From the IMG/VR virus record IMGVR_UViG_3300042502_001233, positions 248,001 through 312,000 of that record: a stretch of 64,000 nucleotides of DNA. One strand, given 5' to 3'. Positions within the stretch are counted from its first letter, which is position 1, and each line of letters starts with the position of its first letter. This document shows positions 1 to 64,000 of this stretch, piece by piece. Both the position numbers and the translations under genes were made by a program. The notes beneath the pieces were generated by a model. The model had not been told where the DNA came from, did not search any database, and saw only the letters and a program-made list of their open reading frames with translations.

Positions 1-162
1 TTGGATGAACTATGGTTCATCAAATCAGACATACTTAAAAATCTTATCGAAACCAACGATTTCCCAAAGTTTTATAACGCTGGAGATATTGGAAGCGAAA
101 CACACGGTTACCTAATAAAAAGAAAAGATTACAAACAATACTTTCATGTGTGCAAAATCTAA
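1..162 (+). CDS. 3' end of a hypothetical protein (partial)
   Basis: Frame 1 is open from the window start to TAA at 160-162 (LDELWFIKSD...FHVCKI). Confidence 0.6.
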   Translation: MDELWFIKSDILKNLIETNDFPKFYNAGDIGSETHGYLIKRKDYKQYFHVCKI

Positions 163-781
163 ACCAAAATTACTAGTAGAACTAGTTCCGACAACTTGCC
201 ACTATAGCAACGTAAGAAGTACCCTAACAACCGAACAATGGGACAAGATTAGAAAATTATCATACGAGGCCGCTGGTAATGTGTGTGAAATATGTGGTGA
301 CACTGGTAAGAAACAAGGATACAGACACAACGTAGAATGTCACGAAATATGGGAATACGATGACGAAAATCATATTCAAAAACTTGCTGGTCTTATTAGC
401 TTATGTCCAACATGTCATAGTGTGAAACACATCGGCCGAGCAATAGCCATCGGAAAAGAAAAAATTTGTTTTGCACAATTGGCAAAAGTTAACAAATGGA
501 CCCCAGAACAAATCCAAGAACACATCGTAGAGTCATTTAAACTACATAAGACGCGCTCAAAATATAAATGGGGGTTAGACCTTAGTTTGCTATCAGAAGA
601 GCCCTATAACATCAAATTAAAAGAAACTGGGGAAAGAATCTTCGAAGTTAAAAAATACAAAAAAGTAAAAAAGAAAAAGGACCCAAACGCACCAAAGAAA
701 ATACACCCAAAAGCCAAAATAGCTGCGATTCTTAAACCCAAGAAACCCACCAACAAAAGACCACCAAAAAAAACGGACTAA
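146..781 (+). CDS. HNH-like / Zn-binding nuclease with Lys-rich tail
   Basis: CEIC...CHEIW.Y...LCPTCHSVKH motif pattern. Confidence 0.65.
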   Translation: MCAKSKPKLLVELVPTTCHYSNVRSTLTTEQWDKIRKLSYEAAGNVCEICGDTGKKQGYRHNVECHEIWEYDDENHIQKLAGLISLCPTCHSVKHIGRAIAIGKEKICFAQLAKVNKWTPEQIQEHIVESFKLHKTRSKYKWGLDLSLLSEEPYNIKLKETGERIFEVKKYKKVKKKKDPNAPKKIHPKAKIAAILKPKKPTNKRPPKKTD

Positions 782-1113
782 TTATTAGTCCCTTTTCTTA
801 ATTTTTCAATAAGCTCTTTCATCTTGACATCATCAGCTAACATACCTTTGAATTTTTCAGTACGGTCACCAGTTTCAGAATCCCACGCAACATTGCAGTT
901 AGGACATTGATAATGAACCTTTTGACCAAAACTCCATGAATCACCATCGGAACTTTCAAGTCGTACTAGTTTACTAGTTGGGTTGTTATCTCTATTTAAA
1001 CCACCATCCCAATCATGGTCACACTCAGGACACTTGCCACAAAAATTTGTTTTGTCAATCAAATAATTTTCTTTCATATATTGCTTTTTGTCAAATATAC
1101 AAATTTTAATCAA
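778..1113 (-). CDS. Small Zn-ribbon hypothetical protein
   Basis: Two CPxC motifs; real start probably downstream of 1113. Confidence 0.55.
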   Translation of the reverse strand: MIKICIFDKKQYMKENYLIDKTNFCGKCPECDHDWDGGLNRDNNPTSKLVRLESSDGDSWSFGQKVHYQCPNCNVAWDSETGDRTEKFKGMLADDVKMKELIEKLRKGTNN

Positions 1114-1143
1114 AAAAGCAAATATTTATAATAAAAATTAAGA

Positions 1144-2001
1144 ATGAAATTATTTTTGCGCAAAAATATCATTATAGAAAATTATTCAAAACCAGCTACA
1201 ACTCAATTGGATGAAATCGATGAAATAGCCAAAGCTCTTCCAGCAACTATCAACAGCGAAATCAAAATACCACAAGATGTAATCAACAGTTTTGAAATTA
1301 AATCTACACTAAACTCTGAATTCTGGACCGATGAAAAATTAAACCCAGACATCAGAGAAACCCTATTGACAATAGCGACAGACTTCTTTGAAGGTCTTGA
1401 GTTACCATCAAACGTAAAAATCAAAGACATAGTCTTTACTGGCAGCCTAGCCAACTACAATTGGTCAAAATTCTCTGACGTGGATTTACACATAGTACTA
1501 GATTTCGGACAAATAGAAGGTAATGATGAATTAATACAAAAATTCTTCGACGCTCAAAAAAACCTATGGAATCTTAAACACAATATCATAATCCATAAAT
1601 TCCCAGTGGAGATATACGCACAAGACTCTAAAAGCAAATTACACGCTACAGCAGTCTATAGTATTAAAAATGACAAGTGGATATTAAAACCATCAAAAGA
1701 AGAGCTTAGAATCAATAAAAACGTTATTAGAAACAAAGCGCTAAAGTTTGTTGCAAAGCTAAAAGAAATCAGAAAAGATTACAACAATCAAGATTATGCA
1801 GCAGCTATCGAAAAAGCAGAAGCTCTAGGTAAAAAAATTAAAAACTATAGAACCAGTGGTCTAGAAGGTGGTGGAGAATACTCAATGGAAAACCTAGTGT
1901 TTAAAGTATTGAGAAGAAGTCCGTTTATGGAAATACTTAACGACTATAAAGCCAAAGCATATGACGCTGAACAATCACTAGAAGAAGATATGATGCTATA
2001 A
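1144..2001 (+). CDS. Pol-beta-family nucleotidyltransferase
   Basis: GS...D-x-D motif (TGSLANYNWSKFSDVDLH). Confidence 0.75.
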   Translation: MKLFLRKNIIIENYSKPATTQLDEIDEIAKALPATINSEIKIPQDVINSFEIKSTLNSEFWTDEKLNPDIRETLLTIATDFFEGLELPSNVKIKDIVFTGSLANYNWSKFSDVDLHIVLDFGQIEGNDELIQKFFDAQKNLWNLKHNIIIHKFPVEIYAQDSKSKLHATAVYSIKNDKWILKPSKEELRINKNVIRNKALKFVAKLKEIRKDYNNQDYAAAIEKAEALGKKIKNYRTSGLEGGGEYSMENLVFKVLRRSPFMEILNDYKAKAYDAEQSLEEDMML

Positions 2002-2030
2002 AAAAGGGACCATAAGTCCCTTTGTTTGTT
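2001..2030. terminator. Bidirectional intrinsic terminator between convergent genes
   Basis: aaaaagggac-cataa-gtccctttgtttgtt. Confidence 0.7.
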
Positions 2031-3260
2031 TTAGAATGGTAATAGAGGGTCAAATTTAAAAATATCTGTTACATCCTCTTCAATTTCTATATCATAACCT
2101 TCCATGTCTTTATCAATCATAAATTTTTGAATCCACCCATCAACTTCAGCTTTTAATTCTTTAGGAGCGTCATGATTACATACACCTCTTAATTGACCAA
2201 CATACAATGTTTGGTATTTGGGTTTATCTTTTGCAGGTATTCTCCAATCGTTTCCATGTACCAACTCCAAAGTATAGTCACCAACTCTGTATATCCCACA
2301 ACGACCATTGTCTACGGTGCTTATGTATGTAGCAACACAATGATGTTGTTTAATACCTTCACGAACGATATCGTGGTTGGTTGTAAGAATTTCATACCCA
2401 CTGTAGCTAGCAAAATCCAAATATATTTGTTTAACTTTTAAATTCGTCAAAGGTTGTGACTCCAATACAATATAAGAAATCTCTTTGGCCCATTCATCGT
2501 GTTCTTCTTTTAATCGTCTAAGACTCCAAGAACAGTTAACTCTTTTATTTAACGTCTTGGCCATTTTGCATGTATCGATAAAATAATGACTGTTATACAT
2601 TTCAGATTTTAAATTGTCAAGGTTTATAAGATACTGACGCATCTCCTTCCAAATTTTTACTTTGTCATAAAAAGAATATTCTTGAGGGTTGGGTTTGGTA
2701 ATAAGCTCAATAACGGGCCATGGCGCTTTAAAGATTTTTTTAAGTATTTTCTTTTCGTTAAATAACTTATCAGTCACTATGGTGTTCAATGAAATACTGT
2801 AACCGTTGGTGGATTCTAGGATATTTCGTACCCATCCAAATCTTTCTTTAAGAAAAACAAAAGCTTCACTAGAATACTGATTATGATTGTATTTTAAATA
2901 TGAATGAGTCGGAACTGTAAAGCTGCTACCATTTTTTATGTAAAACTTTTTCTTGACATATAAAAATTGATTGGTCATGGTTTCATGATTGTACATTATC
3001 CCAGTTTTGGAAATACCATACTTCTTTGTAAACTTGCAAATTTTGAAATCACCGTTAGGGTATTCAAACAAAACCTCTCTATTTTGTGTGTGGTTGTTGG
3101 TGTTACCACCTCTGTTAAAAAACAACACCCTAGCTTTGTATTTGTCCTTTTGATAATCTTCAATCAACCCTTTAAGTTGTGGTGAAAAATATTCAGATAA
3201 CAATCGCCACGTAGGTTCACCACGGTCAGAAAAAACGGGTTCTTTTACTTTTTTTGCCAT
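2031..3260 (-). CDS. PcfJ-like domain protein
   Basis: C-terminal H-D...EG..QHHCVATY...Q.RG..N pattern. Confidence 0.65.
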   Translation of the reverse strand: MAKKVKEPVFSDRGEPTWRLLSEYFSPQLKGLIEDYQKDKYKARVLFFNRGGNTNNHTQNREVLFEYPNGDFKICKFTKKYGISKTGIMYNHETMTNQFLYVKKKFYIKNGSSFTVPTHSYLKYNHNQYSSEAFVFLKERFGWVRNILESTNGYSISLNTIVTDKLFNEKKILKKIFKAPWPVIELITKPNPQEYSFYDKVKIWKEMRQYLINLDNLKSEMYNSHYFIDTCKMAKTLNKRVNCSWSLRRLKEEHDEWAKEISYIVLESQPLTNLKVKQIYLDFASYSGYEILTTNHDIVREGIKQHHCVATYISTVDNGRCGIYRVGDYTLELVHGNDWRIPAKDKPKYQTLYVGQLRGVCNHDAPKELKAEVDGWIQKFMIDKDMEGYDIEIEEDVTDIFKFDPLLPF

Positions 3261-3312
3261 ATTATAGATTTTTAGAATACAAATATACCAATAAAAATCT
3301 TATCATGCAAAT

Positions 3313-4068
3313 TTATATACGAGATAAAATATATTCCTTATCTTCTGGCATGTTAGCGTCAATTATAGGTTCCAAGTATTTGAATTGTTCTTTTTTGTTT
3401 CTTTGGTCGTAAGAAAGGATACTAATCATATCATATTTGTCTAACTGTTTAACAATATTGTCAGGCATTTGTGGAATGGCTTTAGGTACATTTTTAAACA
3501 AATCAATTATATAAGTTATATTGATTCTATTTGCCAACAACGGTGCTAATTTTGGGTTTTTGTAAATTGTTGAGTAAATATTATATTCATTCATTTTATC
3601 AATACGTTCTTCAGGAATGTAATTTAACACTTTAGGATTTCTTGAAATAATATCAGACATATCATAGTTACTAAGTTCATATAATTTATCACCTAGATAT
3701 TTAAACAAAGTTGGTTGTTTAGTTAATAAATCAGATATTTCATAACCTTGAGAATCAACAAATTTTAATAACTCAGGTTTATAAACAAAAGATTTACCAT
3801 TCCCCCTTTCAAATAAACTATATTTAAAATTTTTAAATTTTTCAGGTGTATCTATAGTTATAACACCATCTCTAACAAAATATGGTAACATATTACCATA
3901 CATAATACTTTCAATAAGGTTTTGTTTTTTTGTGTCATCAGTTATGGCATCTATAATCGCTTTATAATATTTTAACCGAAAAATTCCCCAGAAAAATTTT
4001 TTCGGTAACAAGGGTCTACTTTTAAAACCCAAAAAAATTTCCAGGAAAAATTTCGCACACAGCATCAT
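3313..4068 (-). CDS. Hypothetical repeat-rich protein; N-terminal ~35 aa probably spurious (runs into the A/T-tract boundary element)
   Basis: ORF track; composition changes abruptly near 3975. Confidence 0.45.
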   Translation of the reverse strand: MMLCAKFFLEIFLGFKSRPLLPKKFFWGIFRLKYYKAIIDAITDDTKKQNLIESIMYGNMLPYFVRDGVITIDTPEKFKNFKYSLFERGNGKSFVYKPELLKFVDSQGYEISDLLTKQPTLFKYLGDKLYELSNYDMSDIISRNPKVLNYIPEERIDKMNEYNIYSTIYKNPKLAPLLANRINITYIIDLFKNVPKAIPQMPDNIVKQLDKYDMISILSYDQRNKKEQFKYLEPIIDANMPEDKEYILSRI

Positions 4069-4310
4069 GCCCCGTGGTCAGCCCAAAAATGGGGGTACGG
4101 AGGGAGGGGGGTAACGCCAGGATATACGTCCAGGGAGGGGTATGCAGGACTATCTCCAGCTTTAAGTATCTTATATCCATATACAACAAACGTGGTTTAA
4201 AACGTCTTATTTGCGGTCAAGTCAAATAAATGATATATGCAAATAAAGTTATTAACAATTTACATAGTTATTAACATTTGACAAAAACAAAAAAAGTTAT
4301 TAACATTTGT
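3975..4310. other. Non-coding boundary element: A/T-tract repeats, G-rich tract (4091-4140), three TTATTAACA repeats; candidate genome end or packaging region
   Basis: aaaattccccagaaaaattt / aaaatttccaggaaaaattt; gggggtacggagggagggggg...gggagggg. Confidence 0.45.
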
Positions 4311-4385
4311 TAATTTATAATCGTTTTACATAAACTTATTTGATATAAAAAAAGCTACTTTTAAGTAGCTTATTTTTTGTTAGTA

Positions 4386-4982
4386 TTAAATTGTAATACC
4401 TTGCATTTTTACTTCGGCTTTATCAAATATAAAAGTTCGATAGCTATCTTGTTTAAATTCGGCTAACTTTTTAATTTTGTTTTGTACAATTGTTAAATCA
4501 CGTGAATTAACTTTTTTGTACTCGATAGCTTGTAAGATAGTTTTTCTAACTACTAAGCCGTAAACGTGAATTTTCAAGCTATCTTTGTGTAATTTAACAC
4601 CTGTTGCTAAATTGATATAAGCATCAATTTGAGCATCACTTTGAGCTATGGTTTTATCTCCTTCGGCTCTTAATTGTTCTTTTGTCGTTTCATCGCTTAA
4701 ACGCTTGTTTAATGATGTTAAAACATTATCAAAAGCGGTATTTATTAACTCGATAGGATAAGACTTTTGCAAAGTTTCAATAATATCTTTTTTGTTCTCG
4801 GTTAAACTTTGTAAATCATCGTTTAAGATTTTTAAATAACTAACACCTGAATTGATAAGATAGTTACTTTTTTCGCCTTGCTTGTTTACATAATCACGAA
4901 CACCAACAAAATGATTATTTTTAATTTTTTTAGCTGTTACCAAAAGTAATGCGTTTTGTAAAGTTGTTTTTGTGTTTTCCAT
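4386..4982 (-). CDS. Hypothetical protein
   Basis: 198 aa ORF; upstream TAAATTTG box (caaattta at 5036-5043); hairpin terminator ~4349-4378. Confidence 0.75.
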   Translation of the reverse strand: MENTKTTLQNALLLVTAKKIKNNHFVGVRDYVNKQGEKSNYLINSGVSYLKILNDDLQSLTENKKDIIETLQKSYPIELINTAFDNVLTSLNKRLSDETTKEQLRAEGDKTIAQSDAQIDAYINLATGVKLHKDSLKIHVYGLVVRKTILQAIEYKKVNSRDLTIVQNKIKKLAEFKQDSYRTFIFDKAEVKMQGITI

Positions 4983-5170
4983 TTTTGTAAGAATTTTACG
5001 TTAAAATTGATTTTCTTTGTTCACTTTGAACACTGCAAATTTAGTCAAATAAGTTTATCCACAAAATTTTTTTACATAAACTTATCTGAAAAGTTATTAA
5101 CAATTTTGTTTTGTAGTGTTAATAACTTTTTTTGTATAAATGTTTGCATATATAAAATAAATTTATTATA

Positions 5171-5245
5171 CTACACGCGCACCCACACATAACGCGCATA
5201 CATACGCGCCCACGCGTTTACACACATACGCGCATGTGCAATACC
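5171..5245. repeat. Alternating purine-pyrimidine (CA/CG/TA) tract
   Basis: acacgcgcacccacacataacgcgcatacatacgcgcccacgcgtttacacacatacgcgcatgtgca. Confidence 0.7.
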
Positions 5246-5272
5246 TATATCGCGCGGACCAAACGGATAAGT

Positions 5273-8200
5273 TTATTTGTTTAGTTTACGTTTTACTTCA
5301 GATAGTTGGTCATAAGATAGTTCACTAAATCTATCTATTGGCAATTTATCCATATCGTGATTTAAAAGCAACGTAACACCTTTTAATTCTTCTTGGGTAA
5401 GTTCTTCTACTTGCCAACAATTATCTTCAAGATAGTTCTTTAAAATCGCTTGTTCATCTCGATGTACGTTTGTAAGGTTTACTAATAGTTTCATATAAGT
5501 TTATTTGGTTTGATATGCGCTCCCTCGGGAGCGCATGACACAAATGTGTACATAGGGTTATACTTCTTTCCAAAAACCATCAATTTGTGCAACCGTAATA
5601 GGTGTACCAAAAACTAAATCTTTGATGATATCTTGCTCTTGTAATTTAACAAAGTTTTTTTCTGCTTTCACAATATCTTTAGGTTCATAGTTGCCTTGCA
5701 TTGATGAATTGTTATTCATTATACCATAAACACCTATTTGGTATAATTGTGTTGCAAATGTAATTTTTTGCCCAGTTTCAACGTCAACAAATGAATGTGA
5801 TTTGTGATAAGTAAATTTTTTTAATTTTGCCATTGTGATATAAGTTTAATTGATTATTGAGTGCAAAGATACAACAATATTTGACATATACAAATTTATT
5901 TCGCGCATAGACGCAAATGTGTACATAAGGTTATGTGAATAGCATTTGCATTTCAACTGCTCTAAACCCTAACTCCAACGTTCGTTGTAACGTTGTAATA
6001 TCTTTATTAAGTTTGATTTTCTTATTGATTGATTTAATGCTTCTAACTACATTTCGCATAGTTTTTCTTGCTATGGTACGGCTACGTTTCTTATCGAAAC
6101 CAACATAGTTTCTTTCGTAAACGTGTGCATATCTACCATACGCTTTAAACTTATCCATATCAATAAGGCTATCCAAACTTTTCAATTGGTTTTCCAATCG
6201 AATTAAGTCTTGCTCGAGTGTTATATATAATACATTTTCCATATAAGTTTATGTGATTTTAATATAGTCGCCTTTGGCTAACCATATTTCCATTTCGCCA
6301 TAAGTTAAGATACTTTCCACTTTGCAAGTCATAACCAAATATGATTTATATTCGGGTTCTTTGCTTTTTTTAAGGCTTTTGCGTTCAATACTAAAGTTAT
6401 AGCTTTCAACAACTTTTTGGTACTGATACAACGCTGATTTGCCTTTAAGTTTGGCAACCAACACACCCTCTTTGGTTCTAAATTCTAATTCCATATAAGT
6501 TTATTTAGTCTACAATACCATTACCATAATACAAGTTGAAAGACTTGGCTTTGTAATCGTCAGACTGCAACCATTCTTTGTATTTTGTTTTTATTTGTTC
6601 GTCAGCAAAATCGTAATAGTGTCCGTTGCAATAACGTAACTGATTATTCTTTTTGTAGAATTGTTCAAATAAGTCTATGTCGTTTTCAGCAACAAGTGTT
6701 TCATTACGTTTAAATTCGGGTTTAGTATCTAAATATCTAAAACCACTTTCAGTAACAACTGATTTGTTTGCGGGTGCAAAGTAATTTAATGTAACTTCCA
6801 TTTTGATATAAGTTTAATTGGTTTCCGAGGACAAAGATAGACAAATAAAATAACCTACCAAACTTTTGATAGGTTATTTTTAAATTATTTTTAGATAAGT
6901 TTATTTACAATTACAAAACAAAATCGCCATTATTTCTGATAATGTTTTCACAAATAGCAATCAAACGTTCTTCATCGGTTTCATAGACAATATAAAATAC
7001 ATCTAATTTTGAACACAAAATACTTGATATATCAACAGAACGAATATATTGCTTTCCTTCAAACGCATATTCGATAATTGCTAATTGCTTAAGCGTAAAT
7101 ATTTCAAGCAATTTTTTGTGTGCTACATTATCCTCGTAAGTGCCTAAATAACAAGATTCGTTATAGTTATTTACTCTACCGACATAAGAAGCTAACAATC
7201 CACCTTTGGCACAAACCTCACAAGTAATGCTATTAACATTTTCTTTGTTTACATATGCATTTTGAGGCAATTTAATAATTCTATCTTTTTTCGGTTCTAA
7301 TAACTCTGCTTTGATTCTATCAATACAATCTTGGGCAACCATAACTCTTTTTTCAGCATTACTGCTATTGTTAAAAAGTTCGTTGGTTCTTTCAATTTTT
7401 TTTAGAAAAGCATTTTTTAATTTTTTGCTCATAATGATATAAGTTTAATTGATTTAACGTTGCAAATATAAAAAGAATAAATCATTCTACCAAACATTTT
7501 AACAAAAAAAAGCGTGGGTTTATCAAGTCCACGCTTTCCAACATTAATGTTTAACCAATTATCACTTACAAAATGTGATTTCTTTAAGGTTGCAAATGTA
7601 CAACATTTATTCTATATATAACAAATTTATTTTATAAAAGTTTTACAAGTCGGTTAATATACTTGTTATTCTCAACATACTTCTTTTTATTCTCGTCAAT
7701 CTTGACATCTAACTTTATGTTCTCGATACACAATTTATGATTTTCTTCGTGTTTACTATCGACAAGACTTTTTACCCTTGCAAATAGTTCTGAATAACCA
7801 TTAGCAAAATACAAATGAAACGTATCTTTAAAAAAACGTTGTCCGTTTTCTAAGGTTATTTCACGACTATCATCATACATAACCTTATATGGTTTTCCAA
7901 ATTCAAAACCATAATCGTCGGTTAATGAAATAACTTTTTCGTCAGTCAAATCCATATAAGTTTATTTGATTGGGTTATCTCTACGCCACTTTCTAATTGC
8001 ATCGGTCATTGAATAAAAGATATATCGCATACCTTTGATTTCAACAACGCCACTACGAAACTTATAAGCCGTAACTCCGTTTCTAACTTTTTTCTCTGCT
8101 ACGATTGGTGTAGCATCTAAATACATTGGATAACTCATAACGTATAAGTTTATTCAATTACTTCTACTATATTACAACAACTTGCAAGTTCATCAAGTGG

Positions 8201-9786
8201 TATTCTTTCTCGGTTGCTTGTTGAATAGTAACCTTGAAATTCATAACGCTTTACCCACTCTTGTAGCTTTTGTTCTGCTACTTCTCGACTTGGATAAATT
8301 TCTTCTCTACTGATAGCAAAGCCATCGGGACTAAAAACATCAAATTGTGGCATAATGATATAAGTTTAATTGGTTAACGAGTGCAAATATAATAAATTAA
8401 TTTTAAACTGCCAAACTTTTACCAATCAATTTTAATATCATATTCGCCTTGTTCAAGCAACCCTTTTTTACAAAGGTCGTTAGCTATCATTGAAGCGTGA
8501 GGATAAAAATTTCTTTCCCAAAACATATTGATATGTGATTTATCTTCTTTCCATTCTTTTTCATCCTTATCGGTTTTACCCCAATAGTAACCACATTCTT
8601 TTAGTTCTTCACTACTTGCGTTTAATGTTGCTTTAGGGTCTCTTTCAAGCCACGCTTTGAAACTAACCCCCATTTCAACCCCATTGATTACTTCGGGTAT
8701 GGTATCATTCTCATAATCATTTAATGACTTTTCCTCGGTTGATATGGTTTCAACCCCTCTTTGTTTACAATCATCTTGTTGTTGAAAAGAATAAACTTTA
8801 CCATAAGTTTTTTGTACTAAATTATCCCAATCTTGTACAGATATTTGTTTTCTTGTTTGAATATTCATAATATATTTAATTGGTTTAACGATGCAAATAT
8901 AAACAAAAAATCCACACTACCAAAAATAATGTGGATTTTTTTTTCATATAAGTTTATTCAGTTATTTCTTTAAAGACAAACCTTTGTGGTGGTGTATCTT
9001 CATCTAAATAAACTGCTTCCAAATAAACTTGTTCGTAAGTCAATCCAGCATAACAATTTTTTTGCGTTTCCAAATGAATTGGTGCAAACAAACTATCTGT
9101 ACCCTCTTTTACATTCATCATATGCTTAAAGTTCTTGTCAATGGTCTGCAACTGCCCATAAGGGTTTTCGCCATTGTAACGTTTTCCGTTCTCGATGTTT
9201 TTTGCGGTATTGCAAAACGTTGATGCGTGATAACCTATAACGCTTTCATCTGCAACACGTTTGTAAGCAACAACGTATTGAAATGGTTTTTGTTGGTTTT
9301 CTTCAAAGTTTTTACCCATTGCTTCCATTAACGCACCAACAACTTTTTTGGTTTCTTCGGGTGTTGGTCTTTGGTTTTCTTGTTCTGTATTCATAACGTA
9401 TAAGTTTATTTAATTAAATGTATTAATGTATCTATTCCACTTGCAACAACAACTCCGTTTACTTTGAATGTAATGTAACCCACTACAACCACGTTAGGCG
9501 CACCATAATTGTTTGAATTGTCTATGGTATAACCATAACCGATTGCGGTTATTGAATCACCCTTATTTACGTCTAAACTTATGTGTGATTGTTGTAAATA
9601 AGTAGTTGTGTTTTCTTTAGCATTGTAATACCAAAATTCGGGCGAATTACCCTCAATGAAAACTTCAAGTCTTTTGGTTTCTTCTTGGGTGTTTGGTGTT
9701 TCTTCTGAACTGCACGATGCAAATAAACTAATTAGAATAAGTGCTACTGCTAATAAGATTGCTTTGATAATTAATAATTTTTTCAT
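5273..9786 (-). CDS. Run of ~12 small early hypothetical genes (5273, 5558, 5931, 6249, 6505, 6911, 7632, 8150, 8419, 8954, 9406 lipoprotein, plus a short ORF near 7960-8138)
   Basis: Co-oriented ORFs, most with their own TAnnTTTG box; 9406 has a lipobox (LFASC). Confidence 0.7.
5860..5875 (-). promoter_or_regulatory. Example of the Bacteroidota sigma70-type -7 box TAnnTTTG(C), repeated upstream of dozens of minus-strand genes
   Basis: Plus strand gcaaagatac / gcaaatatac, also near 7462, 8383, 8893, 9815, 11287, 13361, 14481, 17205, 19139, 24263, 58712. Confidence 0.8.
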
Positions 9787-9867
9787 TTTGATATAAGTTT
9801 AATTGATTAACGATGCAAAGATATAAACAATTTTATTAACTACAAAGAAAAACTTTAATTATTTTGC

Positions 9868-9903
9868 AAAAAAAAAGAGAGTGTATGCACACACTCTCTT
9901 TTT
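9868..9903. terminator. Intrinsic terminator
   Basis: aaaaaaaagagagtgt-atgc-acacactctcttttt. Confidence 0.75.
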
Positions 9904-10129
9904 GGCTAGCTATTGTTTTCAGAAATTATCTGAGTCAGTCTTATGTTAATTTGTAAAGCATGAATAAAAAAAGCTTAAAGCTACCTAAAGGTTTTCTCTA
10001 CTTAACAACCATTGAATAAACTTATTCGGGTTGCATTAACAAGGCCTACATTAAATCCTATCTTGTTAATTTTTTTTTGTAAAGATAGGATTTTTTAATA
10101 TTTCGATATATTTATATATAAACAATATT

Positions 10130-10657
10130 ATGACTCCAGAAGAAAAAAAACAATACAAAGCCGAATATCGCAAATTAAATCGTGATAAAATCAATGAATA
10201 CAATAAAATGTATCGTGAAAAAAATAAAGAACGAGATAAGTCTAAAAAACAAGAATACAATAAAAACTATTCCCAAGGTTATAAAGAAACTAGAAATAAT
10301 CGATACAACGAGCGAATGAAGAACGACCCACTTTTTAACTTCAAACAAACCATACGAAATTTAATTAGAGTTTCTACCAAAAAAAATGGTTTTAAAAAAA
10401 TGTCTCGCACTGAACAAATTTTAGGTTGTTCTTATGAAGATTTTTACACTTATTTAGAATCTAAATTTGAATCGTGGATGACGTGGGATAATAAAGGGTT
10501 GTACAACGGCACCCCAAATTATGGTTGGGATATTGACCATATTATCCCAACATCAACTGCAACGACTGAAATTGAAATTATGAAATTAAACCATTACACA
10601 AATTTACAACCATTGTGTAGTTATTATAATCGTGATATTAAAAAAGATAATATTTAG
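10130..10657 (+). CDS. HNH homing endonuclease (opposite strand to its neighbours)
   Basis: ILGCS...WMTWDN.G...WDIDHIIP...NHYTNLQPLC. Confidence 0.85.
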   Translation: MTPEEKKQYKAEYRKLNRDKINEYNKMYREKNKERDKSKKQEYNKNYSQGYKETRNNRYNERMKNDPLFNFKQTIRNLIRVSTKKNGFKKMSRTEQILGCSYEDFYTYLESKFESWMTWDNKGLYNGTPNYGWDIDHIIPTSTATTEIEIMKLNHYTNLQPLCSYYNRDIKKDNI

Positions 10658-10745
10658 ACAAGCAAGGATTCAAAAATAGGCTTTGGCTTTAAACATAAAA
10701 ATACACATATACAAAGAAATGTATGTTGAATGATAACAAATAAGT

Positions 10746-12646
10746 TTATTCATTATCAGAATTATAGTAACCAACATAATTTTCCTCTTTACGCAAAAAT
10801 GGTTTCATCTTTTTAATGATTTCAACCTTTGCGTTTGTTGGAAATTTATGTACCAACAATTTTTCAATTACCTCTAAAATAGGTGTGTTGGTTGTTGTAT
10901 CATCAAATTTCATTCTAACATTGATACTCCAATCTTTTGGAATACTGCCGTGATTACGTTCACTAACTTTGGCTCTTTTTAAGCCACGTTCAATAGCAAT
11001 TATTGGTGTTTGATACACATCAACTTCATCATCGTACCAATCGATTTCATCAAAGTAAACACGCATTGAAAGTAGTTTCTTGGTTCTTATGGATTTCCAA
11101 AACTGCTCAACTTCGTTTCTAAGTTTATCTTCGTTAACATATAGTTGTGATTTTCTACTACTATAAGCATAATCGCTACTAACTTCTATTGAAATGGTAT
11201 TATCGGAATTTCTGCCTAAGTTTATTTCAAGGCAATCTTTGGTAAATTGTGAGTTCATAAGAATAATGTATTAATTGTTTCCGAGTGCAAAGATATACAA
11301 AGATTTTTAATATGCAAACATTTTAACAAAAAAAATAAGGTACTAATTTTTTTAGTCAGTACCTTATTATTTAAAGCGTATAAACTTATTTAAAATTCAC
11401 GTTGTTCTAATTCTATTGTTATCTCATCTAACTCCAATCTGAAAAAGTCAGTTAAGATATGTGGAATAAGTTTAGTTAGAAATTGTTTGTAAACTTCATA
11501 ATTTTGTGCTTTGCTTTTTACAAAATAGTAACTCGTTTCATAGTTGCCACTAAAATAGCTATGGTTAGTTTCTTCGTGTTGTTTATAACCTTGCATAAGG
11601 TTATTTACTTTCACTTTGTATTGCCCTATATGAATACTCGTGCTTATTCTTGTTTTGGTGTTGTGATGAAAAGAAACTCTTAACGTTTTGGTTTCTTTTA
11701 ATAGTTTAAGGTCAGGTTCAGCAAACATTGTGAAACTGCTAACCATTGGTGTTGGTACTTCTACTAAATTTACTTTCATTGTGATATAAGTTTAATTGGT
11801 TTCAGTTGCAAATGTAAAACAAATAAACCACAATACCAAAAATAATCATAAAAATAATCAAAAAATTTATTATAAATTTAAAAAGTTTTCTAAATGCTAA
11901 ACTAAATAGCATATCTATTTCATTATTTACCATATAAGTTTATTTGATTTTAGTAGGGTCTAACAACACTTCGCCATCAATCGTAAAGTCAGCGCCACAA
12001 TCATCGCAACATAACATTGTATCGTTTTCCATTTCAAATTTACCCTCTAACGTATGTTGGTGAACTCCCTCGCCCAACAAAATTGTTTTTCTTGTTTGTA
12101 ACATAAGATTATTGTTTAATTGATTATTATTTTGCAAATGTACGATATTAATTTATATCTACCAAATTTTTATTTAACTTTTTTTGAAACTTCAATACAA
12201 CTCATATCAAAATCTTTGTCGTGTTCAAACACAACTTTTTGAATATTGTTATAAGCTGGGTGATTACGATGCCTAAATTCCGAAATAAGTTTATCCCCAC
12301 TCTTGTACGTTCCAAGATACTGCCAACTTTCACCATTGTTAAGTGCTACGTTAGGTTCTTCAATGTTTTCATTGATTGGGTGATTGGATAACTTATCCCA
12401 TAAGTTTATCCATTCTTGACTATCTCTCTTTATAATAACAAAATCCATATAAGTTTATTCTTTTAACCAATGCGTTACAATTTGATTGCTTACATTGAAA
12501 CTACTTTTTTCTTTACCAGTCTGTTTGTCTTTGGTGATAGAAAATGTAGCATCAAGTCTATGTACGTACCCCATACTTGTTTTGGTTCTTACAAGATATT
12601 TTCCTGCAACGCTAGGTTTCTCAATAGTAATATCAATCCATTCCAT
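10746..12646 (-). CDS. Small early hypothetical genes (10746, 11390, 11940, 12170, 12455)
   Basis: ORF track; 12455 probably starts at MEWIDIT (12646). Confidence 0.65.
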
Positions 12647-12764
12647 AGTAAATACTTTAAATAAGTTTAATTGTTGGTGCAAATATAAGAAAACATTTTG
12701 AATAAAAAAAGAAAAAGGACAAAAATTTTCATCTTTGCCCTTGTTCAACCAATTAAACCAATCA

Positions 12765-13331
12765 CTACCAACTTGAACGATAGAAAATTGTTTGGGTTTT
12801 AAAGTCCGTTTCGTTTAGGACTTTAGATATTATCTCAATGGTTTCTTCAATATCTTGAAAATACCATTCGTTAAATTCAGTTCCACCAAAAAAGAAACCA
12901 CTTGTCGTTGGCAAAATTTCTTCACAACCTTTGCCTTGTATAATTCCGTCATTCAAATAAACTTCTTTGAGTGCCAATGCTTGTTTGCATAACGACATAA
13001 GTTTATTTAGTTTTTCTTGGCTAACTTTTGTTAACTGACATTCGTCTATACCACCTTGACATTCTTGTACAAAGTACGTGTGTATTTGATTGGCTTTACG
13101 CCAATATCCAATATCCTCAAAGATTGATAACCAAGTGGAATATTTGCCACGTTCTTTGACCACTTCATCTAATTGTGAATAAGCTTGTTTACTTCTACCT
13201 TTGATACTTTTACGAACTGACTTAAAAGCTTCTTTAGGTACGTCGCTAATAGTGTTATCCACTTTGCTATAATCGTCAGCAGTAAGTCCTTTGACTTTTT
13301 TAGAGCGGTATAAATATTGGTCAAGACCCAT
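12765..13331 (-). CDS. Conserved phage hypothetical protein (MGLD.Y...YWRKAN.IH...GFFFG...Y.SSW type)
   Basis: Recognisable motif set common in phages. Confidence 0.75.
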   Translation of the reverse strand: MGLDQYLYRSKKVKGLTADDYSKVDNTISDVPKEAFKSVRKSIKGRSKQAYSQLDEVVKERGKYSTWLSIFEDIGYWRKANQIHTYFVQECQGGIDECQLTKVSQEKLNKLMSLCKQALALKEVYLNDGIIQGKGCEEILPTTSGFFFGGTEFNEWYFQDIEETIEIISKVLNETDFKTQTIFYRSSW

Positions 13332-13393
13332 AATATAATAATTTTAATTGTTTTACGATGCAAATATATAATATTAATTTTAAACTACCAAAT

Positions 13394-14095
13394 TTATTTA
13401 AAACATTCTGTTGAACTACCATTAAATTTTAATAGCGGTACGTACCTATTTTTGCTTTTTAATCTTTTAAATCTTTTTTCTAAATCCCATATATAAGCTA
13501 AGTCGTTTGATACAACTTCTTTTATTATCTCAAATTTATACGGCATATGTTCTTTATGTGAATAACGTTTCTTTGTTGTTGTAGAAGTTATCCCAAACTT
13601 ATAAAACTCTTCCGTATCGTTGTAACATTTGATAATGTAAAAAACACCTTGCCTACCTTTGGCTTTAGCAATCCAATCATTTTTTTTAAGTGTGCTATAC
13701 ATATATCCGCATTCCCTACAACCTTGTTTATTTGTTGTGTGTGAAGCAGCTTTAATATCAAACTCACCATGAATAGGACAAACAATTTTAACTTTGTTTC
13801 TAGCGGTAGTGTATTCAGTTTTGGTATAATCGTATTTATCACCATGAACATCTTTAGCTTGTTGGATAAACTTATTTGTTTCACTTCTGCGATTATCTCT
13901 ATTAATGTAACCACATTGTTTGCAACCTTGTCCCTCCCAATGGTTTTTTGGTGATATAGTAAAATCACCATGCAATTTGCACGTTACTATAATATTAACA
14001 CGTTTATTAACGTATTCGGTTTTAGAATAGTCGTACTTATCACCATGAATAAGTTTAGCTCGTTTTAATAGTTCAATTGTATCTAATTTTTTCAT
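13394..14095 (-). CDS. Homing endonuclease with CxxHG (DUF723-like) repeats and GIY-YIG-like C-terminus
   Basis: HGDKYDYSK...CPIHG repeats; FYII...YKFGIT. Confidence 0.75.
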   Translation of the reverse strand: MKKLDTIELLKRAKLIHGDKYDYSKTEYVNKRVNIIVTCKLHGDFTISPKNHWEGQGCKQCGYINRDNRRSETNKFIQQAKDVHGDKYDYTKTEYTTARNKVKIVCPIHGEFDIKAASHTTNKQGCRECGYMYSTLKKNDWIAKAKGRQGVFYIIKCYNDTEEFYKFGITSTTTKKRYSHKEHMPYKFEIIKEVVSNDLAYIWDLEKRFKRLKSKNRYVPLLKFNGSSTECFK

Positions 14096-14135
14096 AACAT
14101 ATATTTTATTATAAATATACGCTACGAATCAAAAA

Positions 14136-14153
14136 GTACATATCTAATCCCAT
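14136..14153 (-). pseudogene. Stranded 5' end (MGLDMY) of the 12765 gene
   Basis: ATGGGATTAGATATGTAC versus MGLDQY. Confidence 0.65.
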
Positions 14154-14163
14154 ATAAGTTTAT

Positions 14164-15351
14164 TTATAAAGCAGTTAAACTTGACTTAAACGATAACGTA
14201 TGTTTTTGAGTATGCTCTATTTCACGAGCCATTTTGTCTATATCTACCGAACGTAATTCATTTAACTTTTTAGTTATAGATAACATAATTTCGTTTTGTT
14301 CTTCAATAGAAAAATCACGTCTTAATAGATAAACTACTTTATTAACATATTCGTCTTTAATTTGTGGTTCTTGTTCCATAAGTTTATCCAACTTTTTAGT
14401 GGCTTTGTTTTTTAATGCAATAGTAATTAAAAATGCTTTTTTAATAAATGATTTCATAATATAGTTTTTAATTGTTCGGTGCAAAGATATACAAAGATTT
14501 TTAATATGCAAATAATTTAAAAAAAAAAGTGAGATAGCTTGCACTACCCCACTCTTCACACATTATGAATAAAAAATTAAAAAAAACTTATTTAGGTGAA
14601 ATCTGAAATCCCCAAGCCCAATGCCCGTTATCCAAATCCACAATTATTTTACGACCACTCGTAACTTTATCCCATAACACCTCGTTTACGAGACGACCAT
14701 GTTTAACCCCCTCTGCCTCGCATAAGGTTATTTCTTTTACTTTTGCCTCTTTTGGTTCGTCAATGCCCCAAGCACCACGCCAAATGACAGTGTCTCCTGT
14801 TTTTAATACATTTTCCATATTATAAGGTTTAATTGATTATGTTTGCAAATGTAAGAATTAAAATCGACACCCGCAAAAAATGATGCCGATTTTTTTTTCT
14901 ATATAAGTTTATTTGATTAACGTCGTTTTCTTTCACCCCACCCTTGGTCAGGGTCACCAAAACTTGGTTTGTCCAAATCTTCATAAGTTCCTTTGAAAGA
15001 TAGTGAAACTAATTTTAACGGATACTTTAGTTTCAATATATCCGCATCATAGCAACCAACATCAATACCCAACCCTCGGTTGTGGTCTGTATCTTCATCA
15101 ATCTCTTTCATAAGAGGATAATCACCGTCAAACTTCAACCCCTCTAGCTTATTCCAAAAAGCCAATAGTTCATACATATCATACTTAGGTTCACCATCTT
15201 CTTTGGTTCCCAAATAACCATAATCTTGATAAGTATCTTTTATAAACCCACCACCAAATTCTTGTGGTATCAAAAATTTAAACGACTTACCATAAGCTAT
15301 ATTTTCAACGTTTGTTAAATCATCTGCTTTATTCCAACTAAAACTTCCCAT
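14164..15351 (-). CDS. Three hypothetical genes (14164, 14588, 14917)
   Basis: ORF track. Confidence 0.65.
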
Positions 15352-15454
15352 AATTTTTTAATTTTAAATTCGGTACAAATATAAAAACAAAAAAGTGATA
15401 AAAAAAAACTTCTTACCACTTTTTTTTTTAAAAATTAATTCTTACGTTTGCAAA

Positions 15455-15814
15455 CTATAATTCAGCATCAAAATCACAACTGCCATTTTCTTTGATGCAG
15501 TCACGTATCTTGATACCTAACCCCAAGTCGGCATAGTCTGCCAACTCATCTTTGGTAACACCCAAAGCTTCGATATCTTTATCAGTATAACCATTTACGC
15601 TGGCAAAGAATTCATCCAACTTTTGTTTCTTGTCACCTAACTTTTCTTCGATGTTTGCAATTTCTTCTTCTACACTTTCCAAGTCTTCCTCCTAAAAAGA
15701 ATAGTTAATGTAGTTTGGCTCGTAAGCTTGACCACCAAATCTTTCTGCTGCTGTGGAGCTTTGAACAGCAAACCAGAATTTGCCCTCAATGTCTCCTGAA
15801 TAATACCTTCCCAT
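15455..15814 (-). pseudogene. Single gene (MGRYYSGDIEGKFWF...CDFDAEL) interrupted by an in-frame TAG at 15692-15694
   Basis: TCT TTT TAG GAG GAA GAC TTG GAA continues in frame into the 15455 ORF. Confidence 0.7.
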
Positions 15815-16050
15815 AATGATATGTTTTAAATTAGAATGCAAACATATAAAATCTTTTTTATATATGCAAATATTTTTTAAATATTTTTTACTGGTGCCTG
15901 CGCTACGCGGGGTTACACAAATGTGTACATGCGTGTCCGATGACCTAGCGGCACATAAGAAAGAGGGTCCCCGCAAAATATTTTTAATAAATAAGATAAA
16001 AACTTTACTTTTTATCTTATTACACTATATTTATTATAAACTAAATTTAT

Positions 16051-16221
16051 ATGAGAAAAAAATTAAATGAATCAGAAAAAAAGAAAAAACTAACTGTGAC
16101 AATTAATCCAGCGTTACATGATAAAATTAATACGTTACATAATAACGTATCAAAACACGTTGAGTGGTTAATTTATCAAGATTTACTAAAAAACAATAAC
16201 ATTAACGAAATGCCTTTATAA
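16051..16221 (+). CDS. Small ribbon-helix-helix-like protein overlapping the HNH start (TAATG)
   Basis: MRKKLNESEKKKNLTVTINPALHDKINTLHNNVSKHVEWLIYQDL. Confidence 0.55.
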   Translation: MRKKLNESEKKKKLTVTINPALHDKINTLHNNVSKHVEWLIYQDLLKNNNINEMPL

Positions 16222-16778
16222 TGACACCAGAAGAGAAAAAAGAAAAAAAGAGATTATATAATTTAAAATATAAAGAAAAAGCTAAAGAATACTATCAAGC
16301 TAATAAAGAAAAAATAAAAGAATATCAACAAAATTATAATAAAATTAATAGGAATTTGATAACAGAAAAACGAAAAGACTATTTGAAAGAATATCAAAAA
16401 ACGTACCAAACTGAATATCATAAAAATAGAAGGGAAAATGATATTCTTTATAGATTAACACTGAATATACGCTCACATATATCTCATTTGATTAAAAATA
16501 ATGGTTATAAGAAAACTGATAAAACAATAACGATACTTGGTTGTACTTTTGATGAGTTCAGAATTCATATAGAATCACTTTGGCAACCTTGGATGAATTG
16601 GGATAACTATGGAAACCCAAAAGATGGTATGTTAGAATATAATAAAACATGGGATATAGACCATATTACACCAACATCATCAGCAATAACAGAGGAAGAA
16701 CTAATTAAATTAAATCATTATACTAATCTTAAACCATTATGTAGTAAATTTAATAGACATATAAAAAGGGATAAATAA
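16221..16778 (+). CDS. HNH homing endonuclease, paralog of 10130
   Basis: ILGCT...WMNWDNYG...WDIDHITP...NHYTNLKPLC. Confidence 0.85.
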   Translation: MTPEEKKEKKRLYNLKYKEKAKEYYQANKEKIKEYQQNYNKINRNLITEKRKDYLKEYQKTYQTEYHKNRRENDILYRLTLNIRSHISHLIKNNGYKKTDKTITILGCTFDEFRIHIESLWQPWMNWDNYGNPKDGMLEYNKTWDIDHITPTSSAITEEELIKLNHYTNLKPLCSKFNRHIKRDK

Positions 16779-16836
16779 ACTTATCCCTTTTTATTCGAAT
16801 TAAAACATATTAGCATTATGAACTCTAATAATATTG

Positions 16837-18220
16837 TTAGTCTTTAGCTGCAAATAAATCAGCTAACGCTTTGATTTGTTTAATCTTTACTTTGACAGCT
16901 TTGGCTGTCATAAGATGAGCTGTTTCACTTTGATATCCATCCCAATAAGGTAAATGGATTAATTGTACTGGTTTAATAGCTGCCACCATGTATTCAGCAC
17001 TACCGTCAGCAACTGGAAAATGAATAACTTCTCCAACACATTCTTGGTCAGGGTTACGCTTAATGCACCAATCTTTTAATCTTGCTGTTAAATCAGCACA
17101 ATCTTTTTTGTATTGTTCGATATTTTCCCAATTAAATTCAGGTGCTTCGAATCCTTCTGGTAATGTATAAACTTTTGCCATTGTTATAGTGTTTAAATTA
17201 GAATGCAAATATAAAACATATATTTTAAATATGCAAATTATTTTTAATTAAAATCCTGAACCAATTTCCTGTGGCTCAAACAAACCCCACTTCTCCATAA
17301 GCTTATCCGTTATCTTAAGAGATTCATCTAAGAACCTAAGTTCCTTTTCAGTCTTGAGACCGAAATATTTTATAATTCCTTCTCTATCATTTTTTTCATA
17401 AACGATATGACTATGAATCAATTGTTTTGTTTCGATTGGAAGACTGGCGCACTCTGGCAAACCAGTCTTCATATAGTTATTTTTGTATGACATAAGTTTA
17501 TTTAGTTTTTATAGGTGACCTCCATTTTGGTTTTCAGGGTCACTGAATCCCCATTCGTCCTCATCGTCGTATAAGATAGCTTTATCCAACGCGTATCCAA
17601 CACGCTCGTTCAAGTCTTCATTCTCTATCAAGTAATCTTGAATATCGTCATCGCCAATTGAGTTGGGTACATCTACCTCAAATGCTACCTGTTTGCTGTA
17701 GTAACGTGTTACGGTTACTGTTACTTTACGTGTATCTGACATAAGTTTATGCGTTTTCATGTTCCTGTTTGGTTACGAAAGCCTCAAAGTCTACAGCGTT
17801 GCCGTCAAACAAAAGTCTACGTTTGTTGCTATATGAACCGTCTCTTTTTATATATCCAATCTCATAACACTTCAACGTTATTTGTTTGGTATCAAAGTCA
17901 ACCAATACATGGTACTCATACTCTTCACCAACATCTTTGGCGTTGTTTGAATAGATATAAAAACCACCTGCACTATCACCCTTGAAATGTGATATCATTT
18001 GCGCTGCGAAACATCCAGCACCATTAAACACTTTGCTTGTTTCGTTACAGCTGATACCATTAACCACAATACCTGACTTGATGAAATCTGCCAGTTCCTG
18101 TCCGTGACCGCTTGGGTATCCGTCAAATTGACGATACATAGTTAAAAGTTTCTCCTGTTTTTGTTTGCCGTTATCGTCGTTCCATACTTCGATAACTCTT
18201 GTTAATGAACGTGTTCCCAT
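16837..18220 (-). CDS. Four hypothetical genes (16837, 17248, 17509, 17747; the last probably starts MGTRS at 18220)
   Basis: ORF track; MGTR...Y...DGYP motif in 17747. Confidence 0.65.
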
Positions 18221-18376
18221 AATGAATATTATTTTAATTGTTAATTGAATGCAAATGTATGAATAAAATTTTACATAACCAAATATATACAAAGATTTTT
18301 AACCTGCAAACTTTTTTTAAACTTTTTTAATATTTTTTTATAGGGCCATATTGCAGGCCCCATAAAACAAATAAGT

Positions 18377-19108
18377 TTATTTGGTTTTGATTGCAAACCC
18401 ACTAGCAAAAGCCAATAAGTTTTTTTCACGACCACCTTTGCCAGTATTCTTTTTATACTTCAAACCGACAATAACGTTTTTTTCATCTAAAAAACGCAAA
18501 TCATCCAAATCACCGTTTATAACTTTGAAACCTTTGTACGTTTCAGGTAATTTGTCAAATACCATTGCAACATTAAACCCACGCTCCAATAAACCCATTG
18601 CTATAGTATCATTAGTTTCAGAACGTGAAAATGTTAAATGATAATTACTAGGTAACACTTTGTCAAAACGCAAATAGTTTTTAGTGTAATCGTAAAATTG
18701 TACATCAGGAAACAATTCGAAGATATTTTTACCGTCGAAGATTTTATACTTCTCATAAGGTAAATCACTAGTACCATTTAAACGAAATGTAACAATTGCT
18801 TTATCTTTGTTTTTATCGATAGCTTTTTGAACTTCACCTTTAAGCTTATTCAAAAAAGAAACCCTATCTTTGAGAAAAAATTCTGTTTTGTTTAATCGAC
18901 CCTGCATAACACTAGTATACATACCACCAAAGCCACTACCAACAAGACAACTATCTGCACACCCCTTAGAGGCGTGACTACATACGTTTATACCTTTGCT
19001 GTTTGCAGTGAACGGTGACATATACAATATGAAAGTCATATAGCCAAGCTTTTCACCTTTGATTGTTTTTGCATTGTTTGTACTCAATAACGGTTTTGTA
19101 AATTCCAT
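18377..19108 (-). CDS. Phage Gp88-like protein
   Basis: C.HAS.GC...CL, FRLNGTSD, QFYDYTK, YHLTFS, GD..DLRF motifs. Confidence 0.7.
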   Translation of the reverse strand: MEFTKPLLSTNNAKTIKGEKLGYMTFILYMSPFTANSKGINVCSHASKGCADSCLVGSGFGGMYTSVMQGRLNKTEFFLKDRVSFLNKLKGEVQKAIDKNKDKAIVTFRLNGTSDLPYEKYKIFDGKNIFELFPDVQFYDYTKNYLRFDKVLPSNYHLTFSRSETNDTIAMGLLERGFNVAMVFDKLPETYKGFKVINGDLDDLRFLDEKNVIVGLKYKKNTGKGGREKNLLAFASGFAIKTK

Positions 19109-19149
19109 AATAAAAATGTTTAATTGATTAATTCGAGTGCAAATATATG

Positions 19150-20025
19150 AATAGATTTTTAATATGCAAACTTTTACCTGGAAATTTTTATTTTTTTTTC
19201 AGGACCATACATATAAGCTTATACGTATATATTTCATTTGCGCATTGCTACACATTCTGTAGCATTCCGCAAACAGGATATACGGCCATGGCCCCAGCAG
19301 CCCGCTGCATCCTTCAGGCCAGAACCTTCACACATACATACATGTGATGACGCCAGCGCCAGCAAATATGCGGGTTAAGCTTTACCTCTTCAGGTCCCTG
19401 CAAAAATAATTGAAAAAAAGTATGCATGTTACTTGCATATGAAAAATCTCCATAGCACATTTGTCCCATGAAAATATCAGCACTGTGCAACAGCTGCACA
19501 ATACATCCCGCATTGCGGGACCAGATTTCTTTTGCCTATATGCAAATAAGTTTATTTGTTTTACCATCTCAGGCCATGCAGCGCCCGCTGCTCAAGATGC
19601 GCCCAGAATTCTCCATGGCGCCATAATCCCATCACCCGCGTGGGCTAGACACAAAAGTGTACATTCATGTCCGATGGCCATCATGGCCTAGCGGCACATA
19701 CAGGGTACCTTGCAATGCATAGTAGTTTAAAATTTTGGCTGAAAAAGTGGCGTGTGTTTTTGAAGGGGATAAAGCTTTCTTCCATATATCTTTTACGCCC
19801 ATAACTACCTCATAATCATCATTTCCATTTTTATGGGTGTGTTTTCAAGTATTTTTATTCGTTTTTACCATTTTTTTCCACATTTTACCACAAACTCCCA
19901 CGGGAATTGCTGCTTGTGCGTGTGGGTACATTTAGGAACGTATTAAAATACTATACATATATATTTTCATATGTATTATGAATGTATGTATATACGCATT
20001 CCATGTACACAAAAGTGTACATATA
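19150..20025. other. ~870-bp non-coding, locally GC-rich element with palindromes; second boundary of the early block
   Basis: No credible ORFs; tggcca/catg/tgca palindromes; ATGTACAC-AAAA-GTGTACAT at 20003-20022. Confidence 0.55.
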
Positions 20026-20027
20026 TG

Positions 20028-20402
20028 TTACCAGCATTTTAACAATTTCAGTTTATAGTTTTTATCATTTACATTATCTGGGTAATAGTGTAGGTCTATG
20101 GTATCCAATGTATCTTTGACTATTATGACAATTTTTATTTCTTCATAGTCATCATCAACGAGTCTATAAAAGAAGGTATTTTTTTTAATAAAAAATTGTT
20201 TTGACACTACATAAAGATTTTGTTCTTTGTATGGGGTTGTTATGTTTACTTCATATTTATCGAACACAACTTTTCCTATGGTATTTATTTCGTTCCATCC
20301 TTGTGGTGTTTTTATTTCTATGTAGTGAAATTCATATGTTCCTTCTAAGGTTTGTCCAAACGATGATAATGATAATAGTGTTAATAGTATTATATATTTC
20401 AT
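20028..20402 (-). CDS. Secreted hypothetical protein
   Basis: Bacteroidota-style signal peptide (MKYIILLTLLSLSSFGQ). Confidence 0.65.
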   Translation of the reverse strand: MKYIILLTLLSLSSFGQTLEGTYEFHYIEIKTPQGWNEINTIGKVVFDKYEVNITTPYKEQNLYVVSKQFFIKKNTFFYRLVDDDYEEIKIVIIVKDTLDTIDLHYYPDNVNDKNYKLKLLKCW

Positions 20403-20936
20403 TTTTTTTTTCTTAGTGTTTCTTCTTCTTGTTCTTTATCTTCTCCAAATAAATCATCACCTTTATAGTCTGGATGTTTTTCATGCATATCAGTAATTCC
20501 TTTAACCCAAAGAATACATATTATAAAAACGACTAGTATTGTTATTAGTATTCCCATGTTACTTATTTCTGAAATTAAGATAGGTTAGACCCAACATTAG
20601 GATGTTTGTTATTGGGTTAAGTAGTCTATCGTTATATGCGTAGCATACGATGTTTCCTATTACTAGCATTGCTATAGCGATTGCTCCGAATATGTGATTT
20701 GTTTTCATGATGTTTGTACTTTTTCTATTTGATTGGTTTTGTGATTGAACAACAAGTCGTCTCCTATGTGTTCGTATAGTGTTCCGTTCTTCTCAAAGGT
20801 TTTGCCATGTTTTTTTGACTTGGTTATTTCTTTGAGGGTTGTTGATGCGTCTTCGCACCAATGTCTTTGTGGTTGTTTTGCCATGGTTTATAGTATTATG
20901 ATGCAAATATACTACATTGTTTTTATATATGCAAAT

Positions 20937-21023
20937 TTATCTTGCAATATATACTTTTTCAATGTATACCAGAACGTTGTACTGATAACCGTTGTATTGA
21001 TGATATCCTAATTTATCTTGCAT
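20937..21023 (-). CDS. Truncated YAR-array unit (28 aa, MQDKLG...YIAR)
   Basis: Manual translation; not in the ORF track. Confidence 0.5.
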   Translation of the reverse strand: MQDKLGYHQYNGYQYNVLVYIEKVYIAR

Positions 21024-21997
21024 AATATATTTGGTCTTTTAAATTACTTTCATAATAATAGCTTATCCATAAACCAAATTGTTCACCATTGATATAATTC
21101 CCTATATTGCATAGATTTCCATTTGTCCAATACCATTCCCACAATCCGTGGCGTTGGCTTCTTCTATATGGTTTTTTATCTTGCATGGTATTCATGTTGT
21201 TCTCTTATTTCTCTGTTGTATCTAAGCAACGGTCTATAGTATAGATATCCGTAAGGTTCATCATTTATGAAATGAGTTTGAAGGAATATGTCACCAGTGT
21301 TTGCTGCATGCCATCGCCAATATCCGTGACGTTCACCTTGTTTGTTTCTTGGTGTAATATCGTTATCTTGCATAGTATTCATAACTTATTTTTCCAGTGT
21401 GCCAATGGAATTCTTTATATCCAACACTTACACCATCTATATAGTTTTTTATATAGTATAGTCCTCCATTATCGTGATATACCATCCATTTTCCGTTGCG
21501 ATTTTTGTGTTCGTTTTTTTGGTTTATTTTATATTGCATGATATACTGTTTCTGAATATTTGCCACAATTAAATTCATAATACCCATGCAATTTTCCGTA
21601 GATGTAGTGCGATATACTTAATAGTTTTCCATTTGACCAATATATAACATGTTGACCAATTTGATTACCGTTTGCGTATGAGCCTTTATCGTGTAACTGA
21701 CCGTTATCATGATATCTTTCCCAATAACCGTGTCTTTGTTTTTGTTTGTTTCTTGGTGTGATGTCTTTATCTTGCATAGTATAATTCATTTCCTATGTGT
21801 TCACAAAACCCATATATTGTCCTATTTAACATATTGCATTTCAACGTTAAACTACCATCTTCTGAATATGATTCATAGGGTCCAACAACATCACTGTTAA
21901 CAAATAACCCTTTAAAATGTAGCGTTCCATTGGAATAATATACTTCCCAATACCCATGGGCTTGATTTTGATTGTTAAATGGTTTGTTATCTTGCAT
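21013..21997 (-). CDS. Five overlapping MORN-variant/YwqK-like paralogs (stops at 21013, 21176, 21363, 21529, 21767)
   Basis: MQD..P.N...HG.W..Y..NG.....Y.NG...G......YYAR pattern. Confidence 0.75.
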
Positions 21998-22163
21998 AGT
22001 ATTCTATTATTCCTGAACTATTATAATAACTCCAATGTTCAAAGTACCCAAATTCTTCTCCGTTTATGTAGTGACCTTTGTACCATAAGTTATTGTTATC
22101 ATGATGTACCACCCAATAACCATGGGGTTCTTTTTTTTCGTTATGGGGTGTCTTATCTTGCAT
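21987..22163 (-). CDS. YAR-array unit (58 aa, MQDKTPHNEKKEPHGYW...EYYAR)
   Basis: Manual translation; below the ORF-track cutoff. Confidence 0.75.
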   Translation of the reverse strand: MQDKTPHNEKKEPHGYWVVHHDNNNLWYKGHYINGEEFGYFEHWSYYNSSGIIEYYAR

Positions 22164-22329
22164 AGTACGTTCTTTCGTTTATATAGTTATCAGCTACTCG
22201 GTACCATATCCAACCACCTAGAACTTCACCATTGACAACGTTACCACATACACGGTATGTTGGGTTCCAGCTGGTATCCCAAAATCCATGGGCTTATCCT
22301 AATAAGTTAGTTGGTTCTTTATCTTGCAT
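22153..22329 (-). pseudogene. YAR-array unit with in-frame TAA at 22294-22296
   Basis: MQDKEPTNLLG*AHGFW...TYYAR. Confidence 0.7.
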
Positions 22330-22501
22330 AGTAAAAACTTGTTATTAATTCTTCTTTGACTCCATAGTGGGCGCTGTGTCCAAACATTCTACCATTGATA
22401 TAGTTATAGGTGTTGGACATATTACCGTTAGCCCAACGATATATCCATAGCCCATAGGCTGCACCTCTTTCGTTTCTTTTGTTTGTTTCTTTATTTTCCA
22501 T
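22319..22501 (-). CDS. YAR-array unit
   Basis: Ends FYYAR. Confidence 0.75.
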   Translation of the reverse strand: MENKETNKRNERGAAYGLWIYRWANGNMSNTYNYINGRMFGHSAHYGVKEELITSFYYAR

Positions 22502-22537
22502 AATAAAAAAGGGTAGCTAAACGCTACCCTTATTTGA

Positions 22538-22771
22538 TTAGTCCCAAGCGTTTTGTAGCTTTTTGGTTACTGGGTTCAACTCTTGTTGAACGTACTTGAT
22601 AACGTTAGGTGATTCGATAGCGATTGTTCCATGCTCTCCGTGCAAAACTTGGCTGTTTTTTCCAGCTTTGATTTTAAGAATGTTCTCATCGATTTTCTCA
22701 ACTTCTACAACGTTAGTCATTGTGTGCGTGTTTGTGCTAGGTTCTAGCACGATAGTCTTCTGATTTCCCAT
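22538..22771 (-). CDS. His-motif (H.EH) hypothetical protein lying within the array
   Basis: THTM...HGEHG...QQELNP; own promoter and downstream hairpin (22505-22532). Confidence 0.65.
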   Translation of the reverse strand: MGNQKTIVLEPSTNTHTMTNVVEVEKIDENILKIKAGKNSQVLHGEHGTIAIESPNVIKYVQQELNPVTKKLQNAWD

Positions 22772-22844
22772 GTTTTTTTATTTTTAAATGGTTTGTTATA
22801 ATTACAGTACAAATATACTACTTAATTTTTAATTGTGCAAATTT

Positions 22845-23404
22845 TTATCGACAAAAATAAAATTTATTACTTGGTAATTCTTTAAATGAGCGAGTTACTT
22901 CAGTATACCCATATGCTACTCCGTTAACATAGTGTGAAGTTTCCCATGGTCGCCCATCAACCCGATAGTCTTGAAATGGACCGTGTAGTTCTCCTTTTTC
23001 GTTTCTTGGTGATTTATCTCGCATAGTATTCCTCACTTTCTATATTGTTGGATTTGTTTCTCCAAATAAAATAACCGTATCCATCATCATTAAAATAATG
23101 ACCTATACAGAAAGCAACACCGTTGGACCAATAATCTTCCCAACGTCCGTGACGTTGGTATTTATCGTTAAGTGGTTTTTTATCTTGCATAATACTCTTT
23201 TACATAAAATGATTCACCATCTTCCTCATTTTCATAATATATGGAATAACCATATTCAACACCGTTAATGTTGTGGTCCATAAACCATATAGTACCATTA
23301 CCTAAATAACATATCCATTGACCATGTGGTTGTCCTTGTTCGTTACGTGGCTCTTGATTAACTGGCATAATAACTTTTATTTGTCGTTTTGTTTTATCAT
23401 ACAT
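22845..23404 (-). CDS. Three further YAR-array units (22845-23024, 23014-23190, 23180-23404)
   Basis: 23014-23190 translated by hand: MQDKKPLNDKYQRHGRW...EYYAR. Confidence 0.75.
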
Positions 23405-23464
23405 TAGTAAAAAAAATCACACACCTATTACGAGCGTGTGGTTTTTCGTGGGAATAAAAATGTG

Positions 23465-24238
23465 TTATGATTGTGCTACCAACAAACCAAAGTATTGTTC
23501 TTTGGTAAGAGACACCATTTCTCCTTCTGGTTTAACATCTTCGTCCATTTCAGTAAGCAAGATGTCGCCTTGGCGTTTCAATGCTTTGATATAAGGGATA
23601 ATGTTTTTGTGAACAACAAACGTTGATGCAATCGCTGTAAGTGGGTCGTCTTTGTATTGGTCGTCAATCCATAACCAATGTTCTTTGTTGGTTGACGTAC
23701 ACCAGCATTTTACTGCGTATAGTGATTCTTCAAGACCTAACTTCTTGCCTTCTATTTCGTGAGTTTCGTAGATGTTGTCATATTCTTCAACGCCAGTGAA
23801 ATTACCCTCAGCATCATATTGTCTATGATTAACTTTGACACCATCAGTTTTGATTCTTTTGGCACCCAACTCGTTAATCATTTGAGGGATATCAATTGAC
23901 GAGAACACCAATGCTTGGAACTCTCTACCCTCTAACTCAAACGATTCTTTGAATGTAAACGGTTCTACTGTGTCGTACATTTCAGCAAGACTGTCGAAGA
24001 ATTTTACAGTTTTGTCGTAATCGATTTCTGATACTTCTTTAAGCCCAGCGATTTGATGTTCTGGGTATCCGTTAAGGAAAATGTTTTTCTTTACGTTGAT
24101 GAAACGATTCATAAATCGCTCATAGTTTGTATGAACACCTTTAAGGTATTTTACCAATTCAGTTGGGGTACAACCTACCATTTGTTCTGTGTCAGTTTCG
24201 AAGTAGACACCATTGAATGCTGTGAAAATGATTTTCAT
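23465..24238 (-). CDS. Hypothetical protein with C.ST...W...A.A.TF...RQGD motif (DUF6745-like)
   Basis: Motif recall only. Confidence 0.5.
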   Translation of the reverse strand: MKIIFTAFNGVYFETDTEQMVGCTPTELVKYLKGVHTNYERFMNRFINVKKNIFLNGYPEHQIAGLKEVSEIDYDKTVKFFDSLAEMYDTVEPFTFKESFELEGREFQALVFSSIDIPQMINELGAKRIKTDGVKVNHRQYDAEGNFTGVEEYDNIYETHEIEGKKLGLEESLYAVKCWCTSTNKEHWLWIDDQYKDDPLTAIASTFVVHKNIIPYIKALKRQGDILLTEMDEDVKPEGEMVSLTKEQYFGLLVAQS

Positions 24239-24313
24239 ATGTTATTGTTATTTAATTACAGTGCAAATATACTATATTGTTTTTATACTTGCAAATATTT
24301 TTTGATTTTTTTT

Positions 24314-27300
24314 TTATTCTATGGTTATTTGTGTTTTGTCACTGTATTGGTGTGCATCATAACCATCGATTCCGTTTTGTTCAAAATCAGCATCGTTAAG
24401 CCAATAAACATGTCCATTGTCTTTAACACATTTTACTATGTGTCTGGAACCTGAGTTCCATATGGTGTAGTTTCCTTTGGGTAGTTTTTCAACCAACCCC
24501 ATATCATTTTTGTCTTTTGGACCATTGCAATTTACCATCCCTATTATCATACCTAACGAGAATAAGAATACGATTGCAAATGTTTTAAGTTCTTTCATAG
24601 TTATTCGATTATTGTTTTACCACAGCTCATACATGTTCCGTGTGGTTTGTTATATATTCTTTGGCGACAAACTCATGGTCACATGGTTGTTCTTCTAGTA
24701 TTTCACCACGTTCGATTTCTTCTTTTCGATTTAACAAATCAATTTTTTCCATGACTTTGCTTGTGACAAATTTCTTTGTGAATGTTGGTGATTCAATATC
24801 GATTGATAATTTGAATATTTCATCAAATTCAAAATATTCAATGGTTGGTCCCCACAACAAGTATTTTTTTTTAGTTTTAATTATAGGTGTTGAATTGTAG
24901 AAAATTGTTTCTTCCCATCCGCTAACGTCGTGGTCACCTGAATAACGATTAATTTCGTATAGATATTCTCTACCTTTTATTGTTATTTTTTTCATGGTTT
25001 TTGTGCTATTATTACATTTTCTATTCTTACTTTGAGTCTTTCAGCATCTCGTTTGTTCCCGATGATAACACCGTTTACTATTGAAAACGCGTGACCGCTT
25101 ACGATAACCAAGTATCTACCAATTGGTCGTTGTTTTAGAAACATACCAACAGTTATCTTGTAGTTCTTATCATCTTTGTTATCATATAAACCTATACGAC
25201 TTTTTGAACCCTTGTAGGTTAGGTCCCAATGAGGGATATAATCTATTTCATATTCGCCAATCTTATACCCAGCTTTATTTAGGTCTAGAAATATTGGATA
25301 AACGGACATAGTTCCACGTTGTGGTTTTCTTTTGAATTTATCGGCAGCTATAGCATGCGCATCATCATAAGGTACCCCAAACGTTTCTGTAATGGCTCTC
25401 ACCACGCAGTCGTTTCTTTCTCTACCAGATTTTTTGCTATCTTTGTAGCTTTTTGGCCATGTTGTTGATTTGACTTCCATATAAATTTATTTTACCAATC
25501 GTAGCCTTCGTATGTTATGCCGACCTTTCTTAGCTTGTGTTTAAGCCTTGAAGGCAAATTTTTCATTCGTATCATACCACCTAGTCTATTTTCCCATAAC
25601 AGCGGCCATTCTTTTTTGGTTGTTGTGGTAAATGCCTCAGCAACTTTTCTACACCCAAGACACTCAAACCCTTCTGGGGCTAGTATTCTGTTTGTAATTA
25701 ACCTATTGGTAGTTGGGTTGTAGTAGCAATATGTATGTGTTGTTCTACCCATACTGACTAGTTATTTAATTCATCGAAAGTAGCCACACCATCTTTGATA
25801 GTTACAACTACTCTAAACCCAATACCTCTAACACCTTCTTCGGTTGTTAGTTCATAGGTCTTACCTTTGTAATTTATTTCAATTACATAACCACCCCAAA
25901 GTCCTTGATACGAACCATCAGGAAGTGTTGTTACTTGTGGTACTTTCTCTTTGATTGATAAAATTTTATTTGACATAAGTTTATTTGTTAAAGTATTTTT
26001 AAATTTATTAAATATCCATAGCGCATTCATGGGTACAATAATCACAACAGTTACATAAGCTTTCGCTGTCATTATGTATATCCTCTGCGTAAGGACATGT
26101 GTGTAATTCGTTATAATCACCGCAAGTACATTTTGTGTTTTCTGTCATATTTAGTTTTATTTTTACCTAGTAACTTTTTTCTTGTTTTTTATTATTGGTT
26201 TTGGTTTCTCTTTTGGTTTCTCTATGATGCTGTCTTTCCATTCAACCATTTCATAGTAAAAGTCCAGAGCTATTAATTTATTTTTTCTGGTTACTACCAA
26301 CGTACCAGTAACTTTGGCTTTACTTATGTTGAGAACCAATTTCTTGGTTGACATTTTCTTGTTTAAATATCGTCTGACGATTGTATCACATACTTCGATA
26401 CGTATAGTTCCTTTGGCTTTGTGATTGGAAAATATAAGTGTGGAATCTACAATCTTACCAGTTCCAACGATACCTTCGTAGCCACGTTCATAATATTCAA
26501 CCGTCTGACCGAACGCCAGTGTTGATAACAGAAGAAATATAATCGTTAGTTTCATTACGTTATCATTAATTTTTTAAGTTCTTTAGGTGTTTTAAAATCT
26601 TGTATATCACCAACTTTACATTTGATGTAAGGGTTATACAGCCAATTTTCTTTAACAGATAACACACCAGTTTTGTTTATCTTGTTAGCGTAATATGTAA
26701 TAGAAGAAAAATCTTTATTCGTTATTTTTTTACTACTATTGAAACTAAAATACATATCTGGGAAACTATGGTTAAATGATAGTTTTTCTCTTTCAAAAAA
26801 AGAATAGCTAACGTTTTTAATAACATAAAAGTCGTTATGTGTTGTTTTGATAATATCACCAACTTTATATCCTTTACTACCAATAAAATCATTTAAAACT
26901 TTATCAAATTTCTCACCGTATTCATGTACGATTGGTTGAATTGCTGATTGAAATTCTGATTTTAAAACTTCAAGTTTGTTAGCATATTTAGTTTTAGGGT
27001 TATCAAACACTGTTACTGCGTCTTTGAGCATCTTTAAATTATTTGCTTTGTACCAATCATCATGGTCTTTTTCATCATAACCTTCCAATATTGTATCATA
27101 ATCAATATCGTTTAAATTATGTGTAATGTAATAGGTTCTACTGAAACCGCCAGTACCTACTATTTCGTTTACCTCGAAATCTTCTAAATTTTCTCTTTTT
27201 GATATGTTATAATAATCCGTTGTTGAACGAACACTATCACCACCCACAAAAAAATACTGTTTAGTTACTTCTAATTCTTCCATTTCAATAATTTTTGCAA

Positions 27301-30300
27301 TGGCGGCATCGTATATCTCAGTCCATGGTATTCCATTGGAATATTTAGGTAATATCACTATAAACGTATAAGGAACATATCTATACGTAAACTTATACAC
27401 TTCTGGAAACATATTAGGGTTTCCGTCAGAAATATCTATTGTAAAATCAACTTTGGTTTCTGATTTAATATTGGTAATTATAGTTGAAATAAATTCAGCA
27501 ATTTCATCTTCGGTTTTTGAAAACATAATTTTAATATTTTAATAAGTTATTTGCAAATATATAACAAAGATTTTATACTACCAAATAATTCTGAAAATAG
27601 TTATCCAAAAAAGTATGCAGAACAAATGAAATGGGTATTTGTAAGTTTCATACATTTTATCCACATATGGTTTTACCTCAGCCCATAGCTTTTCTTCGCT
27701 ATCAACCTCTTCTAATTTGAACTCGTCGTTGTCTTTTATTAGTCTGTAAGTCACATAGAATTGATACGCCAACAAAATTGGTAATATTGGTAGGTTATAT
27801 ACAAAAGATATTATTCTCATAACTTTTTTATAAATTAGGAAACTCTAATAGAAAATTAACACTATTAAAATCGTTAAGCGTAATTAACTTTGTTACCGTT
27901 GACGAATCTTGTTTGATAACGATGTGTTGAAAACGTTCGTATACTTTGTAATCAACAGCTTCGAACTCATGGATAAACCACCCATGGTCTTGTAGCTTTT
28001 GGATATCGTCTTTTGTGAACCATCGAAATAGTTGTTCAAGGCTTTCAGTAGCTGATAACCACCCAACAATCTCTGGGTCGAAATCCATTTCCAATTCATT
28101 ATTTGCACAGAAGTTAAAATCGTTGTGGATTAACCCAGTGAATTGACCTTGGTAATCGTACCAAAGTCCTTGTAACGTGTCTTTGTGACACACTCTGTAA
28201 AATGTTCTTTTCATAATTAATCGATTTCGACATATTGTAACTGATAAGAACACCCAAAGATGACATCTTGTATCAACACAAGTCTAAGTTCTAATTTTTT
28301 CATACCGTTTCTAGTTAGTTTATAATATGCTGACGCATCGTAAGCCATCGACTCACCACCCATCAATGCTAATGGTTTATTGCTGTTCATTTGTTTTTTT
28401 TGGTAAAGTTATATCCATAATCAATCTAGCTCGTTCTGATTCTTTTCTAGCAACACATAACTCACAGTCAACGTAATGTTCAACATTTTCTGAACTATTA
28501 TTATAATCAATCACCAAGTATTCATGTTGGTCAGAACCCAACACAATACCTTCTTCAAAATTATTTAAACCCTCAGCGTATAACTTGAATGGTTTAGGGT
28601 ATTTGGGTTTGATTGTATCACCCTTAAGTTGTTTATATTCTTCTTTTGATATCTCTACTGTGTCTGAATTTTCAACACAAGACGCTAACGTAAACATCGC
28701 AATAATAAGTAATAATATTTTTTTCATGTTATCTAACTTTTGTTATTAAATTAAAGTACAAATATACTAATTATTTTTATGTTATCAACTTTTTTTAACT
28801 TTTTTTTATTTGTACTGTCGGTTCACTATCGTCACCAATAGCGTAAATAAGTTTATACGTTTCACCATCAATGTTATATTGCTCTTCATAAAGGTGTAAA
28901 CTATTGGCGGAATGAATTGGTTCCATCTTTTTGGCTTCATTTAATACAATCTCAATCATTGATTGCTCTTCGATATCTTCCCATTTTTCAAACCATTTAT
29001 CCAAAAATGACAAGTCAGGTTTGGTTTCAACAATTTCTTCTGGGTCCAACTCAGAACCTTCTTCGTAGGTTATTGGTGCAAATTTTTGTTGGAACTCACG
29101 TTCATAATCGTGTAGCGCTTTAAGAGCAGTGCCACTGTTTCTCCAATCTTCTGGAAAAGGTTTAGATTTTGAACCAAAGGTTACTATTTGTTGTGCAATA
29201 ACTTTACCTGAATTGCTTCTTATTGTGAATTTAAAATCTTTCTTAGACATATTCAAAACTTTTCTTTAATTTTCTTTTTGGTGTTGCTGTCCAATATGTG
29301 TTTTCAAAATCAATCACGATTTCTGGGTTATGTTCAAACCCAGTTTCATAGTTGTTCGCGAACCATATATTGTATTGTTCTCTGTATGATAACGTCACAC
29401 AACAGTCTTGACCCCACTTTTTGTAGAACTCATCGTTTAGAGTTAGCATTTCTACAAACTCTTCTCTGGTGTAGTTCTCTGGGTGATACCATTCGTTGTG
29501 TTCGTTCTTAACGTTTTTACACCACTTGCCTGACGAATCAAACTTAACTGTTCTAAGATAAGCATGATATAAATCATCTAGGGTTTTAGGTATGATTACC
29601 TCAGTTTCTGTTTTAGGTTTAACCTTTTTGCGTTCGTCCGCGATATATTCTTCGGCATCAAAAATTGTTTTAAATATTTTGTTCTCCGCAAAGGTTCCAG
29701 CTATGGAGCCATAATAATCTTGTACCGTTCTCCAATAACGGAAAAACCATAAAAACTTGGCTTCGTATTCAACTAAGTAGTGACTATGTGAAAACTTACC
29801 GTATTCATCGTAGTGGTCAACCTTTTTAATTCTAGCTTTTTCTAAATTCATAATATTTTTTCTAGCACAAACGCACCAAGTTAATGGTGCGCTTATGGTT
29901 AAAGAAGATTATTCATCATCTTCGTCTTCTTGAGTTTCTTCAACGTCAGTAGTTGCGTTAGCCGCATCGGTCAAGGCACCGTAGTACTCTTTCTCTAGGT
30001 CGTCTAAACCACTGATTTGTTTGAACAACTTAACAGCTGCTTCGTTAAACTCTTTCATTTTTGTTGTTTCCAATTGAGCCAATTCTTTTTTCTTAGCATC
30101 AAGAGAACGTTGCATCTCGATACGGTTTTTAAGAAGAGTTTTCAAAGCTTCTTTCGTTGCTTTCTCAACAGATTCAGTTTCTTCCTTGAACAACTCTGTA
30201 ACGATGTCACCTAACGTGTCTTTCTTTACTGTTGTTACTTGTCTCAAATTATTTTCACCACCAACGATAGCTACTAATTTTTTGAGGTTCTTTTCGTAGG

Positions 30301-32416
30301 CTTTTTGGACTTTTTGATTGTCATTCCCACCTTGTTTTTCTTCACTCATATGATTAAAATTTAATATTTCTTATGTCGTCAAAGTTTATATCGGACAACG
30401 ACTCAATAGGTTTAGGTTGATTTGTCTCAATAAATTTTTCTAATTCAAGCGTTTTGTTGAACGCTTCAAAATCAAACGTTTCTAGATACTTAGCAAGATA
30501 AGTCATAGAAGGTACGTATCTATAATACCTAGTCAAATCAGATAAACTTATCTTTATGATTTTACAACCATCAATTGTGCATAACGGTGAGTAATCTGAA
30601 ACCTTAAAACCATTCTTGATGTCGAATTCTTTACGTATAAACTTAGTCATATAAGAATTTACCAAAGAAATAATATCATCGTAGGTTGTGATTTTGTGTT
30701 TGTTAGCTTTCCATGATTCCAACACTCTGTTGCACTCACGTACCGTATTCTCAACGATATGTTTACATTTTACTTTTTGGGCGTCAGACCCATATACAAC
30801 TGCATCCATAATTTATTGTTTTTTCTTTCTTTCTTCGTCTTCTCTGTCATGTTCTATACCCAGAACATGCATTAATAATTCAAAAACACCAATGATAACC
30901 ATCATTATCATGGCACCTATCAAGATAATAACCTCTGGGGCTATTAACAATAGCACTAATAATATAACTAACCAAATCATCTTTATTTAGTTTTTTGTAT
31001 CACAAAACAAAATTTACCAGTTACACTGTTAGCGCTGTAAGTGTTTCCACCAGCATAACCAGCCACATGTTGTGCAGTTACTGATACTATTGACCAACCT
31101 TTTTCCAACCAATCATTAATGGTTTTCTCTGATTCTGTAATTATTACTTTTTGTTCCATAGTTATTTGTTTTTAATTATTTCGTAGTGACCACAAACTGT
31201 AATTTCTCGACCATAAGCGTCTATGAACACTATACAGTTATAGTCAAGAACTTCATACTTATTAGTACTATACCCTTGATTATCAGATACAATTCTATAT
31301 TTATGTGTTGGCATCGACCTTAATGTAGTATATATCATACCGAGTGCACAACATACCAAAAACGCTGCTAATAGTTTTAAACTTATTTGTTTCATGATTA
31401 ATTTTTTTTAACGTGTATGGTTGCTAATCGGTCAATGTATCTTCGACAGTTGCCGAAATCTATAATGATAAACTCACTAAAGAAAGATATCACTACACCA
31501 ACTTTTGAACCTTCTTCTCTAAAATTTACTTTTACGGTATCACCTTCTCTCGGAAATGTTTCTGTCCACATATAAATTATTTTTACAAATATACAATTAA
31601 TTTTTTAATTCTGCAACTTTTTATTAGGGCATAACCCAAAATAATTTTCCTTGGTCCCAACATACTGGTATGTTAGATAGAGGTTGTTCTATAGGAACTT
31701 TATATATCACCACGATACCATTATCAGTTTGCATGGTTACCGTTCTGGTGTGTTTACGTGTTGGTTCTGCATACAACACTTCTCCGTTGATTCGAATTGA
31801 TTCTTTGCAAATGTTCTGGTTAGATTTACAAGACATTACAATTACGCCCAACATAACTAAAATAAACTTATTCATTGGTAATTTCATTAGCGGTTAAAAA
31901 ATCTTTATCAACTTCTTTCCAATTATCTCTAATCCATTTGGCCACATGAATAAAACCAGCTTTGGCTTTGGTGAACTGTTCATCGGTAAGACTACCTTTC
32001 TCTGACACAATACCAAAAGCAAATCTTAGACCATTGCTTAGCATGGCTTCATCACTAAAGTTAAGTGTTTTGATTACTGGTATGTTGTCAGGGTCTGGAA
32101 TACCACCAAACTCTTGTAGTGCTGCCTTGGCGTGGTCGTTTAATTTTTTGAACATCTCTTGTCCTTTTATCTTATCAGCCACTTCTTCTAATTTGTCGCT
32201 TTGTACCACAATAGCCATTGGTTCAAATTCACCACCATTGTGTAAGTTAGGACAATCTTTGATATTGAACCAACCCATTTTGTTTTCCCTAGCGTATTGA
32301 GTACAATTTGGGTGTAACATAATTTGTTCATAATGTTGTTCATCTGCATCCTCTACTTTGTAACGTACTTCCCAAGTCCCCTTGTTGAAGATGTACTGTC
32401 CGTTTACTTTGTTCAT
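24314..32416 (-). CDS. Block of ~18 hypothetical genes, several membrane or lipoproteins; 24992 has DCVVRAI...GHA (papain-like Cys/His pattern)
   Basis: ORF track; signal peptides and lipoboxes in 24314, 26163, 28377, 31624. Confidence 0.65.
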
Positions 32417-32468
32417 GTTTATGTTATTAATTTATGCAAATATACTAAATAAAAATAATATAACGAAA

Positions 32469-33275
32469 TTAAATCGGTAAATTAATTTTACTTAAAATTT
32501 GATTTGATACGTGTGTATATATTTCAGTGGTTTTTACGTTAGCATGACCTAAACATTTTTGTATAATTCTTAAATCAGTACCAGCTTCCAACAGAGCGGT
32601 GGCTTGTGAATGTCTTAACAAATGAAAATGATATTCTTCACCAATATATTTTTTAACTATTTCATTACAACTTCTATGAGAATATTGTAAATTGTTACCT
32701 TGACCATTAAACAAATATTCTTTAGGTTTATACACTTTAAAATATTCACGCAAAAGATTTAAAACAATTGGTGACAAGGGAACGAATCTATCTTTTCTTC
32801 CTTTACTGTTTTTAATGTGTATTAACATTCGTTTACTATCAATATCTTCAATTTTTAAATTACACAATTCAGAAACTCGCATTCCTGTTGAATACGCTAA
32901 TGTAAGTATAGCTTTGTGTTTAATGTTTTCGATTTTAGATAATTTTTCGAGCAGAAACTCCTTTTCGATTATTTTTGGTAATTTTTTCTCTTTTCGTGGT
33001 CTTTTAAACGAAACCTTATCGTATTTTCTTTCTAATCCGTATTTATATAAAAACCTTATTGCGTTTATAACTTGATTTTGTTGTGAAACAGACGTGAATT
33101 TGTAATTATCTAAGTAATTCTGAAAATCTTTAGAATTTAAGTGAGCGACTTGTTTGTCCCCTACATTTTTAATGAAAGAGATAATGTGATACATATAATT
33201 TTCTTTTGTTCGTGGCGAGTAGTTAAGATATATAAACTTTTGTTCACAAATCTTTATAATTTTTTCGTTTAACAT
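32469..33275 (-). CDS. Integron-integrase-like tyrosine recombinase (short form, no IntI insertion)
   Basis: SQQNQVINAIRFLY, RPRKEKKLP, GMRVSE, KGRKDR, HLLRHS, LGH, TTEIYTHV; likely start MLNEK at 33275. Confidence 0.9.
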   Translation of the reverse strand: MLNEKIIKICEQKFIYLNYSPRTKENYMYHIISFIKNVGDKQVAHLNSKDFQNYLDNYKFTSVSQQNQVINAIRFLYKYGLERKYDKVSFKRPRKEKKLPKIIEKEFLLEKLSKIENIKHKAILTLAYSTGMRVSELCNLKIEDIDSKRMLIHIKNSKGRKDRFVPLSPIVLNLLREYFKVYKPKEYLFNGQGNNLQYSHRSCNEIVKKYIGEEYHFHLLRHSQATALLEAGTDLRIIQKCLGHANVKTTEIYTHVSNQILSKINLPI

Positions 33276-33294
33276 ACTGATTTTATTAATGGTT

Positions 33295-33325
33295 TGAGAT
33301 GTTTTTACATATATTATAGTTAGCA
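33295..33325 (+). other. Candidate attI-like site (crossover G|TT at 33319)
   Basis: First cassette starts GTTAGCACC just upstream of the integrase, with no attC hairpin to its left. Confidence 0.65.
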
Positions 33326-33331
33326 CCAATA

Positions 33332-33808
33332 CTACGATAGTGCTTCGATTTCAAGTATCATATCTTTATTTTTTACAGAAAAAACAAATTCACCTACATA
33401 TCCTGCGTCTTCTCCGTAAATAGCATCGCAACTATTCAATTCAGTTAGAAATTTGCTTGATAAGTCTTCTCCTAAAACATTTGAAAATAAATCAAGTTCT
33501 TCTTTGTAATTTGATGTAATTGCTATATCACCGATTACGAATAATCCTTGTTGTCTATTAAATCTATTTCCGTTTTTACCAGTTTTTTCACTATAAATTT
33601 TATTCCATTTATCTAATTTTAGAATATTATAATTTGTTGTATCTATGGTTATTTTATAACAATTATCACCGAATTTTTTAGCGTAATCTAAGTTAACCGC
33701 TAAATAATCAGCACCACTTCGGTTTTTATCATAAACACCATCAACACATTTATACACTGTGGTTTTACCAAAGTTTTTAACTTTATCTATTAATTCTCTT
33801 ATTTCCAT
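33332..33808 (-). CDS. Cassette 1 gene; possible ART-like fold
   Basis: VYK...YLAVNLDYAKKFG; the fold call is weak. Confidence 0.6.
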   Translation of the reverse strand: MEIRELIDKVKNFGKTTVYKCVDGVYDKNRSGADYLAVNLDYAKKFGDNCYKITIDTTNYNILKLDKWNKIYSEKTGKNGNRFNRQQGLFVIGDIAITSNYKEELDLFSNVLGEDLSSKFLTELNSCDAIYGEDAGYVGEFVFSVKNKDMILEIEALS

Positions 33809-33862
33809 ATTTTTACTTATAAATATTCCAAATTTAAAATTCTACCAAATAAACCGTAATGG

Positions 33863-33957
33863 TGCTAACAAGGTGTATAAGAAAGTTTGCTATCAAGTTC
33901 AGTGGTAAATTTGAAAGTTCCTATAAGCAAACCTTCTCATACACCCAATCGTTATAT
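33863..33957 (+). repeat. attC-like site 1 (family A)
   Basis: TAAC 33866, arms GGTGTATAAGAAAGTTTGCT / AGCAAACCTTCTCATACACC, GTT 33951. Confidence 0.9.
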
Positions 33958-33972
33958 TCAATATCAAAAATT

Positions 33973-34329
33973 TTATGGTTTTATAGAAATTGAATTAAAC
34001 CACTTGAGTTCAGATGTTAATTCATTCAACTTACCTTCGTATTTAACTATTTTATTTTCGTTCAATGGTTCGGATATTTTATAACCACCATCAATCTTTA
34101 TATGTTTAGTTTCTTTTTGATTTAGTTTGGAATGAATATTACCAATCCTCTCATTTATTGATTTAACATTCATATCAATAACCCATCTAACATCATCTAT
34201 ATTATGTTTAGATAATTCTTCAACAACTCCATTCCATTTAGTAATGAGTTTTGTTTCTAAATCAAAAACTAAACCACGTTGTCCGCCAAGACAACCATCT
34301 TCTTCAAACCATTCAATTTCTTTTTTCAT
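33973..34329 (-). CDS. Cassette 2 gene
   Basis: ORF fills the cassette. Confidence 0.75.
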   Translation of the reverse strand: MKKEIEWFEEDGCLGGQRGLVFDLETKLITKWNGVVEELSKHNIDDVRWVIDMNVKSINERIGNIHSKLNQKETKHIKIDGGYKISEPLNENKIVKYEGKLNELTSELKWFNSISIKP

Positions 34330-34352
34330 ATGTATAAATTTTTTGATACTAA

Positions 34353-34406
34353 ATATAACAAATGATAAACAACATTAAAACGATTGTTTATCATCAGACG
34401 TTAGTA
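34353..34406 (+). repeat. attC-like site 2 (short family B)
   Basis: TAAC 34356, ATGATAAACAA / TTGTTTATCAT, GTT 34400. Confidence 0.85.
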
Positions 34407-34435
34407 GCAAATTGTAAAACTTGCCACCGCACCAA

Positions 34436-34714
34436 TTACATATATTGTTCCTTTTTGAAATTTATGAATGATAGTTTTTCGTCAACACATTTCTCACAAA
34501 TTTGTGCAGTCCATTTCTGCGTATCTTTTCCGCTATGGTAGCCCCAATGTGTTTCTAACTTCATAAATTCAAAACTGTAATATGGCTCACCGTTATCAAC
34601 TCTAACATTATTATCTATTTCACCTTCATCAACCTTACAACTTTTGCCACAGCAATCACAAATCACATCTGTAATAACTTCGGTCTTTTTGTTTTGTGTT
34701 TCCTTTGTTTCCAT
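34436..34714 (-). CDS. Cassette 3 gene, Zn-finger (CDCC...CEKC)
   Basis: ORF track. Confidence 0.75.
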   Translation of the reverse strand: METKETQNKKTEVITDVICDCCGKSCKVDEGEIDNNVRVDNGEPYYSFEFMKLETHWGYHSGKDTQKWTAQICEKCVDEKLSFINFKKEQYM

Positions 34715-34765
34715 TTATATTTTAGTTTATCGTTTTCCTACGCTCAAAAAAGTTTTACAATCAGC

Positions 34766-34820
34766 TACTAACAGCGTATAAAAAACATTAAAACGATTTT
34801 TTATACGCAAACCGTTATAA
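34766..34820 (+). repeat. attC-like site 3 (family B)
   Basis: TAAC 34769, GCGTATAAAAAA / TTTTTTATACGC, same acattaaaacga loop as site 2, GTT 34814. Confidence 0.85.
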
Positions 34821-34826
34821 CCAATA

Positions 34827-36731
34827 CTACTTTTCGTCTCCGTAAATTGGCATATATCTTTCATCGTAACCAACGATTTTTCTATGTTTATTATCATCAA
34901 TGTATTTATCATCAGCATTTTTTTGTTGGTCAAACTCTTCTTTAAGTTTGATTAACCCATCTCTTAGTTCTTTTGGCAAAAGAGATTCATCAGCTAAAAT
35001 TTCTTGTCTGATTTGTTCGTGTTTTTGGTGAATATTATTCCCATGTTCAATTATTTTTTCTATTTTATTCTCCATATTTTTAATTTTTAAAACATTCAAT
35101 TAGTTTAATACTTGGTAAATTCCAAACATCAATTATTTTATAATCTGAACCATCAGTATTTGTTAGTATGATATTATTCGGTTCAATTTTGAAATCTGTT
35201 CTTATACAAATACCAAGGTTTTTATCGTTTTCTCTAATAAGAAAAAATGGTTCAAAACTTTTACTAACATCAGCTTTGTATCTTTTATAATTATAAACAT
35301 CATGTTCACCTATAATATGAAAATCTTTAAAATTATCAAATATAACACAAATCTGTCCAGATGCTATAACAACATCTAAATCAAATTCTTTCATATAATA
35401 CCTAACGAAACTATTTAAACTTTCGTTATGTTCAAGTTGTGTAATATCATTATTTGGTTTTTTATAATCCCAAACATAATCTTTTACTTTATCAACATTT
35501 TTTTCATATTCCTTAAATGTTTTATATTCAAGTCTTTTTAATATTTCTTCCATATTTTAATATTTTAACAATAAATCATTCAATTCTATATCTAAACCAA
35601 ATAATGATTTTTCAATCACTTCACGTATTGTTAATGTTGGTTCATCTTTCATAATATTTAAACAAATTAACATTAGCTCATTTGTTCTATCTGTTTGGTT
35701 GGTGAATTTAATCACATAATCAATATATTTTAAATCATCAAAATGTTCCATATTTTTAATTTTCATATATTTTAAAAATTTCTTCAATTTTAACTATTTT
35801 ATTACCAAATAAAACTTTATCACCAATAAACTCGTATTTAGAAATAAGATAATTTTCAAACCAATGTAAAAAAATAACAATATCTTGGTATGAATATTCA
35901 CTTTCAATATCCATAAATATTTTATGGTCTAAAAACATCCCAATAGGGTAGTAAACCCAATCATCTGGATTTCTACTATCTACTTCATCCACTAATTCCC
36001 TACAAAAAGATAAATCATTAAAATGATGATTATATACGTGAGGCTCATACCCACCAATTTTATTTTTATATGGTAAATTTAAACTCTTAATAAAATAAGG
36101 TTTTTTTTCATAATTGACATTAGATTCATATAATGAATTACGAAGTTTTAGTTTAAGTTTTTCTAACTTTTTATCGTAGTTGGTATTTGTCTTCGCAACA
36201 AATCCTTTATTTTTAAATTCTTCAACTTCTTCATCTGAACAATCTTCAACCCATTTAATATCAATATCAATAAGTTCTGTTTCTACTGAAGTGTCATCGT
36301 TTATTTTAGTTTCTCCACGATAGGCAAATGGTATTAAACCATTTTCTGGTATTTTAAAATTTTTTTCCATATTTTATAAATTTATTTTATTGATTAATTG
36401 GATATATGAGTTAATAGGTAATTTTTCAGATAAATATTTTTTTATTATTTCTGAATTATTGTATTTTTTTGGGTTATCCAAAAACTCAAAAAGAATTTCT
36501 TTAAATAAATCTTTTTCAATATCACTTTCACTACAATAACTCATAAAATCACCAAATGATGGTATGAAAGTATTAATATCAGTCATTATTATTTATATGT
36601 TTTAGTATTTCTTTAATAACATCTACCCATTGATTGGTTTCAGTTATATGTTTAATTTTGTTTTCTGAAAAAGAAGATACTTGTCTAAGACCTTCTTTAT
36701 CTGTAATAATAATCTCCATTTTATTTTCCAT
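34827..36731 (-). CDS. Cassette 4: operon of six ORFs (34827, 35080, 35557, 35756, 36374 and a short ORF near 36586-36731)
   Basis: ORF track; own TATATTTG promoter box near 36746. Confidence 0.7.
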
Positions 36732-36800
36732 AATTTATTTTTTTTACAAATATACTAATTATTATTCAATTAATCAAGTTTTATCTTAAAATCACCGTAC

Positions 36801-36824
36801 TGGTTATAACAAATGTTATAACCA
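36801..36824 (+). repeat. Collapsed attC-like site 4
   Basis: tggttaTAAC-aaat-GTTataacca; no hairpin body. Confidence 0.7.
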
Positions 36825-36827
36825 ATA

Positions 36828-37849
36828 CTACTTTTCGTCTTCGTAAATCGGCATAAAGTTTTCAGAATAACCAACTATTTTCCTATGTTTATTCTCTTCG
36901 ATATATTTATCATTAGCTATTTTTTGTTGGTCAAATTTTTCTTTAAGTTTTATTAACTCATCCTTTAGTTCTTTTGGTAAAAGAGACTCATCAGCTAAAA
37001 TTTCTTGTCTGATTTGTTCATGTTTTTGGTGAATACTATTTCCATATTCAATTATTTTTTTTATGTTATTCATGATTAAACGTATATTTTATATTTATTT
37101 TCTTTATAAGTTATTAATAATAATTCTCTAGGTATAACAGATAATGTATCTAACCAATTATGTCTTTCAGTTTCTGTTTTCTCCAAATATATATCTTCTC
37201 TAATGGTGTTTAAGCAGTCCGTTCTTATTATTGTGTTGAAATTGTCTGATAAAACCAATCTATTTTCTAATTCTAAATTAGTTTTAATAACGTTTAAACC
37301 AATACTTTGATATTGGTTCGTGGTTTTTGTGATTTCATTTATAAAATCACACATTTTTAAGTGCTTTAAAGATGGTTCATTTTTAGTAACTAAACTAAAA
37401 AATTCAAAATCAGTATCTTTATTCAACCAATCATACTTTTTAATCGAAATTATTAGTTTTAATTTATCACGATATTCATCAACTTCAGTTTTTGAAAGTT
37501 CTCCGACCATAACCCACGTTAAATCTTCAATAAATGTTTCATTACCATCAATGGGTGTTAACTTAGCTTTCGGAACGCCAATCATTGTTTCTTGTTCATA
37601 TTTATTACCACATTCTATTAACGATTTATTTGGATAACTTGTTTTTGTATCAGTTTTATAAATAAAATTAACTTTCCTTGGAATAAAATATTCTTCCAAT
37701 TCTTTAAATATTTCTGGATACCTTTCTTTTAAATATGAGTCACATTTTACGTAGTCAATACCATATCTAAAAGTCGTTTTATGTAATGCTAAAGAATAAC
37801 TTTTAATCACATCAATCAAATTATTTATATTATATATGCTTTTTTTCAT
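36828..37849 (-). CDS. Cassette 5: two ORFs (36828, paralog of 34827; 37076)
   Basis: ORF track; ends nearly identical to cassette 4. Confidence 0.75.
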
Positions 37850-37921
37850 AATTTATTTTTTTTACAAATATACTAATAATTATTCAATTAGTCAAGTTTT
37901 ATCTTAAATTCACCGTACTGG

Positions 37922-38015
37922 TTATAACAAGGTGTATAAGAAAGTTTGCTATTAAGTTTAGTTGTAATTTGAAAGTTCATCTAAGCAAACCTTCTCATAC
38001 ACCCAATCGTTATGT
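37922..38015 (+). repeat. attC-like site 5 (family A)
   Basis: TAAC 37925, GTT 38009. Confidence 0.9.
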
Positions 38016-38091
38016 GTAAGTGTGAGTTCCCTCTCCGAATTAACTTTTGTGTTAGAAAATTTTAGAAAAAAGAACCCACCGCACATATTTT

Positions 38092-39033
38092 TTATTTTTT
38101 TTCAGTTATTAAATTATTATCTAAAGCATAAAATAATTGTATAAAGTATCTTTTATCTTTTAATTTCACATCTCCAGTATAACTATCATATGTTCTACCG
38201 TTTGTCATTCTTATTTTCGATAATGGTTGAGTTCTTAATAATTGAATGTCTTTTTCATTCATATTAAAGTATGATTCACCATCACAGTTAAATTTTTTCC
38301 AAGATTTTTTAGTAATCTTTTCACCATTTTCAAAAAGAATAATAATCTCATCATTTTCATTACATCCACCAATACCTACCATTGTAGTAGTAATCATTGA
38401 AAATGATAGTTTATCAGAGTTTATGTGTGTTGATATTCTGAATCCAATTTTTCCAACATCGTTAGCACAGATAAAATCTCTACTTCCATATACATATGTT
38501 TCCCCACTCATAACATCAGTTTCCTTTACTACATAAACACTGTCTTTTGATGTTTGTCCAAAAGATACTATTGTCATTAAACACATCATTAGTGTCATCA
38601 TCATTACTTTTAAATTTTTCATTTTTATTTATTTTAAGTTAATTATTTTTTAATTTCTACAATCAATCATTACAGTTCCACCACCACAAATATACACATC
38701 ATTAACGTGAGTGTTATTTTTATAATGTTCTTTTAAATCACTTTTTAATGTCTCATATTCATTACCATTTACAACTTTTTCAATTCTAACATTAATTAAT
38801 CTACCAGTTGGCATTACTTTATATGAACCATCCTTTGTGTATTTTGTATATTCCTGACCACCTAACATCCCATAACTTTGGTATGTGGTTTGTAAAGATT
38901 CAACAAACTCATCAGTTATTTGATACAACTCTGTGTTTGGTTCTATAATGTTTTTCACTTTATCACCAACACCATTACAAGACATCATAAAAACAGCCAA
39001 TAATCCCATTAAAATTAATTTTACTTTTTTCAT
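38092..39033 (-). CDS. Cassette 6: secreted protein (38092) and lipoprotein (38650)
   Basis: Signal peptide ...VSFGQ; lipobox FMMSC; TACCTTTG box near 39096. Confidence 0.75.
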
Positions 39034-39202
39034 TTTATTTGTTTTTTTAATTTACCTACTCTAAATCAGTTTTCGGTTTCCCTGTTTTTGTTTTACAAAG
39101 GTAAGTATAATTTCTTAAATAAAAAAATATTTCCCCTTCTTTTTTTCTAAAATTTTCTTTTAGTGCTTCAATTGAAGTTCATCGCTTAATAATCACACCT
39201 AC

Positions 39203-39297
39203 ACATAACAAGGTGTATAAGAAAGTTTGCTGTAAAGTTTGGTGGTAAAATTGAAAGTTCGTCTAAGCAAACCTTCTCATACACCCAACCGTTAGCA
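39203..39297 (+). repeat. attC-like site 6 (family A)
   Basis: TAAC 39206, GTT 39291. Confidence 0.9.
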
Positions 39298-39303
39298 CCA
39301 ATA

Positions 39304-39732
39304 CTACGTCCATTGCGGAGAATCAGGCATTTCATATCCAAGTTCTTGTAATTTCAGGTATCCGAAAAAGTGATTTTTATTATATCCTGATATTTCGTCA
39401 TCTGAACTATATTCAGTAAACCAAACAGATTTATGGTGAAACTGCATTCTACACTTTGATATAGTAGTAAAATAACCATCACTTACGGTATCTTGGCTAA
39501 GTAGCTCTACATCAATTGAACAATCCCCATACTTTCTAAATGATTCATAAAAATCAAGCCCAAGTATTCCGTTTCTTGAAATTATAGTGTTAACTGTCAA
39601 AGGGTGTATTCTGTTAATAACTGAAATTACATCTTCGTCAGTAATATCAATTAGTCGTTTCAAAACCGTACTGGTGCTAACAGCACCTATACCCAATTGG
39701 GCAGTTTCGTTGTTTTTTGAAGTTTCTTCCAT
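39304..39732 (-). CDS. Cassette 7 gene (start inside attC7)
   Basis: N-terminal TAQLGIGAVS encoded by the attC arm. Confidence 0.75.
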   Translation of the reverse strand: MEETSKNNETAQLGIGAVSTSTVLKRLIDITDEDVISVINRIHPLTVNTIISRNGILGLDFYESFRKYGDCSIDVELLSQDTVSDGYFTTISKCRMQFHHKSVWFTEYSSDDEISGYNKNHFFGYLKLQELGYEMPDSPQWT

Positions 39733-39807
39733 TTTATTAAGTTTTATCTGTTATTGAAAATTTGTGCTATTTATTGCCCAACTGGGCATAGCTACAATCC
39801 GTTAGCA
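39675..39807 (+). repeat. attC-like site 7 (family C)
   Basis: TAAC 39678, CTATACCCAATTGGGCA / TGCCCAACTGGGCATAG, GTT 39801. Confidence 0.88.
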
Positions 39808-40095
39808 GTAATCAGGATGAACTGCTAAATAATGTAAGTAAATAGAATGAATTTTTGGCTTACCAATACAAGTTAATAAACTAACTTGTTCTGCATTAAT
39901 AAATTCTGCTATTGGAATTTTACCTGAAATATCAATTCGTAATATTTTAATTGGCTCTTTAGATTTATCAAAAGTGTTGTAAAAAATATTTTTTTTAATT
40001 AAATCTATTTCTTTTAAAAATAAATCCGAAAAGACTACTGCTAACACATTATTGTCGCAATTGGCGGTTTTGGTACTCTCTGAATGTTTTGTCAT
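39802..40095 (-). CDS. Cassette 8 gene (start inside attC8, stop at the crossover TTA)
   Basis: ORF track. Confidence 0.7.
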   Translation of the reverse strand: MTKHSESTKTANCDNNVLAVVFSDLFLKEIDLIKKNIFYNTFDKSKEPIKILRIDISGKIPIAEFINAEQVSLLTCIGKPKIHSIYLHYLAVHPDYC

Positions 40096-40172
40096 TACTT
40101 TTATTTTTAGTGATTAATCAATAGTTTGTTTTGTGTTTGTCGCCACCTGACGACAATAATCCAACGTTAAAT
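40039..40172 (+). repeat. attC-like site 8
   Basis: TAAC 40042, ATTATTGTCG / CGACAATAAT, GTT 40166. Confidence 0.85.
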
Positions 40173-40499
40173 GCAAGTTATCCCAAAATCACGTTTAAGA
40201 ATTTTGATACAATTTTCCTTATTAAGTGATGAAATATAAATGCAATTTTCTTTTTTAATAACTTTTTTATTTTTCTTTTTAAAATTACCATTAACAGCAT
40301 CGTTCCAATGAATCTCTTTTATTTCAAGCTCGAAAACGGCTAATTCAATAGTTCTTTTATTTAAATCAAACTCAAACAAAATGTGATTTTCGTGTGGTAT
40401 AATTCTTGAATCAAAAACTTTTTGAATTTCTGCTTGTTGCTGTTTAGTGATTTCAATTTTATCTTTTACTTTGTCTTTTTCAAAATCGGATAATCTCAT
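40167..40499 (-). CDS. Cassette 9 gene
   Basis: Stop at the crossover TTA. Confidence 0.75.
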   Translation of the reverse strand: MRLSDFEKDKVKDKIEITKQQQAEIQKVFDSRIIPHENHILFEFDLNKRTIELAVFELEIKEIHWNDAVNGNFKKKNKKVIKKENCIYISSLNKENCIKILKRDFGITCI

Positions 40500-40510
40500 A
40501 TTTAACCTGC

Positions 40511-40643
40511 ATTTAACAGCCGTTTGGCAAGATTAGTGCTTTAGGGCTTAATTTATAATTGTCTTGTATTTGTTATTTAAGTGATAAAATGATAGTTTTA
40601 CGCTTATTTATCACTAACCTCGCCAAGCGTGAAAACGTTAGCA
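40511..40643 (+). repeat. attC-like site 9
   Basis: TAAC 40514, TTGGCAAGATTAGTG / CACTAACCTCGCCAA, GTT 40637. Confidence 0.85.
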
Positions 40644-40982
40644 GTCATTGCTACCATACGTTTCCAAATCGAAAATTTCGCCAACTTCATTTCTATATTG
40701 AAATTTAAAATTGTCTGTTAAATTTCGTGTCAATGATGCACTTGAAAATACTTTTTTATTTTGAACACAACTTGCAATATCTTCAATCTTTGCTCTACCA
40801 AAATCGTAGCTATCACCGTGCAAAGTAAATATTGAATTATCTCTATCAAGTGTCCACCATCCACCGCCTTTAACCTTTGAAATATCGGTTGCAAGTTGTT
40901 TATGATAAGTACATTTTGCCACTATTAAGCAGTCGCCTTCTTGGTCATCTGTTTCGATTATAAATTTTGGGAATACATCCAT
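40638..40982 (-). CDS. Cassette 10 gene
   Basis: Likely start MDVFPK; GGGWW...G.S.DFG motif. Confidence 0.75.
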   Translation of the reverse strand: MDVFPKFIIETDDQEGDCLIVAKCTYHKQLATDISKVKGGGWWTLDRDNSIFTLHGDSYDFGRAKIEDIASCVQNKKVFSSASLTRNLTDNFKFQYRNEVGEIFDLETYGSNDC

Positions 40983-41021
40983 TTTTAAATTGAGTTTTGT
41001 TGTTAATAATCCGCAACGAAC

Positions 41022-41152
41022 TGCTAACATAGTGTTGCCAAAATGGGGGCAGACGTGCATTTAATGAACATTTGTACTGTATTCAGCAGTAGTGCTTTTA
41101 ATGGGCTTTTGTACTATAAATCCCCTACTTCGGCAACACTCAGCCGTTAGCA
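41022..41152 (+). repeat. attC-like site 10
   Basis: TAAC 41025, AGTGTTGCC / GGCAACACT, GTT 41146. Confidence 0.85.
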
Positions 41153-41162
41153 GTAATTATTG

Positions 41163-41387
41163 CTAACCGTTGTACATAGAAAAAGCCACTACATCGAAGT
41201 CGCCTAAAAAATCTTCTTTCTTTCTTGTCACGATAACTTGAACTTGTATTTCTTCATTTTCATTTATAACTAAACTTCCACAAGAGGTTGAAAAAGCATA
41301 GTTTTCTTGGTTTTCTGCTAATTTTTCAGCACATTCTTTGATTGCTCCTTTCAAATAAAGCGAATCGATTAATTTTTCTAAAGCCAT
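41163..41387 (-). CDS. Cassette 11 gene
   Basis: Likely start MALEK. Confidence 0.7.
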   Translation of the reverse strand: MALEKLIDSLYLKGAIKECAEKLAENQENYAFSTSCGSLVINENEEIQVQVIVTRKKEDFLGDFDVVAFSMYNG

Positions 41388-41408
41388 AATATTTGGTATT
41401 ATAACTAC

Positions 41409-41539
41409 TGCTAACATTCGCTATACAATAGTTGGGTTAATTTTTAAATTTAAAGTTCAGTTTGTACTTTTTTAATCAGTCTTTAATCGAAGTTTGGGTC
41501 TGTACCTTTCCCAACCATCGTATAGCTTTTCCGTTATAA
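41409..41539 (+). repeat. attC-like site 11
   Basis: TAAC 41412, GCTATACAATAGTTGGG / CCCAACCATCGTATAGC, GTT 41533. Confidence 0.85.
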
Positions 41540-41544
41540 GCCAT

Positions 41545-41793
41545 TTAAAGCGGAAACCTACTACGACAATATTCTCCATCATTTTTTTCGTAAAAACTTC
41601 TTGCATCTTCACGAGTTCCTACAAAAACACATCTATCCTCTTGCATAATATAAACACATTCTCTATTCCATAAAGCAAGTGGTATTTTAAACCATTTCGC
41701 ACCATCTTCAATATCATCGTGTACATGAAGAGAAAAACGGCTTATAACAGCGGTTTTGTCGCATTGTGGCACTTGGTCTTTTTCTGTATTCAT
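41545..41793 (-). CDS. Cassette 12 gene (start inside attC12)
   Basis: MNTEKDQVPQCDKTAVISR. Confidence 0.7.
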   Translation of the reverse strand: MNTEKDQVPQCDKTAVISRFSLHVHDDIEDGAKWFKIPLALWNRECVYIMQEDRCVFVGTREDARSFYEKNDGEYCRSRFPL

Positions 41794-41877
41794 AGTTTTT
41801 AATTTAATTATTGTTTTATTTTTGTTAAGTTTGGTCTTTAATCGCCACAACGACGACAAAGCCACAGGACGTTAGTA
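41742..41877 (+). repeat. attC-like site 12
   Basis: TAAC 41745, GTT 41871. Confidence 0.85.
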
Positions 41878-41882
41878 GCCAT

Positions 41883-42086
41883 TTAAGAAAGTGCTTTTTT
41901 CAACGCTTTCAATATTCTTTGGCACTCTTTCTTTTCTTCACCAACATTATTCCAAACAAGAAACTCATAAGTACTTATCATTCCTTCTGCTGTATCTCGT
42001 CTTATTTTAACATTAACAAAACGGCTACTAACAGCACCTATACCCAATTGGGTAGTTTCTTGGTTATTCAAATTTTCGTGTTCCAT
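41883..42086 (-). CDS. Cassette 13 gene (start inside attC13)
   Basis: MEHENLNNQETTQLGIGAVSSR. Confidence 0.7.
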   Translation of the reverse strand: MEHENLNNQETTQLGIGAVSSRFVNVKIRRDTAEGMISTYEFLVWNNVGEEKKECQRILKALKKALS

Positions 42087-42158
42087 ATTTACTTTATTTT
42101 AAGTTGATAATTTTGTGTTTCAAATCGCCCAACTGGGCATAGCTGCAAAACGTTAGCC
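42026..42158 (+). repeat. attC-like site 13 (family C)
   Basis: TAAC 42029, arms nearly identical to attC7, GTT 42152. Confidence 0.88.
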
Positions 42159-42164
42159 GTAATT

Positions 42165-42431
42165 CTAATCACGCCAAGTGATGTGCATTGCTTCTAACTT
42201 ATCCCCAAGTATCGGACTGCCATAGTTTTCAAACTTCATTTTAATTGAAGGATAAACTTCCAATCCATTTGGACATTGTGTTTTTAATGGTAGCTTTCGT
42301 TTATCTTCTGAAATTCGTAATGCTTCTAAAATGAAGTCATTCAAACTTTTATCTTCGGAAGAAGAACTACGGCTAACAACGTATTGCTGAACATTGCCAG
42401 CTTCATCGGTAATTTGAACTTTGTATTCCAT
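42165..42431 (-). CDS. Cassette 14 gene (start inside attC14)
   Basis: MEYKVQITDEAGNVQQYVVSRS. Confidence 0.7.
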   Translation of the reverse strand: MEYKVQITDEAGNVQQYVVSRSSSSEDKSLNDFILEALRISEDKRKLPLKTQCPNGLEVYPSIKMKFENYGSPILGDKLEAMHITWRD

Positions 42432-42504
42432 ATCAACCTTTTATTTTAAATTAAACATTTGTGCTTCTAAATTGGCAACGTCAGCAATACGCAAAACGTT
42501 ATAC
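42371..42504 (+). repeat. attC-like site 14
   Basis: TAAC 42374, CGTATTGCTGA / TCAGCAATACG, GTT 42498. Confidence 0.85.
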
Positions 42505-42520
42505 ACAATATTTTTACCAA

Positions 42521-43020
42521 TCACACCGCATAAATCCATAATTGAGTTATTTGTTCGTCAGTAATATTTTCTGGTGTTATATCATATTCACCATATTTTT
42601 TCATATATGTTATATATTCTAATTTCATATCTTTGGATAACGAGTTCCAAAAATTTAATGATTTTTGTCTGTCTTCCATTTCTTCATCATTCATAACTCT
42701 AATTATTTTATGTTCTAATAATTGTGGTGCAATAATACCTTGATTATATAACCAACTCGCTAACTTAAATTGTAGTCTTACTAATAGTGTTTTCATTTCT
42801 TATTTATTATTTATTAAAATTACTCGAAAATAGGTAAAAAAGTTTCGTTATCATAACCAATAATCTTTTTACCGTTTTTTATATTATCGTTTATCCATTT
42901 ATCTTCTTCAGACCACTTTGTTTCAAATTCTGTTTTTAAATTATTCATTCGGTCTTTTAAATCTTGTGGGATATTATCATTATTTAATATCTCATTTCTT
43001 AATTGTTCGTGTTTTTCCAT
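42521..43020 (-). CDS. Cassette 15: two ORFs (42521; 42820, paralog of 34827/36828)
   Basis: ORF track; TATATTTG box near 43035. Confidence 0.7.
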
Positions 43021-43085
43021 AATTCTATTTTTTACAAATATACTAATTTATTTCTAATTTATCAACCCTCCCACAAAAATACTGT

Positions 43086-43179
43086 GTATAACAAGGTGTA
43101 TAAGAAAGTTTGCTATCAGCATTTGTGGTAATTTTAAAGTTCATCTAAGCAAACCTTCTTATACACCCAACCGTTATAG
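43086..43179 (+). repeat. attC-like site 15 (family A)
   Basis: TAAC 43089, GTT 43173. Confidence 0.9.
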
Positions 43180-43208
43180 GAAATTTTATTTTTTTTCTCA
43201 CCGCACCG

Positions 43209-43511
43209 TTAGCATCTTGGAACACCTTCTGCTGGGTCATACCATCCGTGAATATTAAATTCGTGCTTTGGCGAAGGTTTTTTACCCCATTTAGCAACTG
43301 CTTCTTCTTCTGTTTTTGGAAACGGAAATTGATTATGAATAACATTTAGTTCTTGTTGGTGCTTTTCATCACCCATACTTGGGTCAATTTCGTGTTTAAA
43401 AACTAAATTAAGATGCTTCTTAATCATTGTCGTTTGTTCTTTGGTTATTGTTTCAGCGTTGCTTACTTCAAAAAAACCTTGTAGCCAATAGGCAAAATCT
43501 CTACTTGTCAT
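43209..43511 (-). CDS. Cassette 16 gene (MTSRDFAYWLQGFFE, a phage-type motif)
   Basis: F.YWLQG..E...IK.HL.LVF motif. Confidence 0.75.
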   Translation of the reverse strand: MTSRDFAYWLQGFFEVSNAETITKEQTTMIKKHLNLVFKHEIDPSMGDEKHQQELNVIHNQFPFPKTEEEAVAKWGKKPSPKHEFNIHGWYDPAEGVPRC

Positions 43512-43557
43512 ATTTTTAAATTTGTTTATTGCCAACCCACAAAAAAATAAAACTATC

Positions 43558-43653
43558 CTATAACACGGGTTTGACGTAATGCCACCAGATAGTTTAGGCT
43601 AAATTTAAAGTTCGTGCAAGGTGGCACTAACGCCAAGCCCGAAACCGTTATGA
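43558..43653 (+). repeat. attC-like site 16 (last)
   Basis: TAAC 43561, CGGGTTTGACGTAATGCCAC / GTGGCACTAACGCCAAGCCCG, GTT 43647. Confidence 0.85.
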
Positions 43654-44118
43654 AAACCATTCTGGTAATTCTCTACCTTTCCATTTGGCTAATTTCCTTT
43701 TCTCTGTTCTATAATATTCTCTGTAGCTATCCACAGCATCACCAACCTTGCATTCGTCTGGCATAGCCAAAGCAAATGGTGTTATATCACTATTGTATTT
43801 CAATTTAGGTTTATGTATTAAACACCATTCAATTACCGCTTGTGACTTATGTCTTTTTTCGTAACGATATGTGTATTCTTTGCACAATTCAAGTCCCAAA
43901 TCACAAAGCCAAATGTAGTTTTCCATACATTCTCTGGCCCATATTGCACTTGGATGATTTTTATGGGATAACTTGTATGGTATATCATACCCAGATTCTA
44001 CTACGTGATGAACGCCACACAACAATTGTGCATATTCAACTATCATCTTGGTACAATGGCGATTTACATGGTATTTTGCACATTTTTTAACATCTAAATC
44101 TAAAACGAATATGTTCAT
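43648..44118 (-). CDS. Pyrimidine-dimer DNA glycosylase / endonuclease V family protein
   Basis: MNIF.LD...CA.YH...H..KM.VE.AQLL...H.NHP...W...EY..RY...H. Confidence 0.8.
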   Translation of the reverse strand: MNIFVLDLDVKKCAKYHVNRHCTKMIVEYAQLLCGVHHVVESGYDIPYKLSHKNHPSAIWARECMENYIWLCDLGLELCKEYTYRYEKRHKSQAVIEWCLIHKPKLKYNSDITPFALAMPDECKVGDAVDSYREYYRTEKRKLAKWKGRELPEWFS

Positions 44119-44168
44119 AATTTTAATTTTTATTATACAAAGATACTATTTTATTTTAAATTACAAAA

Positions 44169-45137
44169 TTAATATCTATATTTTTTAAAAATATTTTCAG
44201 AATTTTTTGTTAATTTCACAATACCAGATGAAATTAATTCAATTATTTTTTGTTTTGTAACATATGGTGATTCTATTTCAGTTATAATTGAATAATTTTC
44301 ACCAAAAATTTCTTTACCTTTTTGTATTTTTATCGGGTTTACACCGTATTCTAACAGACTAGTTGGTTTTATTTCATAAATGAAATCACCATCAGTGAAA
44401 TCTGGGAAATATGTTTTTATTTTATCTTTATAAAAATATTTAACAGCGTATTTTTTTATTTCACAACTAGTAAATATTTTATCACTATTATTAATTAAAA
44501 AAGATAATTCTAGTGAACTTCTAAAATAAAGATTGTTATACCAACCACTAACATGTTTAACATTATTTGATGTTGTTATGTATTTTTCTCTATCTAAATT
44601 TTCAGTATAGAACTTATTTAGAGATTCACTAATTTTATTTTTAGTCTCGTTATTATGTTTTAAAGTGTTATTTTTCCTTTTTGATTCAATAATATTTTTT
44701 TGCCACTCATTCGTTCTTTCAAGTTTAGAACCAGTTAATTTGTCAATAACTTTATTTTTTATTTCATCTACTTTCATTGGGTTATTAACACCATATTTTT
44801 GTAAATTAGAAATTTCCCAATTTTTTTGTTTAATTTTTTGGTTAGTGTTAGAAACCCTTTTATCAACCATATCTTTAGATTGAGTTTTACCTAACCAATA
44901 ATCTCTTTTAATTGTTTTGTTTTTGTTCCTACATTCAATAGAACAATTTTTTAAATAACCAACACCTACATTTCTGTATGTAGTTTCTTTACCACAAACA
45001 CAACATTCACCGTCACCTTTAATTTTTAAATATTTGTCATAGTATTCTCTACCATTTAGATTGTGTTTAAAATTAACATGTGTTGTTAAAGCTTTTAAGT
45101 TTTTGAATTCTTCATTACAAATTTTACAAGTTTCCAT
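44169..45137 (-). CDS. Homing endonuclease (C2H2 finger, NUMOD3-like repeats, TnsA-like PD-(D/E)XK)
   Basis: FRSSLE...YFPDF...YEIKP. Confidence 0.7.
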   Translation of the reverse strand: METCKICNEEFKNLKALTTHVNFKHNLNGREYYDKYLKIKGDGECCVCGKETTYRNVGVGYLKNCSIECRNKNKTIKRDYWLGKTQSKDMVDKRVSNTNQKIKQKNWEISNLQKYGVNNPMKVDEIKNKVIDKLTGSKLERTNEWQKNIIESKRKNNTLKHNNETKNKISESLNKFYTENLDREKYITTSNNVKHVSGWYNNLYFRSSLELSFLINNSDKIFTSCEIKKYAVKYFYKDKIKTYFPDFTDGDFIYEIKPTSLLEYGVNPIKIQKGKEIFGENYSIITEIESPYVTKQKIIELISSGIVKLTKNSENIFKKYRY

Positions 45138-45172
45138 ATCTTTTTATTTATAAATATACGGAACTTTGAAAA

Positions 45173-45259
45173 AGTTTCAAGTATCATCTTAACAACATGT
45201 TTATCATTGTGATATTGTGCACATTTTTTTGTGTTTGTGTCCAGTACAAATATATTCAT
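45173..45259 (-). pseudogene. Stranded 5' end of the glycosylase gene (MNIFVLDTNTKKCAQYHNDKHVVKMILET)
   Basis: Manual translation aligns to the N-terminus of 43648. Confidence 0.85.
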
Positions 45260-45311
45260 ATTGCAAATATATAAGTTATTTTTTTAACCATCAAAATTTT
45301 TATCTTAAAAA

Positions 45312-46472
45312 TTATTTTTCAGGGGTTTCTTCATTAACAACAGCCCAATATACACAACCAATCGATATAATCAATGTCATAATGTAAACAAACCATAATT
45401 GTCCAGAGGTTGGTTCAAATGACAAATAGTTGAAATCTTTGAACGATTTATAATGCCAATGTGAGTTTATAGCCTTCATATATATATTATAAAATGCTTT
45501 ATCATCTTTGACTGGTGCTTCCATTAAATCTTCTCTGATATCTATCAAAACACGTTTATTATCGCACCATGAAAATGGTTTAACCCATTCAATGTTACCC
45601 AAGTTGTCAAGCCCGATGCAAACAACTATTTCATTCTGATTACCACCATCCCAATAAGCTTCTTGTTGGAATGCTGTGCTGATATCTCTGTTCTTAAAGA
45701 ACAAAGTAAAAATTTTAACCTTATATTTACGACCATATGCTCCGTTGATATAATCTAACGTTTTAATAATTTTAAGTCTTGACCTAGAGTTAAAATCTTC
45801 TATACCTATGACACTAGATTGGTAATTATATTGTTGTAATTCAGGATACTCATACAATCCACTAGTCCTTGCTTTATCTTTTTCAATATTTGGATAGTTA
45901 AAGGCCGAATGGTTACTTTTAAGAATATTTGTGAACGATTTGGTATGTGTTGTGGTTATCGATGTATTGATGTCACGATTCCAGATAATACGGTACATAT
46001 CACCATCCTTACCACAAGAACCACGATAATTTATATCACGATTTAACTCAACAAATTTAGGCGTTTCTTTCCAAAGTTTGACCAAAGATAAATATTTGTC
46101 TCGACTTATTGATATTTCATCACCATCTGAGTCAATCATAACATAACGTTCTGAGTTATAGTCACAATAGGAACAGTCATAATAAACCGTGTGTGTTGTT
46201 CTATTTTTTCCAGAACCAGTACTATATGTGCGGCTACATGTTTTCTTTTTCCATGTTTCCCATGCTTCATAGTATCTAGCTTCTGTTACAATATAACCGT
46301 TGTATTCAACGTCTGAAAGGGTTACTGATTTCATAGTGTAATATGAAATCAATATAAACAATGCGCTACCAGCAACTGGGATAAGAATTTCCCACCAAAC
46401 AATTTTGTTTTTAAATAAAACCCACCCTATCACAGCGGCTAGGATGGGGATTATAAGTGCATACCAAATCAT
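45312..46472 (-). CDS. Membrane protein
   Basis: Two N-terminal and one C-terminal hydrophobic helices. Confidence 0.75.
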   Translation of the reverse strand: MIWYALIIPILAAVIGWVLFKNKIVWWEILIPVAGSALFILISYYTMKSVTLSDVEYNGYIVTEARYYEAWETWKKKTCSRTYSTGSGKNRTTHTVYYDCSYCDYNSERYVMIDSDGDEISISRDKYLSLVKLWKETPKFVELNRDINYRGSCGKDGDMYRIIWNRDINTSITTTHTKSFTNILKSNHSAFNYPNIEKDKARTSGLYEYPELQQYNYQSSVIGIEDFNSRSRLKIIKTLDYINGAYGRKYKVKIFTLFFKNRDISTAFQQEAYWDGGNQNEIVVCIGLDNLGNIEWVKPFSWCDNKRVLIDIREDLMEAPVKDDKAFYNIYMKAINSHWHYKSFKDFNYLSFEPTSGQLWFVYIMTLIISIGCVYWAVVNEETPEK

Positions 46473-47605
46473 TAGAGGTCAAGTTTTATAATGTTAAACA
46501 ATTCATTTTCGTTATTATACACTTTATGAGGGTAATCATTAGGTACATAACTATTATCATAACTAAAATATAGTAGTTTTATTTTTTTCATTTCACATTT
46601 TTTTCGTTTATTTTCATCTCTTTTTACAATTTTCTCAAATTCTTTTTCGCCACCAAAAAATTTAATTGGTTTAAAATGTTGACCACCTTGATATTCAATA
46701 GCTATTTTTAATTTAGGAATGAATATATCAAAATGTTGTTTACCAAGCCACTTTGGTGAAAATTTATTTAAAACTTCTAAAGTTTTAAATTCTTTTTTTA
46801 AGTTTTCAAAAAGTTTATTTTCAGAAACAGTACCAAATAAATTACATTTTGGGCAACCACAGCCTTTTAAATGCGTGTTAGGTATTTGTTCAAAATCACC
46901 ATGAATACTACATGTTATTGTTAATTTAGTTTTTGAACCTTTATATATACTTTTACTGTAATCATACCTATCACCATGTATTAATAAAGCGATTTTTTTA
47001 AACTCTTCTGTGTTAGTAGAAACTCTACCGACACATTTAGGACAACCACTACCGTCTAAATGTATAAAAGGGATTTGATTAAAATCACCGTGAATAGGGC
47101 AGTTAATTATGACTGAACTTTTATTGTTTATATAATTAACTTTATCATAATTGTAAAAAAAGTTATGTTTTTTACTAGCTTTTTCTATAAACCTATTATT
47201 TATAATTTTAGTTTCCCTTATTTTTCCAATTTTACATATTGGACACCCTTGACCTTTTAAGTGCATAGCTGGTGTTTGTTCAAACATACCATGGTTATCA
47301 CATATTATTTTAACTTTTGTTTTTGTGTTTACATAATCAACCATCGAATAATCATATTTATCCCCATGTGCTTCATTAAAAGATTTCAAAACGCTATCAA
47401 TATCTTTTTTTTCTTTACCAGCACATTTAGGACAACCACGACCACTTAAATGACTATGAGGCAATTGATAAAATTCACCGTGTATACTACAAATTATAGG
47501 TATTTTAGTTTTTGAGTCGTAATCACTTATGTTTTCATAATTATATTTATCACCATGAACCAATTTACTCTTTTCGATGAACTTTTCTTTTGTTAATTTT
47601 TCCAT
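46472..47605 (-). CDS. Endonuclease with four CxxHG repeats and Vsr/PD-(D/E)XK C-terminus
   Basis: FDIFIPKLKIAIEYQGGQHF. Confidence 0.75.
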   Translation of the reverse strand: MEKLTKEKFIEKSKLVHGDKYNYENISDYDSKTKIPIICSIHGEFYQLPHSHLSGRGCPKCAGKEKKDIDSVLKSFNEAHGDKYDYSMVDYVNTKTKVKIICDNHGMFEQTPAMHLKGQGCPICKIGKIRETKIINNRFIEKASKKHNFFYNYDKVNYINNKSSVIINCPIHGDFNQIPFIHLDGSGCPKCVGRVSTNTEEFKKIALLIHGDRYDYSKSIYKGSKTKLTITCSIHGDFEQIPNTHLKGCGCPKCNLFGTVSENKLFENLKKEFKTLEVLNKFSPKWLGKQHFDIFIPKLKIAIEYQGGQHFKPIKFFGGEKEFEKIVKRDENKRKKCEMKKIKLLYFSYDNSYVPNDYPHKVYNNENELFNIIKLDL

Positions 47606-47639
47606 ATATTCTTTTTAATTATAAATATATGGAAAGTTA

Positions 47640-48206
47640 TTAAAAGACAGAATTTGAATCGTCTTTTCCTGTTCTCATAACTTCTTCGGTTAGAGAAGAT
47701 TTGATTGGCGTGTACTCCAACTTGGTACGTCCGTAGAAGATGTTGTAGAAGGAACCTGGGAATTTCTGAATCAAGTTCTTGTGTTGTCTAACAACATCTT
47801 GCAAAACTTTTTCTTGGTTGAAGAAGCCCTCACGTTGCGCTTCAACCGCTCTTGATAAGTCTTTATACAAAGCGCTTACTTCGGCATAGTTTGCGTTAGG
47901 GTTAGATTCTGTAATCCATTTCATAAACACACCCTCAGCGTCCTTACGACCTTCCATGATAATGTTTATGTTTTTACGGAATGATTCATCGTTCTTCACA
48001 GCAATTTGCGATTTCTGGCTAATCACTTTGAACATCTTGTCGTAGAATGACGTTCTCTCATCAATCTTTTGCTCAAAGGTGTTTCTTAAATCAATCTCGT
48101 TGTTCGAGAATGAAATGAAGTTGCCGATGAAGACTAAGAACATGATTACACCTAATCCGATTAAACCGAATTTAATTAACGTACCGTTACTGAATTTGTT
48201 TTCCAT
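47640..48206 (-). CDS. LemA-like membrane-anchored protein
   Basis: N-terminal TM helix, coiled coil, ...H.NL...FP ending. Confidence 0.55.
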   Translation of the reverse strand: MENKFSNGTLIKFGLIGLGVIMFLVFIGNFISFSNNEIDLRNTFEQKIDERTSFYDKMFKVISQKSQIAVKNDESFRKNINIIMEGRKDAEGVFMKWITESNPNANYAEVSALYKDLSRAVEAQREGFFNQEKVLQDVVRQHKNLIQKFPGSFYNIFYGRTKLEYTPIKSSLTEEVMRTGKDDSNSVF

Positions 48207-48302
48207 TTTGTTTAAATTTTAATGTTTTTAATTTAGATAGCAAATATACGAATAATATTATTAACATACAATTTTTTTATTCGTTATTTTTATTTATTTT
48301 TT

Positions 48303-51300
48303 TTAAATTGTTATTGCAATTCCGTCAACGCTGTTCTCAACTCTACCGTAGACCTCATACTTACCGTTACGTTCAGCTGGGTTTTCGTCAGTAGACTTGG
48401 CAAAGTTCATCAGCAAACGCATTTCAGCTAGTTCACCATAGTCTAAGGATTTAGCGTTCTTGCTGAATCTAACACCGTTGCCAGTGTCAACCATTTTAAG
48501 AACCATTTTGCCTCGATTGTTAGCGTTCCAAAATTCTTCTTGTGAATAGAATAATTTTAATATTCTATGACCTTTATTGTTGTGTGAATCAACGATGTCG
48601 TATTCATGTTGACCGTCTGACAGTACAACATATTTTTTTTGTTCTTTAGCCATTACCATTCAATTTTAACTTCAAATTCTTCTACTATGGGTTCTGTTGT
48701 TATCAAAAACCCTATTCTGTTTACCAATCGCATTCCGCTGATATAATACATATCTGGAACGCATTCATCATCATCTTCATCACAATCTTCACAGTCATCA
48801 TCTGATTCAATTATTGTGATTACGCGATTTTGTTTAGACATTTCGCGAACAAATTCTATTTCTTCACCAAAGGTCTCAAACATTTTACCATCAAACCCAG
48901 CATTGGTATCAATGTGGTTATCAATCAATTCGTATTGTGCATCGAATTCTTCTTCTGTTAGTTTTTTTATTTCTTTTGACATATTTTTTATTTTTTATAT
49001 TCTTTCCAATCTAGCCAAAAACCAATTCCGACTATAATATTCATCCCAACGGAAGCTATTATCTCATATAAATCTTTATAAACGTTTAAAGATAAATGTA
49101 TATGACCAACCATCCAAAAAGGTATTGATAAATTGTTTGAAATCCACCTAACTAGATAAGTTATAAAACTTTTCATTTTTAATAGTCGTCTTCGTAACCA
49201 CAGATTGAACATTCGTGATATGTTTTGTGGCTATCACGTCCTGAATAAATCATTGCGCTAGAACCATCTTCGTGTTTGTGTGTACAAACTGATTGAAACC
49301 CTTCTATGGCTTTGTTGAAACCTTTGATTTGGTGTTTCAACTCATCGTATTGATATTGTAATTTATCAATAGTTTCTTGGGCGCATGTAGGTACTTCTAT
49401 TTTGCTATAAAATTGTTTAAGCGCTTCTAATGGTGTGCTAACATCGTCTAGTCGATTGACCAAATTTTGTTTTTCTTTTTCTAGATTTTTAATACTTTCT
49501 TTCATATTTTTTAATTTAAACAGATTAACGAATCATTTATTTTACAGAAAGATTTGGCTTCGTGATACTTCAACGCATCAATAGAAGTGTATAAGTTGTT
49601 ATAGATATATCTTAATTGAGTATCTATAAACACTAAATCTTGTATTTCTTCTGGTGTGTTGTATTCTTCACACTCCAAGTCTAATCTGACATCTTCTAAC
49701 TCATCAATCAACTCTTGCAACCCTTCTGAAAAGGTTAATAGTTTGATGTAACTGTAGTTAACAAGTTCATCAAAAGTAAACAATCTGGTATTTAACTCAT
49801 CGTTCATACTAGTCTTTCTTTTTATTATCCTTGTCATAGTAATTTTTACTACCAATGTGGATATTTGGGAATCCGTTAACTAAAAATGCGAATGCTAATA
49901 CAATCGCTGGTATTACAAATAGTACGTCCATGGTTATTTCTTTTTAAGAATTTCTTTGAATTGTCGTTCAACAGTAGTTACAACTGATTGAATTTTTCTG
50001 TAATCTTCATCAGTTAATACAGCATCACCAAAATACTCTCTAATCAACTTGTTACTCATATTAACATACAAGTTTTTTAAGTTGTTGGTGCTTAACATGG
50101 CGCGTTGTAATGGTGTGGCTACACCACCTTGAATGGTGATATCTCTTTCGACATTCTCTTTACCATATCTACGAGGAACAGATTTCTCTTTCACAACTTT
50201 TACAACCTTAACAGCTTTTGGTTTAACCTCAACGATTGGCTCAACTACAGCTTCAATAACTGGTTCAACTACAGTTTCAACGATTGGTTCAGGTTGTATA
50301 TCCTCACCAGTATTCAACAATTGATTGTATCTAATAGCGTATTCTTCTTTGGTAGAGATAAGTTCTTCGAAGATACTAGTTATCATTTCTTCGGTTCTTT
50401 CAGGTAACTTACCTTCTTTGGTTAAACGATATAAAACACTAAATGGCAATTTAACATCTTCTGTAAAGATTGCATTCAAGTCTTCTATTTTTTCGATTAA
50501 TCTTAGAGTTGTAAGTCTATCAAACTTCAACTCAGCTATTTTTGTGAAAAATGATTCCATTATTTTGCAGCTTTGGTTTTTAATTCAGTTAAAATTTTAT
50601 TGTGTTGTGAAACTTGGTTACCCAACTTGGCTTTCAAATCTTTAACGTGTTTACCAAGACTGTCACATGTTGTTCTATAAACAACAACCTCTAACTTGTT
50701 GGCTCTGCGTTTGTCCAAGATATCTTTAACTTCATTGATTAAACGGTGTGACTCTGATACGTGACTAGGTTTGGTCCCTTCTACTTTGTGGTACCATACT
50801 GATAGTTCTTTATCTAAATCAGATTGTGTTTGAAAAGCATTTTGTGCTATTTGCTCAATTGTATCGTAATGCTTTACGAAATCTCTTAATTTTTCTAATG
50901 AATCTTTTGACATAACTAATTCGTTTAAATATTAGAGTACAAAGATACGACTATATTTTATATACGCAAATTTTTTTTCACTTTTTTTCAAAAAAAAAAT
51001 CCTAACTCTCGTTAGGACTTGATTTTATTAGTTGTAAGCTTGTGGGTTATCAACAACTTTACCCATTGCAGTTACCTTGCTTAACTTAGGATGCCTTACT
51101 TTACCGTCGGCATCTGGCTTACCAGACATTTCTTTGGTTGTAATTGACCTATCTGATGCGTTGTCAGCGTCACACTTATGGTCACCACACATAGCACCTG
51201 ATGCATCCATTACTTGAGATAGCTTAAGAATTCTATTAGGACCTTGTGTCGCATTTTTAACTTTAGCCGTAAGAGTTTTTACTTTCTTTTTTTCACCAGC

Positions 51301-51923
51301 ATTTAAATCTTCATAATCTTTTTGACTAGAAGGTTTATCCTCGTTATCATCTGGATAGTCATTGGCTGGGTTTTTCTTGTTTAATGGTTTTTTAGTCTCT
51401 TCGCTGTTCTTGCCAGCTTCTAACATATTACCCAATAAACCTTCTCTAACCAATTGTTGTATTAATATCTTGCTCATCGTATTTTATTTTATTATAAATA
51501 TCATGAAACATGATAAAAATCAACTAACTACTGCATTTTTTTACCATAACTTTTACTGGTGATAGCTCTTTTAGGTATCGAATAATCATATTGAGTCGAA
51601 TCAAACACATCATCTGGTGATTCATACAATATCTTATTCATATCTTCAAGACTCAATTCAACATTATAACCAGTGGCTTCATAAATTTTGTAACGGAAAT
51701 CAGTGATTCGGTTGTTGACCTCAATAGCTTTATTTTCTGACCACTTTTCCCATATTGGGAACAAAGTATCTTCATCAATATTAAAAATGCTCATAATCGT
51801 TTGCATCACACTTCTGAGGCCAACTTCTGAACCATCGAAGTTATCCACTAACTTATACGACACCAAAGTTGATAAGGTGAATATATAGTTGTTTTCTAGA
51901 TATTTCGTAATCATTTGTTCCAT
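48303..51923 (-). CDS. Block of ~9 hypothetical genes
   Basis: ORF track. Confidence 0.65.
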
Positions 51924-52801
51924 TACGCAAAGTTTTCGTAGGCAGATTTCATTCTAACACTGTTTTTGAATTTTTTAAGTGTTTTTTCTCTAACTTGACG
52001 AACCATTTCACGTGTTAAGTTAACGTCTTTACCTACTTCTTCAAGTGTTCTAGCTGCATGACCATTTAAACCAAACAAAGATTCCATAATATACTTGTCT
52101 CTCGGTTTAAGAGTTTCAAGAAGCACGTTGATTTCTTCAACAACATCACTATTGTTTAACAAATAGTCTGTTGATTTATCTGTATCATCAGAAATCAAAT
52201 CACCCAATGTTGAACTGTTACCTTCATCATTGTTGATTTCTCTATCCAAAGAGTCCACATTAAATGTAGACAAGGAATCTAAGAATTCAAATTCATCAGT
52301 AGTCATTTCGTTACCGAATGCACTAATAACTTCTTGAATATCGACTCTGTGGTTGTTCTTTTGCTCCAACTCACTAACCAATTTATCCAACTTTGACAAG
52401 TTGTTGATTTTATTGGCTGGAAGTCTAACTATTTTACCGTGTTTAGAAATGTGTTCTAAAATAATTTTTCTAATTGACCATACGGCAAACGATATAAATT
52501 TATAACCCATACTTGGTTGAAACTTCTTCACAGCCAAAATAAGTCCAATGTTACCTTCGTTTACTAAGTCTTCCAATGGAATCTTGTCTGTTGCATATTT
52601 TTTAGCCACAGAAATCACAAAACGTAAGTTTCTTTCAACCAATTCATCAGCAGCAGCTTTGTCACCATTTAAGACTTTTTCAGTCAACTTAGCTTCTTCA
52701 TCAGGTGTTAGCATAGGTATATCATTAACCTCTCTCAAATATTGTTTGAAAGATGCTATATCTCTGTTAGTAAGTTTGGAGGTAATTTTAAATTTTTTCA
52801 T
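51923..52801 (-). CDS. RNA polymerase sigma70-family factor (RpoD/RpoS-like)
   Basis: NLRFVISVAKKY, DLVNEGNIGL, KFISFAVW.IR, region 4 TLEEVG...LTREMVRQ. Confidence 0.92.
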   Translation of the reverse strand: MKKFKITSKLTNRDIASFKQYLREVNDIPMLTPDEEAKLTEKVLNGDKAAADELVERNLRFVISVAKKYATDKIPLEDLVNEGNIGLILAVKKFQPSMGYKFISFAVWSIRKIILEHISKHGKIVRLPANKINNLSKLDKLVSELEQKNNHRVDIQEVISAFGNEMTTDEFEFLDSLSTFNVDSLDREINNDEGNSSTLGDLISDDTDKSTDYLLNNSDVVEEINVLLETLKPRDKYIMESLFGLNGHAARTLEEVGKDVNLTREMVRQVREKTLKKFKNSVRMKSAYENFA

Positions 52802-52856
52802 CGTATATGTTTATTTGGGTGTTACTATTATTATTTGCAAATGTAATACAAAGTTT

Positions 52857-53303
52857 TTAATCATTTAAACTTCTTTGTAAATCTTTTTTCAAGTCTCTAT
52901 CCTTGATTGTTTCTCTCTTGTCGTGTAGGTTCTTACCTCTGGCTAACCCAATTTCTAGTTTGATTAACCCTTCGTTCGTTAATTTGATTGCTAAAGGTAT
53001 GATTGTCAGACCCTTCTCAGAAACCTTTTCTTTCAACTTTAGGATTTCTTTCTTCTTCATTAGAAGTTTTCTATCTCTCAAAGGTTGGTGATTGTTGTAT
53101 TTGCCACCTTCTTTGTGTTCGGCCACGTGCATACCTTTGATGTATATTTCATCATCTTGGATGAAACAATACGCTTCCGATATGGAAGTTTTGCCACCTT
53201 TGATTGATTTAACCTCGGAACCTTTAAGCTGAATACCAGCTGTGTGTTTATCGAGTATGTTGTATTCGAAAAAACCTTTCTTATTGCTTACTATTGTTTT
53301 CAT
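52857..53303 (-). CDS. smpB: SsrA-binding protein SmpB
   Basis: N.K..FEY...AGI.L.GSEVKSI...R.RKLL.KK.EI...GK.LHDKRE. Confidence 0.95.
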   Translation of the reverse strand: MKTIVSNKKGFFEYNILDKHTAGIQLKGSEVKSIKGGKTSISEAYCFIQDDEIYIKGMHVAEHKEGGKYNNHQPLRDRKLLMKKKEILKLKEKVSEKGLTIIPLAIKLTNEGLIKLEIGLARGKNLHDKRETIKDRDLKKDLQRSLND

Positions 53304-53757
53304 TTTTATTTATTAGTTTAGTTGCTAAATAACATAAATCAATCGTTTTGACTTTTACTATAACGTCTTTTCTATTTTCTCTACGATAAAGTTCATACGT
53401 ATCTTTTGATGTACCTATTTCTTTACCTTTGGTTTTATTGGCAATAAATTCTTGTAATATAATTTTGTCAACAATAATCCAATAGTCTTCAGTTTCAAAA
53501 GCAAAAAAATCAGCATCACCATATAACCAAGATAATTTGCCTCTAACATTTTTAAGTTCGACCCAATGAAAATTTTCATTGTAAAATAAATCTGACCTAG
53601 ATTCTTTTTTCAAACTTTTAACATCTATTTTAGCTTCTATTTTCAAATCCCAATGTTCGTACATATCTTCTTCTTTTGTAGAAGGTGTAACATTGGTGAA
53701 TAACGCAGAAAAATCATCTTCTTTTAATTTACCGATTATAAATTCTTTATTATTCAT
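53281..53757 (-). CDS. PD-(D/E)XK-like nuclease
   Basis: EDMYEHWD...IDVK...WVELKNV.G..SWLYG. Confidence 0.5.
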   Translation of the reverse strand: MNNKEFIIGKLKEDDFSALFTNVTPSTKEEDMYEHWDLKIEAKIDVKSLKKESRSDLFYNENFHWVELKNVRGKLSWLYGDADFFAFETEDYWIIVDKIILQEFIANKTKGKEIGTSKDTYELYRRENRKDVIVKVKTIDLCYLATKLINKNENNSKQ

Positions 53758-54001
53758 TTTTCTTCTTTTTAGTTTTCTTTGGCCACATACCTTCACATGG
53801 TTCTTGACACCATCTGGCGGTTCTGGCAACGATTACGTTAATGGTATGGATGTTACAACCATCTTCCAAGTGTTTGGCGTATTCTCTACACGCTGCTCTA
53901 TCCATTTTATGTTTCACTGCAAGATGAACAACCCCGCCACATTTTGAACATGTGGCGGCCATTACTTCGACTTTACTTAAGTCTTCTTCTTGTTCTGCCA
54001 T
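53750..54001 (-). CDS. Small Cys-rich protein
   Basis: ORF track. Confidence 0.55.
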   Translation of the reverse strand: MAEQEEDLSKVEVMAATCSKCGGVVHLAVKHKMDRAACREYAKHLEDGCNIHTINVIVARTARWCQEPCEGMWPKKTKKKKNE

Positions 54002-54697
54002 TTAAACTTTTGCTGCTGATGGTTCCCCATCAATGATTACTAAATATTCACCAGTTGTTCCTATGGTGTCGATACCAATCAAACTATCAGTTATCGTTAG
54101 TTCTTCGATTGTGGTGTGACCCACAACAAATCGATAACCATCTAACTTGTTTTTTAATAGTGATGGTATTCTAACCCATATTGGGGGTTGTGTAACATCA
54201 TTACCACTATTACTAAAGTTATCACCGTAAGTAAACCTAAACGATTCAATGTTTGACATGAACCTTCTGTTTACTGAATCTTCCAACTCGGATAAGTTTA
54301 TGTCATTATTTTCACACCATGTTTTGGTTAACCCAGCGTGTGTGAACACAAAATCTTCATAAACATAACACATCTGTAACAAACCAGTTGATACGGCTGG
54401 TTCCAAGACTTCATTAATATCAATAGCTTTAAACTTCTGATACCCAGAATAAGTTTCTTGAGCTCCTTTAAGATAATGAAAGTCGTGATTACCAATAAGC
54501 AAAATAACCTTATCCACATTTTCTTTTTTAAAATTTAGAATGTCTATAAAGTTCTGTATTTGTTGGTCTACTGAAACATCGTAATGCGTGTCGAAATAAT
54601 CTCCTATAAAGACTATTTTATCAGCATCAGTTTCTTTAGCCACGATATTTTTCCAGTGGATGCGACCATGAGTGTCGCCAAGACATACTATTTTCAT
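54002..54697 (-). CDS. Calcineurin-like metallophosphoesterase
   Basis: GDTHG, GDYFD, GNHD, HAG, GHT. Confidence 0.9.
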   Translation of the reverse strand: MKIVCLGDTHGRIHWKNIVAKETDADKIVFIGDYFDTHYDVSVDQQIQNFIDILNFKKENVDKVILLIGNHDFHYLKGAQETYSGYQKFKAIDINEVLEPAVSTGLLQMCYVYEDFVFTHAGLTKTWCENNDINLSELEDSVNRRFMSNIESFRFTYGDNFSNSGNDVTQPPIWVRIPSLLKNKLDGYRFVVGHTTIEELTITDSLIGIDTIGTTGEYLVIIDGEPSAAKV

Positions 54698-55296
54698 TTT
54701 GTTTTGTTTTGTTTATGTTCTAGTTTTTTGAAATCTAACGTTTTGTATAACATACTATGATGATATGACTCTTTAAAAAAAGATTCGAATTTAACAACTT
54801 CTTTTATTGATGTTAATCTAATTTGTTTTCTTGACTGTTTAAAATTAATATCGAATTTTGTTTTAAAATAATTTATTATTAATTGTATTTCCTCATCATT
54901 AAAATTATCAACAGCTAAAATTAAATGACAAATATTACCGTTATAATAAAGACAACCATCATCCATATACCATACAGCGATAGCCATAGGTTCTAACATT
55001 TCTAAAATTTCTTCTGTGATTACTTTTCTATCGTTATAAAATAATTCTCTATATTTAACATAATCATCAATTATAGAATAGCATGTTATTGAATGATAAA
55101 ATTTATTAGTCCTTTTATCAAATCTTTTTCGTTCATAAATTGAATAATTATTTAAAGAATTTTCAGCTTTCCATATAGCATAGTCTTTTTGAGCTAATGA
55201 ATGTTCCCATCTAACACTATAAGATTTTCGTCTATTACATAGTTTAGGTACTATTGCATCACCTAAAATCGTTCCTAATAAAATTTGTTCTTTCAT
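54694..55296 (-). CDS. LAGLIDADG homing endonuclease
   Basis: LLGTILGDA and IAVWYMDDG motifs. Confidence 0.85.
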   Translation of the reverse strand: MKEQILLGTILGDAIVPKLCNRRKSYSVRWEHSLAQKDYAIWKAENSLNNYSIYERKRFDKRTNKFYHSITCYSIIDDYVKYRELFYNDRKVITEEILEMLEPMAIAVWYMDDGCLYYNGNICHLILAVDNFNDEEIQLIINYFKTKFDINFKQSRKQIRLTSIKEVVKFESFFKESYHHSMLYKTLDFKKLEHKQNKTK

Positions 55297-55600
55297 TTGT
55301 ATGTTTTATTATAAATATACAAAACCATGATAAAAGACTAACACAAAATAGTAATGCTATTATTTTCATATATACTTTTTAACGTTTACAAATATACTAC
55401 ATAAAACGCTAAAATGCAAGTTTTTTTTACGTTTTTTTTAACAGTAAGACCAATTAGATGGGTCATTGTGGTCATCTAATTCATGTTCTTCGTGGTCATG
55501 TTTTTCTTTATTTTTATGTTTATGACCTTTCATAATATTAGACAATCTTTTTTTAATCTGAGTAGATTTTACTATTATGTTTACAAATTTTTTCATAATT

Positions 55601-56629
55601 TTAATTTTTTAATTTTAATAACCATTGTAATTTGGCTTTTATGTTATATATTTTTAAACTAAAACTTTGTAACCATGTTATAAAACCTCTATATTTGTAC
55701 GCTAATTTTAATTTTTTAACAATACCCTTATGTTCGGTAGGCGATACCTTCATAATCCATGGCATCCAACTTATATCATCAGAAGCAACTATTGGAACTT
55801 TAGCTGTTACGAAATCAGCTGTAACAATGTTGAACGATTCAGAAAAAGATACTTGCATACCTATATCCATTTTAGATGCCGCTTCCAAAAATTCAGCATG
55901 TTTATACCATCTATGTTCAACCAACTCGTGTCTAGAATGTTCAAACAACGCTTGAATGTTTTTTAACGCATTGTCACCAGATTGTTCAGTTCTGGTTCCG
56001 TTGATATGAAATCTTAAAGTTTTACCTATTTTTTCAGCAAACTCTATCGCAGCCATCGCTTGTTGGTATGTGTTTTTCATTGGTCTAATCGCACCAAAAG
56101 AACCAATATCAACAAACTCTTTGCTTTTCACATGTTTTTTAGGTGTGAATGGTTTCGCTTTATAAATATTTGGTAAAAAGATAAAATTACCTTCTGGGAA
56201 ACAGTAAGTTAATTGTTCAGTAAGTTCCGTTGTGTTAGGAGCAATTTCAATTTTTAACTCATCGATAGAAGCATATTGTTTTATCCATCTAGTTGCGATA
56301 CCTTCGTTGGCCAAAAATGGTGCTTTTGAATGTAATCTCACAATCCATCTTCTATTTAGATGTCTTTGGATTTGGAACAATTCTTTGAACTTTGCTGGTG
56401 GAACCCAAATAGCTTCAATTATAACCACATCTGGGTTAAATTCAGTCACTACTCTATCAATAGAATTTGAGTCAGGTACTGGTGTAATTTTAGCATCAAA
56501 GTCGTTTTCATTTAGATAATTAACAACAAAACTAGCTGAATTAAATAATCCAGATGTGACACCATAGTAGTCTTTTACTCTGTCGCAAGTTATAAATTGT
56601 ATACGTTTTTTTGGGGTGATTTCGTTCAT
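55601..56629 (-). CDS. Putative GT-B glycosyltransferase
   Basis: FGAIRPMKN...SFSESFNIVTAD...VPIVAS. Confidence 0.6.
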   Translation of the reverse strand: MNEITPKKRIQFITCDRVKDYYGVTSGLFNSASFVVNYLNENDFDAKITPVPDSNSIDRVVTEFNPDVVIIEAIWVPPAKFKELFQIQRHLNRRWIVRLHSKAPFLANEGIATRWIKQYASIDELKIEIAPNTTELTEQLTYCFPEGNFIFLPNIYKAKPFTPKKHVKSKEFVDIGSFGAIRPMKNTYQQAMAAIEFAEKIGKTLRFHINGTRTEQSGDNALKNIQALFEHSRHELVEHRWYKHAEFLEAASKMDIGMQVSFSESFNIVTADFVTAKVPIVASDDISWMPWIMKVSPTEHKGIVKKLKLAYKYRGFITWLQSFSLKIYNIKAKLQWLLKLKN

Positions 56630-56703
56630 TTTGTCGTTTAATAATAAATATAGTAAACGACCTAGAAATAATATTTTTTTTGTGTTAATTTTGTACTATT
56701 TTG

Positions 56704-56802
56704 TGCGAGAGGATGGATTCGAACCACCGACACCTAGTCCCTAGTTGTTCCCTTGTACTTCGGGCTAAAAACCTTAGCGTTTACCAACTTCGCCACTCTC
56801 GC
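56704..56802 (-). tRNA. Non-canonical tRNA-like RNA (Leu-like frame, irregular anticodon arm)
   Basis: Acceptor GCGAGAG/CTCTCGC-A, D arm GCG..GGTAAA.CGC, T arm GGTGG-TTCGAAT-CCATC. Confidence 0.65.
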
Positions 56803-56804
56803 AG

Positions 56805-56886
56805 TTTCTAGTCTTTCCCAGTGTCACCCACTTATAAGCCTCTAGGTTTTTGTTCCTGTTAGGGTAAGGCAATTAATCACAATGTA
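56805..56886 (-). ncRNA. Small structured RNA candidate, paralog of 57789-57890
   Basis: Shared 20-mer ACACTGGGAAAGACTAGAAA plus CCCTAACA. Confidence 0.45.
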
Positions 56887-56887
56887 A

Positions 56888-57535
56888 TTATTTTCTTCCT
56901 TGAACCCAACCTTCGTTTAAGTAGGTTTCAAGGTCTTCTTTTTTAATTTTTTTGTTGGTACCATCTTTGGTTATCCAACATGTACCATATTGACTGTTTA
57001 ATTCGCCAATACCAGTGTTTTTCATTTTTTCTGATATTAATATCTTAGATTCCTCTGAATGTTTTTTACCATCCCAATCGTGAAAATATTTTTTTTCACG
57101 TTTACCTTCTTTATATGCTCTTTTTAAACCGTTAGAATGATTTTGTTTATAATTTATTTTAAATTCTAAATCATTTTCTCTTTTTTTAGCTAAACCTTTA
57201 CCACCAGAACTTGAACATTTAATCATATGTTCTTCACTTGAAAACCCACCTTGACCACCTTCCTTAAGGTTCATACATTTACCATCAGAAATTAATTCTT
57301 TGGTAACTAACTCAATCTCTCTAAGAACTAATTCTTCTCTTGTCGGTAAGAACTCAAGTATTTCTTTGGTATGGTTTTCTACACCATATTTTCTAATTGA
57401 ATATCTGAGTATTTTACCACTCCCCATATAACCATCATCTAGGTTACTTGTGCTATGCATCCCTACATACCATCGTCCAGTTACATTACATGTTGTTTTA
57501 TATATGTAATGTATGTTTCTTTCTTTTCTTGCCAT
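56888..57535 (-). CDS. GIY-YIG homing endonuclease with NUMOD3, inserted in the RNA cluster
   Basis: YIYKTT...WYVGMH...YMGSG; GKKHSEESK. Confidence 0.85.
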   Translation of the reverse strand: MARKERNIHYIYKTTCNVTGRWYVGMHSTSNLDDGYMGSGKILRYSIRKYGVENHTKEILEFLPTREELVLREIELVTKELISDGKCMNLKEGGQGGFSSEEHMIKCSSSGGKGLAKKRENDLEFKINYKQNHSNGLKRAYKEGKREKKYFHDWDGKKHSEESKILISEKMKNTGIGELNSQYGTCWITKDGTNKKIKKEDLETYLNEGWVQGRK

Positions 57536-57592
57536 TTTACTTCTTTCTAAATAAATATCTAGAAATTATAAAAAGTACAAAAAAGTTTAAGG

Positions 57593-57666
57593 TGGAAGTA
57601 ACGGGACTCGAACCCGTGTTCTCGCAACATCAGCCGCTTTATACTATCCTATTGTACTATACTCCC
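57593..57666 (-). tRNA. tRNA-like RNA with G3:U70 and A73, irregular anticodon loop (CTGATG)
   Basis: GGGAGTA/TACTTCC-A, D arm GTAC/GTAT, T arm ACGGG-TTCGAGT-CCCGT. Confidence 0.7.
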
Positions 57667-57788
57667 ATTTGATTACTGTAGGCAATGAATAACACTTATC
57701 TATCATTTATTAGCATCAGATAGAACGATTCTTCTTGTTACCCAACTATCGGTGTCGCTAACGCCTCATGCACTCACACAGTAATCAT

Positions 57789-57890
57789 TTTCTAGTCTTT
57801 CCCAGTGTTTTCAACCATTGCAGTAAGTGCTCTAGAACACTTGCCAATTACCTAACATATAAATCTTGTTAGGGGCTTAACCGTTGGATT
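57789..57890 (-). ncRNA. Small structured RNA candidate, paralog of 56805-56886
   Basis: Shared 20-mer; internal hairpin GCAAGTG...CACTTAC. Confidence 0.45.
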
Positions 57891-57895
57891 TCTTG

Positions 57896-57988
57896 TGGAG
57901 AAGAAAGGGTTCGAACCTTTACAAGCCGCTAAGCTGCCATCCATGACCTTCCTCTGGACTCGAACCAGACTTCTTCCAAAGCTTCTCC
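57896..57988 (-). ncRNA. tRNA-like RNA with two T-loop arms
   Basis: GGAGAAG/CTTCTCC-A; TCTGG-TTCGAGT-CCAGA and AAAGG-TTCGAAC-CCTTT. Confidence 0.65.
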
Positions 57989-58336
57989 ATTTTGAGAGGA
58001 TTAGGTATGGCTCACCCCTCTATAACTGACGTCCTACCTTGACAGTCTTTTTGTTTTTGGTTAAGAATAGGGTTCACACCTAAAAAGAGACTCATGTTCT
58101 CGGAAACCACTTGAGTTTCCACCACCTTTTGCGGCTTGTTAACCGATTTGTCGATGCTCTGGCCACTGCCACCAGTTCTCCCCTTGAAACGAAGTGTTTT
58201 CTGTTAAACTACGCACCATAAGACCTTGCAAGGAATCGCTACTAAGTCGTCGACTACTTTTTGCTAAACTATTCTGATACATTTGCAACCCTAACACCGC
58301 TACTGCGAGGCTAGGAAATGTACCTTAACAATTTTG

Positions 58337-58500
58337 TAGACAAGGCTGAGTTCGAATCAGCATACCCAAACTAGCCACGCTTGGAAAAGGTTTTTAATGA
58401 GCTTTCCCCTTTGCTCCGAGCCGAATGTGTCTATCAATTTAATGTTCACCTAGAACAACCACCCCCAATGAGGTCAGCTTGACTTTTCCACCACTTGTCT
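58337..58500 (-). ncRNA. Enlarged (164 nt) tRNA-like RNA
   Basis: AGACAAG/CTTGTCT-A; T arm GCTGA-TTCGAAC-TCAGC; D arm GTG...AGACAC split by an insertion. Confidence 0.6.
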
Positions 58501-58761
58501 CCTATCTGTACCCTACATAGATTGGGTAAGCGACCTCTGTCACTTCCTATCAACAATGCCATCCATGTTTGGCTATAGTGTATAGACATACCAAGTCTAA
58601 TTGGTTTTGATTACATCTCCTAGCCGCTAAGCCTGATGTCGCGTGCCAGACCTTACTGGCATAAATGGTGGTTACACTACTGTTGAATCAGAACAGATTT
58701 TTTTTTACATTGCAAATATACTACTTAGTTTTTATACTTGCAAATTTTTTTTAAACTTTTT

Positions 58762-59016
58762 TTATTCACACCAACAATTATTTCTATCATACCCACAACT
58801 AGGGCATTTGTTGGCGCTTTCTCTTTCGTGTTCTTTACGTCTGGTTTCAGCGTCTGGAACCCATTCACCGATTTCTTCATTGTACTCCATTCCTTCATAA
58901 AAACCACCTTTGGTATTTGATGAAAAGAATTCTCTGTTGGTCATTAAACCTTGTTTTCTGTGATGGTCATCCCAAAACGTGTCATCTTCGTTATACGCTG
59001 GATATTTGTTGCTCAT
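58762..59016 (-). CDS. Small hypothetical protein (Cys-rich C-terminus)
   Basis: ORF track. Confidence 0.6.
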   Translation of the reverse strand: MSNKYPAYNEDDTFWDDHHRKQGLMTNREFFSSNTKGGFYEGMEYNEEIGEWVPDAETRRKEHERESANKCPSCGYDRNNCWCE

Positions 59017-59020
59017 AGTA

Positions 59021-59686
59021 CTATTTTTTTATTTCTACCACAATTGGTTTGTTTTGCACTTGGTAGTTGAAGTTAAGTATTGATGCGTTTACAAACACCC
59101 CACCATCTGGAAACTCAAACTTACCGTATGCTTCGTGGATATGACCACACACAAATAGCTTTAGGTTGGTCATTTCAGCAGACTTCTCCAATAAATAAGG
59201 ACAGCCAGTAGATACACCTCTAGTTGTCATATCCAAGAAACCTTTCATTGGACCATGTGTTATAAGCACATCGGTATCCAACGGTATCATATCCCAATGT
59301 TGACATATATCAGTACCCATTCTATTAAACGCCCAATCATAAAACCATGGGGTGACTCCACTACCATGAAATTTTAACCCTTCAATTTCTACATTAGTAT
59401 CATGTAAATAAATTATTGTTGGGTATTTTTCTTGTAACATTTCGTTGACAGCAAAAGTACTAACTTTTTCAAACCAAAAATCATGATTACCTGGAATAAA
59501 AATTTTGTATTTATAATTTAAAGCATTATACCAACTTAAGAAATCTTCAACCTCTCTTAGACTTCCTCTTCCAGATATATCACCAGCGTGTATTATCATG
59601 TCAATAGAACCATCTTTATTATCTAACCAATCTGGCGGTATGCGGTGATGTATTGAATGGGTGTCACTTATACATGTAATAGTCAT
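59021..59686 (-). CDS. Metallophosphoesterase (MPPED/239FB-like)
   Basis: SDTH, HAGD, GNHD, THGP, GHIHE. Confidence 0.9.
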   Translation of the reverse strand: MTITCISDTHSIHHRIPPDWLDNKDGSIDMIIHAGDISGRGSLREVEDFLSWYNALNYKYKIFIPGNHDFWFEKVSTFAVNEMLQEKYPTIIYLHDTNVEIEGLKFHGSGVTPWFYDWAFNRMGTDICQHWDMIPLDTDVLITHGPMKGFLDMTTRGVSTGCPYLLEKSAEMTNLKLFVCGHIHEAYGKFEFPDGGVFVNASILNFNYQVQNKPIVVEIKK

Positions 59687-60543
59687 ATTTCATTTATTTT
59701 TTCTAAACATGTGATACTTAAACATTCACTCCATCCTTCAAATGGTAATTTAGGCATCACTTTATAATTTTTATATTCTTTAATTAATCTTTTCTCCATA
59801 TCATAAATTTTAGATGGGTTATCCTCGATTAATTTTATTATTTCAAACTGGTAATTTTTTAAACTTCTATAACGTTCTTTTACAGTATTAGATGTAATAC
59901 CAAATTTTATAAATTCTTCGTTTTTATTAAAAACCCTTAAAATATAAAAAAAAGCTGTTTTACCTTTGGTTTTTTTTAACCATGATTCTTTACTAAAACC
60001 AACACTTCCACATTTTTTACAACCATGACCACATAAATGTGATTCAATTAATTGGTCAAATTCACCATGTATTGGACAATTAATTTTTATTTTAACCTTA
60101 CCATTAGTATAATCAAAAGTTTTATAAGAATAAAAATTATTATGTACTTTATTAGCTTTAAATACGAACAGTTTATATTTTTCAGTACACGTCTCAATAC
60201 TTATTTTAGAACCTTTAAGTAAATCGTAACATTGTGGTGTATATTTAAAACCGTTTACGTCTTCAACTAATAAAGATTCTTTCATTCCATTATAGTCTAA
60301 CAATTTTAATGTTGGGTGTAACAATTTTATCTTTGATTCGATGTATTTTTCTTTATCAACAACTGATTGAATATTAAAAGATGATTTTAATAAATTATAA
60401 CCATTACTTTTTCGATAAAGCCAACCATCACTATCTTCAACTATTATTTCAGAGGTAACATTAGTAAATTTTACTATTTTAAAATTTGGGAATTTTTCAT
60501 TAAATTTATTAATAAAAGATTCATTTGCTTCTTTATGTTTCAT
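59683..60543 (-). CDS. Homing endonuclease, CPIHG repeat plus GIY-YIG-like C-terminus (related to 13394)
   Basis: FYIL...FIKFGIT...F.GWSEC. Confidence 0.75.
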   Translation of the reverse strand: MKHKEANESFINKFNEKFPNFKIVKFTNVTSEIIVEDSDGWLYRKSNGYNLLKSSFNIQSVVDKEKYIESKIKLLHPTLKLLDYNGMKESLLVEDVNGFKYTPQCYDLLKGSKISIETCTEKYKLFVFKANKVHNNFYSYKTFDYTNGKVKIKINCPIHGEFDQLIESHLCGHGCKKCGSVGFSKESWLKKTKGKTAFFYILRVFNKNEEFIKFGITSNTVKERYRSLKNYQFEIIKLIEDNPSKIYDMEKRLIKEYKNYKVMPKLPFEGWSECLSITCLEKINEI

Positions 60544-60572
60544 ACTAATAAATATCTAAAAATATTTAAAAG

Positions 60573-60614
60573 TCAAATTTTATTGTGTGTATCACTTATG
60601 CATGTTATTTTCAT
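60573..60614 (-). pseudogene. Stranded 5' end of the 59021 phosphoesterase (MKITCISDTHNKI*)
   Basis: Matches MTITCISDTHS. Confidence 0.85.
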
Positions 60615-61834
60615 TATGAAAAATTTTCATTATCATTTTCAAATGAACCACCAGCTCCAGAGCCTGAGAAGTCTCCACCCCCAAATCCTCCTTCGAATGA
60701 TTCATTATTATTATTCATTGATTCACCGATAATACCACCAATCAAATTACCACCAACAACAGTTCCGATTAACGCTGAATCGGTTATATAACCAATCATC
60801 GCTGATTCAACAAAAGAATTATCATTATCAACAGTAACGTTTGTTGTTTTGGTTTGACCAGTATTTTCTCTATGTTTAAAATAATTTTTAACATAGGTGT
60901 CGTCTTTGGTTATATATAAACCATTTTTGTCTTTTTTATTAATGGTTTTTGCGATTGGTGTGAATTCAGTAATTCGTTTTAAGTATTGTCTACTTTCTAA
61001 AGACCCATGCCAAATGTGATACAAATCACCTTTAACATAACCTAATTTACCTTTTGTTTTCTTAAAGAATTTTTTAGACCATTTGGTTACAGCATCAATA
61101 TCTTCTGTAAACGATTTAGCGATACACTTATGACAAATATGACCAGCAGCAGCATGTGCCATAATATGGTCAGCACCACCTACCAAAGCTTTGTCATACA
61201 AAGGTATTTTATCTAAAAGACTTCTTTGAGCACCCCATGCAAAACCAACGTGACCGTGTTTATCATAGTTGTGGTCATCTGAATAATCAGTTGTAACATA
61301 GTTGGCAGCGAAGCTTCTCCACAATCTAGGATGTCTAACTGGTGGTTCACATCTCATATGGTCTTTAGCTTCATGTAAGTTAAAGTCTGGTTCGTATTGG
61401 TCTTTTTCCAAATGAACACAATATTCAAACAATTGAACAATTTGTTTTTTCTGTAATTCGTCAACGGCATCTACCAACCAATTTTTGTTTGTGAATAACA
61501 CATCAGCATCAACCCACATAACATATTTAAAAGAATAAGGTAATTTTTTAATCAAACCGTTCAATAGCGTTTCTTTGTGCCAAAGAGTTGTTTGTGTGTG
61601 TACCAAGCTAAAATTTAAGTTGTCATGGTTTAATTCTGGTTTTGAATCACCAATAACACATTCCACAATTCTATGGTTTAAATGTTTTATTGATTCGTAA
61701 AATTTGTTGAAAGCGATTAACCTATAAGGGTTATTCTCAGGGTTAAAATAACAAGCGATGATTACCGCTTCTGGGTGGTTCACATATCCTGTGTTTGTTT
61801 CCCCGAATAAAAATTTTTTGAAAAAATTATGCAA
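60614..61834 (-). CDS. GT-A-like glycosyltransferase with Gly-rich C-terminal tail
   Basis: WHKETLLN, WVDAD, GGAD, HIWHG; tail GGFGGGDFSGSGAGGSF. Confidence 0.65.
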   Translation of the reverse strand: MHNFFKKFLFGETNTGYVNHPEAVIIACYFNPENNPYRLIAFNKFYESIKHLNHRIVECVIGDSKPELNHDNLNFSLVHTQTTLWHKETLLNGLIKKLPYSFKYVMWVDADVLFTNKNWLVDAVDELQKKQIVQLFEYCVHLEKDQYEPDFNLHEAKDHMRCEPPVRHPRLWRSFAANYVTTDYSDDHNYDKHGHVGFAWGAQRSLLDKIPLYDKALVGGADHIMAHAAAGHICHKCIAKSFTEDIDAVTKWSKKFFKKTKGKLGYVKGDLYHIWHGSLESRQYLKRITEFTPIAKTINKKDKNGLYITKDDTYVKNYFKHRENTGQTKTTNVTVDNDNSFVESAMIGYITDSALIGTVVGGNLIGGIIGESMNNNNESFEGGFGGGDFSGSGAGGSFENDNENFS

Positions 61835-61893
61835 GTTATTTTCATTATCTTTTATTTTTTACAAATATACTAAAACTTTTATTAATCTGCAAC

Positions 61894-62691
61894 TTAAAGA
61901 CCGCTATTTTTACTAATATAACGTTCAGAAGCCGCAACCACAGCTTCTGAATACCAATCATCATAAGCTTTTTCTATGAATTCATATATAATTTCAGTCT
62001 CACCAATAAAATAATTTTGCATTTTTTCTTTGGTCAAAGGTCCTCGGCCAATCCATGTTACAACCCAATTCCTTGTCCCCATAGTTATAACCAACTCTTG
62101 GAAAAATTCTTGTATTTTGTTTTGTATTACGTTCTTGCTATACCACTCATACAATAAAGTTTTGGCGTGTTCAACTTGTTTATATGTATCCAAAGATAAC
62201 TGAGTATCAAATTTTTCAGAAAGCTCTTTATATTTAACACCAGATTGATAATTTTTGATATACCTTTCAACTCTAGGTCTAATTATGTATTCGTTATAAT
62301 ATGAATGAAAATAAGCTGTGATAAAATCTGGGCTGTATTCTTTCTTTCTATTAAAATGTTTTAACATAACTTGTAACCCATTAGTCGCACCGTATTTATC
62401 ACCAACACTATTTAGATAATCGTACAAATCTTGAGTTAGTTTTTCTTTAAATTTTAAATACCACCCTTTTACTATGTCAAAAGATGAAGTTTTATCATCT
62501 ATGTAATAGTTGCCAATTATTACATTGAAACGATGTGTGATAAAATAATCAAATTTTATTTTTTGTTTGGTATCTTTCTCAACTACCATAACATCTATGT
62601 TGTCTAGCATTACGGTATAGTTTCTATTTAAGAATTTTACTATAAACTTTTCGTCTGTCATTTTTATAATCTTTTGACTTAAATATAACAA
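61894..62691 (-). CDS. Hypothetical protein
   Basis: ORF track. Confidence 0.65.
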   Translation of the reverse strand: MLYLSQKIIKMTDEKFIVKFLNRNYTVMLDNIDVMVVEKDTKQKIKFDYFITHRFNVIIGNYYIDDKTSSFDIVKGWYLKFKEKLTQDLYDYLNSVGDKYGATNGLQVMLKHFNRKKEYSPDFITAYFHSYYNEYIIRPRVERYIKNYQSGVKYKELSEKFDTQLSLDTYKQVEHAKTLLYEWYSKNVIQNKIQEFFQELVITMGTRNWVVTWIGRGPLTKEKMQNYFIGETEIIYEFIEKAYDDWYSEAVVAASERYISKNSGL

Positions 62692-62713
62692 AAAACCTTG
62701 ATAAAATCAAGGT

Positions 62714-64000
62714 TTAAAGATTAATTAACGACAAATTTATGTTCTTTTTCTCAACATCTACACTGGATACAATCACATGAACCATGTCCCCAAGTCTAAT
62801 CTTGTGACCTGTGTTATAACCTTTTACGCAATGATTGTTGGTATCAGCTTGATAAGTATCACCGTTGATGTCTGATAGTTTTATGAACCCATCACATTTG
62901 TTCTCTAGTATCTCTACAAACAAACCGTAATCAGTTACAGAACTCACAATACCTTTGAATACTTTGCCAATGTTTTCACTCATATAAACACATTGCATGT
63001 ATTTGATTGAATCACGTTCTGCTTTCTGCGCCTTCTTCTCTCTTTCAGATAAATGTTGGCATCTGGTTTCAAGCTTCTCAATTTTAGGTAGCGTTGGTTT
63101 GTTCTCCAAGTACAACCCTAACAGTCTGTGTGTTATAACGTCTGGATAACGTCTAATCGGACTGGTGAAGTGGCTGTAGTCTTTAAAACCAAGACCATAG
63201 TGACCAATGTTTTTAGTTGTGTAGTTTGCTTTCTGCATTGTTCTCACAACCAAGTTGTTAATCATATCTTCCTCAGCAGTACCTCTAACATCCAACAACA
63301 ACTGGTTAAGAGTTCTTGTGGTTTCCTCTGGTGTGTCAATACGAATCTCATAACCAAACTGTGAAATAAATTCCTTTAAGTTATTTAATTTATCATCGTT
63401 AGGTTTATCATGTGCTCTGTTTACATTAGGCAACTCTCGTTTGTTTATGTATTGAGCAACATGTCTGTTTGCCAACAACATAAATTCCTCAATCAACTTG
63501 TTTGAGTCTTTGGCTACCTTGAAGTGGATACCAATTGGCTTGTTGTTTTCATCCAACTTGAATTTAACCTCTTGTTTATCAAAGGATATTGAACCTTTCT
63601 TTGAACGAGTCTTACGCATTCTCTGTGCTATCTTATTTAACAATCTAACTGCATCAAACATTTTCTTTACTTCCGTAGCGTATCTCATGCTACTGTCAAT
63701 ATTCATGTTTTTCATAAATTCAAAATCAGATATGTCGGTTTCTCCTTTACCTTCTGATTCAATAATTATTTGTGCTTCTTCATATGTAAGTCTACAATCA
63801 GAGTTAATCACAGTTCTACCGAACCATTCTTCAAGCACATGACCGTTTTGGTCAATCTTAAACACCGCTGAGAAACACAATTTGTCCTCGTTAGGTCTAA
63901 GACTACACAATCCGTTAGACAAGTTCTCAGGAAGCATTGGAACACATCTGTCAACTAGATACACACTGGTACCTCTGGCAAACGCTTCTTTATCCAATTG
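62714..64000 (-). CDS. rnr: Ribonuclease R (RNB + S1), 5' part outside the window
   Basis: RGTSVYL, LIEEFMLLAN, HYGLG...YSHFTSPIRRYPD, S1 domain. Confidence 0.93.
   Translation of the reverse strand, partial: QLDKEAFARGTSVYLVDRCVPMLPENLSNGLCSLRPNEDKLCFSAVFKIDQNGHVLEEWFGRTVINSDCRLTYEEAQIIIESEGKGETDISDFEFMKNMNIDSSMRYATEVKKMFDAVRLLNKIAQRMRKTRSKKGSISFDKQEVKFKLDENNKPIGIHFKVAKDSNKLIEEFMLLANRHVAQYINKRELPNVNRAHDKPNDDKLNNLKEFISQFGYEIRIDTPEETTRTLNQLLLDVRGTAEEDMINNLVVRTMQKANYTTKNIGHYGLGFKDYSHFTSPIRRYPDVITHRLLGLYLENKPTLPKIEKLETRCQHLSEREKKAQKAERDSIKYMQCVYMSENIGKVFKGIVSSVTDYGLFVEILENKCDGFIKLSDINGDTYQADTNNHCVKGYNTGHKIRLGDMVHVIVSSVDVEKKNINLSLINL

Follow-up and report, generated by a model that had tools for sequence, protein, structure and literature searches.

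Layout of the array and its recombinase

The window, by which we mean the whole 64,000-nt stretch of DNA that was analysed, belongs to a 362-kb lake-water phage and contains a chain of 16 cassettes, spanning 33319-43647, next to the gene of a Xer-like tyrosine recombinase (Table 1). The chain was defined by two conditions: the first 8-12 nt from each GTTA had to reappear downstream as a reverse complement, and the next GTTA had to follow within 170 nt of that reverse-complement copy. This rule joined 17 crossover boxes into 16 cassettes. Shuffled genomes, used as a control, yielded chains of no more than 3, and the other chains detected across the 362-kb genome were all without hairpin cores. 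Beyond 43647 there was no chain partner of 8 nt or longer, and the chain stops at cassette 16.

The cassettes have the form TTAxxxxx-body-xxxxxTAAC-hairpin core-G. Their ends are perfect, cassette-specific inverted repeats of 8-10 nt (GTTxxxxxx...xxxxxxAAC), and a hairpin core is present in each; the 9-nt ends of cassette 3 are GTTAGTAGC/GCTACTAAC, and cassettes 4 and 5 have identical ends. The left end of the array (33319), a double-stranded attI-like insertion site, is core-less; its GTTA crossover box is found 41 nt ahead of the ATG of the recombinase gene. At the right end (43558-43653) stands a complete hairpin. The last R' box is overlapped by the stop codon of the first backbone gene upstream of the array; since this gene is co-directional with the array, transcription from there would enter it.

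Table 1. Features of the cassette array and its flanks, in window positions
Feature	Position	Strand	Details
Tyrosine recombinase, Xer-like	32469..33278	-	268 aa from ATG at 33278; Pfam Phage_integrase and SAM_4
attI-like insertion site	33290..33325	.	GTTA crossover box from 33319; no hairpin core on left
Crossover boxes 1-9	33319, 33951, 34400, 34814, 36815, 38009, 39291, 39801, 40166		
Crossover boxes 10-17	40637, 41146, 41533, 41871, 42152, 42498, 43173, 43647		
Cassette 1	33320..33951	-	ORF 33332..33808 (158 aa); attC1 33863-33957; 10-nt inverted-repeat ends; core fold
Cassette 1 box	33829	-	TAnnTTTG, 21 nt from ORF start
Cassette 2	33952..34400	-	ORF 33973..34329 (118 aa); short attC2 34353-34406; 8-nt ends; 11-bp perfect stem
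Cassette 3	34401..34814	-	ORF 34436..34714 (92 aa); short attC3 34766-34820; core fold
Cassette 4	34815..36815	-	six ORFs; 10-nt ends; truncated attC4 36804-36821
Cassette 4 ORFs	36579..36731, 36374..36586, 35756..36370, 35557..35787, 35080..35553, 34827..35099	-	
Cassette 4 box	36747	-	TAnnTTTG, promoter-like, 16 nt from first ORF
Cassette 5	36816..38009	-	ORFs 37076..37849 (257 aa), 36828..37073 (81 aa); attC5 37922-38015; box 37865
Cassette 6	38010..39291	-	ORFs 38650..39033, 38092..38622; attC6 39203-39297; 10-nt ends; box 39096
Cassette 7	39292..39801	-	ORF 39304..39732 (142 aa), start within long attC7 39675-39807; 10-nt ends
Cassette 8	39802..40166	-	ORF 39802..40095, cassette-filling; attC8 40039-40172
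Cassette 9	40167..40637	-	ORF 40167..40499 (110 aa, phrog_15043), stop in R' box; attC9 40511-40643
Cassette 10	40638..41146	-	ORF 40638..41060 (140 aa), stop in R' box, start in attC10 41022-41152
Cassette 11	41147..41533	-	ORF 41163..41417 (84 aa); attC11 41409-41539; weak phrog_12601 match
Cassette 12	41534..41871	-	ORF 41545..41865 (106 aa, GTG start as listed); attC12 41742-41877
Cassette 13	41872..42152	-	ORF 41883..42086 (67 aa), start within attC13 42026-42158
Cassette 14	42153..42498	-	ORF 42165..42431 (88 aa), start within attC14 42371-42504
Cassette 15	42499..43173	-	ORFs 42820..43020 (66 aa), 42521..42796 (91 aa); attC15 43086-43179; box 43035
Cassette 16 (distal, last)	43174..43647	-	ORF 43209..43535 (108 aa); complete attC16 43558-43653
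First backbone gene upstream of array	43648..44118	-	phrog_624 DNA-binding protein, only N-terminal half of profile

The best matches of the recombinase were XerA/XerC-like, with XerA_Arch at the top of NCBIfam (186 bits, cut-off 220) and scores below the XerC (155/335) and XerD (151/330) cut-offs. A XerC/XerD/XerA dimer resolvase was rejected on these sub-cut-off scores and because the enzyme is encoded by a phage gene beside a 16-site array and not beside a single dif. TIGR02249 was matched with 158 bits (cut-off 265) in two pieces only (model 5-178 and 257-312), and 34 recombinase residues stand opposite 81 aa of VchIntIA (2a3v). In these two comparisons, with the TIGR02249 profile and with VchIntIA, the IntI-specific insertion was absent and the integron criterion of an integron integrase was not met; the missing insertion and the sub-cut-off score rule out identity as IntI. 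Relatives of the recombinase number thousands in metagenomes and are annotated as XerD only. Its action on these sites is inferred from sequence alone, without an assay.

Hairpin cores and their strand signature

Fifteen cores share the fold TAAC + 1-2 nt / stem / loop / stem / 5-6 nt + GTTA, and one (36804-36821) is truncated. The 15 complete sites, 54-136 nt in length, have stems unrelated in sequence and a single common architecture; lake metagenomes cover the attC2 core type to a depth of 300-500x, and the attC7 and attC13 cores (families D7 and D11) are homologous. The integron criterion of attC-type imperfect palindromes (R''-L''...L'-R') with AAC/GTT boxes was met in the window, with cassette-specific R-box complementarity reaching 8-10 nt. 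In integrons, strand choice is set by extrahelical bases close to L'', on the arm without the AAC triplet (PMC5027507, from which the definition is taken). This criterion was not met, the core stems having mismatches only and no bulged bases. In the phage cores the two arms differ in length in the R-L spacer, and the extra bases share an arm with the AAC triplet of the recombined strand. This asymmetry measured +2 to +4 in each of the 13 window cores that the scan could score, and within each related array its sign was the same in nearly all cores.

The minus-strand fold was the more stable one in 15/15 complete cores, by 3.9 kcal/mol on average, and contained 48 G:T pairs versus 9 in the plus-strand fold. 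Integron bottom strands show a parallel signature of stability and G:T pairs on the recombined strand (PMC5027507). It remains possible that the folding and G:T bias reflects mRNA hairpins or G-richness of the coding strand instead of selection on ssDNA.

Polarity of the array

The boxes alone cannot give the polarity of the array, because RYYYAAC/GTTRRRY reads alike on both strands. We therefore asked which gene each core moves with and at which end new cassettes are added. Twenty-five related phage loci have kept the left half-site (..ATATATTATA ahead of GTTA); directly after GTTA their sequences diverge, even where the left flanks are identical. Locus L035 has two copies of a 394-nt cassette that are 100% identical. 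One of them abuts the attI-equivalent point, has the orientation of the internal copy and carries a 67-aa membrane-protein ORF on the reverse strand. From its sequence we read this duplicate as a recent re-insertion at attI. Among cassettes common to unrelated contigs (94-100% identity, with breaks at GTTA), the body was shared with its right core in 7/7 core-carrying units and with its left core in none of the seven; in L114/L127 body and right core are 99% identical over 495 nt, and six more independent pairs are alike. Cassettes C13 and C14 were found in differing neighbourhoods. Two integron criteria, independent mobility of cassettes across contexts and an attI site adjoining the recombinase gene as their entry point, were thus met.

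Four independent tests agreed with the first-pass annotation on the polarity of the recombinase-attI-cassette-attC order, placed by it on the plus strand: the core-less left end and complete right-end hairpin, the conserved site beside the recombinase, the core-to-gene linkage of shared cassettes together with the L035 copy, and the minus-strand stability and G:T signature. A true attI at the 43.6-kb end, which would have refuted it, was looked for and contradicted: cassettes enter at the recombinase end. Its labels 'intI' and 'classical' were overstated, given the missing IntI insertion and the hairpins without extrahelical bases.

Two bodies were shared without either core (L060/L092, 100%; cassette 15 of the window and L023, 97% with another core in L023), and therefore exchange precisely at TAA|C occurs too, an event outside the predictions of a strictly one-strand model. 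Neither a clean excision nor a circle junction turned up in the assembled contigs of DNA runs. At the cores, which occur in many copies in the community, assembly graphs are interrupted.

Orientation and reality of the cassette genes

All 24 credible ORFs of the array are on the minus strand, as is the longest ORF of each of the 16 cassettes; plus-strand ORFs do not exceed 105 aa and are nested in longer minus-strand ORFs. The minus-strand ORFs are real genes, as shown by relatives, PHROG matches and an excess of changes at the third codon position. Protein-level relatives occur in other loci at 42-98% identity; those of the cassette 4 ORFs are in L063, L065 and L070 (70-98% aa identity). Three ORFs had PHROG matches, among them those of cassette 9 (phrog_15043, E = 2e-26, residues 9-107) and cassette 16 (unknown function). 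The 81-aa ORF of cassette 5 is a paralogue of 34827..35099 in cassette 4, and differences between two paralogous ORF copies were distributed 5/8/18 over the codon positions.

Gene starts adjoin or sit inside the hairpin core, and stops lie at most ~25 nt from the opposite cassette end. The ORF of cassette 7 encloses R'' and shares an attC-encoded N-terminus with that of cassette 13 (family D11), and the stop of the cassette 8 ORF is the TAA of the R' box. Both ORFs of cassette 6 have signal-peptide-like N-termini. Each gene is on the strand bearing the 5'-AAC-3' crossover triplet and starts at the core, so the core is upstream of the gene instead of downstream. The minus strand, which bears the AAC crossover triplet, is therefore also the mRNA sense strand for every gene. 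All cassette genes are directed at attI and the recombinase and are co-directional with the phage backbone, which is nearly all minus-strand in keeping with a genome-wide minus-strand gene bias. The integron criterion of top-strand genes with a Pc at attI was not met, 16/16 window cassettes being reversed.

Cassettes 4, 5, 6 and 15, and cassette 1 as well, have minus-strand TAnnTTTG boxes at distances of 15-63 nt ahead of ORF starts; the spacers between start and R'' (~520 nt together) contained 6 boxes versus ~0.7 expected at the window-wide rate. Cassette 6 has the order TAnnTTTG box, DUF805b-like 5' leader (39053-39086), ATG. Eleven cassettes have no recognisable promoter box. The first-pass annotation had claimed that every credible cassette ORF is on the minus strand, toward attI and co-directional with integrase and phage, and that cassettes 4, 5, 6 and 15 have their own boxes; both claims held, with cassette 1 added. 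Its statements that a Pc at attI could not express the genes, which point toward attI, and that the attC bottom strand is also the mRNA-sense strand were supported. Expression through cassette promoters or read-through remains inferred only, from promoter-like boxes and the co-directional context.

Related arrays in other phages

The same geometry was observed in about 60 further arrays, in dozens of other uncultured phages. Across the family (about 66 arrays), 287 cassettes were reversed and 28 were forward (287/315 of those with an ORF reversed); another 30 had no ORF. The recombinase was always at the attI end, on the strand opposite to the reading orientation of the array, and embedding was co-directional in 12-13 of 14 loci with full flanks. 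Family-wide, the R' box supplies the stop codon of 59 ORFs through its TAA, and an ORF start lies within 67 of 113 long cores. One attC word was present in 99 viral stretches. The core type was absent from isolate genomes, and its carriers are phages; the integron-like system is apparently phage-specific. In the literature searched, no description of a phage platform with reversed cassettes was found.

Proposed mechanism and alternative explanations

We consider it likely that the locus is an integron-like gene-capture platform on a large phage, with cassettes built the other way round. In the proposed mechanism, the minus strand of a core would fold as ssDNA into an R arm (9-10 bp), a central region and an L stem, with the six-nucleotide central region (C + 5-nt spacer) on one arm only. 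The recombinase would exchange the minus strand only, and replication would resolve the junction, as in integrons and CTX-phage/XerCD; the basis for this is indirect (minus-strand stability, G:T pairs and the one-arm central region). Because no attI promoter can serve the genes, we propose that they are transcribed from promoters within cassettes 1, 4, 5, 6 and 15 as well as by read-through out of the phage genes upstream, with the recombinase gene as the last gene of that putative transcription unit.

The array might be an ordinary integron misread from the wrong end, with its true site at 43.6 kb and the recombinase at the far end. In its favour, a hairpin with extra unpaired bases on its 5' arm comes after each ORF on the sense strand, many ORFs stop in a TAAC box as in classical cassettes, and the palindromic R boxes make box order alone indecisive. 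This reading is very unlikely and already contradicted: a full hairpin is present at 43.6 kb and no core at 33.3 kb, 25 loci have the conserved junction with its variable partner beside the recombinase, where the L035 duplicate was also inserted, the core is on the start-codon side in all seven core-carrying shared units, and the crossover point would split seven window ORFs. We regard as equally improbable that no recombination platform exists and that the hairpins are intergenic RNA or terminators of a phage operon, beside a phage integrase or dimer resolvase. The hairpins are indeed on the mRNA sense strand and more stable there, no cassette junction was caught in metagenome assemblies, and the recombinase relatives are annotated only as XerD. 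However, cassette-specific 8-10 nt inverted ends chain 16 units, identical units in unrelated contigs break exactly at GTTA, L035 has its duplicate at attI, the array always abuts the recombinase 5' end, and assembly graphs break at cores that are high-copy in the community.

Insertion might also not be strand-selective, either orientation entering and only co-directional cassettes surviving selection. The almost wholly minus-strand backbone, the ~9% of family cassettes with a forward longest ORF and the occasional swapping of cores at the R'' box speak for this. We nevertheless consider it unlikely, since entry of the other strand would flip the spacer asymmetry, which is uniform in the 13 scorable window cores, and the gene-to-core arrangement is fixed within the mobile unit. 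The fixed asymmetry and arrangement imply that orientation is set when a cassette is made and kept by selective insertion.

A bolder reading, towards which we lean only slightly when its parts are taken jointly, is that the arrays are a separate gene-capture lineage, probably of Bacteroidota phages, with a Xer-like enzyme, attC-first modules and a role as a freshwater exchange route. A recombinase without the IntI domain would read hairpins via the arm-specific six-nucleotide central region; the recombination site would also serve as the gene's 5' end, supplying its promoter region, leader or even first codons; and genes would be added at the downstream end of the phage transcription unit, just before the recombinase gene. 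If true, the system would either have reinvented the integron convergently or be related to the integron's ancestor, and would be a main accessory-gene exchange route of large freshwater phages.

Comparison with known systems

Like integrons (IntI/attI/attC; class 1 mobile, Vibrio chromosomal), the phage system has a tyrosine recombinase gene beside a conserved attI, with transcription leading away from that site, an array of small gene cassettes, most of them uncharacterised, imperfect-palindrome sites with RYYYAAC/GTTRRRY boxes, crossover at or beside G|TT, a unit of body plus core distal to attI, cassette copies re-inserted at attI, and a recombined strand that is more stable and G:T-richer (PMC5027507). 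Unlike in integrons, the recombinase lacks the IntI-specific insertion; the cores are without extrahelical bases and have spacers of 1-2 vs 5-6 nt, with the extras on the AAC-triplet arm; the genes are on the recombined strand with attC upstream, which makes Pc-type logic impossible; in the shared direction of transcription the recombinase gene follows the cassettes; and the system is phage-carried, with a core type absent from isolate genomes. By the integron design rule, the strand opposite the genes is recombined, so that promoterless cassettes are correctly oriented behind Pc. The working-looking phage platform systematically breaks this strand rule and has neither the protein domain nor the extrahelical bases to which its enforcement is attributed. 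Phage arrays are thus a natural test of the strand-choice determinant, spacer geometry vs extrahelical bases, and imply cassette capture without need for Pc and a large pool of exchangeable unknown-function genes circulating among uncultured phages. Integron finders that require IntI would at best call such arrays orphan attC clusters.

In inverted-integrase integrons (e.g. Treponema denticola) the recombinase and cassette genes are also on the same strand. There the integrase gene is turned and the cassettes keep gene-then-attC, read away from attI, whereas the phage recombinase has the classical position and direction and the genes within the cassettes are reversed. Vibrio chromosomal integrons contain inverted toxin-antitoxin cassettes with their own promoter, independent of Pc (PMC13108822), but these are a minority in a conventional array, whereas the reversed and partly self-promoted arrangement is the rule across the phage array and its family. 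Phage-borne attC sites and cassette arrays were described by Qi et al. 2023 (PMC9892861) with the canonical models of IntegronFinder/HattCI and IntI1 tests; a term search of that paper found no Bacteroidota or jumbo phages, and matches to 'orientation' and 'inverted' concern other matters. The present family differs from those arrays in its own recombinase type and site architecture.

The CTX-phage integrates by XerCD at dif1 via a folded single-stranded attP. The enzyme is Xer-type without the IntI insertion, the hairpin mimics a two-arm site, the central region is improperly paired, exchange is limited to one strand pair, and replication completes the reaction. By analogy, this is the model we propose for the phage-array sites. 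The CTX system differs in that host enzymes integrate a whole genome into a host site, whereas here a phage enzyme would shuffle numerous small cassettes at an attI of its own.

Cassette boundaries and hairpin cores

On reading the sequence we found that the perfect reverse complement of the 9 nt from each GTTA box precedes the next hairpin, not the adjacent one. This chain rule joined 17 boxes, from 33319 to 43647, and so delimited 16 cassettes with inverted ends of 8–10 nt; in shuffled genomes the chain length never exceeded 3. An initial scan demanding TAAC:GTTA pairing in the minimum-free-energy fold was too strict, returning 2 sites only, and the chain rule was used instead. Further chains in the genome (92–105 kb and 325–334 kb of the record) had no hairpins and were rejected as chance matches.

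A single architecture was common to 15 cores of 54–136 nt with unrelated stem sequences: TAAC, 1–2 unpaired nt, stem, loop, stem, 5–6 unpaired nt and GTTA. At attC4, the core site of cassette 4, the hairpin is lost and TAAC-AAAT-GTTA is left; the site resembles a short-type core whose hairpin was lost between two G residues. The ends of cassettes 4 and 5 are identical, and the two cassettes show 88% identity over the first 257 nt, 86% over the last 118 nt and a different middle. Near the left ends of some cassettes the plus strand carries the motif CCACCGCAC or its variant CTCACCGCACC, each close to the 3' end of a minus-strand ORF, which the variant slightly overlaps; the exact 9-mer of CCACCGCAC is absent elsewhere in the genome. 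Rfam held no family for the sites, its sole match being a sub-threshold DUF805b-like stretch.

Features of the array and its surroundings (window positions)
Feature	Position	Strand	Remark
Recombinase gene	32469..33278	-	tyrosine recombinase
CCACCGCAC motif	34424, 38076	+	
CTCACCGCACC variant	43199	+	
attC4	36804-36821		hairpin lost
Genes of the 66–90 aa protein family	34827..35099, 36828..37073, 42820..43020	-	paralogues in three cassettes
257-aa ORF	37076..37849	-	
Cassette 6 genes	38092..38622, 38650..39033	-	signal-peptide or lipoprotein-like N-termini
DUF805b-like stretch	39053-39086	-	29.3 bits vs gathering score 35.6, E = 6e-5
5' arms of homologous long cores	39675-39732, 42026-42086		
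phrog_624 DNA-binding gene	43648..44118		backbone, directly upstream of array; only first half of profile matched
Two homing/HNH endonuclease-like genes	44169..45137, 46472..47605		backbone, upstream of array
tRNA-like gene	57591-57666	-	two-base anticodon undetermined (ARAGORN)

Polarity of the array and the inferred recombined strand

Since RYYYAAC and GTTRRRY are mutual reverse complements, the chain rule holds on both strands and any array looks 'classical' from either side. Polarity is decided by two questions: which core travels with a gene, and at which end cassettes enter. In the window, there is no hairpin to the left of the box at 33319, which is 41 nt away from the recombinase start codon, and the distal end of the array is a complete hairpin. 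We compared 33 loci carrying relatives of the recombinase (57–85% identity), in most of which the array adjoins the 5' end of the recombinase gene. Alignment of 25 loci revealed a conserved stretch ending ..TATATATAATA-GTTA, after which the sequence varies even where the left flanks are identical (L107/L108; L117/L118/L121).

The boundaries of shared units were informative in the same respect. Two related viral loci, L114 and L127, whose recombinases are 71% and 60% identical to that of the window, have in common a unit of 495 nt (99% identity) that starts at GTTA and continues through the cassette body, the R'' box (the TAAC at the body–core junction) and the core to the next GTTA. Body and right-hand core are likewise shared by six more independent pairs and the body alone by two; no pair shared a left core and body. 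The array of locus L035 reads attI followed by cassettes C15, C16–C20, C15, C21 and C22. The two copies of C15 run for exactly 394 nt, GTTA to core-GTTA, with 100% identity. The copy that directly adjoins attI is oriented like the internal one, and its reverse-strand gene encodes a 67-aa membrane protein with two helices.

As regards the strand, if plus-strand crossover takes place at G|TT, the minus-strand hairpin carries at its 5' end the 5'-AAC-3' triplet, which is the one cleaved by integron integrases (as defined in PMC5027507). Minus-strand hairpins were the more stable at 15 out of 15 sites (mean difference 3.9 kcal/mol) and contained 48 G:T pairs vs 9 in the plus-strand hairpins; a bias of like kind has been reported for the bottom strands of integrons (2.1 kcal/mol; 1.24 vs 0.39 G:T) (PMC5027507).

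Two features would favour the opposite polarity, with attI at 43.6 kb: on the plus strand the extra unpaired bases occupy the 3' arm, which differs from canonical top strands, and many ORFs stop in a TAAC box, a frequent trait of classical cassette genes. We rejected this polarity, given that the array lacks a core at the recombinase end and closes with a full site at the distal end, that the conserved insertion site lies next to the recombinase, and that the boundaries of shared units and the L035 duplicate both speak against it. The stability and G:T bias could alternatively have arisen from RNA folding or from a G-rich coding strand, which remains possible; the boundary evidence for polarity is independent of the folding bias. 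Since array ends, attI conservation, shared-unit boundaries and the L035 duplicate agree, the geometry holds: read along the plus strand, each cassette has the form TTA..-body-..TAAC-core-G, attI lies at the left and the genes run from right to left. The first-pass annotation had claimed that the cassette genes in 33319–43649 are inverted relative to classical integron geometry, and had named an attI at the 43.6-kb end as what would refute it. The observation was confirmed, with all credible ORFs on the minus strand and the insertion site at the recombinase end, and the interpretation was supported. Its further inference, that the attC bottom strand is also the mRNA-sense strand, is supported by the AAC position, the stability and the G:T pairs; use of that strand is inferred, without a recombination assay.

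The cassette genes

All 24 of the 24 credible ORFs of the array lie on the minus strand. These are real genes, because several have protein relatives in other phage contigs (42–98% identity), three match PHROG families (of unknown function only), and, read in the minus frame, most differences between two paralogous copies fall on third codon positions. The cassette proteins matched no Pfam family at cut-off (three sub-threshold matches only) and nothing in PADLOC. Seven window ORFs start inside their own attC. Two otherwise unrelated ORFs, of 142 and 67 aa, have their first ~19 residues in common (N-terminus ME..ET.QLGIGAVS), encoded by the 5' arms of the homologous long cores attC7 and attC13; the recombination site therefore supplies both the initiation codon and the opening residues of each protein.

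The small protein family of 66–90 aa is also present in L006, L023, L046 and L078 (42–61% identity), and its member in cassette 15 comes first in a unit of two genes similar in size to a toxin-antitoxin pair. The two cassette 6 proteins might be envelope proteins produced during infection. As a lead only, the 257-aa ORF gave an Atlas language-model feature match of 0.89 to Prim-Pol / archaeo-eukaryotic primase clusters of phages.

Expression of the cassettes

Transcription into the array from a promoter at attI would run antisense to all the cassette genes. TAnnTTTG boxes were found 15–63 nt upstream of the first ORF in cassettes 1, 4, 5, 6 and 15 and in none of the other eleven; scans for sigma-70 promoters and terminators gave results at chance level, terminator-like sites not exceeding it. 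The stop of the phrog_624 gene falls inside the last R' box (GTTA), the last cassette ORF is followed after 54 nt by the recombinase gene, and in 12–13 of 14 related loci the flanking genes on both sides are co-directional with cassettes and recombinase. Because boxes occur in some cassettes, the upstream genes are co-directional, no terminators rise above chance and an attI promoter would be antisense, expression probably proceeds by read-through together with cassette promoters, an inference made without transcript data. The recombinase would then be the final gene of the transcription unit. Three earlier claims can be judged here: boxes in cassettes 4, 5, 6 and 15 held (cassette 1 has one too), the inability of a Pc promoter at attI to express the cassettes held by geometry, and expression from cassette promoters or read-through from the distal end is supported as likely, by inference only. 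In cassette 6 the DUF805b-like stretch follows the TAnnTTTG box at 39096 and precedes the ATG (39033) of the lipoprotein-like gene, and may be a 5' leader element inside that cassette.

Spread of the reversed design and a probable second exchange point

A 24-nt word taken from the 95-nt core type was found in 99 stretches of viral contigs; among metagenome bins it occurred in only 13 short contigs with inconsistent taxonomic labels, and it was present in no isolate genome or GenBank phage record. In ~66 arrays oriented by spacer asymmetry, the longest ORF of each cassette was reversed in 287 cassettes, forward in 28 and absent in 30. The reversed ORFs fill their cassettes, the stop codon being the TAA of the R' box in 59 and lying ≤30 nt from that box in 192; with long cores the ORF starts inside the core in 67 of 113.

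The assembled contigs of the lake DNA runs break at cores, which are high-copy in the community. Joints in these contigs had short sides and undetermined intervening sequence, and were not counted as excision events. Summed contig depth in runs X2–X5 was 300–500x for the short ATTAAAACG-loop core (34200–34399), 35–118x for the 95-nt core (33800–33999) and ~6x for cassette bodies. Many genomes in the same lakes thus share both core types.

The body of cassette 15 (42498–43094) is shared with L023, with a different core. One cassette body occurs with three different right-hand cores (L027, L060, L065, L083, L092, L142), and in L060 and L092 the bodies are 100% identical and the cores differ on both sides. 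Since two bodies are shared without cores, a second exchange point probably lies exactly at TAA|C of the R'' box.

The phage and its host

The virus record (362,018 bp, judged complete, ~30% G+C) occurs in lake-water metagenomes and bears nearly all its genes on the minus strand; the window covers its bases 248001–312000. Replication direction could not be separated from coding-strand skew, and leading or lagging placement of the recombined strand is left unclaimed. The stretch 43648–47605 is rich in mobile nucleases. The closest integrases from cultured phages are those of Cellulophaga and Polaribacter phages (37–40% identity). The promoter-like boxes, being of TAnnTTTG type, make a Bacteroidota host likely, not shown. 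Neither the array nor the core type was found in GenBank phages, and an inspected Cellulophaga record had no annotated array upstream of the integrase.

The recombinase and comparison with known systems

The recombinase scored below every curated cut-off, the best score being XerA-like, and the integron-integrase model matched it in two pieces only (positions 5–178 and 257–312). When it is compared with VchIntIA (2a3v), 34 of its residues stand opposite 81: the insertion specific to IntI is absent, and the enzyme is not an IntI. Its metagenomic relatives number >5000 (~266 aa) and are named only XerD or tyrosine recombinase. No extrahelical bases were found in the stems of the sites, whose asymmetry resides in the spacer, 5–6 nt on the AAC-triplet arm vs 1–2 nt on the other. 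On the minus strand the layout is an R arm of 9–10 bp, a central region of six nucleotides (C and the 5-nt spacer) and the L stem. A Xer site has the same layout, but in the window cores it is present on one strand only. Strand choice would be set by spacing and not by extrahelical bases, which is inferred and not assayed. In CTX-phage integration by XerCD the second strand exchange is blocked, and by analogy the same spacing may block it here.

IntegronFinder surveys found integrons to be rare in Bacteroidetes (PMC9024848). A term search of a paper on phage integrons (PMC9892861) returned nothing on Bacteroidota or jumbo phages, and the full-text literature searched, which excluded subscription literature, held no description of this family. 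The main new facts are the reversed design throughout the family and the Xer-type recombinase. The window system follows the same logic as integrons: a recombinase and an attI are present, and cassettes are bounded by hairpins and re-inserted at attI. Three defining features are lacking: the IntI domain, the extrahelical bases, and genes oriented for expression from Pc. Because all three are missing we do not file it as a member of the integrons; it is an integron-like system.

Follow-up and report, generated by a model that had tools for sequence, protein, structure and literature searches.

An integron-like gene-cassette array next to a tyrosine recombinase in a freshwater jumbo phage

Does the series of repeats found in a 362-kb freshwater jumbo phage represent an integron, and if so, does it belong to the phage or was it taken from a host? 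The region was analyzed within a window of 64,000 nucleotides (positions 248,001 to 312,000 of IMG/VR record IMGVR_UViG_3300042502_001233), to which the coordinates below refer. A first-pass annotation based on the sequence alone had delimited the repeats at 33863-43179, described them as attC families, and proposed, by analogy with sedentary integrons such as those with Vibrio VCRs, that they form a resident array whose cassettes are made in the phage lineage. All the sequence features that it listed were found in the DNA, whereas its reading of them held only in part. The phage identity of the genome is supported by a CheckV value of 100% and by synteny with the complete relative G306, which has direct terminal repeats; the flanks encode a sigma factor, homing endonucleases and a nuclease.

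The array and its neighbouring recombinase

Sixteen hairpin sites of 48-, 88- and 125-nt classes lie at 33866-43650. Sites 1, 5, 6 and 15 (family A) are 88-89-nt repeats with 88-91% identity, sites 2 and 3 share the loop ATCGTTTTAATGT, and sites 7 and 13 share arms with 80-82% identity. The sequence GTTAGCACCAATACTACG occurs at 33319 and 39291 (100%), and CCGTAATGGTGCTAAC and CCGTACTGGTGCTAAC occur at 33855-33870 and 39667-39682. The motif ATATTTATA precedes the ATG of cassette 1 by 18 nt and those of five other genes of the window by 20-24 nt; in the whole genome there are 56 copies on the gene strand against about 25 expected, 38 of them within 40 nt of an ORF start. A scan for pairing arms placed 14 of its 16 genome-wide hits in this 10 kb, against 2-4 hits in shuffled genomes, and all 10 covariance-model hits in the 362-kb genome lie at 33863-43653. 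The limits of the first-pass annotation need two corrections, because the array runs one site further, to 43650, and it also includes the cassette at 33320-33951 and the junction at 33319. The features are as follows, with a slash marking junctions and crossover points.

32469-33275, minus strand: tyrosine recombinase of 268 aa, with the catalytic R, K, HxxR, H and Y present and without the IntI-specific insertion.
33276-33322, minus strand: attI-like junction, reading GGTGCTAAC/TATAATATAT on the gene strand, followed by the leader of the recombinase gene; the inferred crossover is TAA/C at 33320/33319.
33320-33951, minus strand: cassette 1, nearest the recombinase, with family-A site 1 (33866-33954) and ORF 33332-33808 (158 aa), which gave no Pfam or PHROG match.
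33952-34400, minus strand: cassette 2, with a 48-nt site (34356-34403) and ORF 33973-34329 (118 aa).
34401-34814, minus strand: cassette 3, with a 49-nt site (34769-34817) and ORF 34436-34714 (92 aa).
34815-36815, minus strand: cassette 4, with a putative minimal site (TAAC-ATTT-GTTA, 36807-36818), a promoter leader and six ORFs (from 36579-36731 to 34827-35099).
36816-38009, minus strand: cassette 5, with a family-A site (37925-38012), a TTGAC...TAtaTTTG promoter leader and ORFs 37076-37849 (257 aa) and 36828-37073 (81 aa).
38010-39291, minus strand: cassette 6, with a family-A site (39206-39294) and ORFs 38650-39033 (127 aa, lipoprotein-like N-terminus) and 38092-38622 (176 aa, signal-peptide-like N-terminus), both N-termini judged by eye from the sequence; a weak DUF805b RNA hit lies at 39053-39086.
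39292-43174, minus strand: cassettes 7-15, with eight sites of 125-130 nt (39678-39804, 40042-40169, 40514-40640, 41025-41149, 41412-41536, 41745-41874, 42029-42155, 42374-42501), each followed by one ORF of 67-142 aa, and then family-A site 15 (43089-43176) with a promoter and ORFs 42820-43020 and 42521-42796; several 125-nt sites hold the ATG and about 20 codons of the next ORF, and ORF 40167-40499 matches a PHROG of unknown function.
43175-43650, minus strand: cassette 16, farthest from the recombinase, with a 90-nt site (43561-43650) and ORF 43209-43511 (100 aa); the stop codon of the flanking gene lies inside its TAAC box.
43648-44118, minus strand: flanking gene, not a cassette, encoding a phrog_624 DNA-binding protein whose homologue lies downstream of the recombinase in the related loci L048 and L016.

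Profile searches assigned the recombinase to PF00589 (135 bits) and PF13495. However, it scored only 158 bits, in two pieces, with the integron integrase model of NCBIfam (integrase_gron, TIGR02249; cutoff 265). The additional domain of integron integrases, which the IntegronFinder / Messier-Roy definition of an integron requires, is an insertion of about 35-50 aa with the ALER(K)YP motif between the catalytic patches. In the alignment to VchIntIA (2a3v), residues 200-233 of the phage enzyme stand against 184-264, so that about 47 residues are missing, and a gap is likewise found opposite the insertion of IntI1 and of a Bacteroidia IntI. More than 120 clusters above 70% identity were found, all of 266-268 aa. 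Although database sources name the protein XerD, it scored 151-155 bits with the XerC/XerD models, far below their cutoffs of 330-335, and it was separated from Bacteroidia XerC and XerD with 100/100 support; in a small tree it fell on the IntI side of this split (100/100).

Comparison with related phages and with Bacteroidia

Forty-odd related phage contigs of up to 343 kb show the same layout with almost wholly different genes, and neighbouring genes were not shared between loci. In about 25 related viral loci (numbered with L) that include upstream sequence, the sites lie only upstream of the recombinase and the junction TAAC/TATWATATAT is conserved, while the sequence to its left is unrelated. 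In G306 the sites again cluster upstream of the recombinase, although a few solitary copies lie outside arrays, for example at 21532-21579 of G306. Family A and the 48-nt family recur in these phages at 85-98% identity, and the site of cassette 2 is 94-98% identical in L015, L017, L018, L023 and L039. A cassette homologous to cassette 5 was found in another array, L126, where a family-A site, the same leader and the homologous ORFs are kept as one unit.

Breakpoints between near-identical phages fall exactly at TAAC, although all of them come from metagenome assemblies. L008 and L009 are 100% identical over 10.8 kb and diverge at TAAC/, L015 and L017 also diverge at the junction, and a further breakpoint at TAACG/ was seen between L049 and L051. 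L024 and L037 share a 495-bp unit with 99% identity that runs from the TAAC of a site through the ORF to the next TAACGGTTG, whereas their recombinase genes are only 75% identical. The ends flanking an ORF block are complementary at 7.27 of 10 positions (76 of 109 score at least 7), as expected for excised circles, whereas the two flanks of one site in the array score 3.36 and random pairs 3.49.

The structure of the sites is conserved in spite of their variable sequence. In the alignment 97.8% of cells are paired, a percentage inflated because the sites were picked by a pairing scan; the compensatory changes, found in 14 of 21 pairs, are not affected by this selection. There are 135 double-change cells against 33.5 in shuffles, and none of 500 shuffles reached the observed value. 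TAACG...TGTT is invariant and G.T is fixed at two positions, but only (T)AAC and GTT(A) of the RYYYAAC/GTTRRRY consensus of attC sites are kept. The gene-sense strand is the more stable fold in 134 of 146 sites, yet this G.T asymmetry could equally reflect selection on the mRNA because the folding strand is also the coding strand.

We then asked whether family-A sites occur mainly in host chromosomes, which the first-pass annotation had set as the condition against its proposal. An exact family-A pattern hit only 14 contigs among the genomes of 185,579 species; all are short, mis-binned MAG contigs from incompatible lineages, and several share cassette genes with the viral loci. No recombinase of the phage type was found in 401 Bacteroidia genomes, and a canonical IntI passed its cutoff in 1 of 301. 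However, the site design is not restricted to phages. Sites of 125-127 nt with the same design (TAACG, bulge, stem, loop with a GCACAAA-type motif, stem, TGTTA) form arrays in Bacteroidia chromosomes beside a recombinase that also lacks the IntI insertion and is 40-51% identical to the phage enzyme. The bacterial recombinase has 350-400 aa, with an extra N-terminal region of about 110 aa that the phage enzyme lacks, and lies upstream of the cassette genes. In the bacterial arrays 25 of 31 intervals have their genes on the strand opposite the TAACG strand (6 of 31 on it), whereas phage ORFs are on the TAACG strand in 81 of 92 intervals, and in 14 of 15 in the window. The 88- and 48-nt classes were not seen on large bacterial contigs. 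We found no publication describing either the phage system or these chromosomal arrays.

Based on these results, the proposal that the array is resident in the phage lineage, and is not a block recently taken from a host, is supported by the recurrence of the layout and of the site families, by the phage-type promoters of the cassettes and by the reversed gene-to-site polarity, so that the cassettes cannot simply be captured bacterial cassettes. That the cassettes are made in the phage remains an inference. The description as an integron with homogeneous attCs is only partly right, since the IntI-specific domain is absent and the array is not homogeneous like VCRs: 4 of the 16 sites belong to family A and the rest fall in two other size classes and many sequence families.

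A putative recombination platform and alternative explanations

We consider it likely that the window holds the variable part of a phage-borne, integron-like site-specific recombination platform formed by the recombinase, the insertion site directly upstream of its gene and the 16 cassettes. The comparisons show that each cassette is one folded-DNA site plus the ORF or ORFs downstream of it on the same strand, that site structure is conserved while sequence varies, that cassette boundaries lie in the TAAC box, that the two ends of a cassette are complementary, and that content turns over next to the recombinase gene; the recombination reaction itself, its reactive strand and the source of cassette expression are inferred. 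In this view the recombinase would excise a cassette as a circle by recombining the TAAC boxes of two sites and then insert circles at the junction next to its own gene. The reactive strand would be the gene-sense strand, folded as 5'-TAAC-G, a 3-4-nt bulge, a long stem with fixed G.T wobbles, a loop, the return stem and TGTTA-3'. Because the genes point toward the recombinase, expression would not come from a platform promoter but from signals inside the cassette: host-type TTTG/TAnnTTTG promoters, the ATATTTATA motif or a start codon inside the site loop. Against this explanation, the evidence is comparative rather than experimental or read-level, and the one comparison with Logan contigs, which are short, gave ambiguous joints. 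Moreover, the recombinase lacks the insertion that IntI reportedly needs to recognise folded attC, according to structural and mutational work on VchIntIA and VCRs, the bulge lies on the arm opposite to the extrahelical bases of canonical attC, and the minimal site 4 and the multi-gene cassettes are not explained.

An unlikely but better surviving alternative is that the hairpins are regulatory RNA or DNA elements (terminators, translation operators or promoter modules) shuffled by homologous recombination, as with the PeSL cassettes of T4-type phages, the recombinase being an unrelated lysogeny or dimer-resolution enzyme. In its favour, the folding strand is the mRNA strand, loops hold ribosome-binding regions and start codons, three cassettes share a promoter leader, and depth at the sites is 10-100 times that of unique DNA, so substrates for homologous recombination abound. 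However, the site sequences covary rather than stay identical, which is poor for homologous recombination, the breakpoints sit at the 4-5-nt TAAC box, including at the junction, which has no hairpin, the cassette ends are complementary only in the circular form, and the sites lie only upstream of the recombinase in every locus. Also, the nearest cultured relative, the integrase of Cellulophaga phage Ingeline, has no such array.

It is less likely still that this is a canonical integron fragment or CALIN, that is, a block of attC cassettes captured from a host chromosome and serviced, if at all, by a host IntI. The AAC...GTT boxes, the imperfect palindromes, the published phage CALINs of two or more attC sites (PMC9892861) and the 125-nt sites of Bacteroidia chromosomes would agree with it, but a dedicated recombinase and a conserved junction accompany the array in about 25 phage loci, and the near absence of canonical IntI in the Bacteroidia examined, the reversed polarity, the restriction of the 88- and 48-nt classes to phage contigs or short MAG contigs and the phage promoters all speak against it. 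Non-autonomous mobile hairpins (MITE- or PATE-like) inserted next to TAAC by a transposase encoded elsewhere are very unlikely since, in spite of the short, structured, multi-copy units, the families shared among genomes and the few solitary copies, nearly all copies are in one co-oriented array beside the recombinase, the moving units include the downstream ORFs, and no candidate transposase was seen among the flanking genes scanned.

Relationship to integrons and other known systems

Integrons (class 1, and the Vibrio chromosomal integron with VchIntIA and VCRs) likewise have a tyrosine recombinase next to an insertion site and a cluster of cassettes bounded by imperfect palindromes with AAC and GTT boxes, whose structure is conserved more than their sequence, with ends complementary in the circular form and new content next to the recombinase gene. 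The conserved junction and its divergence points agree with an attI site with crossover in the G/TT or AA/C box, on comparative evidence. In integrons the integrase recombines folded single-stranded attC with double-stranded attI; for the phage enzyme a folded reactive strand is inferred. Yet, besides the absence of the ALERKYP region, the phage sites have a one-sided 3-4-nt bulge between the R and L stems on the 5' arm of the folding strand, with invariant G.T wobbles, in place of the extrahelical bases on the 3' arm of the bottom strand and the two-sided unpaired central spacer of canonical attC such as attC(aadA7). Integron cassettes are mostly promoterless, with ORFs directed away from attI and read from Pc, whereas the phage genes lie on the folding strand and point toward the junction and the recombinase, each site precedes its gene and often encodes its start, and cassettes have their own promoters. 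The carrier is a virulent-looking jumbo phage.

attC-type sites inside phage genomes, including a Polaribacter (Bacteroidota) phage, are already known (Qi et al. 2023, PMC9892861). That study reports 17 CALINs, each with at least two sites and no integrase, plus three complete canonical integrons and one In0 in temperate phages, but nothing resembling a clade-wide array of 16 sites with its own non-IntI recombinase. The PeSL mobile regulatory cassettes of T4-type phages (Arbiol et al. 2010) also place stem-loop-plus-promoter repeats beside small accessory genes in hyperplastic regions and allow modular shuffling; however, they reportedly act by homologous recombination, without a dedicated recombinase, insertion site or TAAC crossover, whereas here the sequences covary and a recombinase is always adjacent. 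Xer/dif and pdif modules share a short, simple recombinase of Xer-like size, but the phage enzyme lies outside the XerC/XerD clade and its sites are 48-130-nt hairpins rather than 28-bp dif sites.

The platform is apparently resident in a clade of freshwater jumbo phages that probably infect Bacteroidota, and it is related to an apparently undescribed system, found in many Bacteroidia chromosomes, that is wired differently. A bolder reading, which we regard as possible but somewhat less likely than not, is that a whole sister lineage of integrons exists whose recombinases never had, or do without, the IntI insertion, present in roughly a third of the sampled Bacteroidia genomes and, in a streamlined form, in this phage clade. 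In the phage form each recombination site would carry the expression signals and first codons of the gene behind it, so that cassettes would be self-expressing and built within the phage gene pool, and canonical IntI may be a derived branch of this group.

Phage genome, hairpin sites and recombinase

The window is bases 248001-312000 of a 362,018-bp IMG/VR virus record that is rated complete by CheckV, and nearly all genes lie on the minus strand. The flanks of the array encode phage-type proteins, namely a nuclease, three HNH/homing-endonuclease-like proteins, an RNA-polymerase sigma factor and a phrog_624 DNA-binding protein. A search for the terminase family PF17289 gave no hit in the phage, and its phage identity was shown instead by synteny with G306, a 310,542-bp phage genome with direct terminal repeats, with which it shares 104 of 441 ORFs at a median identity of 42%. 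Two window proteins were of little use as clade markers, since the nuclease was absent from five relatives and the sigma factor was present in one, at 35%. The sequencing runs that hold the stretch are lake-water metagenomes from at least six studies (2020-2024). About 35 near-identical promoters of the Bacteroidota type (TTTG, about 19 nt, TAnnTTTG) precede small genes, and the nearest GenBank phage recombinases, at 39-40% identity, are from Cellulophaga and Polaribacter phages. The host is therefore inferred to be, probably, a member of the Bacteroidota. The features referred to below are the following (window positions):

1-32000, gene strand: about 35 promoters (TTTG, about 19 nt, TAtaTTTGCA) before small ORFs; this looks like an early-gene region read by the host polymerase
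8886-8964: solitary hit of the pairing scan outside the array
32469-33275, minus: tyrosine recombinase gene
33866-43650: sixteen hairpin sites
36807-36818: the minimal site TAAC-ATTT-GTTA
39053-39086, minus: weak match to the Rfam DUF805b RNA motif
43648-45259: a 54-aa ORF and the phrog_624 gene, flanking the far end of the array
44169-45137, 46472-47605 and 59683-60543: HNH/homing-endonuclease-like genes near the array, one of them directly adjoining the flank gene at the far end
51923-52801: sigma factor gene
57591-57666, minus: tRNA-like gene called by ARAGORN, with an irregular anticodon loop (tRNA-???)

The observation made in the first-pass annotation held, as each of the repeats it listed is present where it was placed. 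Read on the gene strand, a site consists of 5'-xTAAC-G, 3-4 unpaired bases, a stem of 12-25 bp, a loop of 11-100 nt, the return stem and T-GTTAx-3'. Of the sixteen sites, four are of 88-89 nt (family A), one of 90 nt, two of 48-49 nt and eight of 125-130 nt. The remaining one, the minimal site, has no body and is flanked by 17-nt complementary arms; its cassette shares its leader (86%) and its last ORF (88%) with cassette 5, as if a family-A body had been deleted. A pairing scan placed 14 of its 16 genome-wide hits in this region, against 2-4 hits in shuffled genomes, and a covariance model built from 42 sites of the 88-nt class placed all 10 of its hits in the 362-kb genome here. The solitary scan hit at 8886-8964 looks like a terminator hairpin beside promoters and not like a site.

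The only PF00589 gene of the genome is found at one end of the array. Its homologues are 266-268 aa long, which fixes the start at the ATG at 33275, and all catalytic residues are present. Directly upstream, the gene strand reads GGTGCTAAC|TATAATATAT, and in about 25 related loci the part to the right of TAAC is conserved as TATWATATAT whereas the part to the left is unrelated.

In the 42-site alignment TAACG and TGTT are invariant, 97.8% of the cells are paired and 14 of 21 pairs show changes on both sides. There are 135 double-change cells, against 33.5 in shuffles (0 of 500 shuffles reach the observed number) and 9-31 in slid controls. The sites are thus selected for structure, although the pairing scan that chose them biases the percentage paired, but not the compensatory changes. 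Two G.T wobbles are almost never replaced by Watson-Crick pairs (42 of 42 and 40 of 42 sites), and wobbles make the gene strand the more stable fold in 134 of 146 sites.

In the search for cassette functions, twenty proteins had no Pfam match and three matched PHROGs of unknown function, while a protein atlas returned only a Prim-Pol lead scoring 0.89, below its own reliability line and unsupported by Pfam. No Rfam family reached its threshold in 32000-45000; the weak DUF805b match (29.3 bits, gathering score 35.6) lies in the leader of the lipoprotein-like gene of cassette 6.

Distribution in related phages and boundaries of the cassettes

A search of IMG/VR with the recombinase gave 48 loci (57-85% identity) on contigs of up to 310 kb. 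The protein database holds at least 120 clusters above 70% identity, all of them metagenomic and on contigs that, beyond this phage's own record, reach 343 kb. Wherever upstream sequence exists, sites of the same three size classes lie upstream of the recombinase and essentially never downstream, so that the layout is a property of a phage clade. In G306, a second group of four sites lies 11-17 kb upstream of the main array (170791-173663 of its contig C1), and a solitary 48-nt site (21532-21579) is found in the structural-gene region. Between the genome of this record (G000) and G306 the recombinase is the best-conserved shared protein, with 73% identity against at most 57% for the other large (250 aa or longer) shared ORFs listed, which hints at strong constraint or at exchange of the module between phages. 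The two genes that flank the far end of the array lie downstream of the recombinase in a relative (positions 11640-12110 of locus L048 and 6543-7013 of locus L016), and the array-plus-recombinase module therefore sits at different places in different phages.

Neighbouring genes are not shared between loci on either side of the recombinase, whereas the site families recur at 85-98% identity. Two loci, L008 and L009, are 100% identical for 10.8 kb from the recombinase onward and diverge exactly after TAAC, and L015 and L017 do the same. Loci L024 and L037 have recombinase genes that are 75% identical, yet they share a 495-bp unit at 99% which begins at the TAAC of a 48-nt site, runs through the ORF behind it and ends at TAACGGTTG of the next site. 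A homologue (51%) of the 257-aa cassette protein of the window was located in another array on a 328.5-kb contig, where it is again preceded by a family-A site at about 90% identity and by the same promoter leader. In locus L017, two identical 128-nt sites (2205-2332 and 2596-2723) carry tRNA T-arm-like sequences (GGTTCGATTCC, GGTTCGACTCC) in their loops.

Across 109 cassettes, the 10 nt after GTTA and the 10 nt before the next TAAC, which are the two ends of one ORF block, are reverse complements at 7.27 of 10 positions. In contrast, the two flanks of one site in the array score 3.36 and random pairs 3.49. This is the pattern that excised circles predict, and it generalises a remark of the first-pass annotation on the shared ends of cassettes 1 and 7. 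The last ORF before the recombinase is followed by TAAC and the conserved junction with no site body between them. Together, these results place the crossover in the 5' TAAC box of the gene strand and make a cassette a site plus its downstream ORFs. When the contigs of four lake runs were aligned to the region, joints at 34403 and a contig break at 34812 fitted the box boundaries, but the sides measure 21-35 nt and the contigs are short, and we do not count them as evidence. In four runs (X2, X4, X7 and X8), contig depth over the family-A and 48-nt sites (33779-34566) is 10-100 times that of the neighbouring unique cassette DNA, and these site families are therefore carried by many other genomes in the same lakes.

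Comparison with integrons and with Bacteroidia chromosomes

The recombinase lacks the IntI-specific insertion. Against VchIntIA, 34 residues stand where IntI has 81; the ALERKYP block of IntI1 and of a Bacteroidia IntI faces a gap; and the protein fails the integron-integrase model with 158 bits against 265. In a small tree it is separated from XerC/XerD (100/100) and forms one clade with the other phage enzymes (100/99), next to the integrase of Cellulophaga phage Ingeline, whereas canonical IntI sits among Bacteroidia long recombinases on the other branch. This is only a lead because sampling is thin and the root is arbitrary. Ingeline, the nearest cultured relative of the recombinase at 40%, has no array. 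The sites also differ from those of integrons, as their unpaired bases form a one-sided bulge on the 5' arm. The genes lie on the folding strand and point toward the recombinase (14 of 15 intervals in the window and 81 of 92 in relatives). In 33 of 71 sites of the 125-nt class the ATG of the next ORF lies inside the site, and in 25 of those 33 the GTT of the box is read as a valine codon. Three cassettes carry the same host-type promoter as flank genes, and cassette 1 carries ATATTTATA.

A predominance of family-A sites in host chromosomes would have spoken against a phage-lineage array. The exact family-A pattern was found on 14 contigs among the genomes of 185,579 species, all of them MAG contigs of 1-67 kb assigned to Methanolobus, Woesearchaeota, Patescibacteria, Saccharibacteria, Clostridia, Gammaproteobacteria, Flavobacteriaceae and others. 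Nearly all hold further sites of the same classes and several share cassette genes with the viral loci, and we read them as mis-binned phage fragments. A recombinase search in five of the MAGs holding family-A sites returned only relatives at 36-42%.

However, the covariance model hit 53 of 151 sampled Bacteroidia genomes. On megabase contigs there are arrays of 125-127-nt sites of the same TAACG...TGTTA design, for example 13 or more in 19 kb of contig C35 of genome G153 and 9 in contig C1 of G133 (loci L107-L112 and L116-L120, from the Bacteroidia genomes G014, G047, G112, G133 and G153). Beside four of the five arrays inspected lies a tyrosine recombinase of 369-402 aa that is co-oriented with the cassette genes, has an extra N-terminal region and again has no IntI insertion. 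Relatives of the phage enzyme at 40-51% identity, and none closer, occur in 121 of 401 Bacteroidia genomes, a tally that includes one unpublished genome (G099) on which no claim rests. In nine further genomes the recombinase and model hits lie on the same contig, on opposite strands. Canonical IntI passed its cutoff in 1 of 301 genomes, and the canonical IntI locus of one Bacteroidia genome (L121) had no sites of this design within 9 kb. In the bacterial arrays the genes lie on the strand opposite the TAACG strand (25 of 31 intervals), as in ordinary integrons. So the design is shared with the probable host phylum, but the phage cassettes are a separate population with reversed gene polarity, and two site classes were not seen on large bacterial contigs.

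Concerning previous reports, a few canonical integrons and 17 small attC clusters have been described in phages (Qi et al. 2023), and IntegronFinder 2.0 reports almost no integrons in Bacteroidetes. Searches for phage-encoded or integron-like systems with such recombinases returned nothing relevant, and we found no description of the Bacteroidia arrays in the papers searched, although most subscription journals fell outside this literature and absence is not proof.

Significance of the platform

The finding is real and of wider interest than first stated. Its initial interpretation, a resident array of the phage lineage with integron-type cassettes, is partly supported: the array is a resident, phage-lineage, integron-like cassette platform, but one with a non-IntI recombinase and cassettes that would be self-expressing, and it has a widespread bacterial counterpart. 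While the structure of the sites, their layout and the cassette boundaries rest on sequence comparison, the recombination mechanism, the reactive strand and the functions of the cassettes are inferred.

Integrons are taken to be bacterial devices defined by an integrase with a special domain for reading folded attC DNA. How that recognition evolved, where cassettes come from and whether viruses run such systems themselves are long-standing questions, and this locus bears on all three. It gives a natural recombinase-and-site pair that lacks the defining domain, which makes the requirement for that domain directly testable. The bacterial counterpart suggests that current integron finders may miss an entire phylum's worth of arrays. 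The locus also gives a cassette architecture in which site and gene start are fused, a clue to how cassettes are built, and a phage clade in which accessory genes, probably host-takeover or counter-defence genes, are swapped as cassettes.

Follow-up and report, generated by a model that had tools for sequence, protein, structure and literature searches.

The window analyzed here is a 64,000-nucleotide stretch of a 362-kb viral contig from IMG/VR (record IMGVR_UViG_3300042502_001233, positions 248,001 to 312,000). It contains an integron-like array of small genes separated by 16 hairpin sites with TAAC/GTTA cores (33.9 to 43.65 kb), located next to a gene for a tyrosine recombinase (32469..33275, minus strand; 268 aa from the first ATG). 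All array open reading frames (ORFs) run in the direction of the recombinase, and the hairpin sites and ORFs described below are on the minus strand. The recombinase showed Pfam matches to Phage_integrase and SAM_4. The NCBIfam models XerA_Arch (186 bits) and integrase_gron (159 bits) both scored below their cutoffs (TIGR02249, 159 bits against a cutoff of 265). The best PDB hits were XerA-like 4a8e (3e-35) and XerA 5hxy, with the R, K, HxxR, H, and Y motifs aligned. The alignment to 4a8e was continuous, whereas that to VchIntIA (2a3v) was split, with 35 query residues facing 82 IntI residues. The protein is thus XerA-like and lacks the insertion (I2 region) specific to integron integrases. 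Thirty-four viral loci carry the recombinase at 57 to 100% identity, and all 34 relatives are of similar short length. The nearest cultured phages, Cellulophaga Ingeline and Polaribacter Freya, have an integrase only 39% identical, and no array was seen in Ingeline.

An attI-like site (33276..33326) adjoins the recombinase gene, with the core GTTAGCA at 33320-33326 on the plus strand (TAA|C on the coding strand), about 45 nt before the recombinase ATG. In about 30 related loci, the sequence is variable up to TAAC and conserved thereafter (TATWATATAT ... AATAAAATCAAT ATG). The flanks of the recombinase are not conserved between phages, and a variable island in a conserved backbone could therefore not be shown.

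Hairpin sites and cassette genes

Sites 1 (33866..33954), 5 (37925..38012), 6 (39206..39294), and 15 (43089..43176) are short hairpins, with no embedded start in site 1. Sites 2 (34356..34403) and 3 (34769..34817) are minimal (about 50 nt). In the degenerate site 4 (36807..36818), the two cores are only 4 nt apart, so the flanking cassettes are fused. Site 16 (43561..43650) is the farthest from the recombinase. Beyond it, an ORF of 156 aa (43648..44118) ends on the TAA of the last core, but no hairpin lies upstream of it, so it is backbone rather than a cassette. A hairpin-like hit at 30946-31045, beyond the recombinase, looks like coding sequence and was not counted.

The earlier note stated that five ORFs start in the A-rich central part of their sites and read through one arm and the core, and that four ORFs stop on the core. 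Both statements were confirmed. In site 7 (39678..39804; TAAC at 39678, GTTA at 39801), ATG 39732 lies 51 nt inside the site and starts an ORF of 142 aa (39304..39732), the TAG stop of which lies 12 nt before the next core. In site 8 (40042..40169), ATG 40095 lies 50 nt inside and starts an ORF of 97 aa (39802..40095) that has no later ATG. In site 12 (41745..41874), the ORF list extends the gene to a GTG at 41865, but its first ATG (41793) lies 45 nt inside the site (ORF 41545..41793). ATG 42086 lies 54 nt inside site 13 (42029..42155; ORF 41883..42086, 67 aa), and ATG 42431 lies 54 nt inside site 14 (42374..42501; ORF 42165..42431, 88 aa). All five of these sites are of the long type, and all five ORFs read through the low-coordinate arm and the core. 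In the minus-strand fold, the ATGs sit in the unpaired loop. The leaders of cassettes 7 (MEETSKNNETAQLGIGAVS) and 13 (MEHENLNNQETTQLGIGAVS) are as the note described, and the bodies after them are unrelated.

The gene behind the long site 9 (40514..40640) starts at 40499, 18 nt after the core (ORF 40167..40499, 110 aa). Site 10 (41025..41149) has a loop ATG at 41060 and a second ATG formed with the core G (ATG|TTAGCA), and the start of its ORF (40638..41060, 140 aa) is ambiguous (loop, core, or downstream ATG). In site 11 (41412..41536), the start codon is formed by AT plus the core G (41417; ORF 41163..41417, 84 aa). GTTA begins at 39801, 40166, 40637, and 43647, so the ORFs at 39802, 40167, 40638, and 43648 end exactly on the TTA (TAA on the coding strand).

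Pfam, NCBIfam, and PHROGs searches gave nothing significant for the cassette proteins in the window, and no Rfam family matched the hairpins. A Bacteroidota-type -7 promoter motif (TAnnTTTG on the coding strand; motif match only) is present at 43035..43042 on the minus strand, 15 nt before ATG 43020. It is the nearest such motif upstream of the promoter-less cassettes 14 to 7; none lies between 39.3 and 42.5 kb, although such motifs do precede the genes behind short hairpins.

Cassette units, folding bias, and shared leaders

To define the cassette unit, we compared related viral loci (designated by L and a number). Locus L025 (399-893) matched L038 (7703-8197) at 99.4%, and the match was bounded by ATAAC GGTTG on both sides. 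In the pairs L063/L075, L065/L073, L050/L067, and L053/L058, the shared segment ended at TAA(C), and the next hairpin differed. Each gene thus travels with the hairpin on its 5' side, and the cassette ends on TAA|C, which is the reverse of integron cassettes. The matching cores and the location of the extra bases were symmetric or ambiguous with regard to polarity and were not used. The note was therefore right that the sites serve their own cassette gene. However, because the crossover core lies upstream of the hairpin, ordinary cassette exchange moves leader and body together and does not produce the N-terminal swapping that the note had suggested.

Hairpins were detected in related loci using a stem scan of our own design, which missed 3 of 15 window sites (8, 12, and 16) and gives some false positives. 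A strict pattern search for cores plus matching arms found nothing, and a generic inverted-repeat search, an energy-based scan, and a permissive stem scan were too noisy. Hairpins clustered upstream of the recombinase on its coding strand and were rare downstream. In a scan treating both strands alike, 141 hairpins had 226 G.T pairs on the coding strand against 53 A.C (p = 1e-26), and the minus strand was the more stable strand in 14 of 15 window sites. This bias is consistent with folding of the coding strand but could reflect mRNA folding only. The stems align without gaps; instead of extrahelical bases, the sites have a bulge of 3 to 5 nt, and the 5' spacer is 3 to 4 nt longer than the 3' spacer in 95 of the 141 hairpins.

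Embedded starts were more frequent than expected by chance. Among 64 long hairpins from related arrays, the frame that reads the core GTT as a codon was open for a median of 18 codons upstream of the core, against 10 and 11 for the other frames, and held an ATG at least 30 nt upstream in 32 sites, against 8 and 8. The 20 nt before the loop ATG were 56% A and 4% G. In 54 hairpins with an ORF open across the core, the first ATG was in the loop in 31, in the 3' arm in 3, at the core in 2, and downstream in 16. In several cassettes another start is possible, such as an ATG inside a GTTATG core, an ATG or GTG formed with the core G, or an ATG 8 to 20 codons downstream.

The exact arm plus core of sites 7 and 13 occurred 29 times in 28 viral loci. 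All 29 copies had a loop ATG in the same frame and were joined to 20 unrelated protein bodies that diverge right after the core, as the note had predicted. After the core, that frame stayed open for a median of 71 codons, against 11 and 0. Most loci found through the leader pattern held no recombinase within the DNA retrieved. In addition, a 153-nt hairpin is 98.7% identical between L025 and L048, with the identity bounded exactly by TAAC and GTTATA, and the bodies are unrelated. In L052, the 5' arm is lost but the leader is kept. An N6/N4 DNA methylase in L002 has no start codon other than the loop ATG, and its conserved sequence starts 3 residues after the core. In a C5-methylase in L018, the Pfam domain starts right at the core.

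Interpretation of the array

These results favor, with reasonable confidence, a phage-borne, integron-like cassette array run by an XerA-like tyrosine recombinase, although recombination by this enzyme, folding as single-stranded DNA and/or mRNA, and initiation at the loop ATG are inferred from the sequences of uncultivated viral contigs. On the coding strand, each cassette reads C, a bulged hairpin, GTTA plus a variable core extension, the gene body, and a matching core extension ending in TAA, with new cassettes inserted at TAA|C next to the recombinase gene. Short hairpins (about 50 or 90 nt) are followed by a separate leader, often with a Bacteroidota-type promoter motif. Long hairpins (about 125 nt) carry an A-rich, G-poor loop with an ATG, from which the frame runs through the 3' arm and the core (GTT usually read as Val), resulting in a leader of 15 to 30 residues fused in frame to whatever lies behind the core. 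On a read-through transcript, the hairpin would display the start codon in its open loop, which suits hosts that initiate translation without a Shine-Dalgarno sequence. The last leader residues (e.g., QLGIGAVS or KLHISDVS) are set by the arm and core sequence that the recombinase needs, and the TAA of the crossover core also serves as a fail-safe stop codon. The view of the note that the site doubles as a translation-initiation module is thus supported at the sequence level, whereas gene birth from captured DNA remains speculation.

Of the alternatives, the least unlikely, and one not exclusive of the above, is that the leader is itself a functional tag (e.g., a targeting, packaging, or cleavable signal) maintained by selection on the peptide. 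Different hairpin families end in similar residues ([KQ]L[NHG]I[GSA][AD]V[SIM]). However, the conserved residues are exactly those coded by the paired arm and core, the loop-coded part varies freely in sequence and length, and many cassettes in the same arrays lack any leader. It is also unlikely that the embedded starts are an ORF-calling artifact, with real starts at or after the core and an upstream open frame shared only by descent. Alternative starts do exist in some cassettes, and copies of one hairpin family share the leader by common descent, but each distinct body is an independent junction, and in 19 of 20 the long ORF is in the leader frame. The frame bias also holds across different hairpin families, the loops are A-rich and G-poor directly before the ATG, and the L002 methylase and three ORFs among the long hairpins have no or only very distant alternative starts. 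Equally unlikely is that the hairpins are mRNA elements for stability, processing, or translational control, spread by homologous recombination and unrelated to the recombinase. The G.T bias on the transcribed strand and the leader hairpins without a recombinase in the DNA retrieved would fit this view. However, arrays sit directly upstream of the recombinase in about 25 loci, the conserved/variable junction falls exactly at a TAAC core, cassette units break exactly at TAA|C, and the two cassette ends are complementary over 10 to 17 nt, as in integron cassettes. Classical polarity, in which each hairpin belongs to the gene upstream and lends its start to the next cassette, would fit the core stop codons, which resemble integron genes ending in R'', and a common frame would make such swapping workable, but it is contradicted by all five informative pairs and by the insertion site at the recombinase end of the array.

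More tentatively, the array may represent an undescribed class of gene-capture platform in giant phages of Bacteroidota, in which an I2-less, Xer-type recombinase handles bulged hairpins folded from the coding strand and each hairpin acts as a 5' expression adaptor. Any DNA joined behind the core in that frame would then become a translated protein, making the array both a store of counter-defense genes (methylases are among the cargo) and a possible source of new phage proteins.

Comparison with known systems

Integrons are the standard example of gene capture by site-specific recombination, and how their promoter-less and often start-less cassettes are expressed, and how a gene first becomes joined to its site, are long-standing questions. 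We found no published description of the present system, in which the site sits in front of the gene and brings the start codon and first codons with it. It extends cassette arrays with a dedicated recombinase to very large phages, and its hairpin sites appear to be served by an enzyme lacking the insertion thought to have made single-strand recombination possible in integrases (PMC7790495). If translated, the leaders give a simple rule for annotating hundreds of phage ORFs with otherwise ambiguous starts, and a compact natural part for expressing genes in Bacteroidota.

As in integrons, a tyrosine recombinase gene sits next to an insertion site, followed by an array of small, mostly unknown genes separated by imperfect palindromes with AAC/GTT cores (RYYYAAC and GTTRRRY in attC sites). 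The cassette ends are complementary, hairpin structure is kept while sequence varies, and one strand folds better than the other. Unlike integrons, the recombinase lacks the I2 region (and may act on double-stranded sites), the sites carry a bulge beside one core rather than extrahelical bases, the hairpin lies 5' of its gene, genes run towards the recombinase and in its direction, there is no Pc-type arrangement, and the host is a giant phage. The enzyme is closest in sequence to XerA, XerC, and XerD, but Xer sites (including pdif modules) are short double-stranded sites with two arms that do not form arrays at a fixed insertion site, whereas this enzyme is associated with arrays of hairpins of 50 to 130 nt. 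ORF-11/ORF-18 in attI1 and short ORFs inside attC sites (reviewed in PMC8876359) likewise place a start codon in a recombination site and help the expression of a cassette gene. Those are separate short ORFs that work by translational coupling and end before or near the real start, whereas here no stop separates the loop ATG from the body, and the site-coded ORF supplies the N terminus. In the reverse integron of Treponema denticola (PMC4909258, PMC7691350), the integrase and cassette genes also point the same way, and a stop codon can lie in a core site, but the order is intI, attI, and cassettes, with attI at the 3' side of intI and attC 3' of each gene. Here the cassettes come first and read towards attI, at the 5' end of the recombinase gene. 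Finally, attC clusters without an integrase (CALINs) in virulent phages, including Polaribacter phage P12002L with methylase cassettes (PMC9892861), share attC-like hairpins between small genes in phages of marine Flavobacteriia and DNA methylases among the cargo. Those clusters have 2 to 4 sites, no recombinase, canonical attC models, and no reported site-coded starts, whereas here arrays of 10 or more sites sit beside a dedicated recombinase.

The array and its neighboring tyrosine recombinase

All of the ORFs in the array lie on the minus strand, and on the plus strand each repeat runs from a TAAC core to a GTTA core, with 16 such repeats between positions 33866 and 43650. We confirmed every coordinate in an earlier note, which had proposed, from the sequence alone, that recombination sites supply the start codons of their own cassette genes. 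The ATGs at 39732, 40095, 41793, 42086, and 42431 lie 45 to 54 nt inside hairpin sites 7, 8, 12, 13, and 14, respectively, in the unpaired A-rich loop of the minus-strand fold, and the corresponding ORFs read through the arm and core. ORF 41545 is listed from a GTG at 41865, but its first ATG is the loop ATG. The leaders MEETSKNNETAQLGIGAVS and MEHENLNNQETTQLGIGAVS precede unrelated sequences. ORFs 39802, 40167, 40638, and 43648 end on the TAA of a core, and two further ORFs (40638-41060 and 41163-41417) have an ATG whose G is the core G.

The array abuts the 5' end of a gene for a 268-aa tyrosine recombinase (32469-33275, minus strand). The best matches of this enzyme are archaeal XerA-type proteins, to which it aligns continuously. 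In contrast, the alignment to the Vibrio integron integrase breaks where the IntI-specific insertion lies, with 35 residues facing 82. The enzyme falls below the curated cutoffs of both the XerA and the integron-integrase models. The window is a piece of a 362-kb IMG/VR viral contig, and 34 viral loci, several of them from contigs of 195 to 362 kb, carry the same short recombinase at 57 to 100% identity. PHROG hits to a phage sigma factor (51923-52801) and to endonucleases, including two paralogous HNH/endonuclease-like genes (13394-14095 and 59683-60543, minus strand; PHROG 681), fit a phage origin. The window also contains a PcfJ-like protein (2031-3260) and a truncated RNB/S1 RNase II-like gene (62714-63997). 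A few relatives sit in MAGs labeled Flavobacteriaceae and others. The nearest cultured phages (Cellulophaga and Polaribacter phages) are only 39% identical, and no array was seen in the one that we inspected.

In about 25 loci, hairpins with the same anatomy cluster directly upstream of the recombinase on its coding strand, and they are rare downstream. In the window, a hairpin-like hit with AAC/GTT ends (22 of 24 pairs) lies downstream of the recombinase, across a gene junction (30946-31045, minus strand), but it is probably due to chance. In comparisons between phages (e.g., locus L015 against loci L017, L023, and others; L numbers denote the loci compared here), the recombinase is 60 to 85% identical, while the 10 kb on either side share 10% or less even by tblastx. 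The recombinase is therefore far better conserved than both of its neighborhoods.

Direction and limits of the cassettes

Core sequences alone cannot give the polarity of the array, because the cores flanking a gene match under either reading. However, three independent lines of evidence settle it. First, in about 30 loci the sequence upstream of the recombinase is conserved (TATWATATAT ... AATAAAATCAAT ATG) up to a TAAC, beyond which it is completely variable. This marks an attI-like insertion site with the crossover in TAA/C (the slash marks the crossover point), which in the window is G/TTAGCA at 33320.

Second, cassettes are shared between different arrays. Positions 399-893 of L025 equal positions 7703-8197 of L038 at 99.4%, and the shared piece runs from ATAAC GGTTG in front of a hairpin, through the gene, to the next ATAAC GGTTG. 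In the pairs L063/L075, L065/L073, L050/L067, and L053/L058, the identity ends at TAA(C), and the next hairpin is different. A gene therefore travels with the hairpin on its 5' side, and the claim of the earlier note that the sites serve "their own cassette gene" is correct.

Third, in a scan that treats both strands alike, 141 nonredundant hairpins have 226 G.T pairs on the coding strand against 53 A.C (p = 1e-26), and 95 of the 141 have 3 to 4 extra unpaired bases beside the 5' core. In the window, the minus strand is the more stable strand in 14 of 15 sites. The coding strand would thus correspond to the integron "bottom strand," with the cleaved core first, although folding of the mRNA would give the same G.T signal, these data are sequence based, the hairpin detector was ad hoc, and both recombination and single-strand folding are inferred. 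The genes, however, are on that strand, which is the reverse of integron cassettes. The stems have no extrahelical bases, which would fit an enzyme that lacks the part of IntI that reads them.

The contents of the cassettes in the window provided additional details. Three paralogous small proteins (66 to 90 aa, sharing HEQIRQEILADESLLPKEL and similar sequences) are encoded in three different cassettes (34827-35099, 36828-37073, and 42820-43020, minus strand), where each is the last gene before the cassette end. A promoter-bearing leader of about 80 nt is shared by two cassettes with different first genes (36720-36822 and 37850-37930). Site 4 (36807-36818) has lost its hairpin, so two cassettes are fused. 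Cassette 6 holds two ORFs (38092-38622 and 38650-39033, minus strand) whose N termini look like lipoprotein signals (a hydrophobic stretch followed by Cys). The long leader of this cassette, upstream of the lipoprotein-like ORF 38650-39033, contains a subthreshold Rfam match to the DUF805b RNA motif (39053-39086, minus strand; 29.3 bits against a gathering score of 35.6; E = 6e-5).

Start and stop codons within the sites

We examined 101 nonredundant hairpins from the related arrays. In 54 of them, an ORF of at least 35 codons is open across the core, and its first ATG is in the loop in 31, in the 3' arm in 3, at the core in 2, and downstream in 16. Loop starts occur only in the long (105 to 175 nt) hairpins, whereas short hairpins are mostly followed by a noncoding leader. 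In the 64 long hairpins, the frame that reads the core GTT as a codon is open for a median of 18 codons upstream, against 10 and 11 for the other frames, and it holds an ATG at least 30 nt upstream in 32 cases, against 8 and 8. The 20 nt before the loop ATG are 56% A and 4% G. An extreme form of a start codon in the loop was found at positions 1679-1982 of L004, where a whole 81-aa ORF lies inside the loop of a hairpin, flanked by arms of 26 to 28 nt. It is followed by an almost empty 25-nt cassette just before the recombinase.

The exact 24-nt arm plus core of sites 7 and 13 occurs 29 times in 28 viral loci, and every copy has the loop ATG in frame. The sequences after the core fall into 20 unrelated clusters, and the leader frame stays open for a median of 71 codons after the core, against 11 and 0 for the other frames. 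Other families behave alike. A 153-nt hairpin that is 98.7% identical between L025 and L048 is bounded exactly by TAAC and GTTATA and codes a 30-residue leader on two unrelated proteins.

Real use of the leaders is also supported by cargo of known family. The N6/N4 DNA methylase of L002 (326-1096) has conserved sequence from 3 residues after the core and no start codon other than the loop ATG. In the C5-methylase of L018 (544-1695), the Pfam domain begins at the core. The presence of these two DNA methylases suggests that the arrays store antirestriction functions. Additionally, in L052, about 130 nt upstream of the core at 4109 (minus strand), a copy of the site 7 hairpin has lost its 5' arm but keeps the loop, the ATG, and the leader as the start of, and in frame with, a 69-aa ORF.

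In the window, no Bacteroidota-type -7 motif lies between 39.3 and 42.5 kb, although such motifs do precede the genes behind short hairpins at 33829, 36747, 37865, and 43035. On the basis of these motif matches only, the leader-type cassettes 14 to 7 are probably read from the promoter of cassette 15.

Of 88 upstream ORFs in the related arrays, 14 end on the TAA of the TAA/C core. Another 24 of the 88 end on a TAG 12 nt earlier, in a recurrent end motif (TAGTATTGG...TAAC; TAGTATTGGnnnTAAC on the coding strand) that is found at cassette ends in many loci. In the window, the motif occurs at 39291-39307 and at 33320-33337, where it abuts the attI-like core. The core TAA is the last three bases of the cassette, so it acts as a built-in fail-safe stop. 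A stop codon in an integron core is already known (PMC7691350), but here it lies in the crossover core.

Alternative readings and relationship to integrons

The best-supported reading is that long hairpins double as a translation start module, although initiation at the loop ATG is inferred from the sequences of metagenomic contigs. In this reading, the stem leaves an A-rich loop with the ATG exposed on the mRNA, and the ribosome then reads through the 3' arm and core into the body of the gene. The last residues of the leader are dictated by the arm and core sequence. A functional leader peptide is possible and is not exclusive of this reading, but only the DNA-constrained residues are conserved. 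The independent in-frame junctions and the methylase argue against an ORF-calling artifact, and the exact TAAC junctions argue against RNA-only elements unrelated to the recombinase. Classical cassette polarity is rejected by the boundary comparisons.

The earlier note had also suggested N-terminal swapping. This does not follow from ordinary cassette exchange, because the crossover lies upstream of the hairpin. Still, one hairpin family is joined to many bodies exactly at the other core, and the same body occurs with two leader subtypes.

We found no description of this arrangement in the literature that was searched, a single collection, which is not proof of novelty. attC clusters without an integrase have been reported in virulent phages, including a Polaribacter phage with methylase cassettes, but no recombinase and no site-coded starts were reported there (PMC9892861). 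Site-borne ORFs are known in attI1 and attC, but they are separate coupling ORFs and not fused leaders (PMC8876359). The present system works like an integron but lacks three of its defining features, namely, the IntI insertion, the extrahelical bases, and the cassette polarity. It is also not the Treponema reverse integron, in which the integrase is upstream and attC lies 3' of each gene (PMC7691350).

What the first reader, a model, noticed from the sequence alone, without database searches (positions are those of the whole stretch)
43648..45270. Endonuclease inserted in the glycosylase gene, leaving the old 29-codon 5' end and a rebuilt, diverged one
Seen: upstream of the 44169 endonuclease lie a promoter and MNIFVLDTNTKKCAQYHNDKHVVKMILET (45173-45259). 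Downstream, the intact gene restarts with its own promoter as MNIFVLDLDVKKCAKYHVNRHCTKMIVEY. Inference: intron-less homing in which the element carries a replacement, cleavage-resistant 5' end.
Basis: partly seen in the sequence, partly recalled or inferred. Interest (0 to 1): 0.65.

Follow-up and report, generated by a model that had tools for sequence, protein, structure and literature searches.

The report
Homing endonuclease cassette replacing gene start
A selfish nuclease gene has inserted itself inside a DNA-repair-like gene of a giant lake phage and keeps that gene working by bringing its own promoter and a divergent copy of the first 29 codons, leaving the original 29 codons stranded upstream.

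Summary
On the minus strand lie: a stranded 29-codon gene start (45173-45259), a 322-aa nuclease gene (44169-45137), and an intact 156-aa endonuclease-V-like gene (43648-44118) whose first 29 codons are only 64% identical in DNA to the stranded copy.

Two filled/empty allele pairs in near-identical phage backgrounds show one clean insertion of about 1.15 kb exactly between codons 29 and 30. The stranded copy is 98-99% identical to the start of the uninterrupted allele.

The same cassette (nuclease 95% aa, replacement start 97% nt) sits in gene bodies that are only 65% identical, so the replacement start travels with the nuclease. Of 80 loci carrying the gene, only the 3 with the full nuclease have a second gene start.

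In other lineages the stranded copy is decaying, by a stop codon or by deletions. The nuclease has zinc fingers, a NUMOD3 motif and a TnsA/Vsr-like PD-(D/E)XK domain.

Cleavage of the uninterrupted allele and resistance of the replacement start are inferred, not tested.

The closest known parallel is the mirror-image case in fungal mitochondria: mobile endonuclease ORFs that carry a foreign 3' gene end. I found no phage or 5'-end description. It is a new variant of a known kind.

The parts
45264..45271 (-). TATATTTG box (Bacteroidota-type -7 element) of the resident gene's promoter, 4 nt before the fragment's ATG. It probably now drives transcription into the nuclease gene.
   Evidence: The motif is enriched and positioned upstream of ORFs. 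Uninterrupted alleles L008, L011, L013, L015 and L017 have the same 4-5 nt spacing.
45173..45259 (-). Stranded original 5' end of the endonuclease-V-like gene (29 codons, ending ...KMILET).
   Evidence: It is 83% nt identical to the start of the syntenic nuclease-free relative L004, against 61% for the replacement copy. An RNA-library contig of an uninterrupted allele matches it at 88/89 nt.
45095..45259 (-). 54-aa ORF: the fragment reading out of frame across the left junction and over the nuclease start codon. Probably a by-product.
   Evidence: The same 54-aa ORF occurs in L005 and L096. The fragment carries a stop or deletions in L105, L087-90, L099 and L103.
44032..45172 (-). The mobile cassette (about 1.14 kb): short leader, nuclease gene, promoter, and 29 replacement codons.
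   Evidence: Identity to L095/L093 (the same cassette in a different gene) is 87-100% in each 30-nt bin, mostly 100%, between about 45172 and 44032, and falls outside. L010 carries 1150 bp exactly here relative to the empty site L015.
44169..45137 (-). Homing-endonuclease-like gene, 322 aa. It has a C2H2 zinc finger (aa 4-25), a second Cys4 motif (C45, C48, C65, C69), a NUMOD3-like motif (about aa 160-172, seen in relatives) and a C-terminal PD-(D/E)XK domain (aa about 170-308; E210, D246, E255, K257).
   Evidence: phrog_3339 'homing endonuclease' at 3.3e-8. Pfam zinc-finger, NUMOD3 and DUF7487 hits. Invariant columns in 32 homologues. AF2 model pLDDT 86.8. TnsA at Z 8.8, Vsr at Z 5.0, I-Bth0305I at Z 4.0.
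44138..44145 (-). TATCTTTG box carried by the cassette, 19 nt before the intact gene's ATG.
   Evidence: The same 19-26 nt geometry occurs in cassette-bearing L003, L093, L005, L007, L010 and L096.
44032..44118 (-). Replacement 5' end (29 codons, ...TKMIVEY) belonging to the cassette.
   Evidence: 100% identical to L003 and 97% to L093, although the gene bodies are 86% and 65% identical. It has 19/45 mismatches to an empty target site over codons 18-32.
43648..44031 (-). Resident gene body (codons 30-156 and stop) of the endonuclease-V-like gene.
   Evidence: The whole protein model (pLDDT 94.6) matches T4 endonuclease V at Z 9.0 over 119/137 residues.

Best explanation
This is a free-standing homing endonuclease gene that lives inside a protein-coding gene without an intron or intein. 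The mobile unit is a cassette of about 1.14 kb (window 45172-44032, minus strand). It holds the 322-aa nuclease gene, a promoter, and a divergent copy of codons 1-29 of the target gene.

The cassette sits exactly between codons 29 and 30 of an endonuclease-V-like gene. The replacement codons join in frame to the resident codons 30-156, so the gene stays whole. The resident codons 1-29, with their promoter, are left upstream as a dead stub.

Inferred mechanism:
1. In a mixed infection the nuclease cuts uninterrupted alleles near codons 25-30. This stretch encodes the invariant K24-M25 and E28 and is very conserved in DNA.
2. The break is repaired from the cassette-bearing genome. The stub and upstream DNA serve as the left homology arm and the gene body as the right arm, so the whole cassette is copied in.
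3. The replacement start re-creates a full-length gene. It must therefore differ from the target site, or the element would cut itself. In every cassette-bearing locus it does differ, at 14-20 of the 45 nt of codons 18-32.
4. Its divergence from the stub (56-67% nt in five of six loci) should also limit deletion of the cassette by recombination between the direct repeats.

The replacement start most likely derives from a naturally divergent allele rather than from recoding in place. The resident promoter now probably transcribes the nuclease.

Shown: the insertion, its exact site, its mobility, linkage of the replacement start to the nuclease, and decay of the stub. Inferred: cleavage, the position of the cut, resistance, and promoter use.
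For: Structure.

Filled/empty pairs:
- L010 against L015. Flanks are 93-97% identical, the gene body 99%, and the stub 98% identical to the empty allele's start. 1150 bp are inserted after ...CTTGAAAC at codon 29.
- L096 against L004. The stub is 99% and the body 98% identical, and flanks are nearly identical.

Same cassette, different host gene:
- Window against L093/L095. The nuclease is 95% aa identical and the replacement start 97% nt, but the gene body only 65% nt, with sharp boundaries at about 45172 and 44032.
- Window against L003. 232/233 nt are identical across the nuclease 3' remnant, the promoter and the 87 nt, then 85-87% from codon 33 onward.

Association: 3/3 loci with the full nuclease have two gene starts, against 0/76 loci without any trace of it. 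Every sampled nuclease homologue is preceded by a 5' fragment of this gene; these homologues are 46-95% identical and come from 13 distinct loci.

Co-divergence: nuclease identity correlates with replacement-start identity (Mantel r 0.68, p 1e-4) more than with body identity (r 0.24, p 0.07).

Target-site differences.

Stub decay: a stop codon in L105, internal deletions in L087-90, L099 and L103, and complete loss in L003.

Nuclease fold and catalytic motif.

Population: in the same lake metagenomes, uninterrupted alleles co-occur whose 5' ends align to the stub and read straight on into ...AQL.CG.H.

No intron model matches.
Against: - No biochemical or genetic evidence exists for cleavage, for its position, or for resistance of the replacement start.
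- The left junction is identical in all lineages, which fits one ancient insertion followed by homing but does not locate the cut.
- In L084/L085/L102 the stub is of the replacement type (93% identical to the downstream copy), so strong divergence between the two repeats is not obligatory.
- In the L087-90, L099 and L105 cassettes no TAnnTTTG box precedes the intact gene, so 'own promoter' is not universal.
- Three nuclease-free alleles also have variant target cores. L009 and L012 have 18 and 15 of 45 mismatches over codons 18-32; L014 has only 9 of 45 but 7 of 21 in codons 25-31. A variant core alone is therefore not diagnostic.
- In L098 and L103 an intact nuclease and stub are not followed by an intact gene within 2.5-3 kb.
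- Phylogenetic non-independence inflates the simple counts.
Confidence: 0.82

Rival explanations
1. The upstream 29-codon piece, or the 54-aa ORF it opens, is a functional product, such as a small regulatory peptide or a translated leader needed to express the nuclease. On this view it is not a dead remnant.
For: The 29 codons are intact in five sampled lineages: the window, L005, L007, L010 and L096. The 54-aa ORF that overlaps the nuclease start recurs in at least the window, L005 and L096. In L104 the first four codons are fused in frame to the nuclease. The resident promoter box is retained.
Against: - The stub has a stop at codon 27 in L105.
- It is reduced to a few codons in L087-90, L099 and L103, and is absent in L003, while the nuclease or the downstream gene stays intact.
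- The tail of the 54-aa ORF is simply the nuclease N-terminus read in another frame.
- Intact stubs match empty alleles at 98-99%, as expected for recent insertions that have had no time to decay.
Confidence: 0.1
2. The nuclease is no longer mobile, or never was: it is a domesticated DNA-binding or defence nuclease. On this view the two gene starts come from an old local duplication that is inherited vertically.
For: - Cleavage has not been demonstrated.
- The nuclease is single-copy in the genome.
- Intact nuclease ORFs persist in L098 and L103 without an intact target gene nearby.
Against: - Presence/absence polymorphism occurs at the identical nucleotide position in backgrounds 93-99% identical.
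- A 95-97% identical cassette sits in gene bodies that are 65% identical.
- Near-perfect identity of the cassette's right end ends abruptly between the window and L003.

These mosaics require recent horizontal movement of exactly this unit.
Confidence: 0.05
3. The nuclease gene sits in a self-splicing intron or intein, so that the upstream 29 codons are exon 1 of the real gene.
For: The insertion lies inside a coding sequence at a conserved site, as introns and inteins do.
Against: - No Rfam family matches in 43000-46000, even at E 1.
- The nuclease is a separate ORF in another frame.
- The downstream gene is complete with its own ATG and full-length homology.
- The putative exon 1 decays in relatives.
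Confidence: 0.01
4. The arrangement is an assembly chimera of two co-occurring phage strains.
For: Related nuclease-free strains are present in the same lake samples.
Against: - Contigs with zero differences from several independent runs and studies bridge both junctions. X3 records 13 and 17 and X4 records 21 and 24 do so with 34 nt or more on each side of the junction. X2 record 2 bridges the right junction.
- The same architecture was assembled independently in at least 10 other metagenomes.
Confidence: 0.01

Closest known systems
Mobile endonuclease ORFs (mORFs) of fungal mitochondria that carry a foreign gene end: Allomyces macrogynus atp6; Glomus sp. atp6, atp9, cox2 and nad3; Rhizopus atp9; Mortierella cox2 (PMC3630166 and the work cited there).
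   Same: - An endonuclease ORF is inserted inside a protein gene without an intron.
- The element carries a divergent copy of the displaced gene end, which fuses in frame to the rest of the gene.
- The native end is left beside it as a non-functional duplicate.
- That native end is much closer to relatives (91-98% there, 98-99% here) than the imported copy is (64-81% there, 55-67% here).
   Different: - This case is the mirror image: the 5' end is replaced rather than the 3' end, so most cassette types must also bring a promoter and start codon.
- The nuclease is a zinc-finger / PD-(D/E)XK protein, not LAGLIDADG or GIY-YIG.
- The host is a giant lake phage, not a mitochondrion.
Intronless homing by free-standing endonucleases of T4-like phages: SegB, SegF, SegG, MobE (PMC2988022, PMC2330249, PMC2790892).
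   Same: A free-standing nuclease gene spreads by double-strand-break repair with co-conversion of flanking markers. The carrier genome's own target sequence is polymorphic and is presumed immune.
   Different: Those genes lie between genes. No part of the target gene is duplicated, and none carries a replacement gene end.
Endonuclease insertions that split phage genes: mobE in nrdA of Aeromonas phage Aeh1, mobA in T4 genes 39/60, and a seg-like gene in gene 43 of phage 25 (PMC2988022).
   Same: A free-standing endonuclease gene is inserted at a functionally critical, conserved part of a coding sequence, without an intron.
   Different: There the gene is left in two pieces whose products reassemble. 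Here nothing is split functionally, because a complete gene is regenerated and the stub is discarded.
Engineered 'recoded rescue' homing gene drives (from my own knowledge; only the review PMC8996256 came up in the search and I did not read it in detail).
   Same: The design logic matches: a nuclease cassette homes into a gene and carries a recoded, uncuttable copy of the disrupted part, so that carriers keep gene function.
   Different: Those are synthetic, RNA-guided and used in insects. This is a natural protein-guided element in phages, and its resistance is untested.
TnsA of Tn7, Vsr, and the I-Bth0305I catalytic domain (restriction-endonuclease-like fold).
   Same: The predicted C-terminal domain (aa about 170-308) superposes on TnsA at Z 8.8 (133 residues, rmsd 3.6), on Vsr at Z 5.0 and on I-Bth0305I at Z 4.0. 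It also has an E...PD...ExK motif.
   Different: Sequence identity is only 11-12%. The N-terminal C2H2 and Cys4 zinc modules and the NUMOD3-like motif are not part of those proteins. No transposition partners are present.

Membership tests
Free-standing homing endonuclease gene (intronless homing) | Encodes a nuclease domain with intact catalytic residues plus DNA-binding modules. | tested here: met
   PD-(D/E)XK fold, with TnsA at Z 8.8. E210, D246, E255 and K257 are invariant in 32 homologues. C2H2 and Cys4 zinc motifs are invariant, and NUMOD3 is found in relatives.
Free-standing homing endonuclease gene (intronless homing) | Presence/absence polymorphism at one precise site in otherwise near-identical genomes. 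| tested here: met
   L010 against L015 and L096 against L004. The insertion lies exactly between codons 29 and 30, with flanks 93-99% identical.
Free-standing homing endonuclease gene (intronless homing) | Horizontal spread with co-conversion of adjacent sequence (mosaic boundaries). | tested here: met
   The window against L093/L095 and against L003. The right-hand tract ends at codon 30 in L010 and at codon 34 in L096. Mantel test.
Free-standing homing endonuclease gene (intronless homing) | The enzyme cleaves the element-free allele, and the element-bearing allele is immune. | not testable with these tools
   Only indirect evidence exists: replacement starts differ from an empty site at 14-20 of 45 nt over codons 18-32.
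Free-standing homing endonuclease gene (intronless homing) | Not embedded in a self-splicing intron or intein. | tested here: met
   There is no Rfam match. The nuclease is a separate ORF, out of frame with the stub, and the downstream gene is complete.
Fungal mitochondrial mORF with duplicated gene end | The element carries a divergent copy of the displaced gene end, fused in frame. The native end is retained as a closer-to-relatives duplicate. | tested here: met
   but for the 5' end rather than the 3' end.
Fungal mitochondrial mORF with duplicated gene end | A LAGLIDADG or GIY-YIG endonuclease in a mitochondrial genome, replacing the 3' end. | tested here: not met
   This is a PD-(D/E)XK-type nuclease in a 362-kb virus record, and it replaces the 5' end together with a promoter.
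Pyrimidine-dimer DNA glycosylase / T4 endonuclease V (Pfam PF03013), for the target gene | Sequence match to the family model above its threshold. | tested here: not met
   The window's intact gene has no Pfam hit. The stub ORF scores 17.2 bits against a cut-off of 23. 20 of 27 relatives hit at E<=1, the best at 5.8e-8. A profile against the T4 DenV sequence is not significant, and there is no PDB sequence hit.
Pyrimidine-dimer DNA glycosylase / T4 endonuclease V (Pfam PF03013), for the target gene | Endonuclease V fold. | tested here: met
   The model has pLDDT 94.6. 2END matches at Z 9.0 with 119 of 137 residues aligned, and the next unrelated chain scores Z 4.9. The Foldseek top three hits are all T4 endonuclease V, but weak (E 0.86).
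Pyrimidine-dimer DNA glycosylase / T4 endonuclease V (Pfam PF03013), for the target gene | Catalytic N-terminal amine and active-site glutamate (Glu23 in T4). | tested here: inconclusive
   N2 and E28 are invariant in 27 relatives, and both lie in the 29 codons. I obtained no residue-level equivalence to T4.
Group I intron | A conserved ribozyme core flanking the endonuclease ORF. | tested here: not met
   No Rfam match at E<=1 in 43000-46000.

The most novel reading that the evidence does not exclude
This may be a natural 'home-and-rescue' gene drive in phages. A homing endonuclease lineage would have solved the problem of living inside a coding sequence by neither RNA splicing nor protein splicing. 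Instead it carries a promoter and an uncuttable replacement of the gene's first 29 codons.

On this reading the stranded original start is co-opted in two ways: as the left homology arm for homing, and as the promoter or start signal for the nuclease. The family is widespread in lake phages, with at least 137 clusters at 90% identity. It shows every stage of the invasion, fixation, decay and loss cycle at one site.
Probability: 0.55. Interest if true: 0.75.

Novelty: new variant of a known kind. Interest (0 to 1): 0.62.

Why it matters
Homing endonucleases are thought to survive inside genes only when hidden in introns or inteins, or else by sitting between genes or splitting tolerant genes. 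This locus shows a third solution in a virus: the element carries the piece of the gene it displaces, already immune to itself, together with expression signals.

This explains a class of puzzling short 'gene-start' pseudogenes next to nuclease genes in phage genomes. It gives a natural counterpart to engineered recoded-rescue gene drives.

It also offers a tractable system for measuring how such elements spread and decay. The target is about 45 bp, the empty, filled and decayed alleles are all known, and uninterrupted and cassette-bearing alleles co-occur in the same lake samples. Finally, it introduces an uncharacterised nuclease architecture: C2H2 finger, Cys4 motif, NUMOD3, and a TnsA-like PD-(D/E)XK domain.

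Tried and rejected
- Nucleotide search of the phage GenBank collection found no close relative of the region, only 79-88 nt matches to the stub's conserved sequence. Close relatives came from IMG/VR and metagenome contigs instead.
- The sigma-70 promoter scan was not above shuffles, and no intrinsic terminator was found in 43300-45500. I therefore rely on the TAnnTTTG motif analysis.
- A sequence profile of the target family against PDB gave only a spurious hit at E 0.6. hhalign against T4 DenV was not significant. The endonuclease V assignment rests on the fold and on Pfam hits in relatives.
- Rfam gave nothing, so I rejected the intron reading.
- Paralogues of the nuclease in the same genome: none.
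- I could not check whether the L098, L103 and L104 records carry an intact target gene further away, because those records are not held.
- Literature searches for a phage case of a homing endonuclease with a duplicated gene start found none. Absence from this library is not proof of novelty.
- Not used, because the family scans, word search and loci settled the question: the big representative protein search, complex prediction and the atlas searches.
Full report
**What is there**

The window is bases 248001-312000 of a 362,018-bp virus record judged complete. It has 31% G+C, and almost all genes lie on the minus strand. Reading the minus strand downstream from 45312, the order is:

- The stop of a 386-aa gene.
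- About 50 nt of spacer containing a TATATTTG box (45264-45271).
- An ATG at 45259 that opens 29 codons of an endonuclease-V-like gene (to 45173).
- A 35-nt leader, then a 322-aa ORF (45137-44169).
- A 50-nt spacer with a TATCTTTG box (44145-44138).
- A complete 156-aa gene (44118-43648).

The fragment ORF hits the same PHROG family (phrog_624) as the full gene, at E 8.8e-14 against 1.4e-57. It is the only other match to the gene in the whole record. The two 29-codon stretches share 18/29 residues and 64% of nucleotides.

**Is it an artefact?**

No. The stretch is found in lake-water metagenomes from several independent studies. Contigs with zero differences bridge both junctions, for example 43500-44445 and 44786-45207 in run X3 and 43500-44462 and 44584-45206 in run X4.

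**Relatives with and without the nuclease gene**

Searching IMG/VR with the 156-aa protein gave 80 loci. Only three, L005, L007 and L010, contain a full homologue of the 322-aa ORF. These same three are the only loci with a second copy of the gene start. The 76 loci without any trace of the nuclease have one start.

Two pairs are effectively filled and empty alleles of the same phage:

- **L010 (filled) against L015 (empty).** Flanks are 93-97% identical and the gene body 99%. L010's upstream stub is 98% identical to the start of L015's uninterrupted gene. L010 has 1150 extra bases beginning right after ...CTTGAAAC in codon 29 and ending at codon 30.
- **L096/L097 (filled) against L004/L006 (empty).** These share the window's upstream neighbours. 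The stub is 99% and the body 98% identical. The divergent tract ends at codon 34.

The left junction is the same in every lineage that keeps an intact original-type stub: the window, L005, L007, L010 and L096.

**The replacement start belongs to the mobile unit**

A homologue 95% identical to the window's nuclease (L093-L095) is followed by a replacement start that is 97% identical to the window's. The gene body behind it is only 65% identical, and the stub in front is a different allele. In 30-nt bins, identity is 87-100% (mostly 100%) between about 45172 and 44032, and lower outside that range.

The closest relative, L003, has lost the stub and all but the last 31 codons of the nuclease. Even so, the nuclease remnant, promoter and 87-nt start are identical to the window at 232 of 233 positions. 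Identity then drops to 85-87% from codon 33 on.

Across ten cassette-bearing loci, nuclease identity tracks replacement-start identity (Mantel r 0.68, p 1e-4). It tracks gene-body identity far less (r 0.24, p 0.07).

Conversely, the window's stub resembles the start of its syntenic nuclease-free relative L004 (83% nt, 26/29 aa). That is in line with the neighbouring genes and the gene body (76-86%). The replacement start is an outlier at 61%.

**A family tied to one site**

The nuclease family is large in metagenomes: 137 clusters at E<=0.001, nearly all 320-326 aa and all unnamed. I looked at 13 distinct loci whose nucleases are 46-95% identical to the window's. In every one the nuclease is directly preceded by a 5' piece of this same gene. 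The piece occurs in different states:

| State of the 5' piece | Loci |
|---|---|
| Intact 29 codons | window, L005, L007, L010, L096 |
| Homogenised to the replacement type | L084/L085/L102 |
| In-frame stop at codon 27 | L105 |
| Internal deletions | L087-90, L099, L103 |
| Four codons fused in frame to the nuclease | L104 |

In ten loci an intact gene with a variant start follows. In L098 and L103 none follows within 2.5-3 kb. The L104 contig ends too soon to tell.

The replacement starts fall into at least three sequence types around codons 23-31...TKM[IC]VEYAQ...VKMVLEVSQ and ...KQLLE[SAT]AQ. All differ from the target type ...VKMILETAQ.

Over codons 18-32 the replacement starts differ from an empty site at 14-20 of 45 nt. 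Most nuclease-free alleles differ at 0-11. The exceptions are L009, L012 and L014 (see below). This mix of intact, decaying and lost elements at one site is the expected life cycle of a homing element.

**The proteins**

*The 322-aa protein.* It has an invariant C2H2 finger (C4, C7, H20, H25) and a second invariant Cys4 set (C45, C48, C65, C69). Relatives show a NUMOD3 match around residues 160-172. It also has invariant E210, P245-D246, E255 and K257.

Its AlphaFold model has mean pLDDT 86.8. It places residues about 170-308 in a restriction-endonuclease-like fold. The closest structures are TnsA (Z 8.8, 133 residues, rmsd 3.6), Vsr (Z 5.0) and the I-Bth0305I catalytic domain (Z 4.0). PHROGs calls the nearest family 'homing endonuclease'.

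*The target gene.* Calling it a 'glycosylase' is reasonable but remote:

- The window's intact copy has no Pfam hit. The stub ORF scores below threshold on Pyr_excise. 20 of 27 relatives hit that family, the best at E 5.8e-8.
- A profile comparison with T4 DenV is not significant.
- The confident model (pLDDT 94.6) superposes on T4 endonuclease V at Z 9.0 over 119 of 137 residues, far above the next chain.

The 29 codons contain the family's invariant N2, F4, L6, A14, H17, H21, K24, M25 and E28. The element therefore targets the most constrained part of the gene. Consistent with that, many contigs from related lake phages pile up on the stub sequence.

**Promoters**

The sigma-70 consensus scan is uninformative. 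TAnnTTTG, the -7 element of Bacteroidota promoters (from established knowledge), occurs 87 times on the coding strand against 38 expected. 35% of occurrences end 10-40 nt before an ORF start, against 5.5% for random positions.

Native uninterrupted alleles carry the box 4-5 nt before the ATG. Most cassettes carry their own box 19-26 nt before the replacement ATG. The L087-90, L099 and L105 cassettes have none, and there the gene is presumably co-transcribed with the nuclease. A conserved near-match, TATATTTA, also precedes the nuclease ATG.

**Mechanism (inferred)**

1. The nuclease cuts uninterrupted alleles near codons 25-30.
2. Repair uses the stub plus upstream DNA as the left homology arm and the body from codon 30 as the right arm. 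This copies the cassette.
3. The cassette regenerates a full-length gene, and with it a full-length site. It can persist only if that site is uncuttable, which explains why every replacement start differs there.
4. Its divergence from the stub also lowers the chance that the direct repeats recombine and delete the element.

Distant nuclease-free relatives naturally have V18, C22 or Y29. L009 naturally has the ...VKMVLEVSQ core. The replacement start was therefore probably imported from a divergent allele rather than recoded in place.

Uninterrupted alleles with stub-like starts co-occur with the cassette in the same lake samples. One contig from an RNA library is 88/89 identical to the window's stub and reads straight on into the gene.

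**Comparison with what is known**

The nearest described parallel is in fungal mitochondria. There, mobile endonuclease ORFs carry a foreign 3' end of atp6, atp9, cox2 or nad3 and leave the native 3' end as a duplicate (PMC3630166). The present case is the mirror image, and it needs a promoter.

Reviews of T4-type phages describe intergenic endonuclease genes and endonuclease-split genes, but no duplicated gene end (PMC2988022). My other searches found no phage example.

**Verdict**

Cleavage and resistance remain untested. I rate it a new variant of a known kind, of moderate to high interest.

Noticed in passing
window 46472-47605 (-): A second nuclease-like ORF of 377 aa. It has repeated treble-clef zinc-finger modules (DUF4379, DUF723, CapR) and hits phrog_559 and phrog_681, annotated as endonucleases. 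It sits between the 188-aa and 386-aa genes, which are directly adjacent in relatives L003, L004/L006 and L096. It looks like an ordinary intergenic free-standing homing endonuclease insertion.
   Followed up: partly
L003:4279-6000: In the closest relative the stub and the first 291 codons of the nuclease are gone. Three unrelated ORFs (109, 114 and 265 aa) lie there instead. The last 31 nuclease codons, the promoter and the replacement start remain, practically identical to the window. This is a decayed cassette.
   Followed up: yes
L005:4016-6000: About 1.9 kb with six small ORFs is inserted between the nuclease and the replacement start. Similar copies of the cassette's promoter region stand on both sides of this block.
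   Followed up: no
L098:2893-3969 and L103:2427-3478: An intact nuclease ORF is preceded by a shortened stub, but no intact target gene follows within 2.5-3 kb downstream. The gene may be lost or lie further away. The records could not be searched.
   Followed up: partly
L104:2501-3493: The first four codons of the target gene (MNIF) are fused in frame to the nuclease (330 aa), directly behind a TAnnTTTG box. Here the nuclease appears to have taken over the resident start codon and promoter.
   Followed up: no
L009:5940-6100: This nuclease-free allele has a variant target core (18/45 mismatches) and cassette-like promoter spacing (box 21 nt before the ATG, instead of 4-5). It may be a former cassette carrier that lost the nuclease, or the kind of allele the cassette's start came from.
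   Followed up: partly
window, whole; e.g. 45264-45271, 44138-44145, 43035-43042: TAnnTTTG boxes are enriched upstream of ORFs, which suggests a Bacteroidota host. In native alleles of the target gene the box ends 4-5 nt before the ATG, which would give a leaderless or near-leaderless mRNA.
   Followed up: partly
window 43553-43642 (-): An unusually G+C-rich spacer lies just after the target gene's stop. It can form a 20-bp stem around a 33-nt loop (-31.5 kcal/mol, z -1.8), and a T-rich run follows shortly after a second, smaller hairpin. There is no Rfam or tRNA match.
   Followed up: partly
window 57591-57666 (-): ARAGORN reports a tRNA-like gene with an undetermined anticodon.
   Followed up: no
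window 43648-44118 vs 45095-45259: The stranded stub still scores on Pfam Pyr_excise (17.2 bits), whereas the intact gene with the replacement start gets no Pfam hit at all. The imported start lowers the gene's resemblance to the family model.
   Followed up: no
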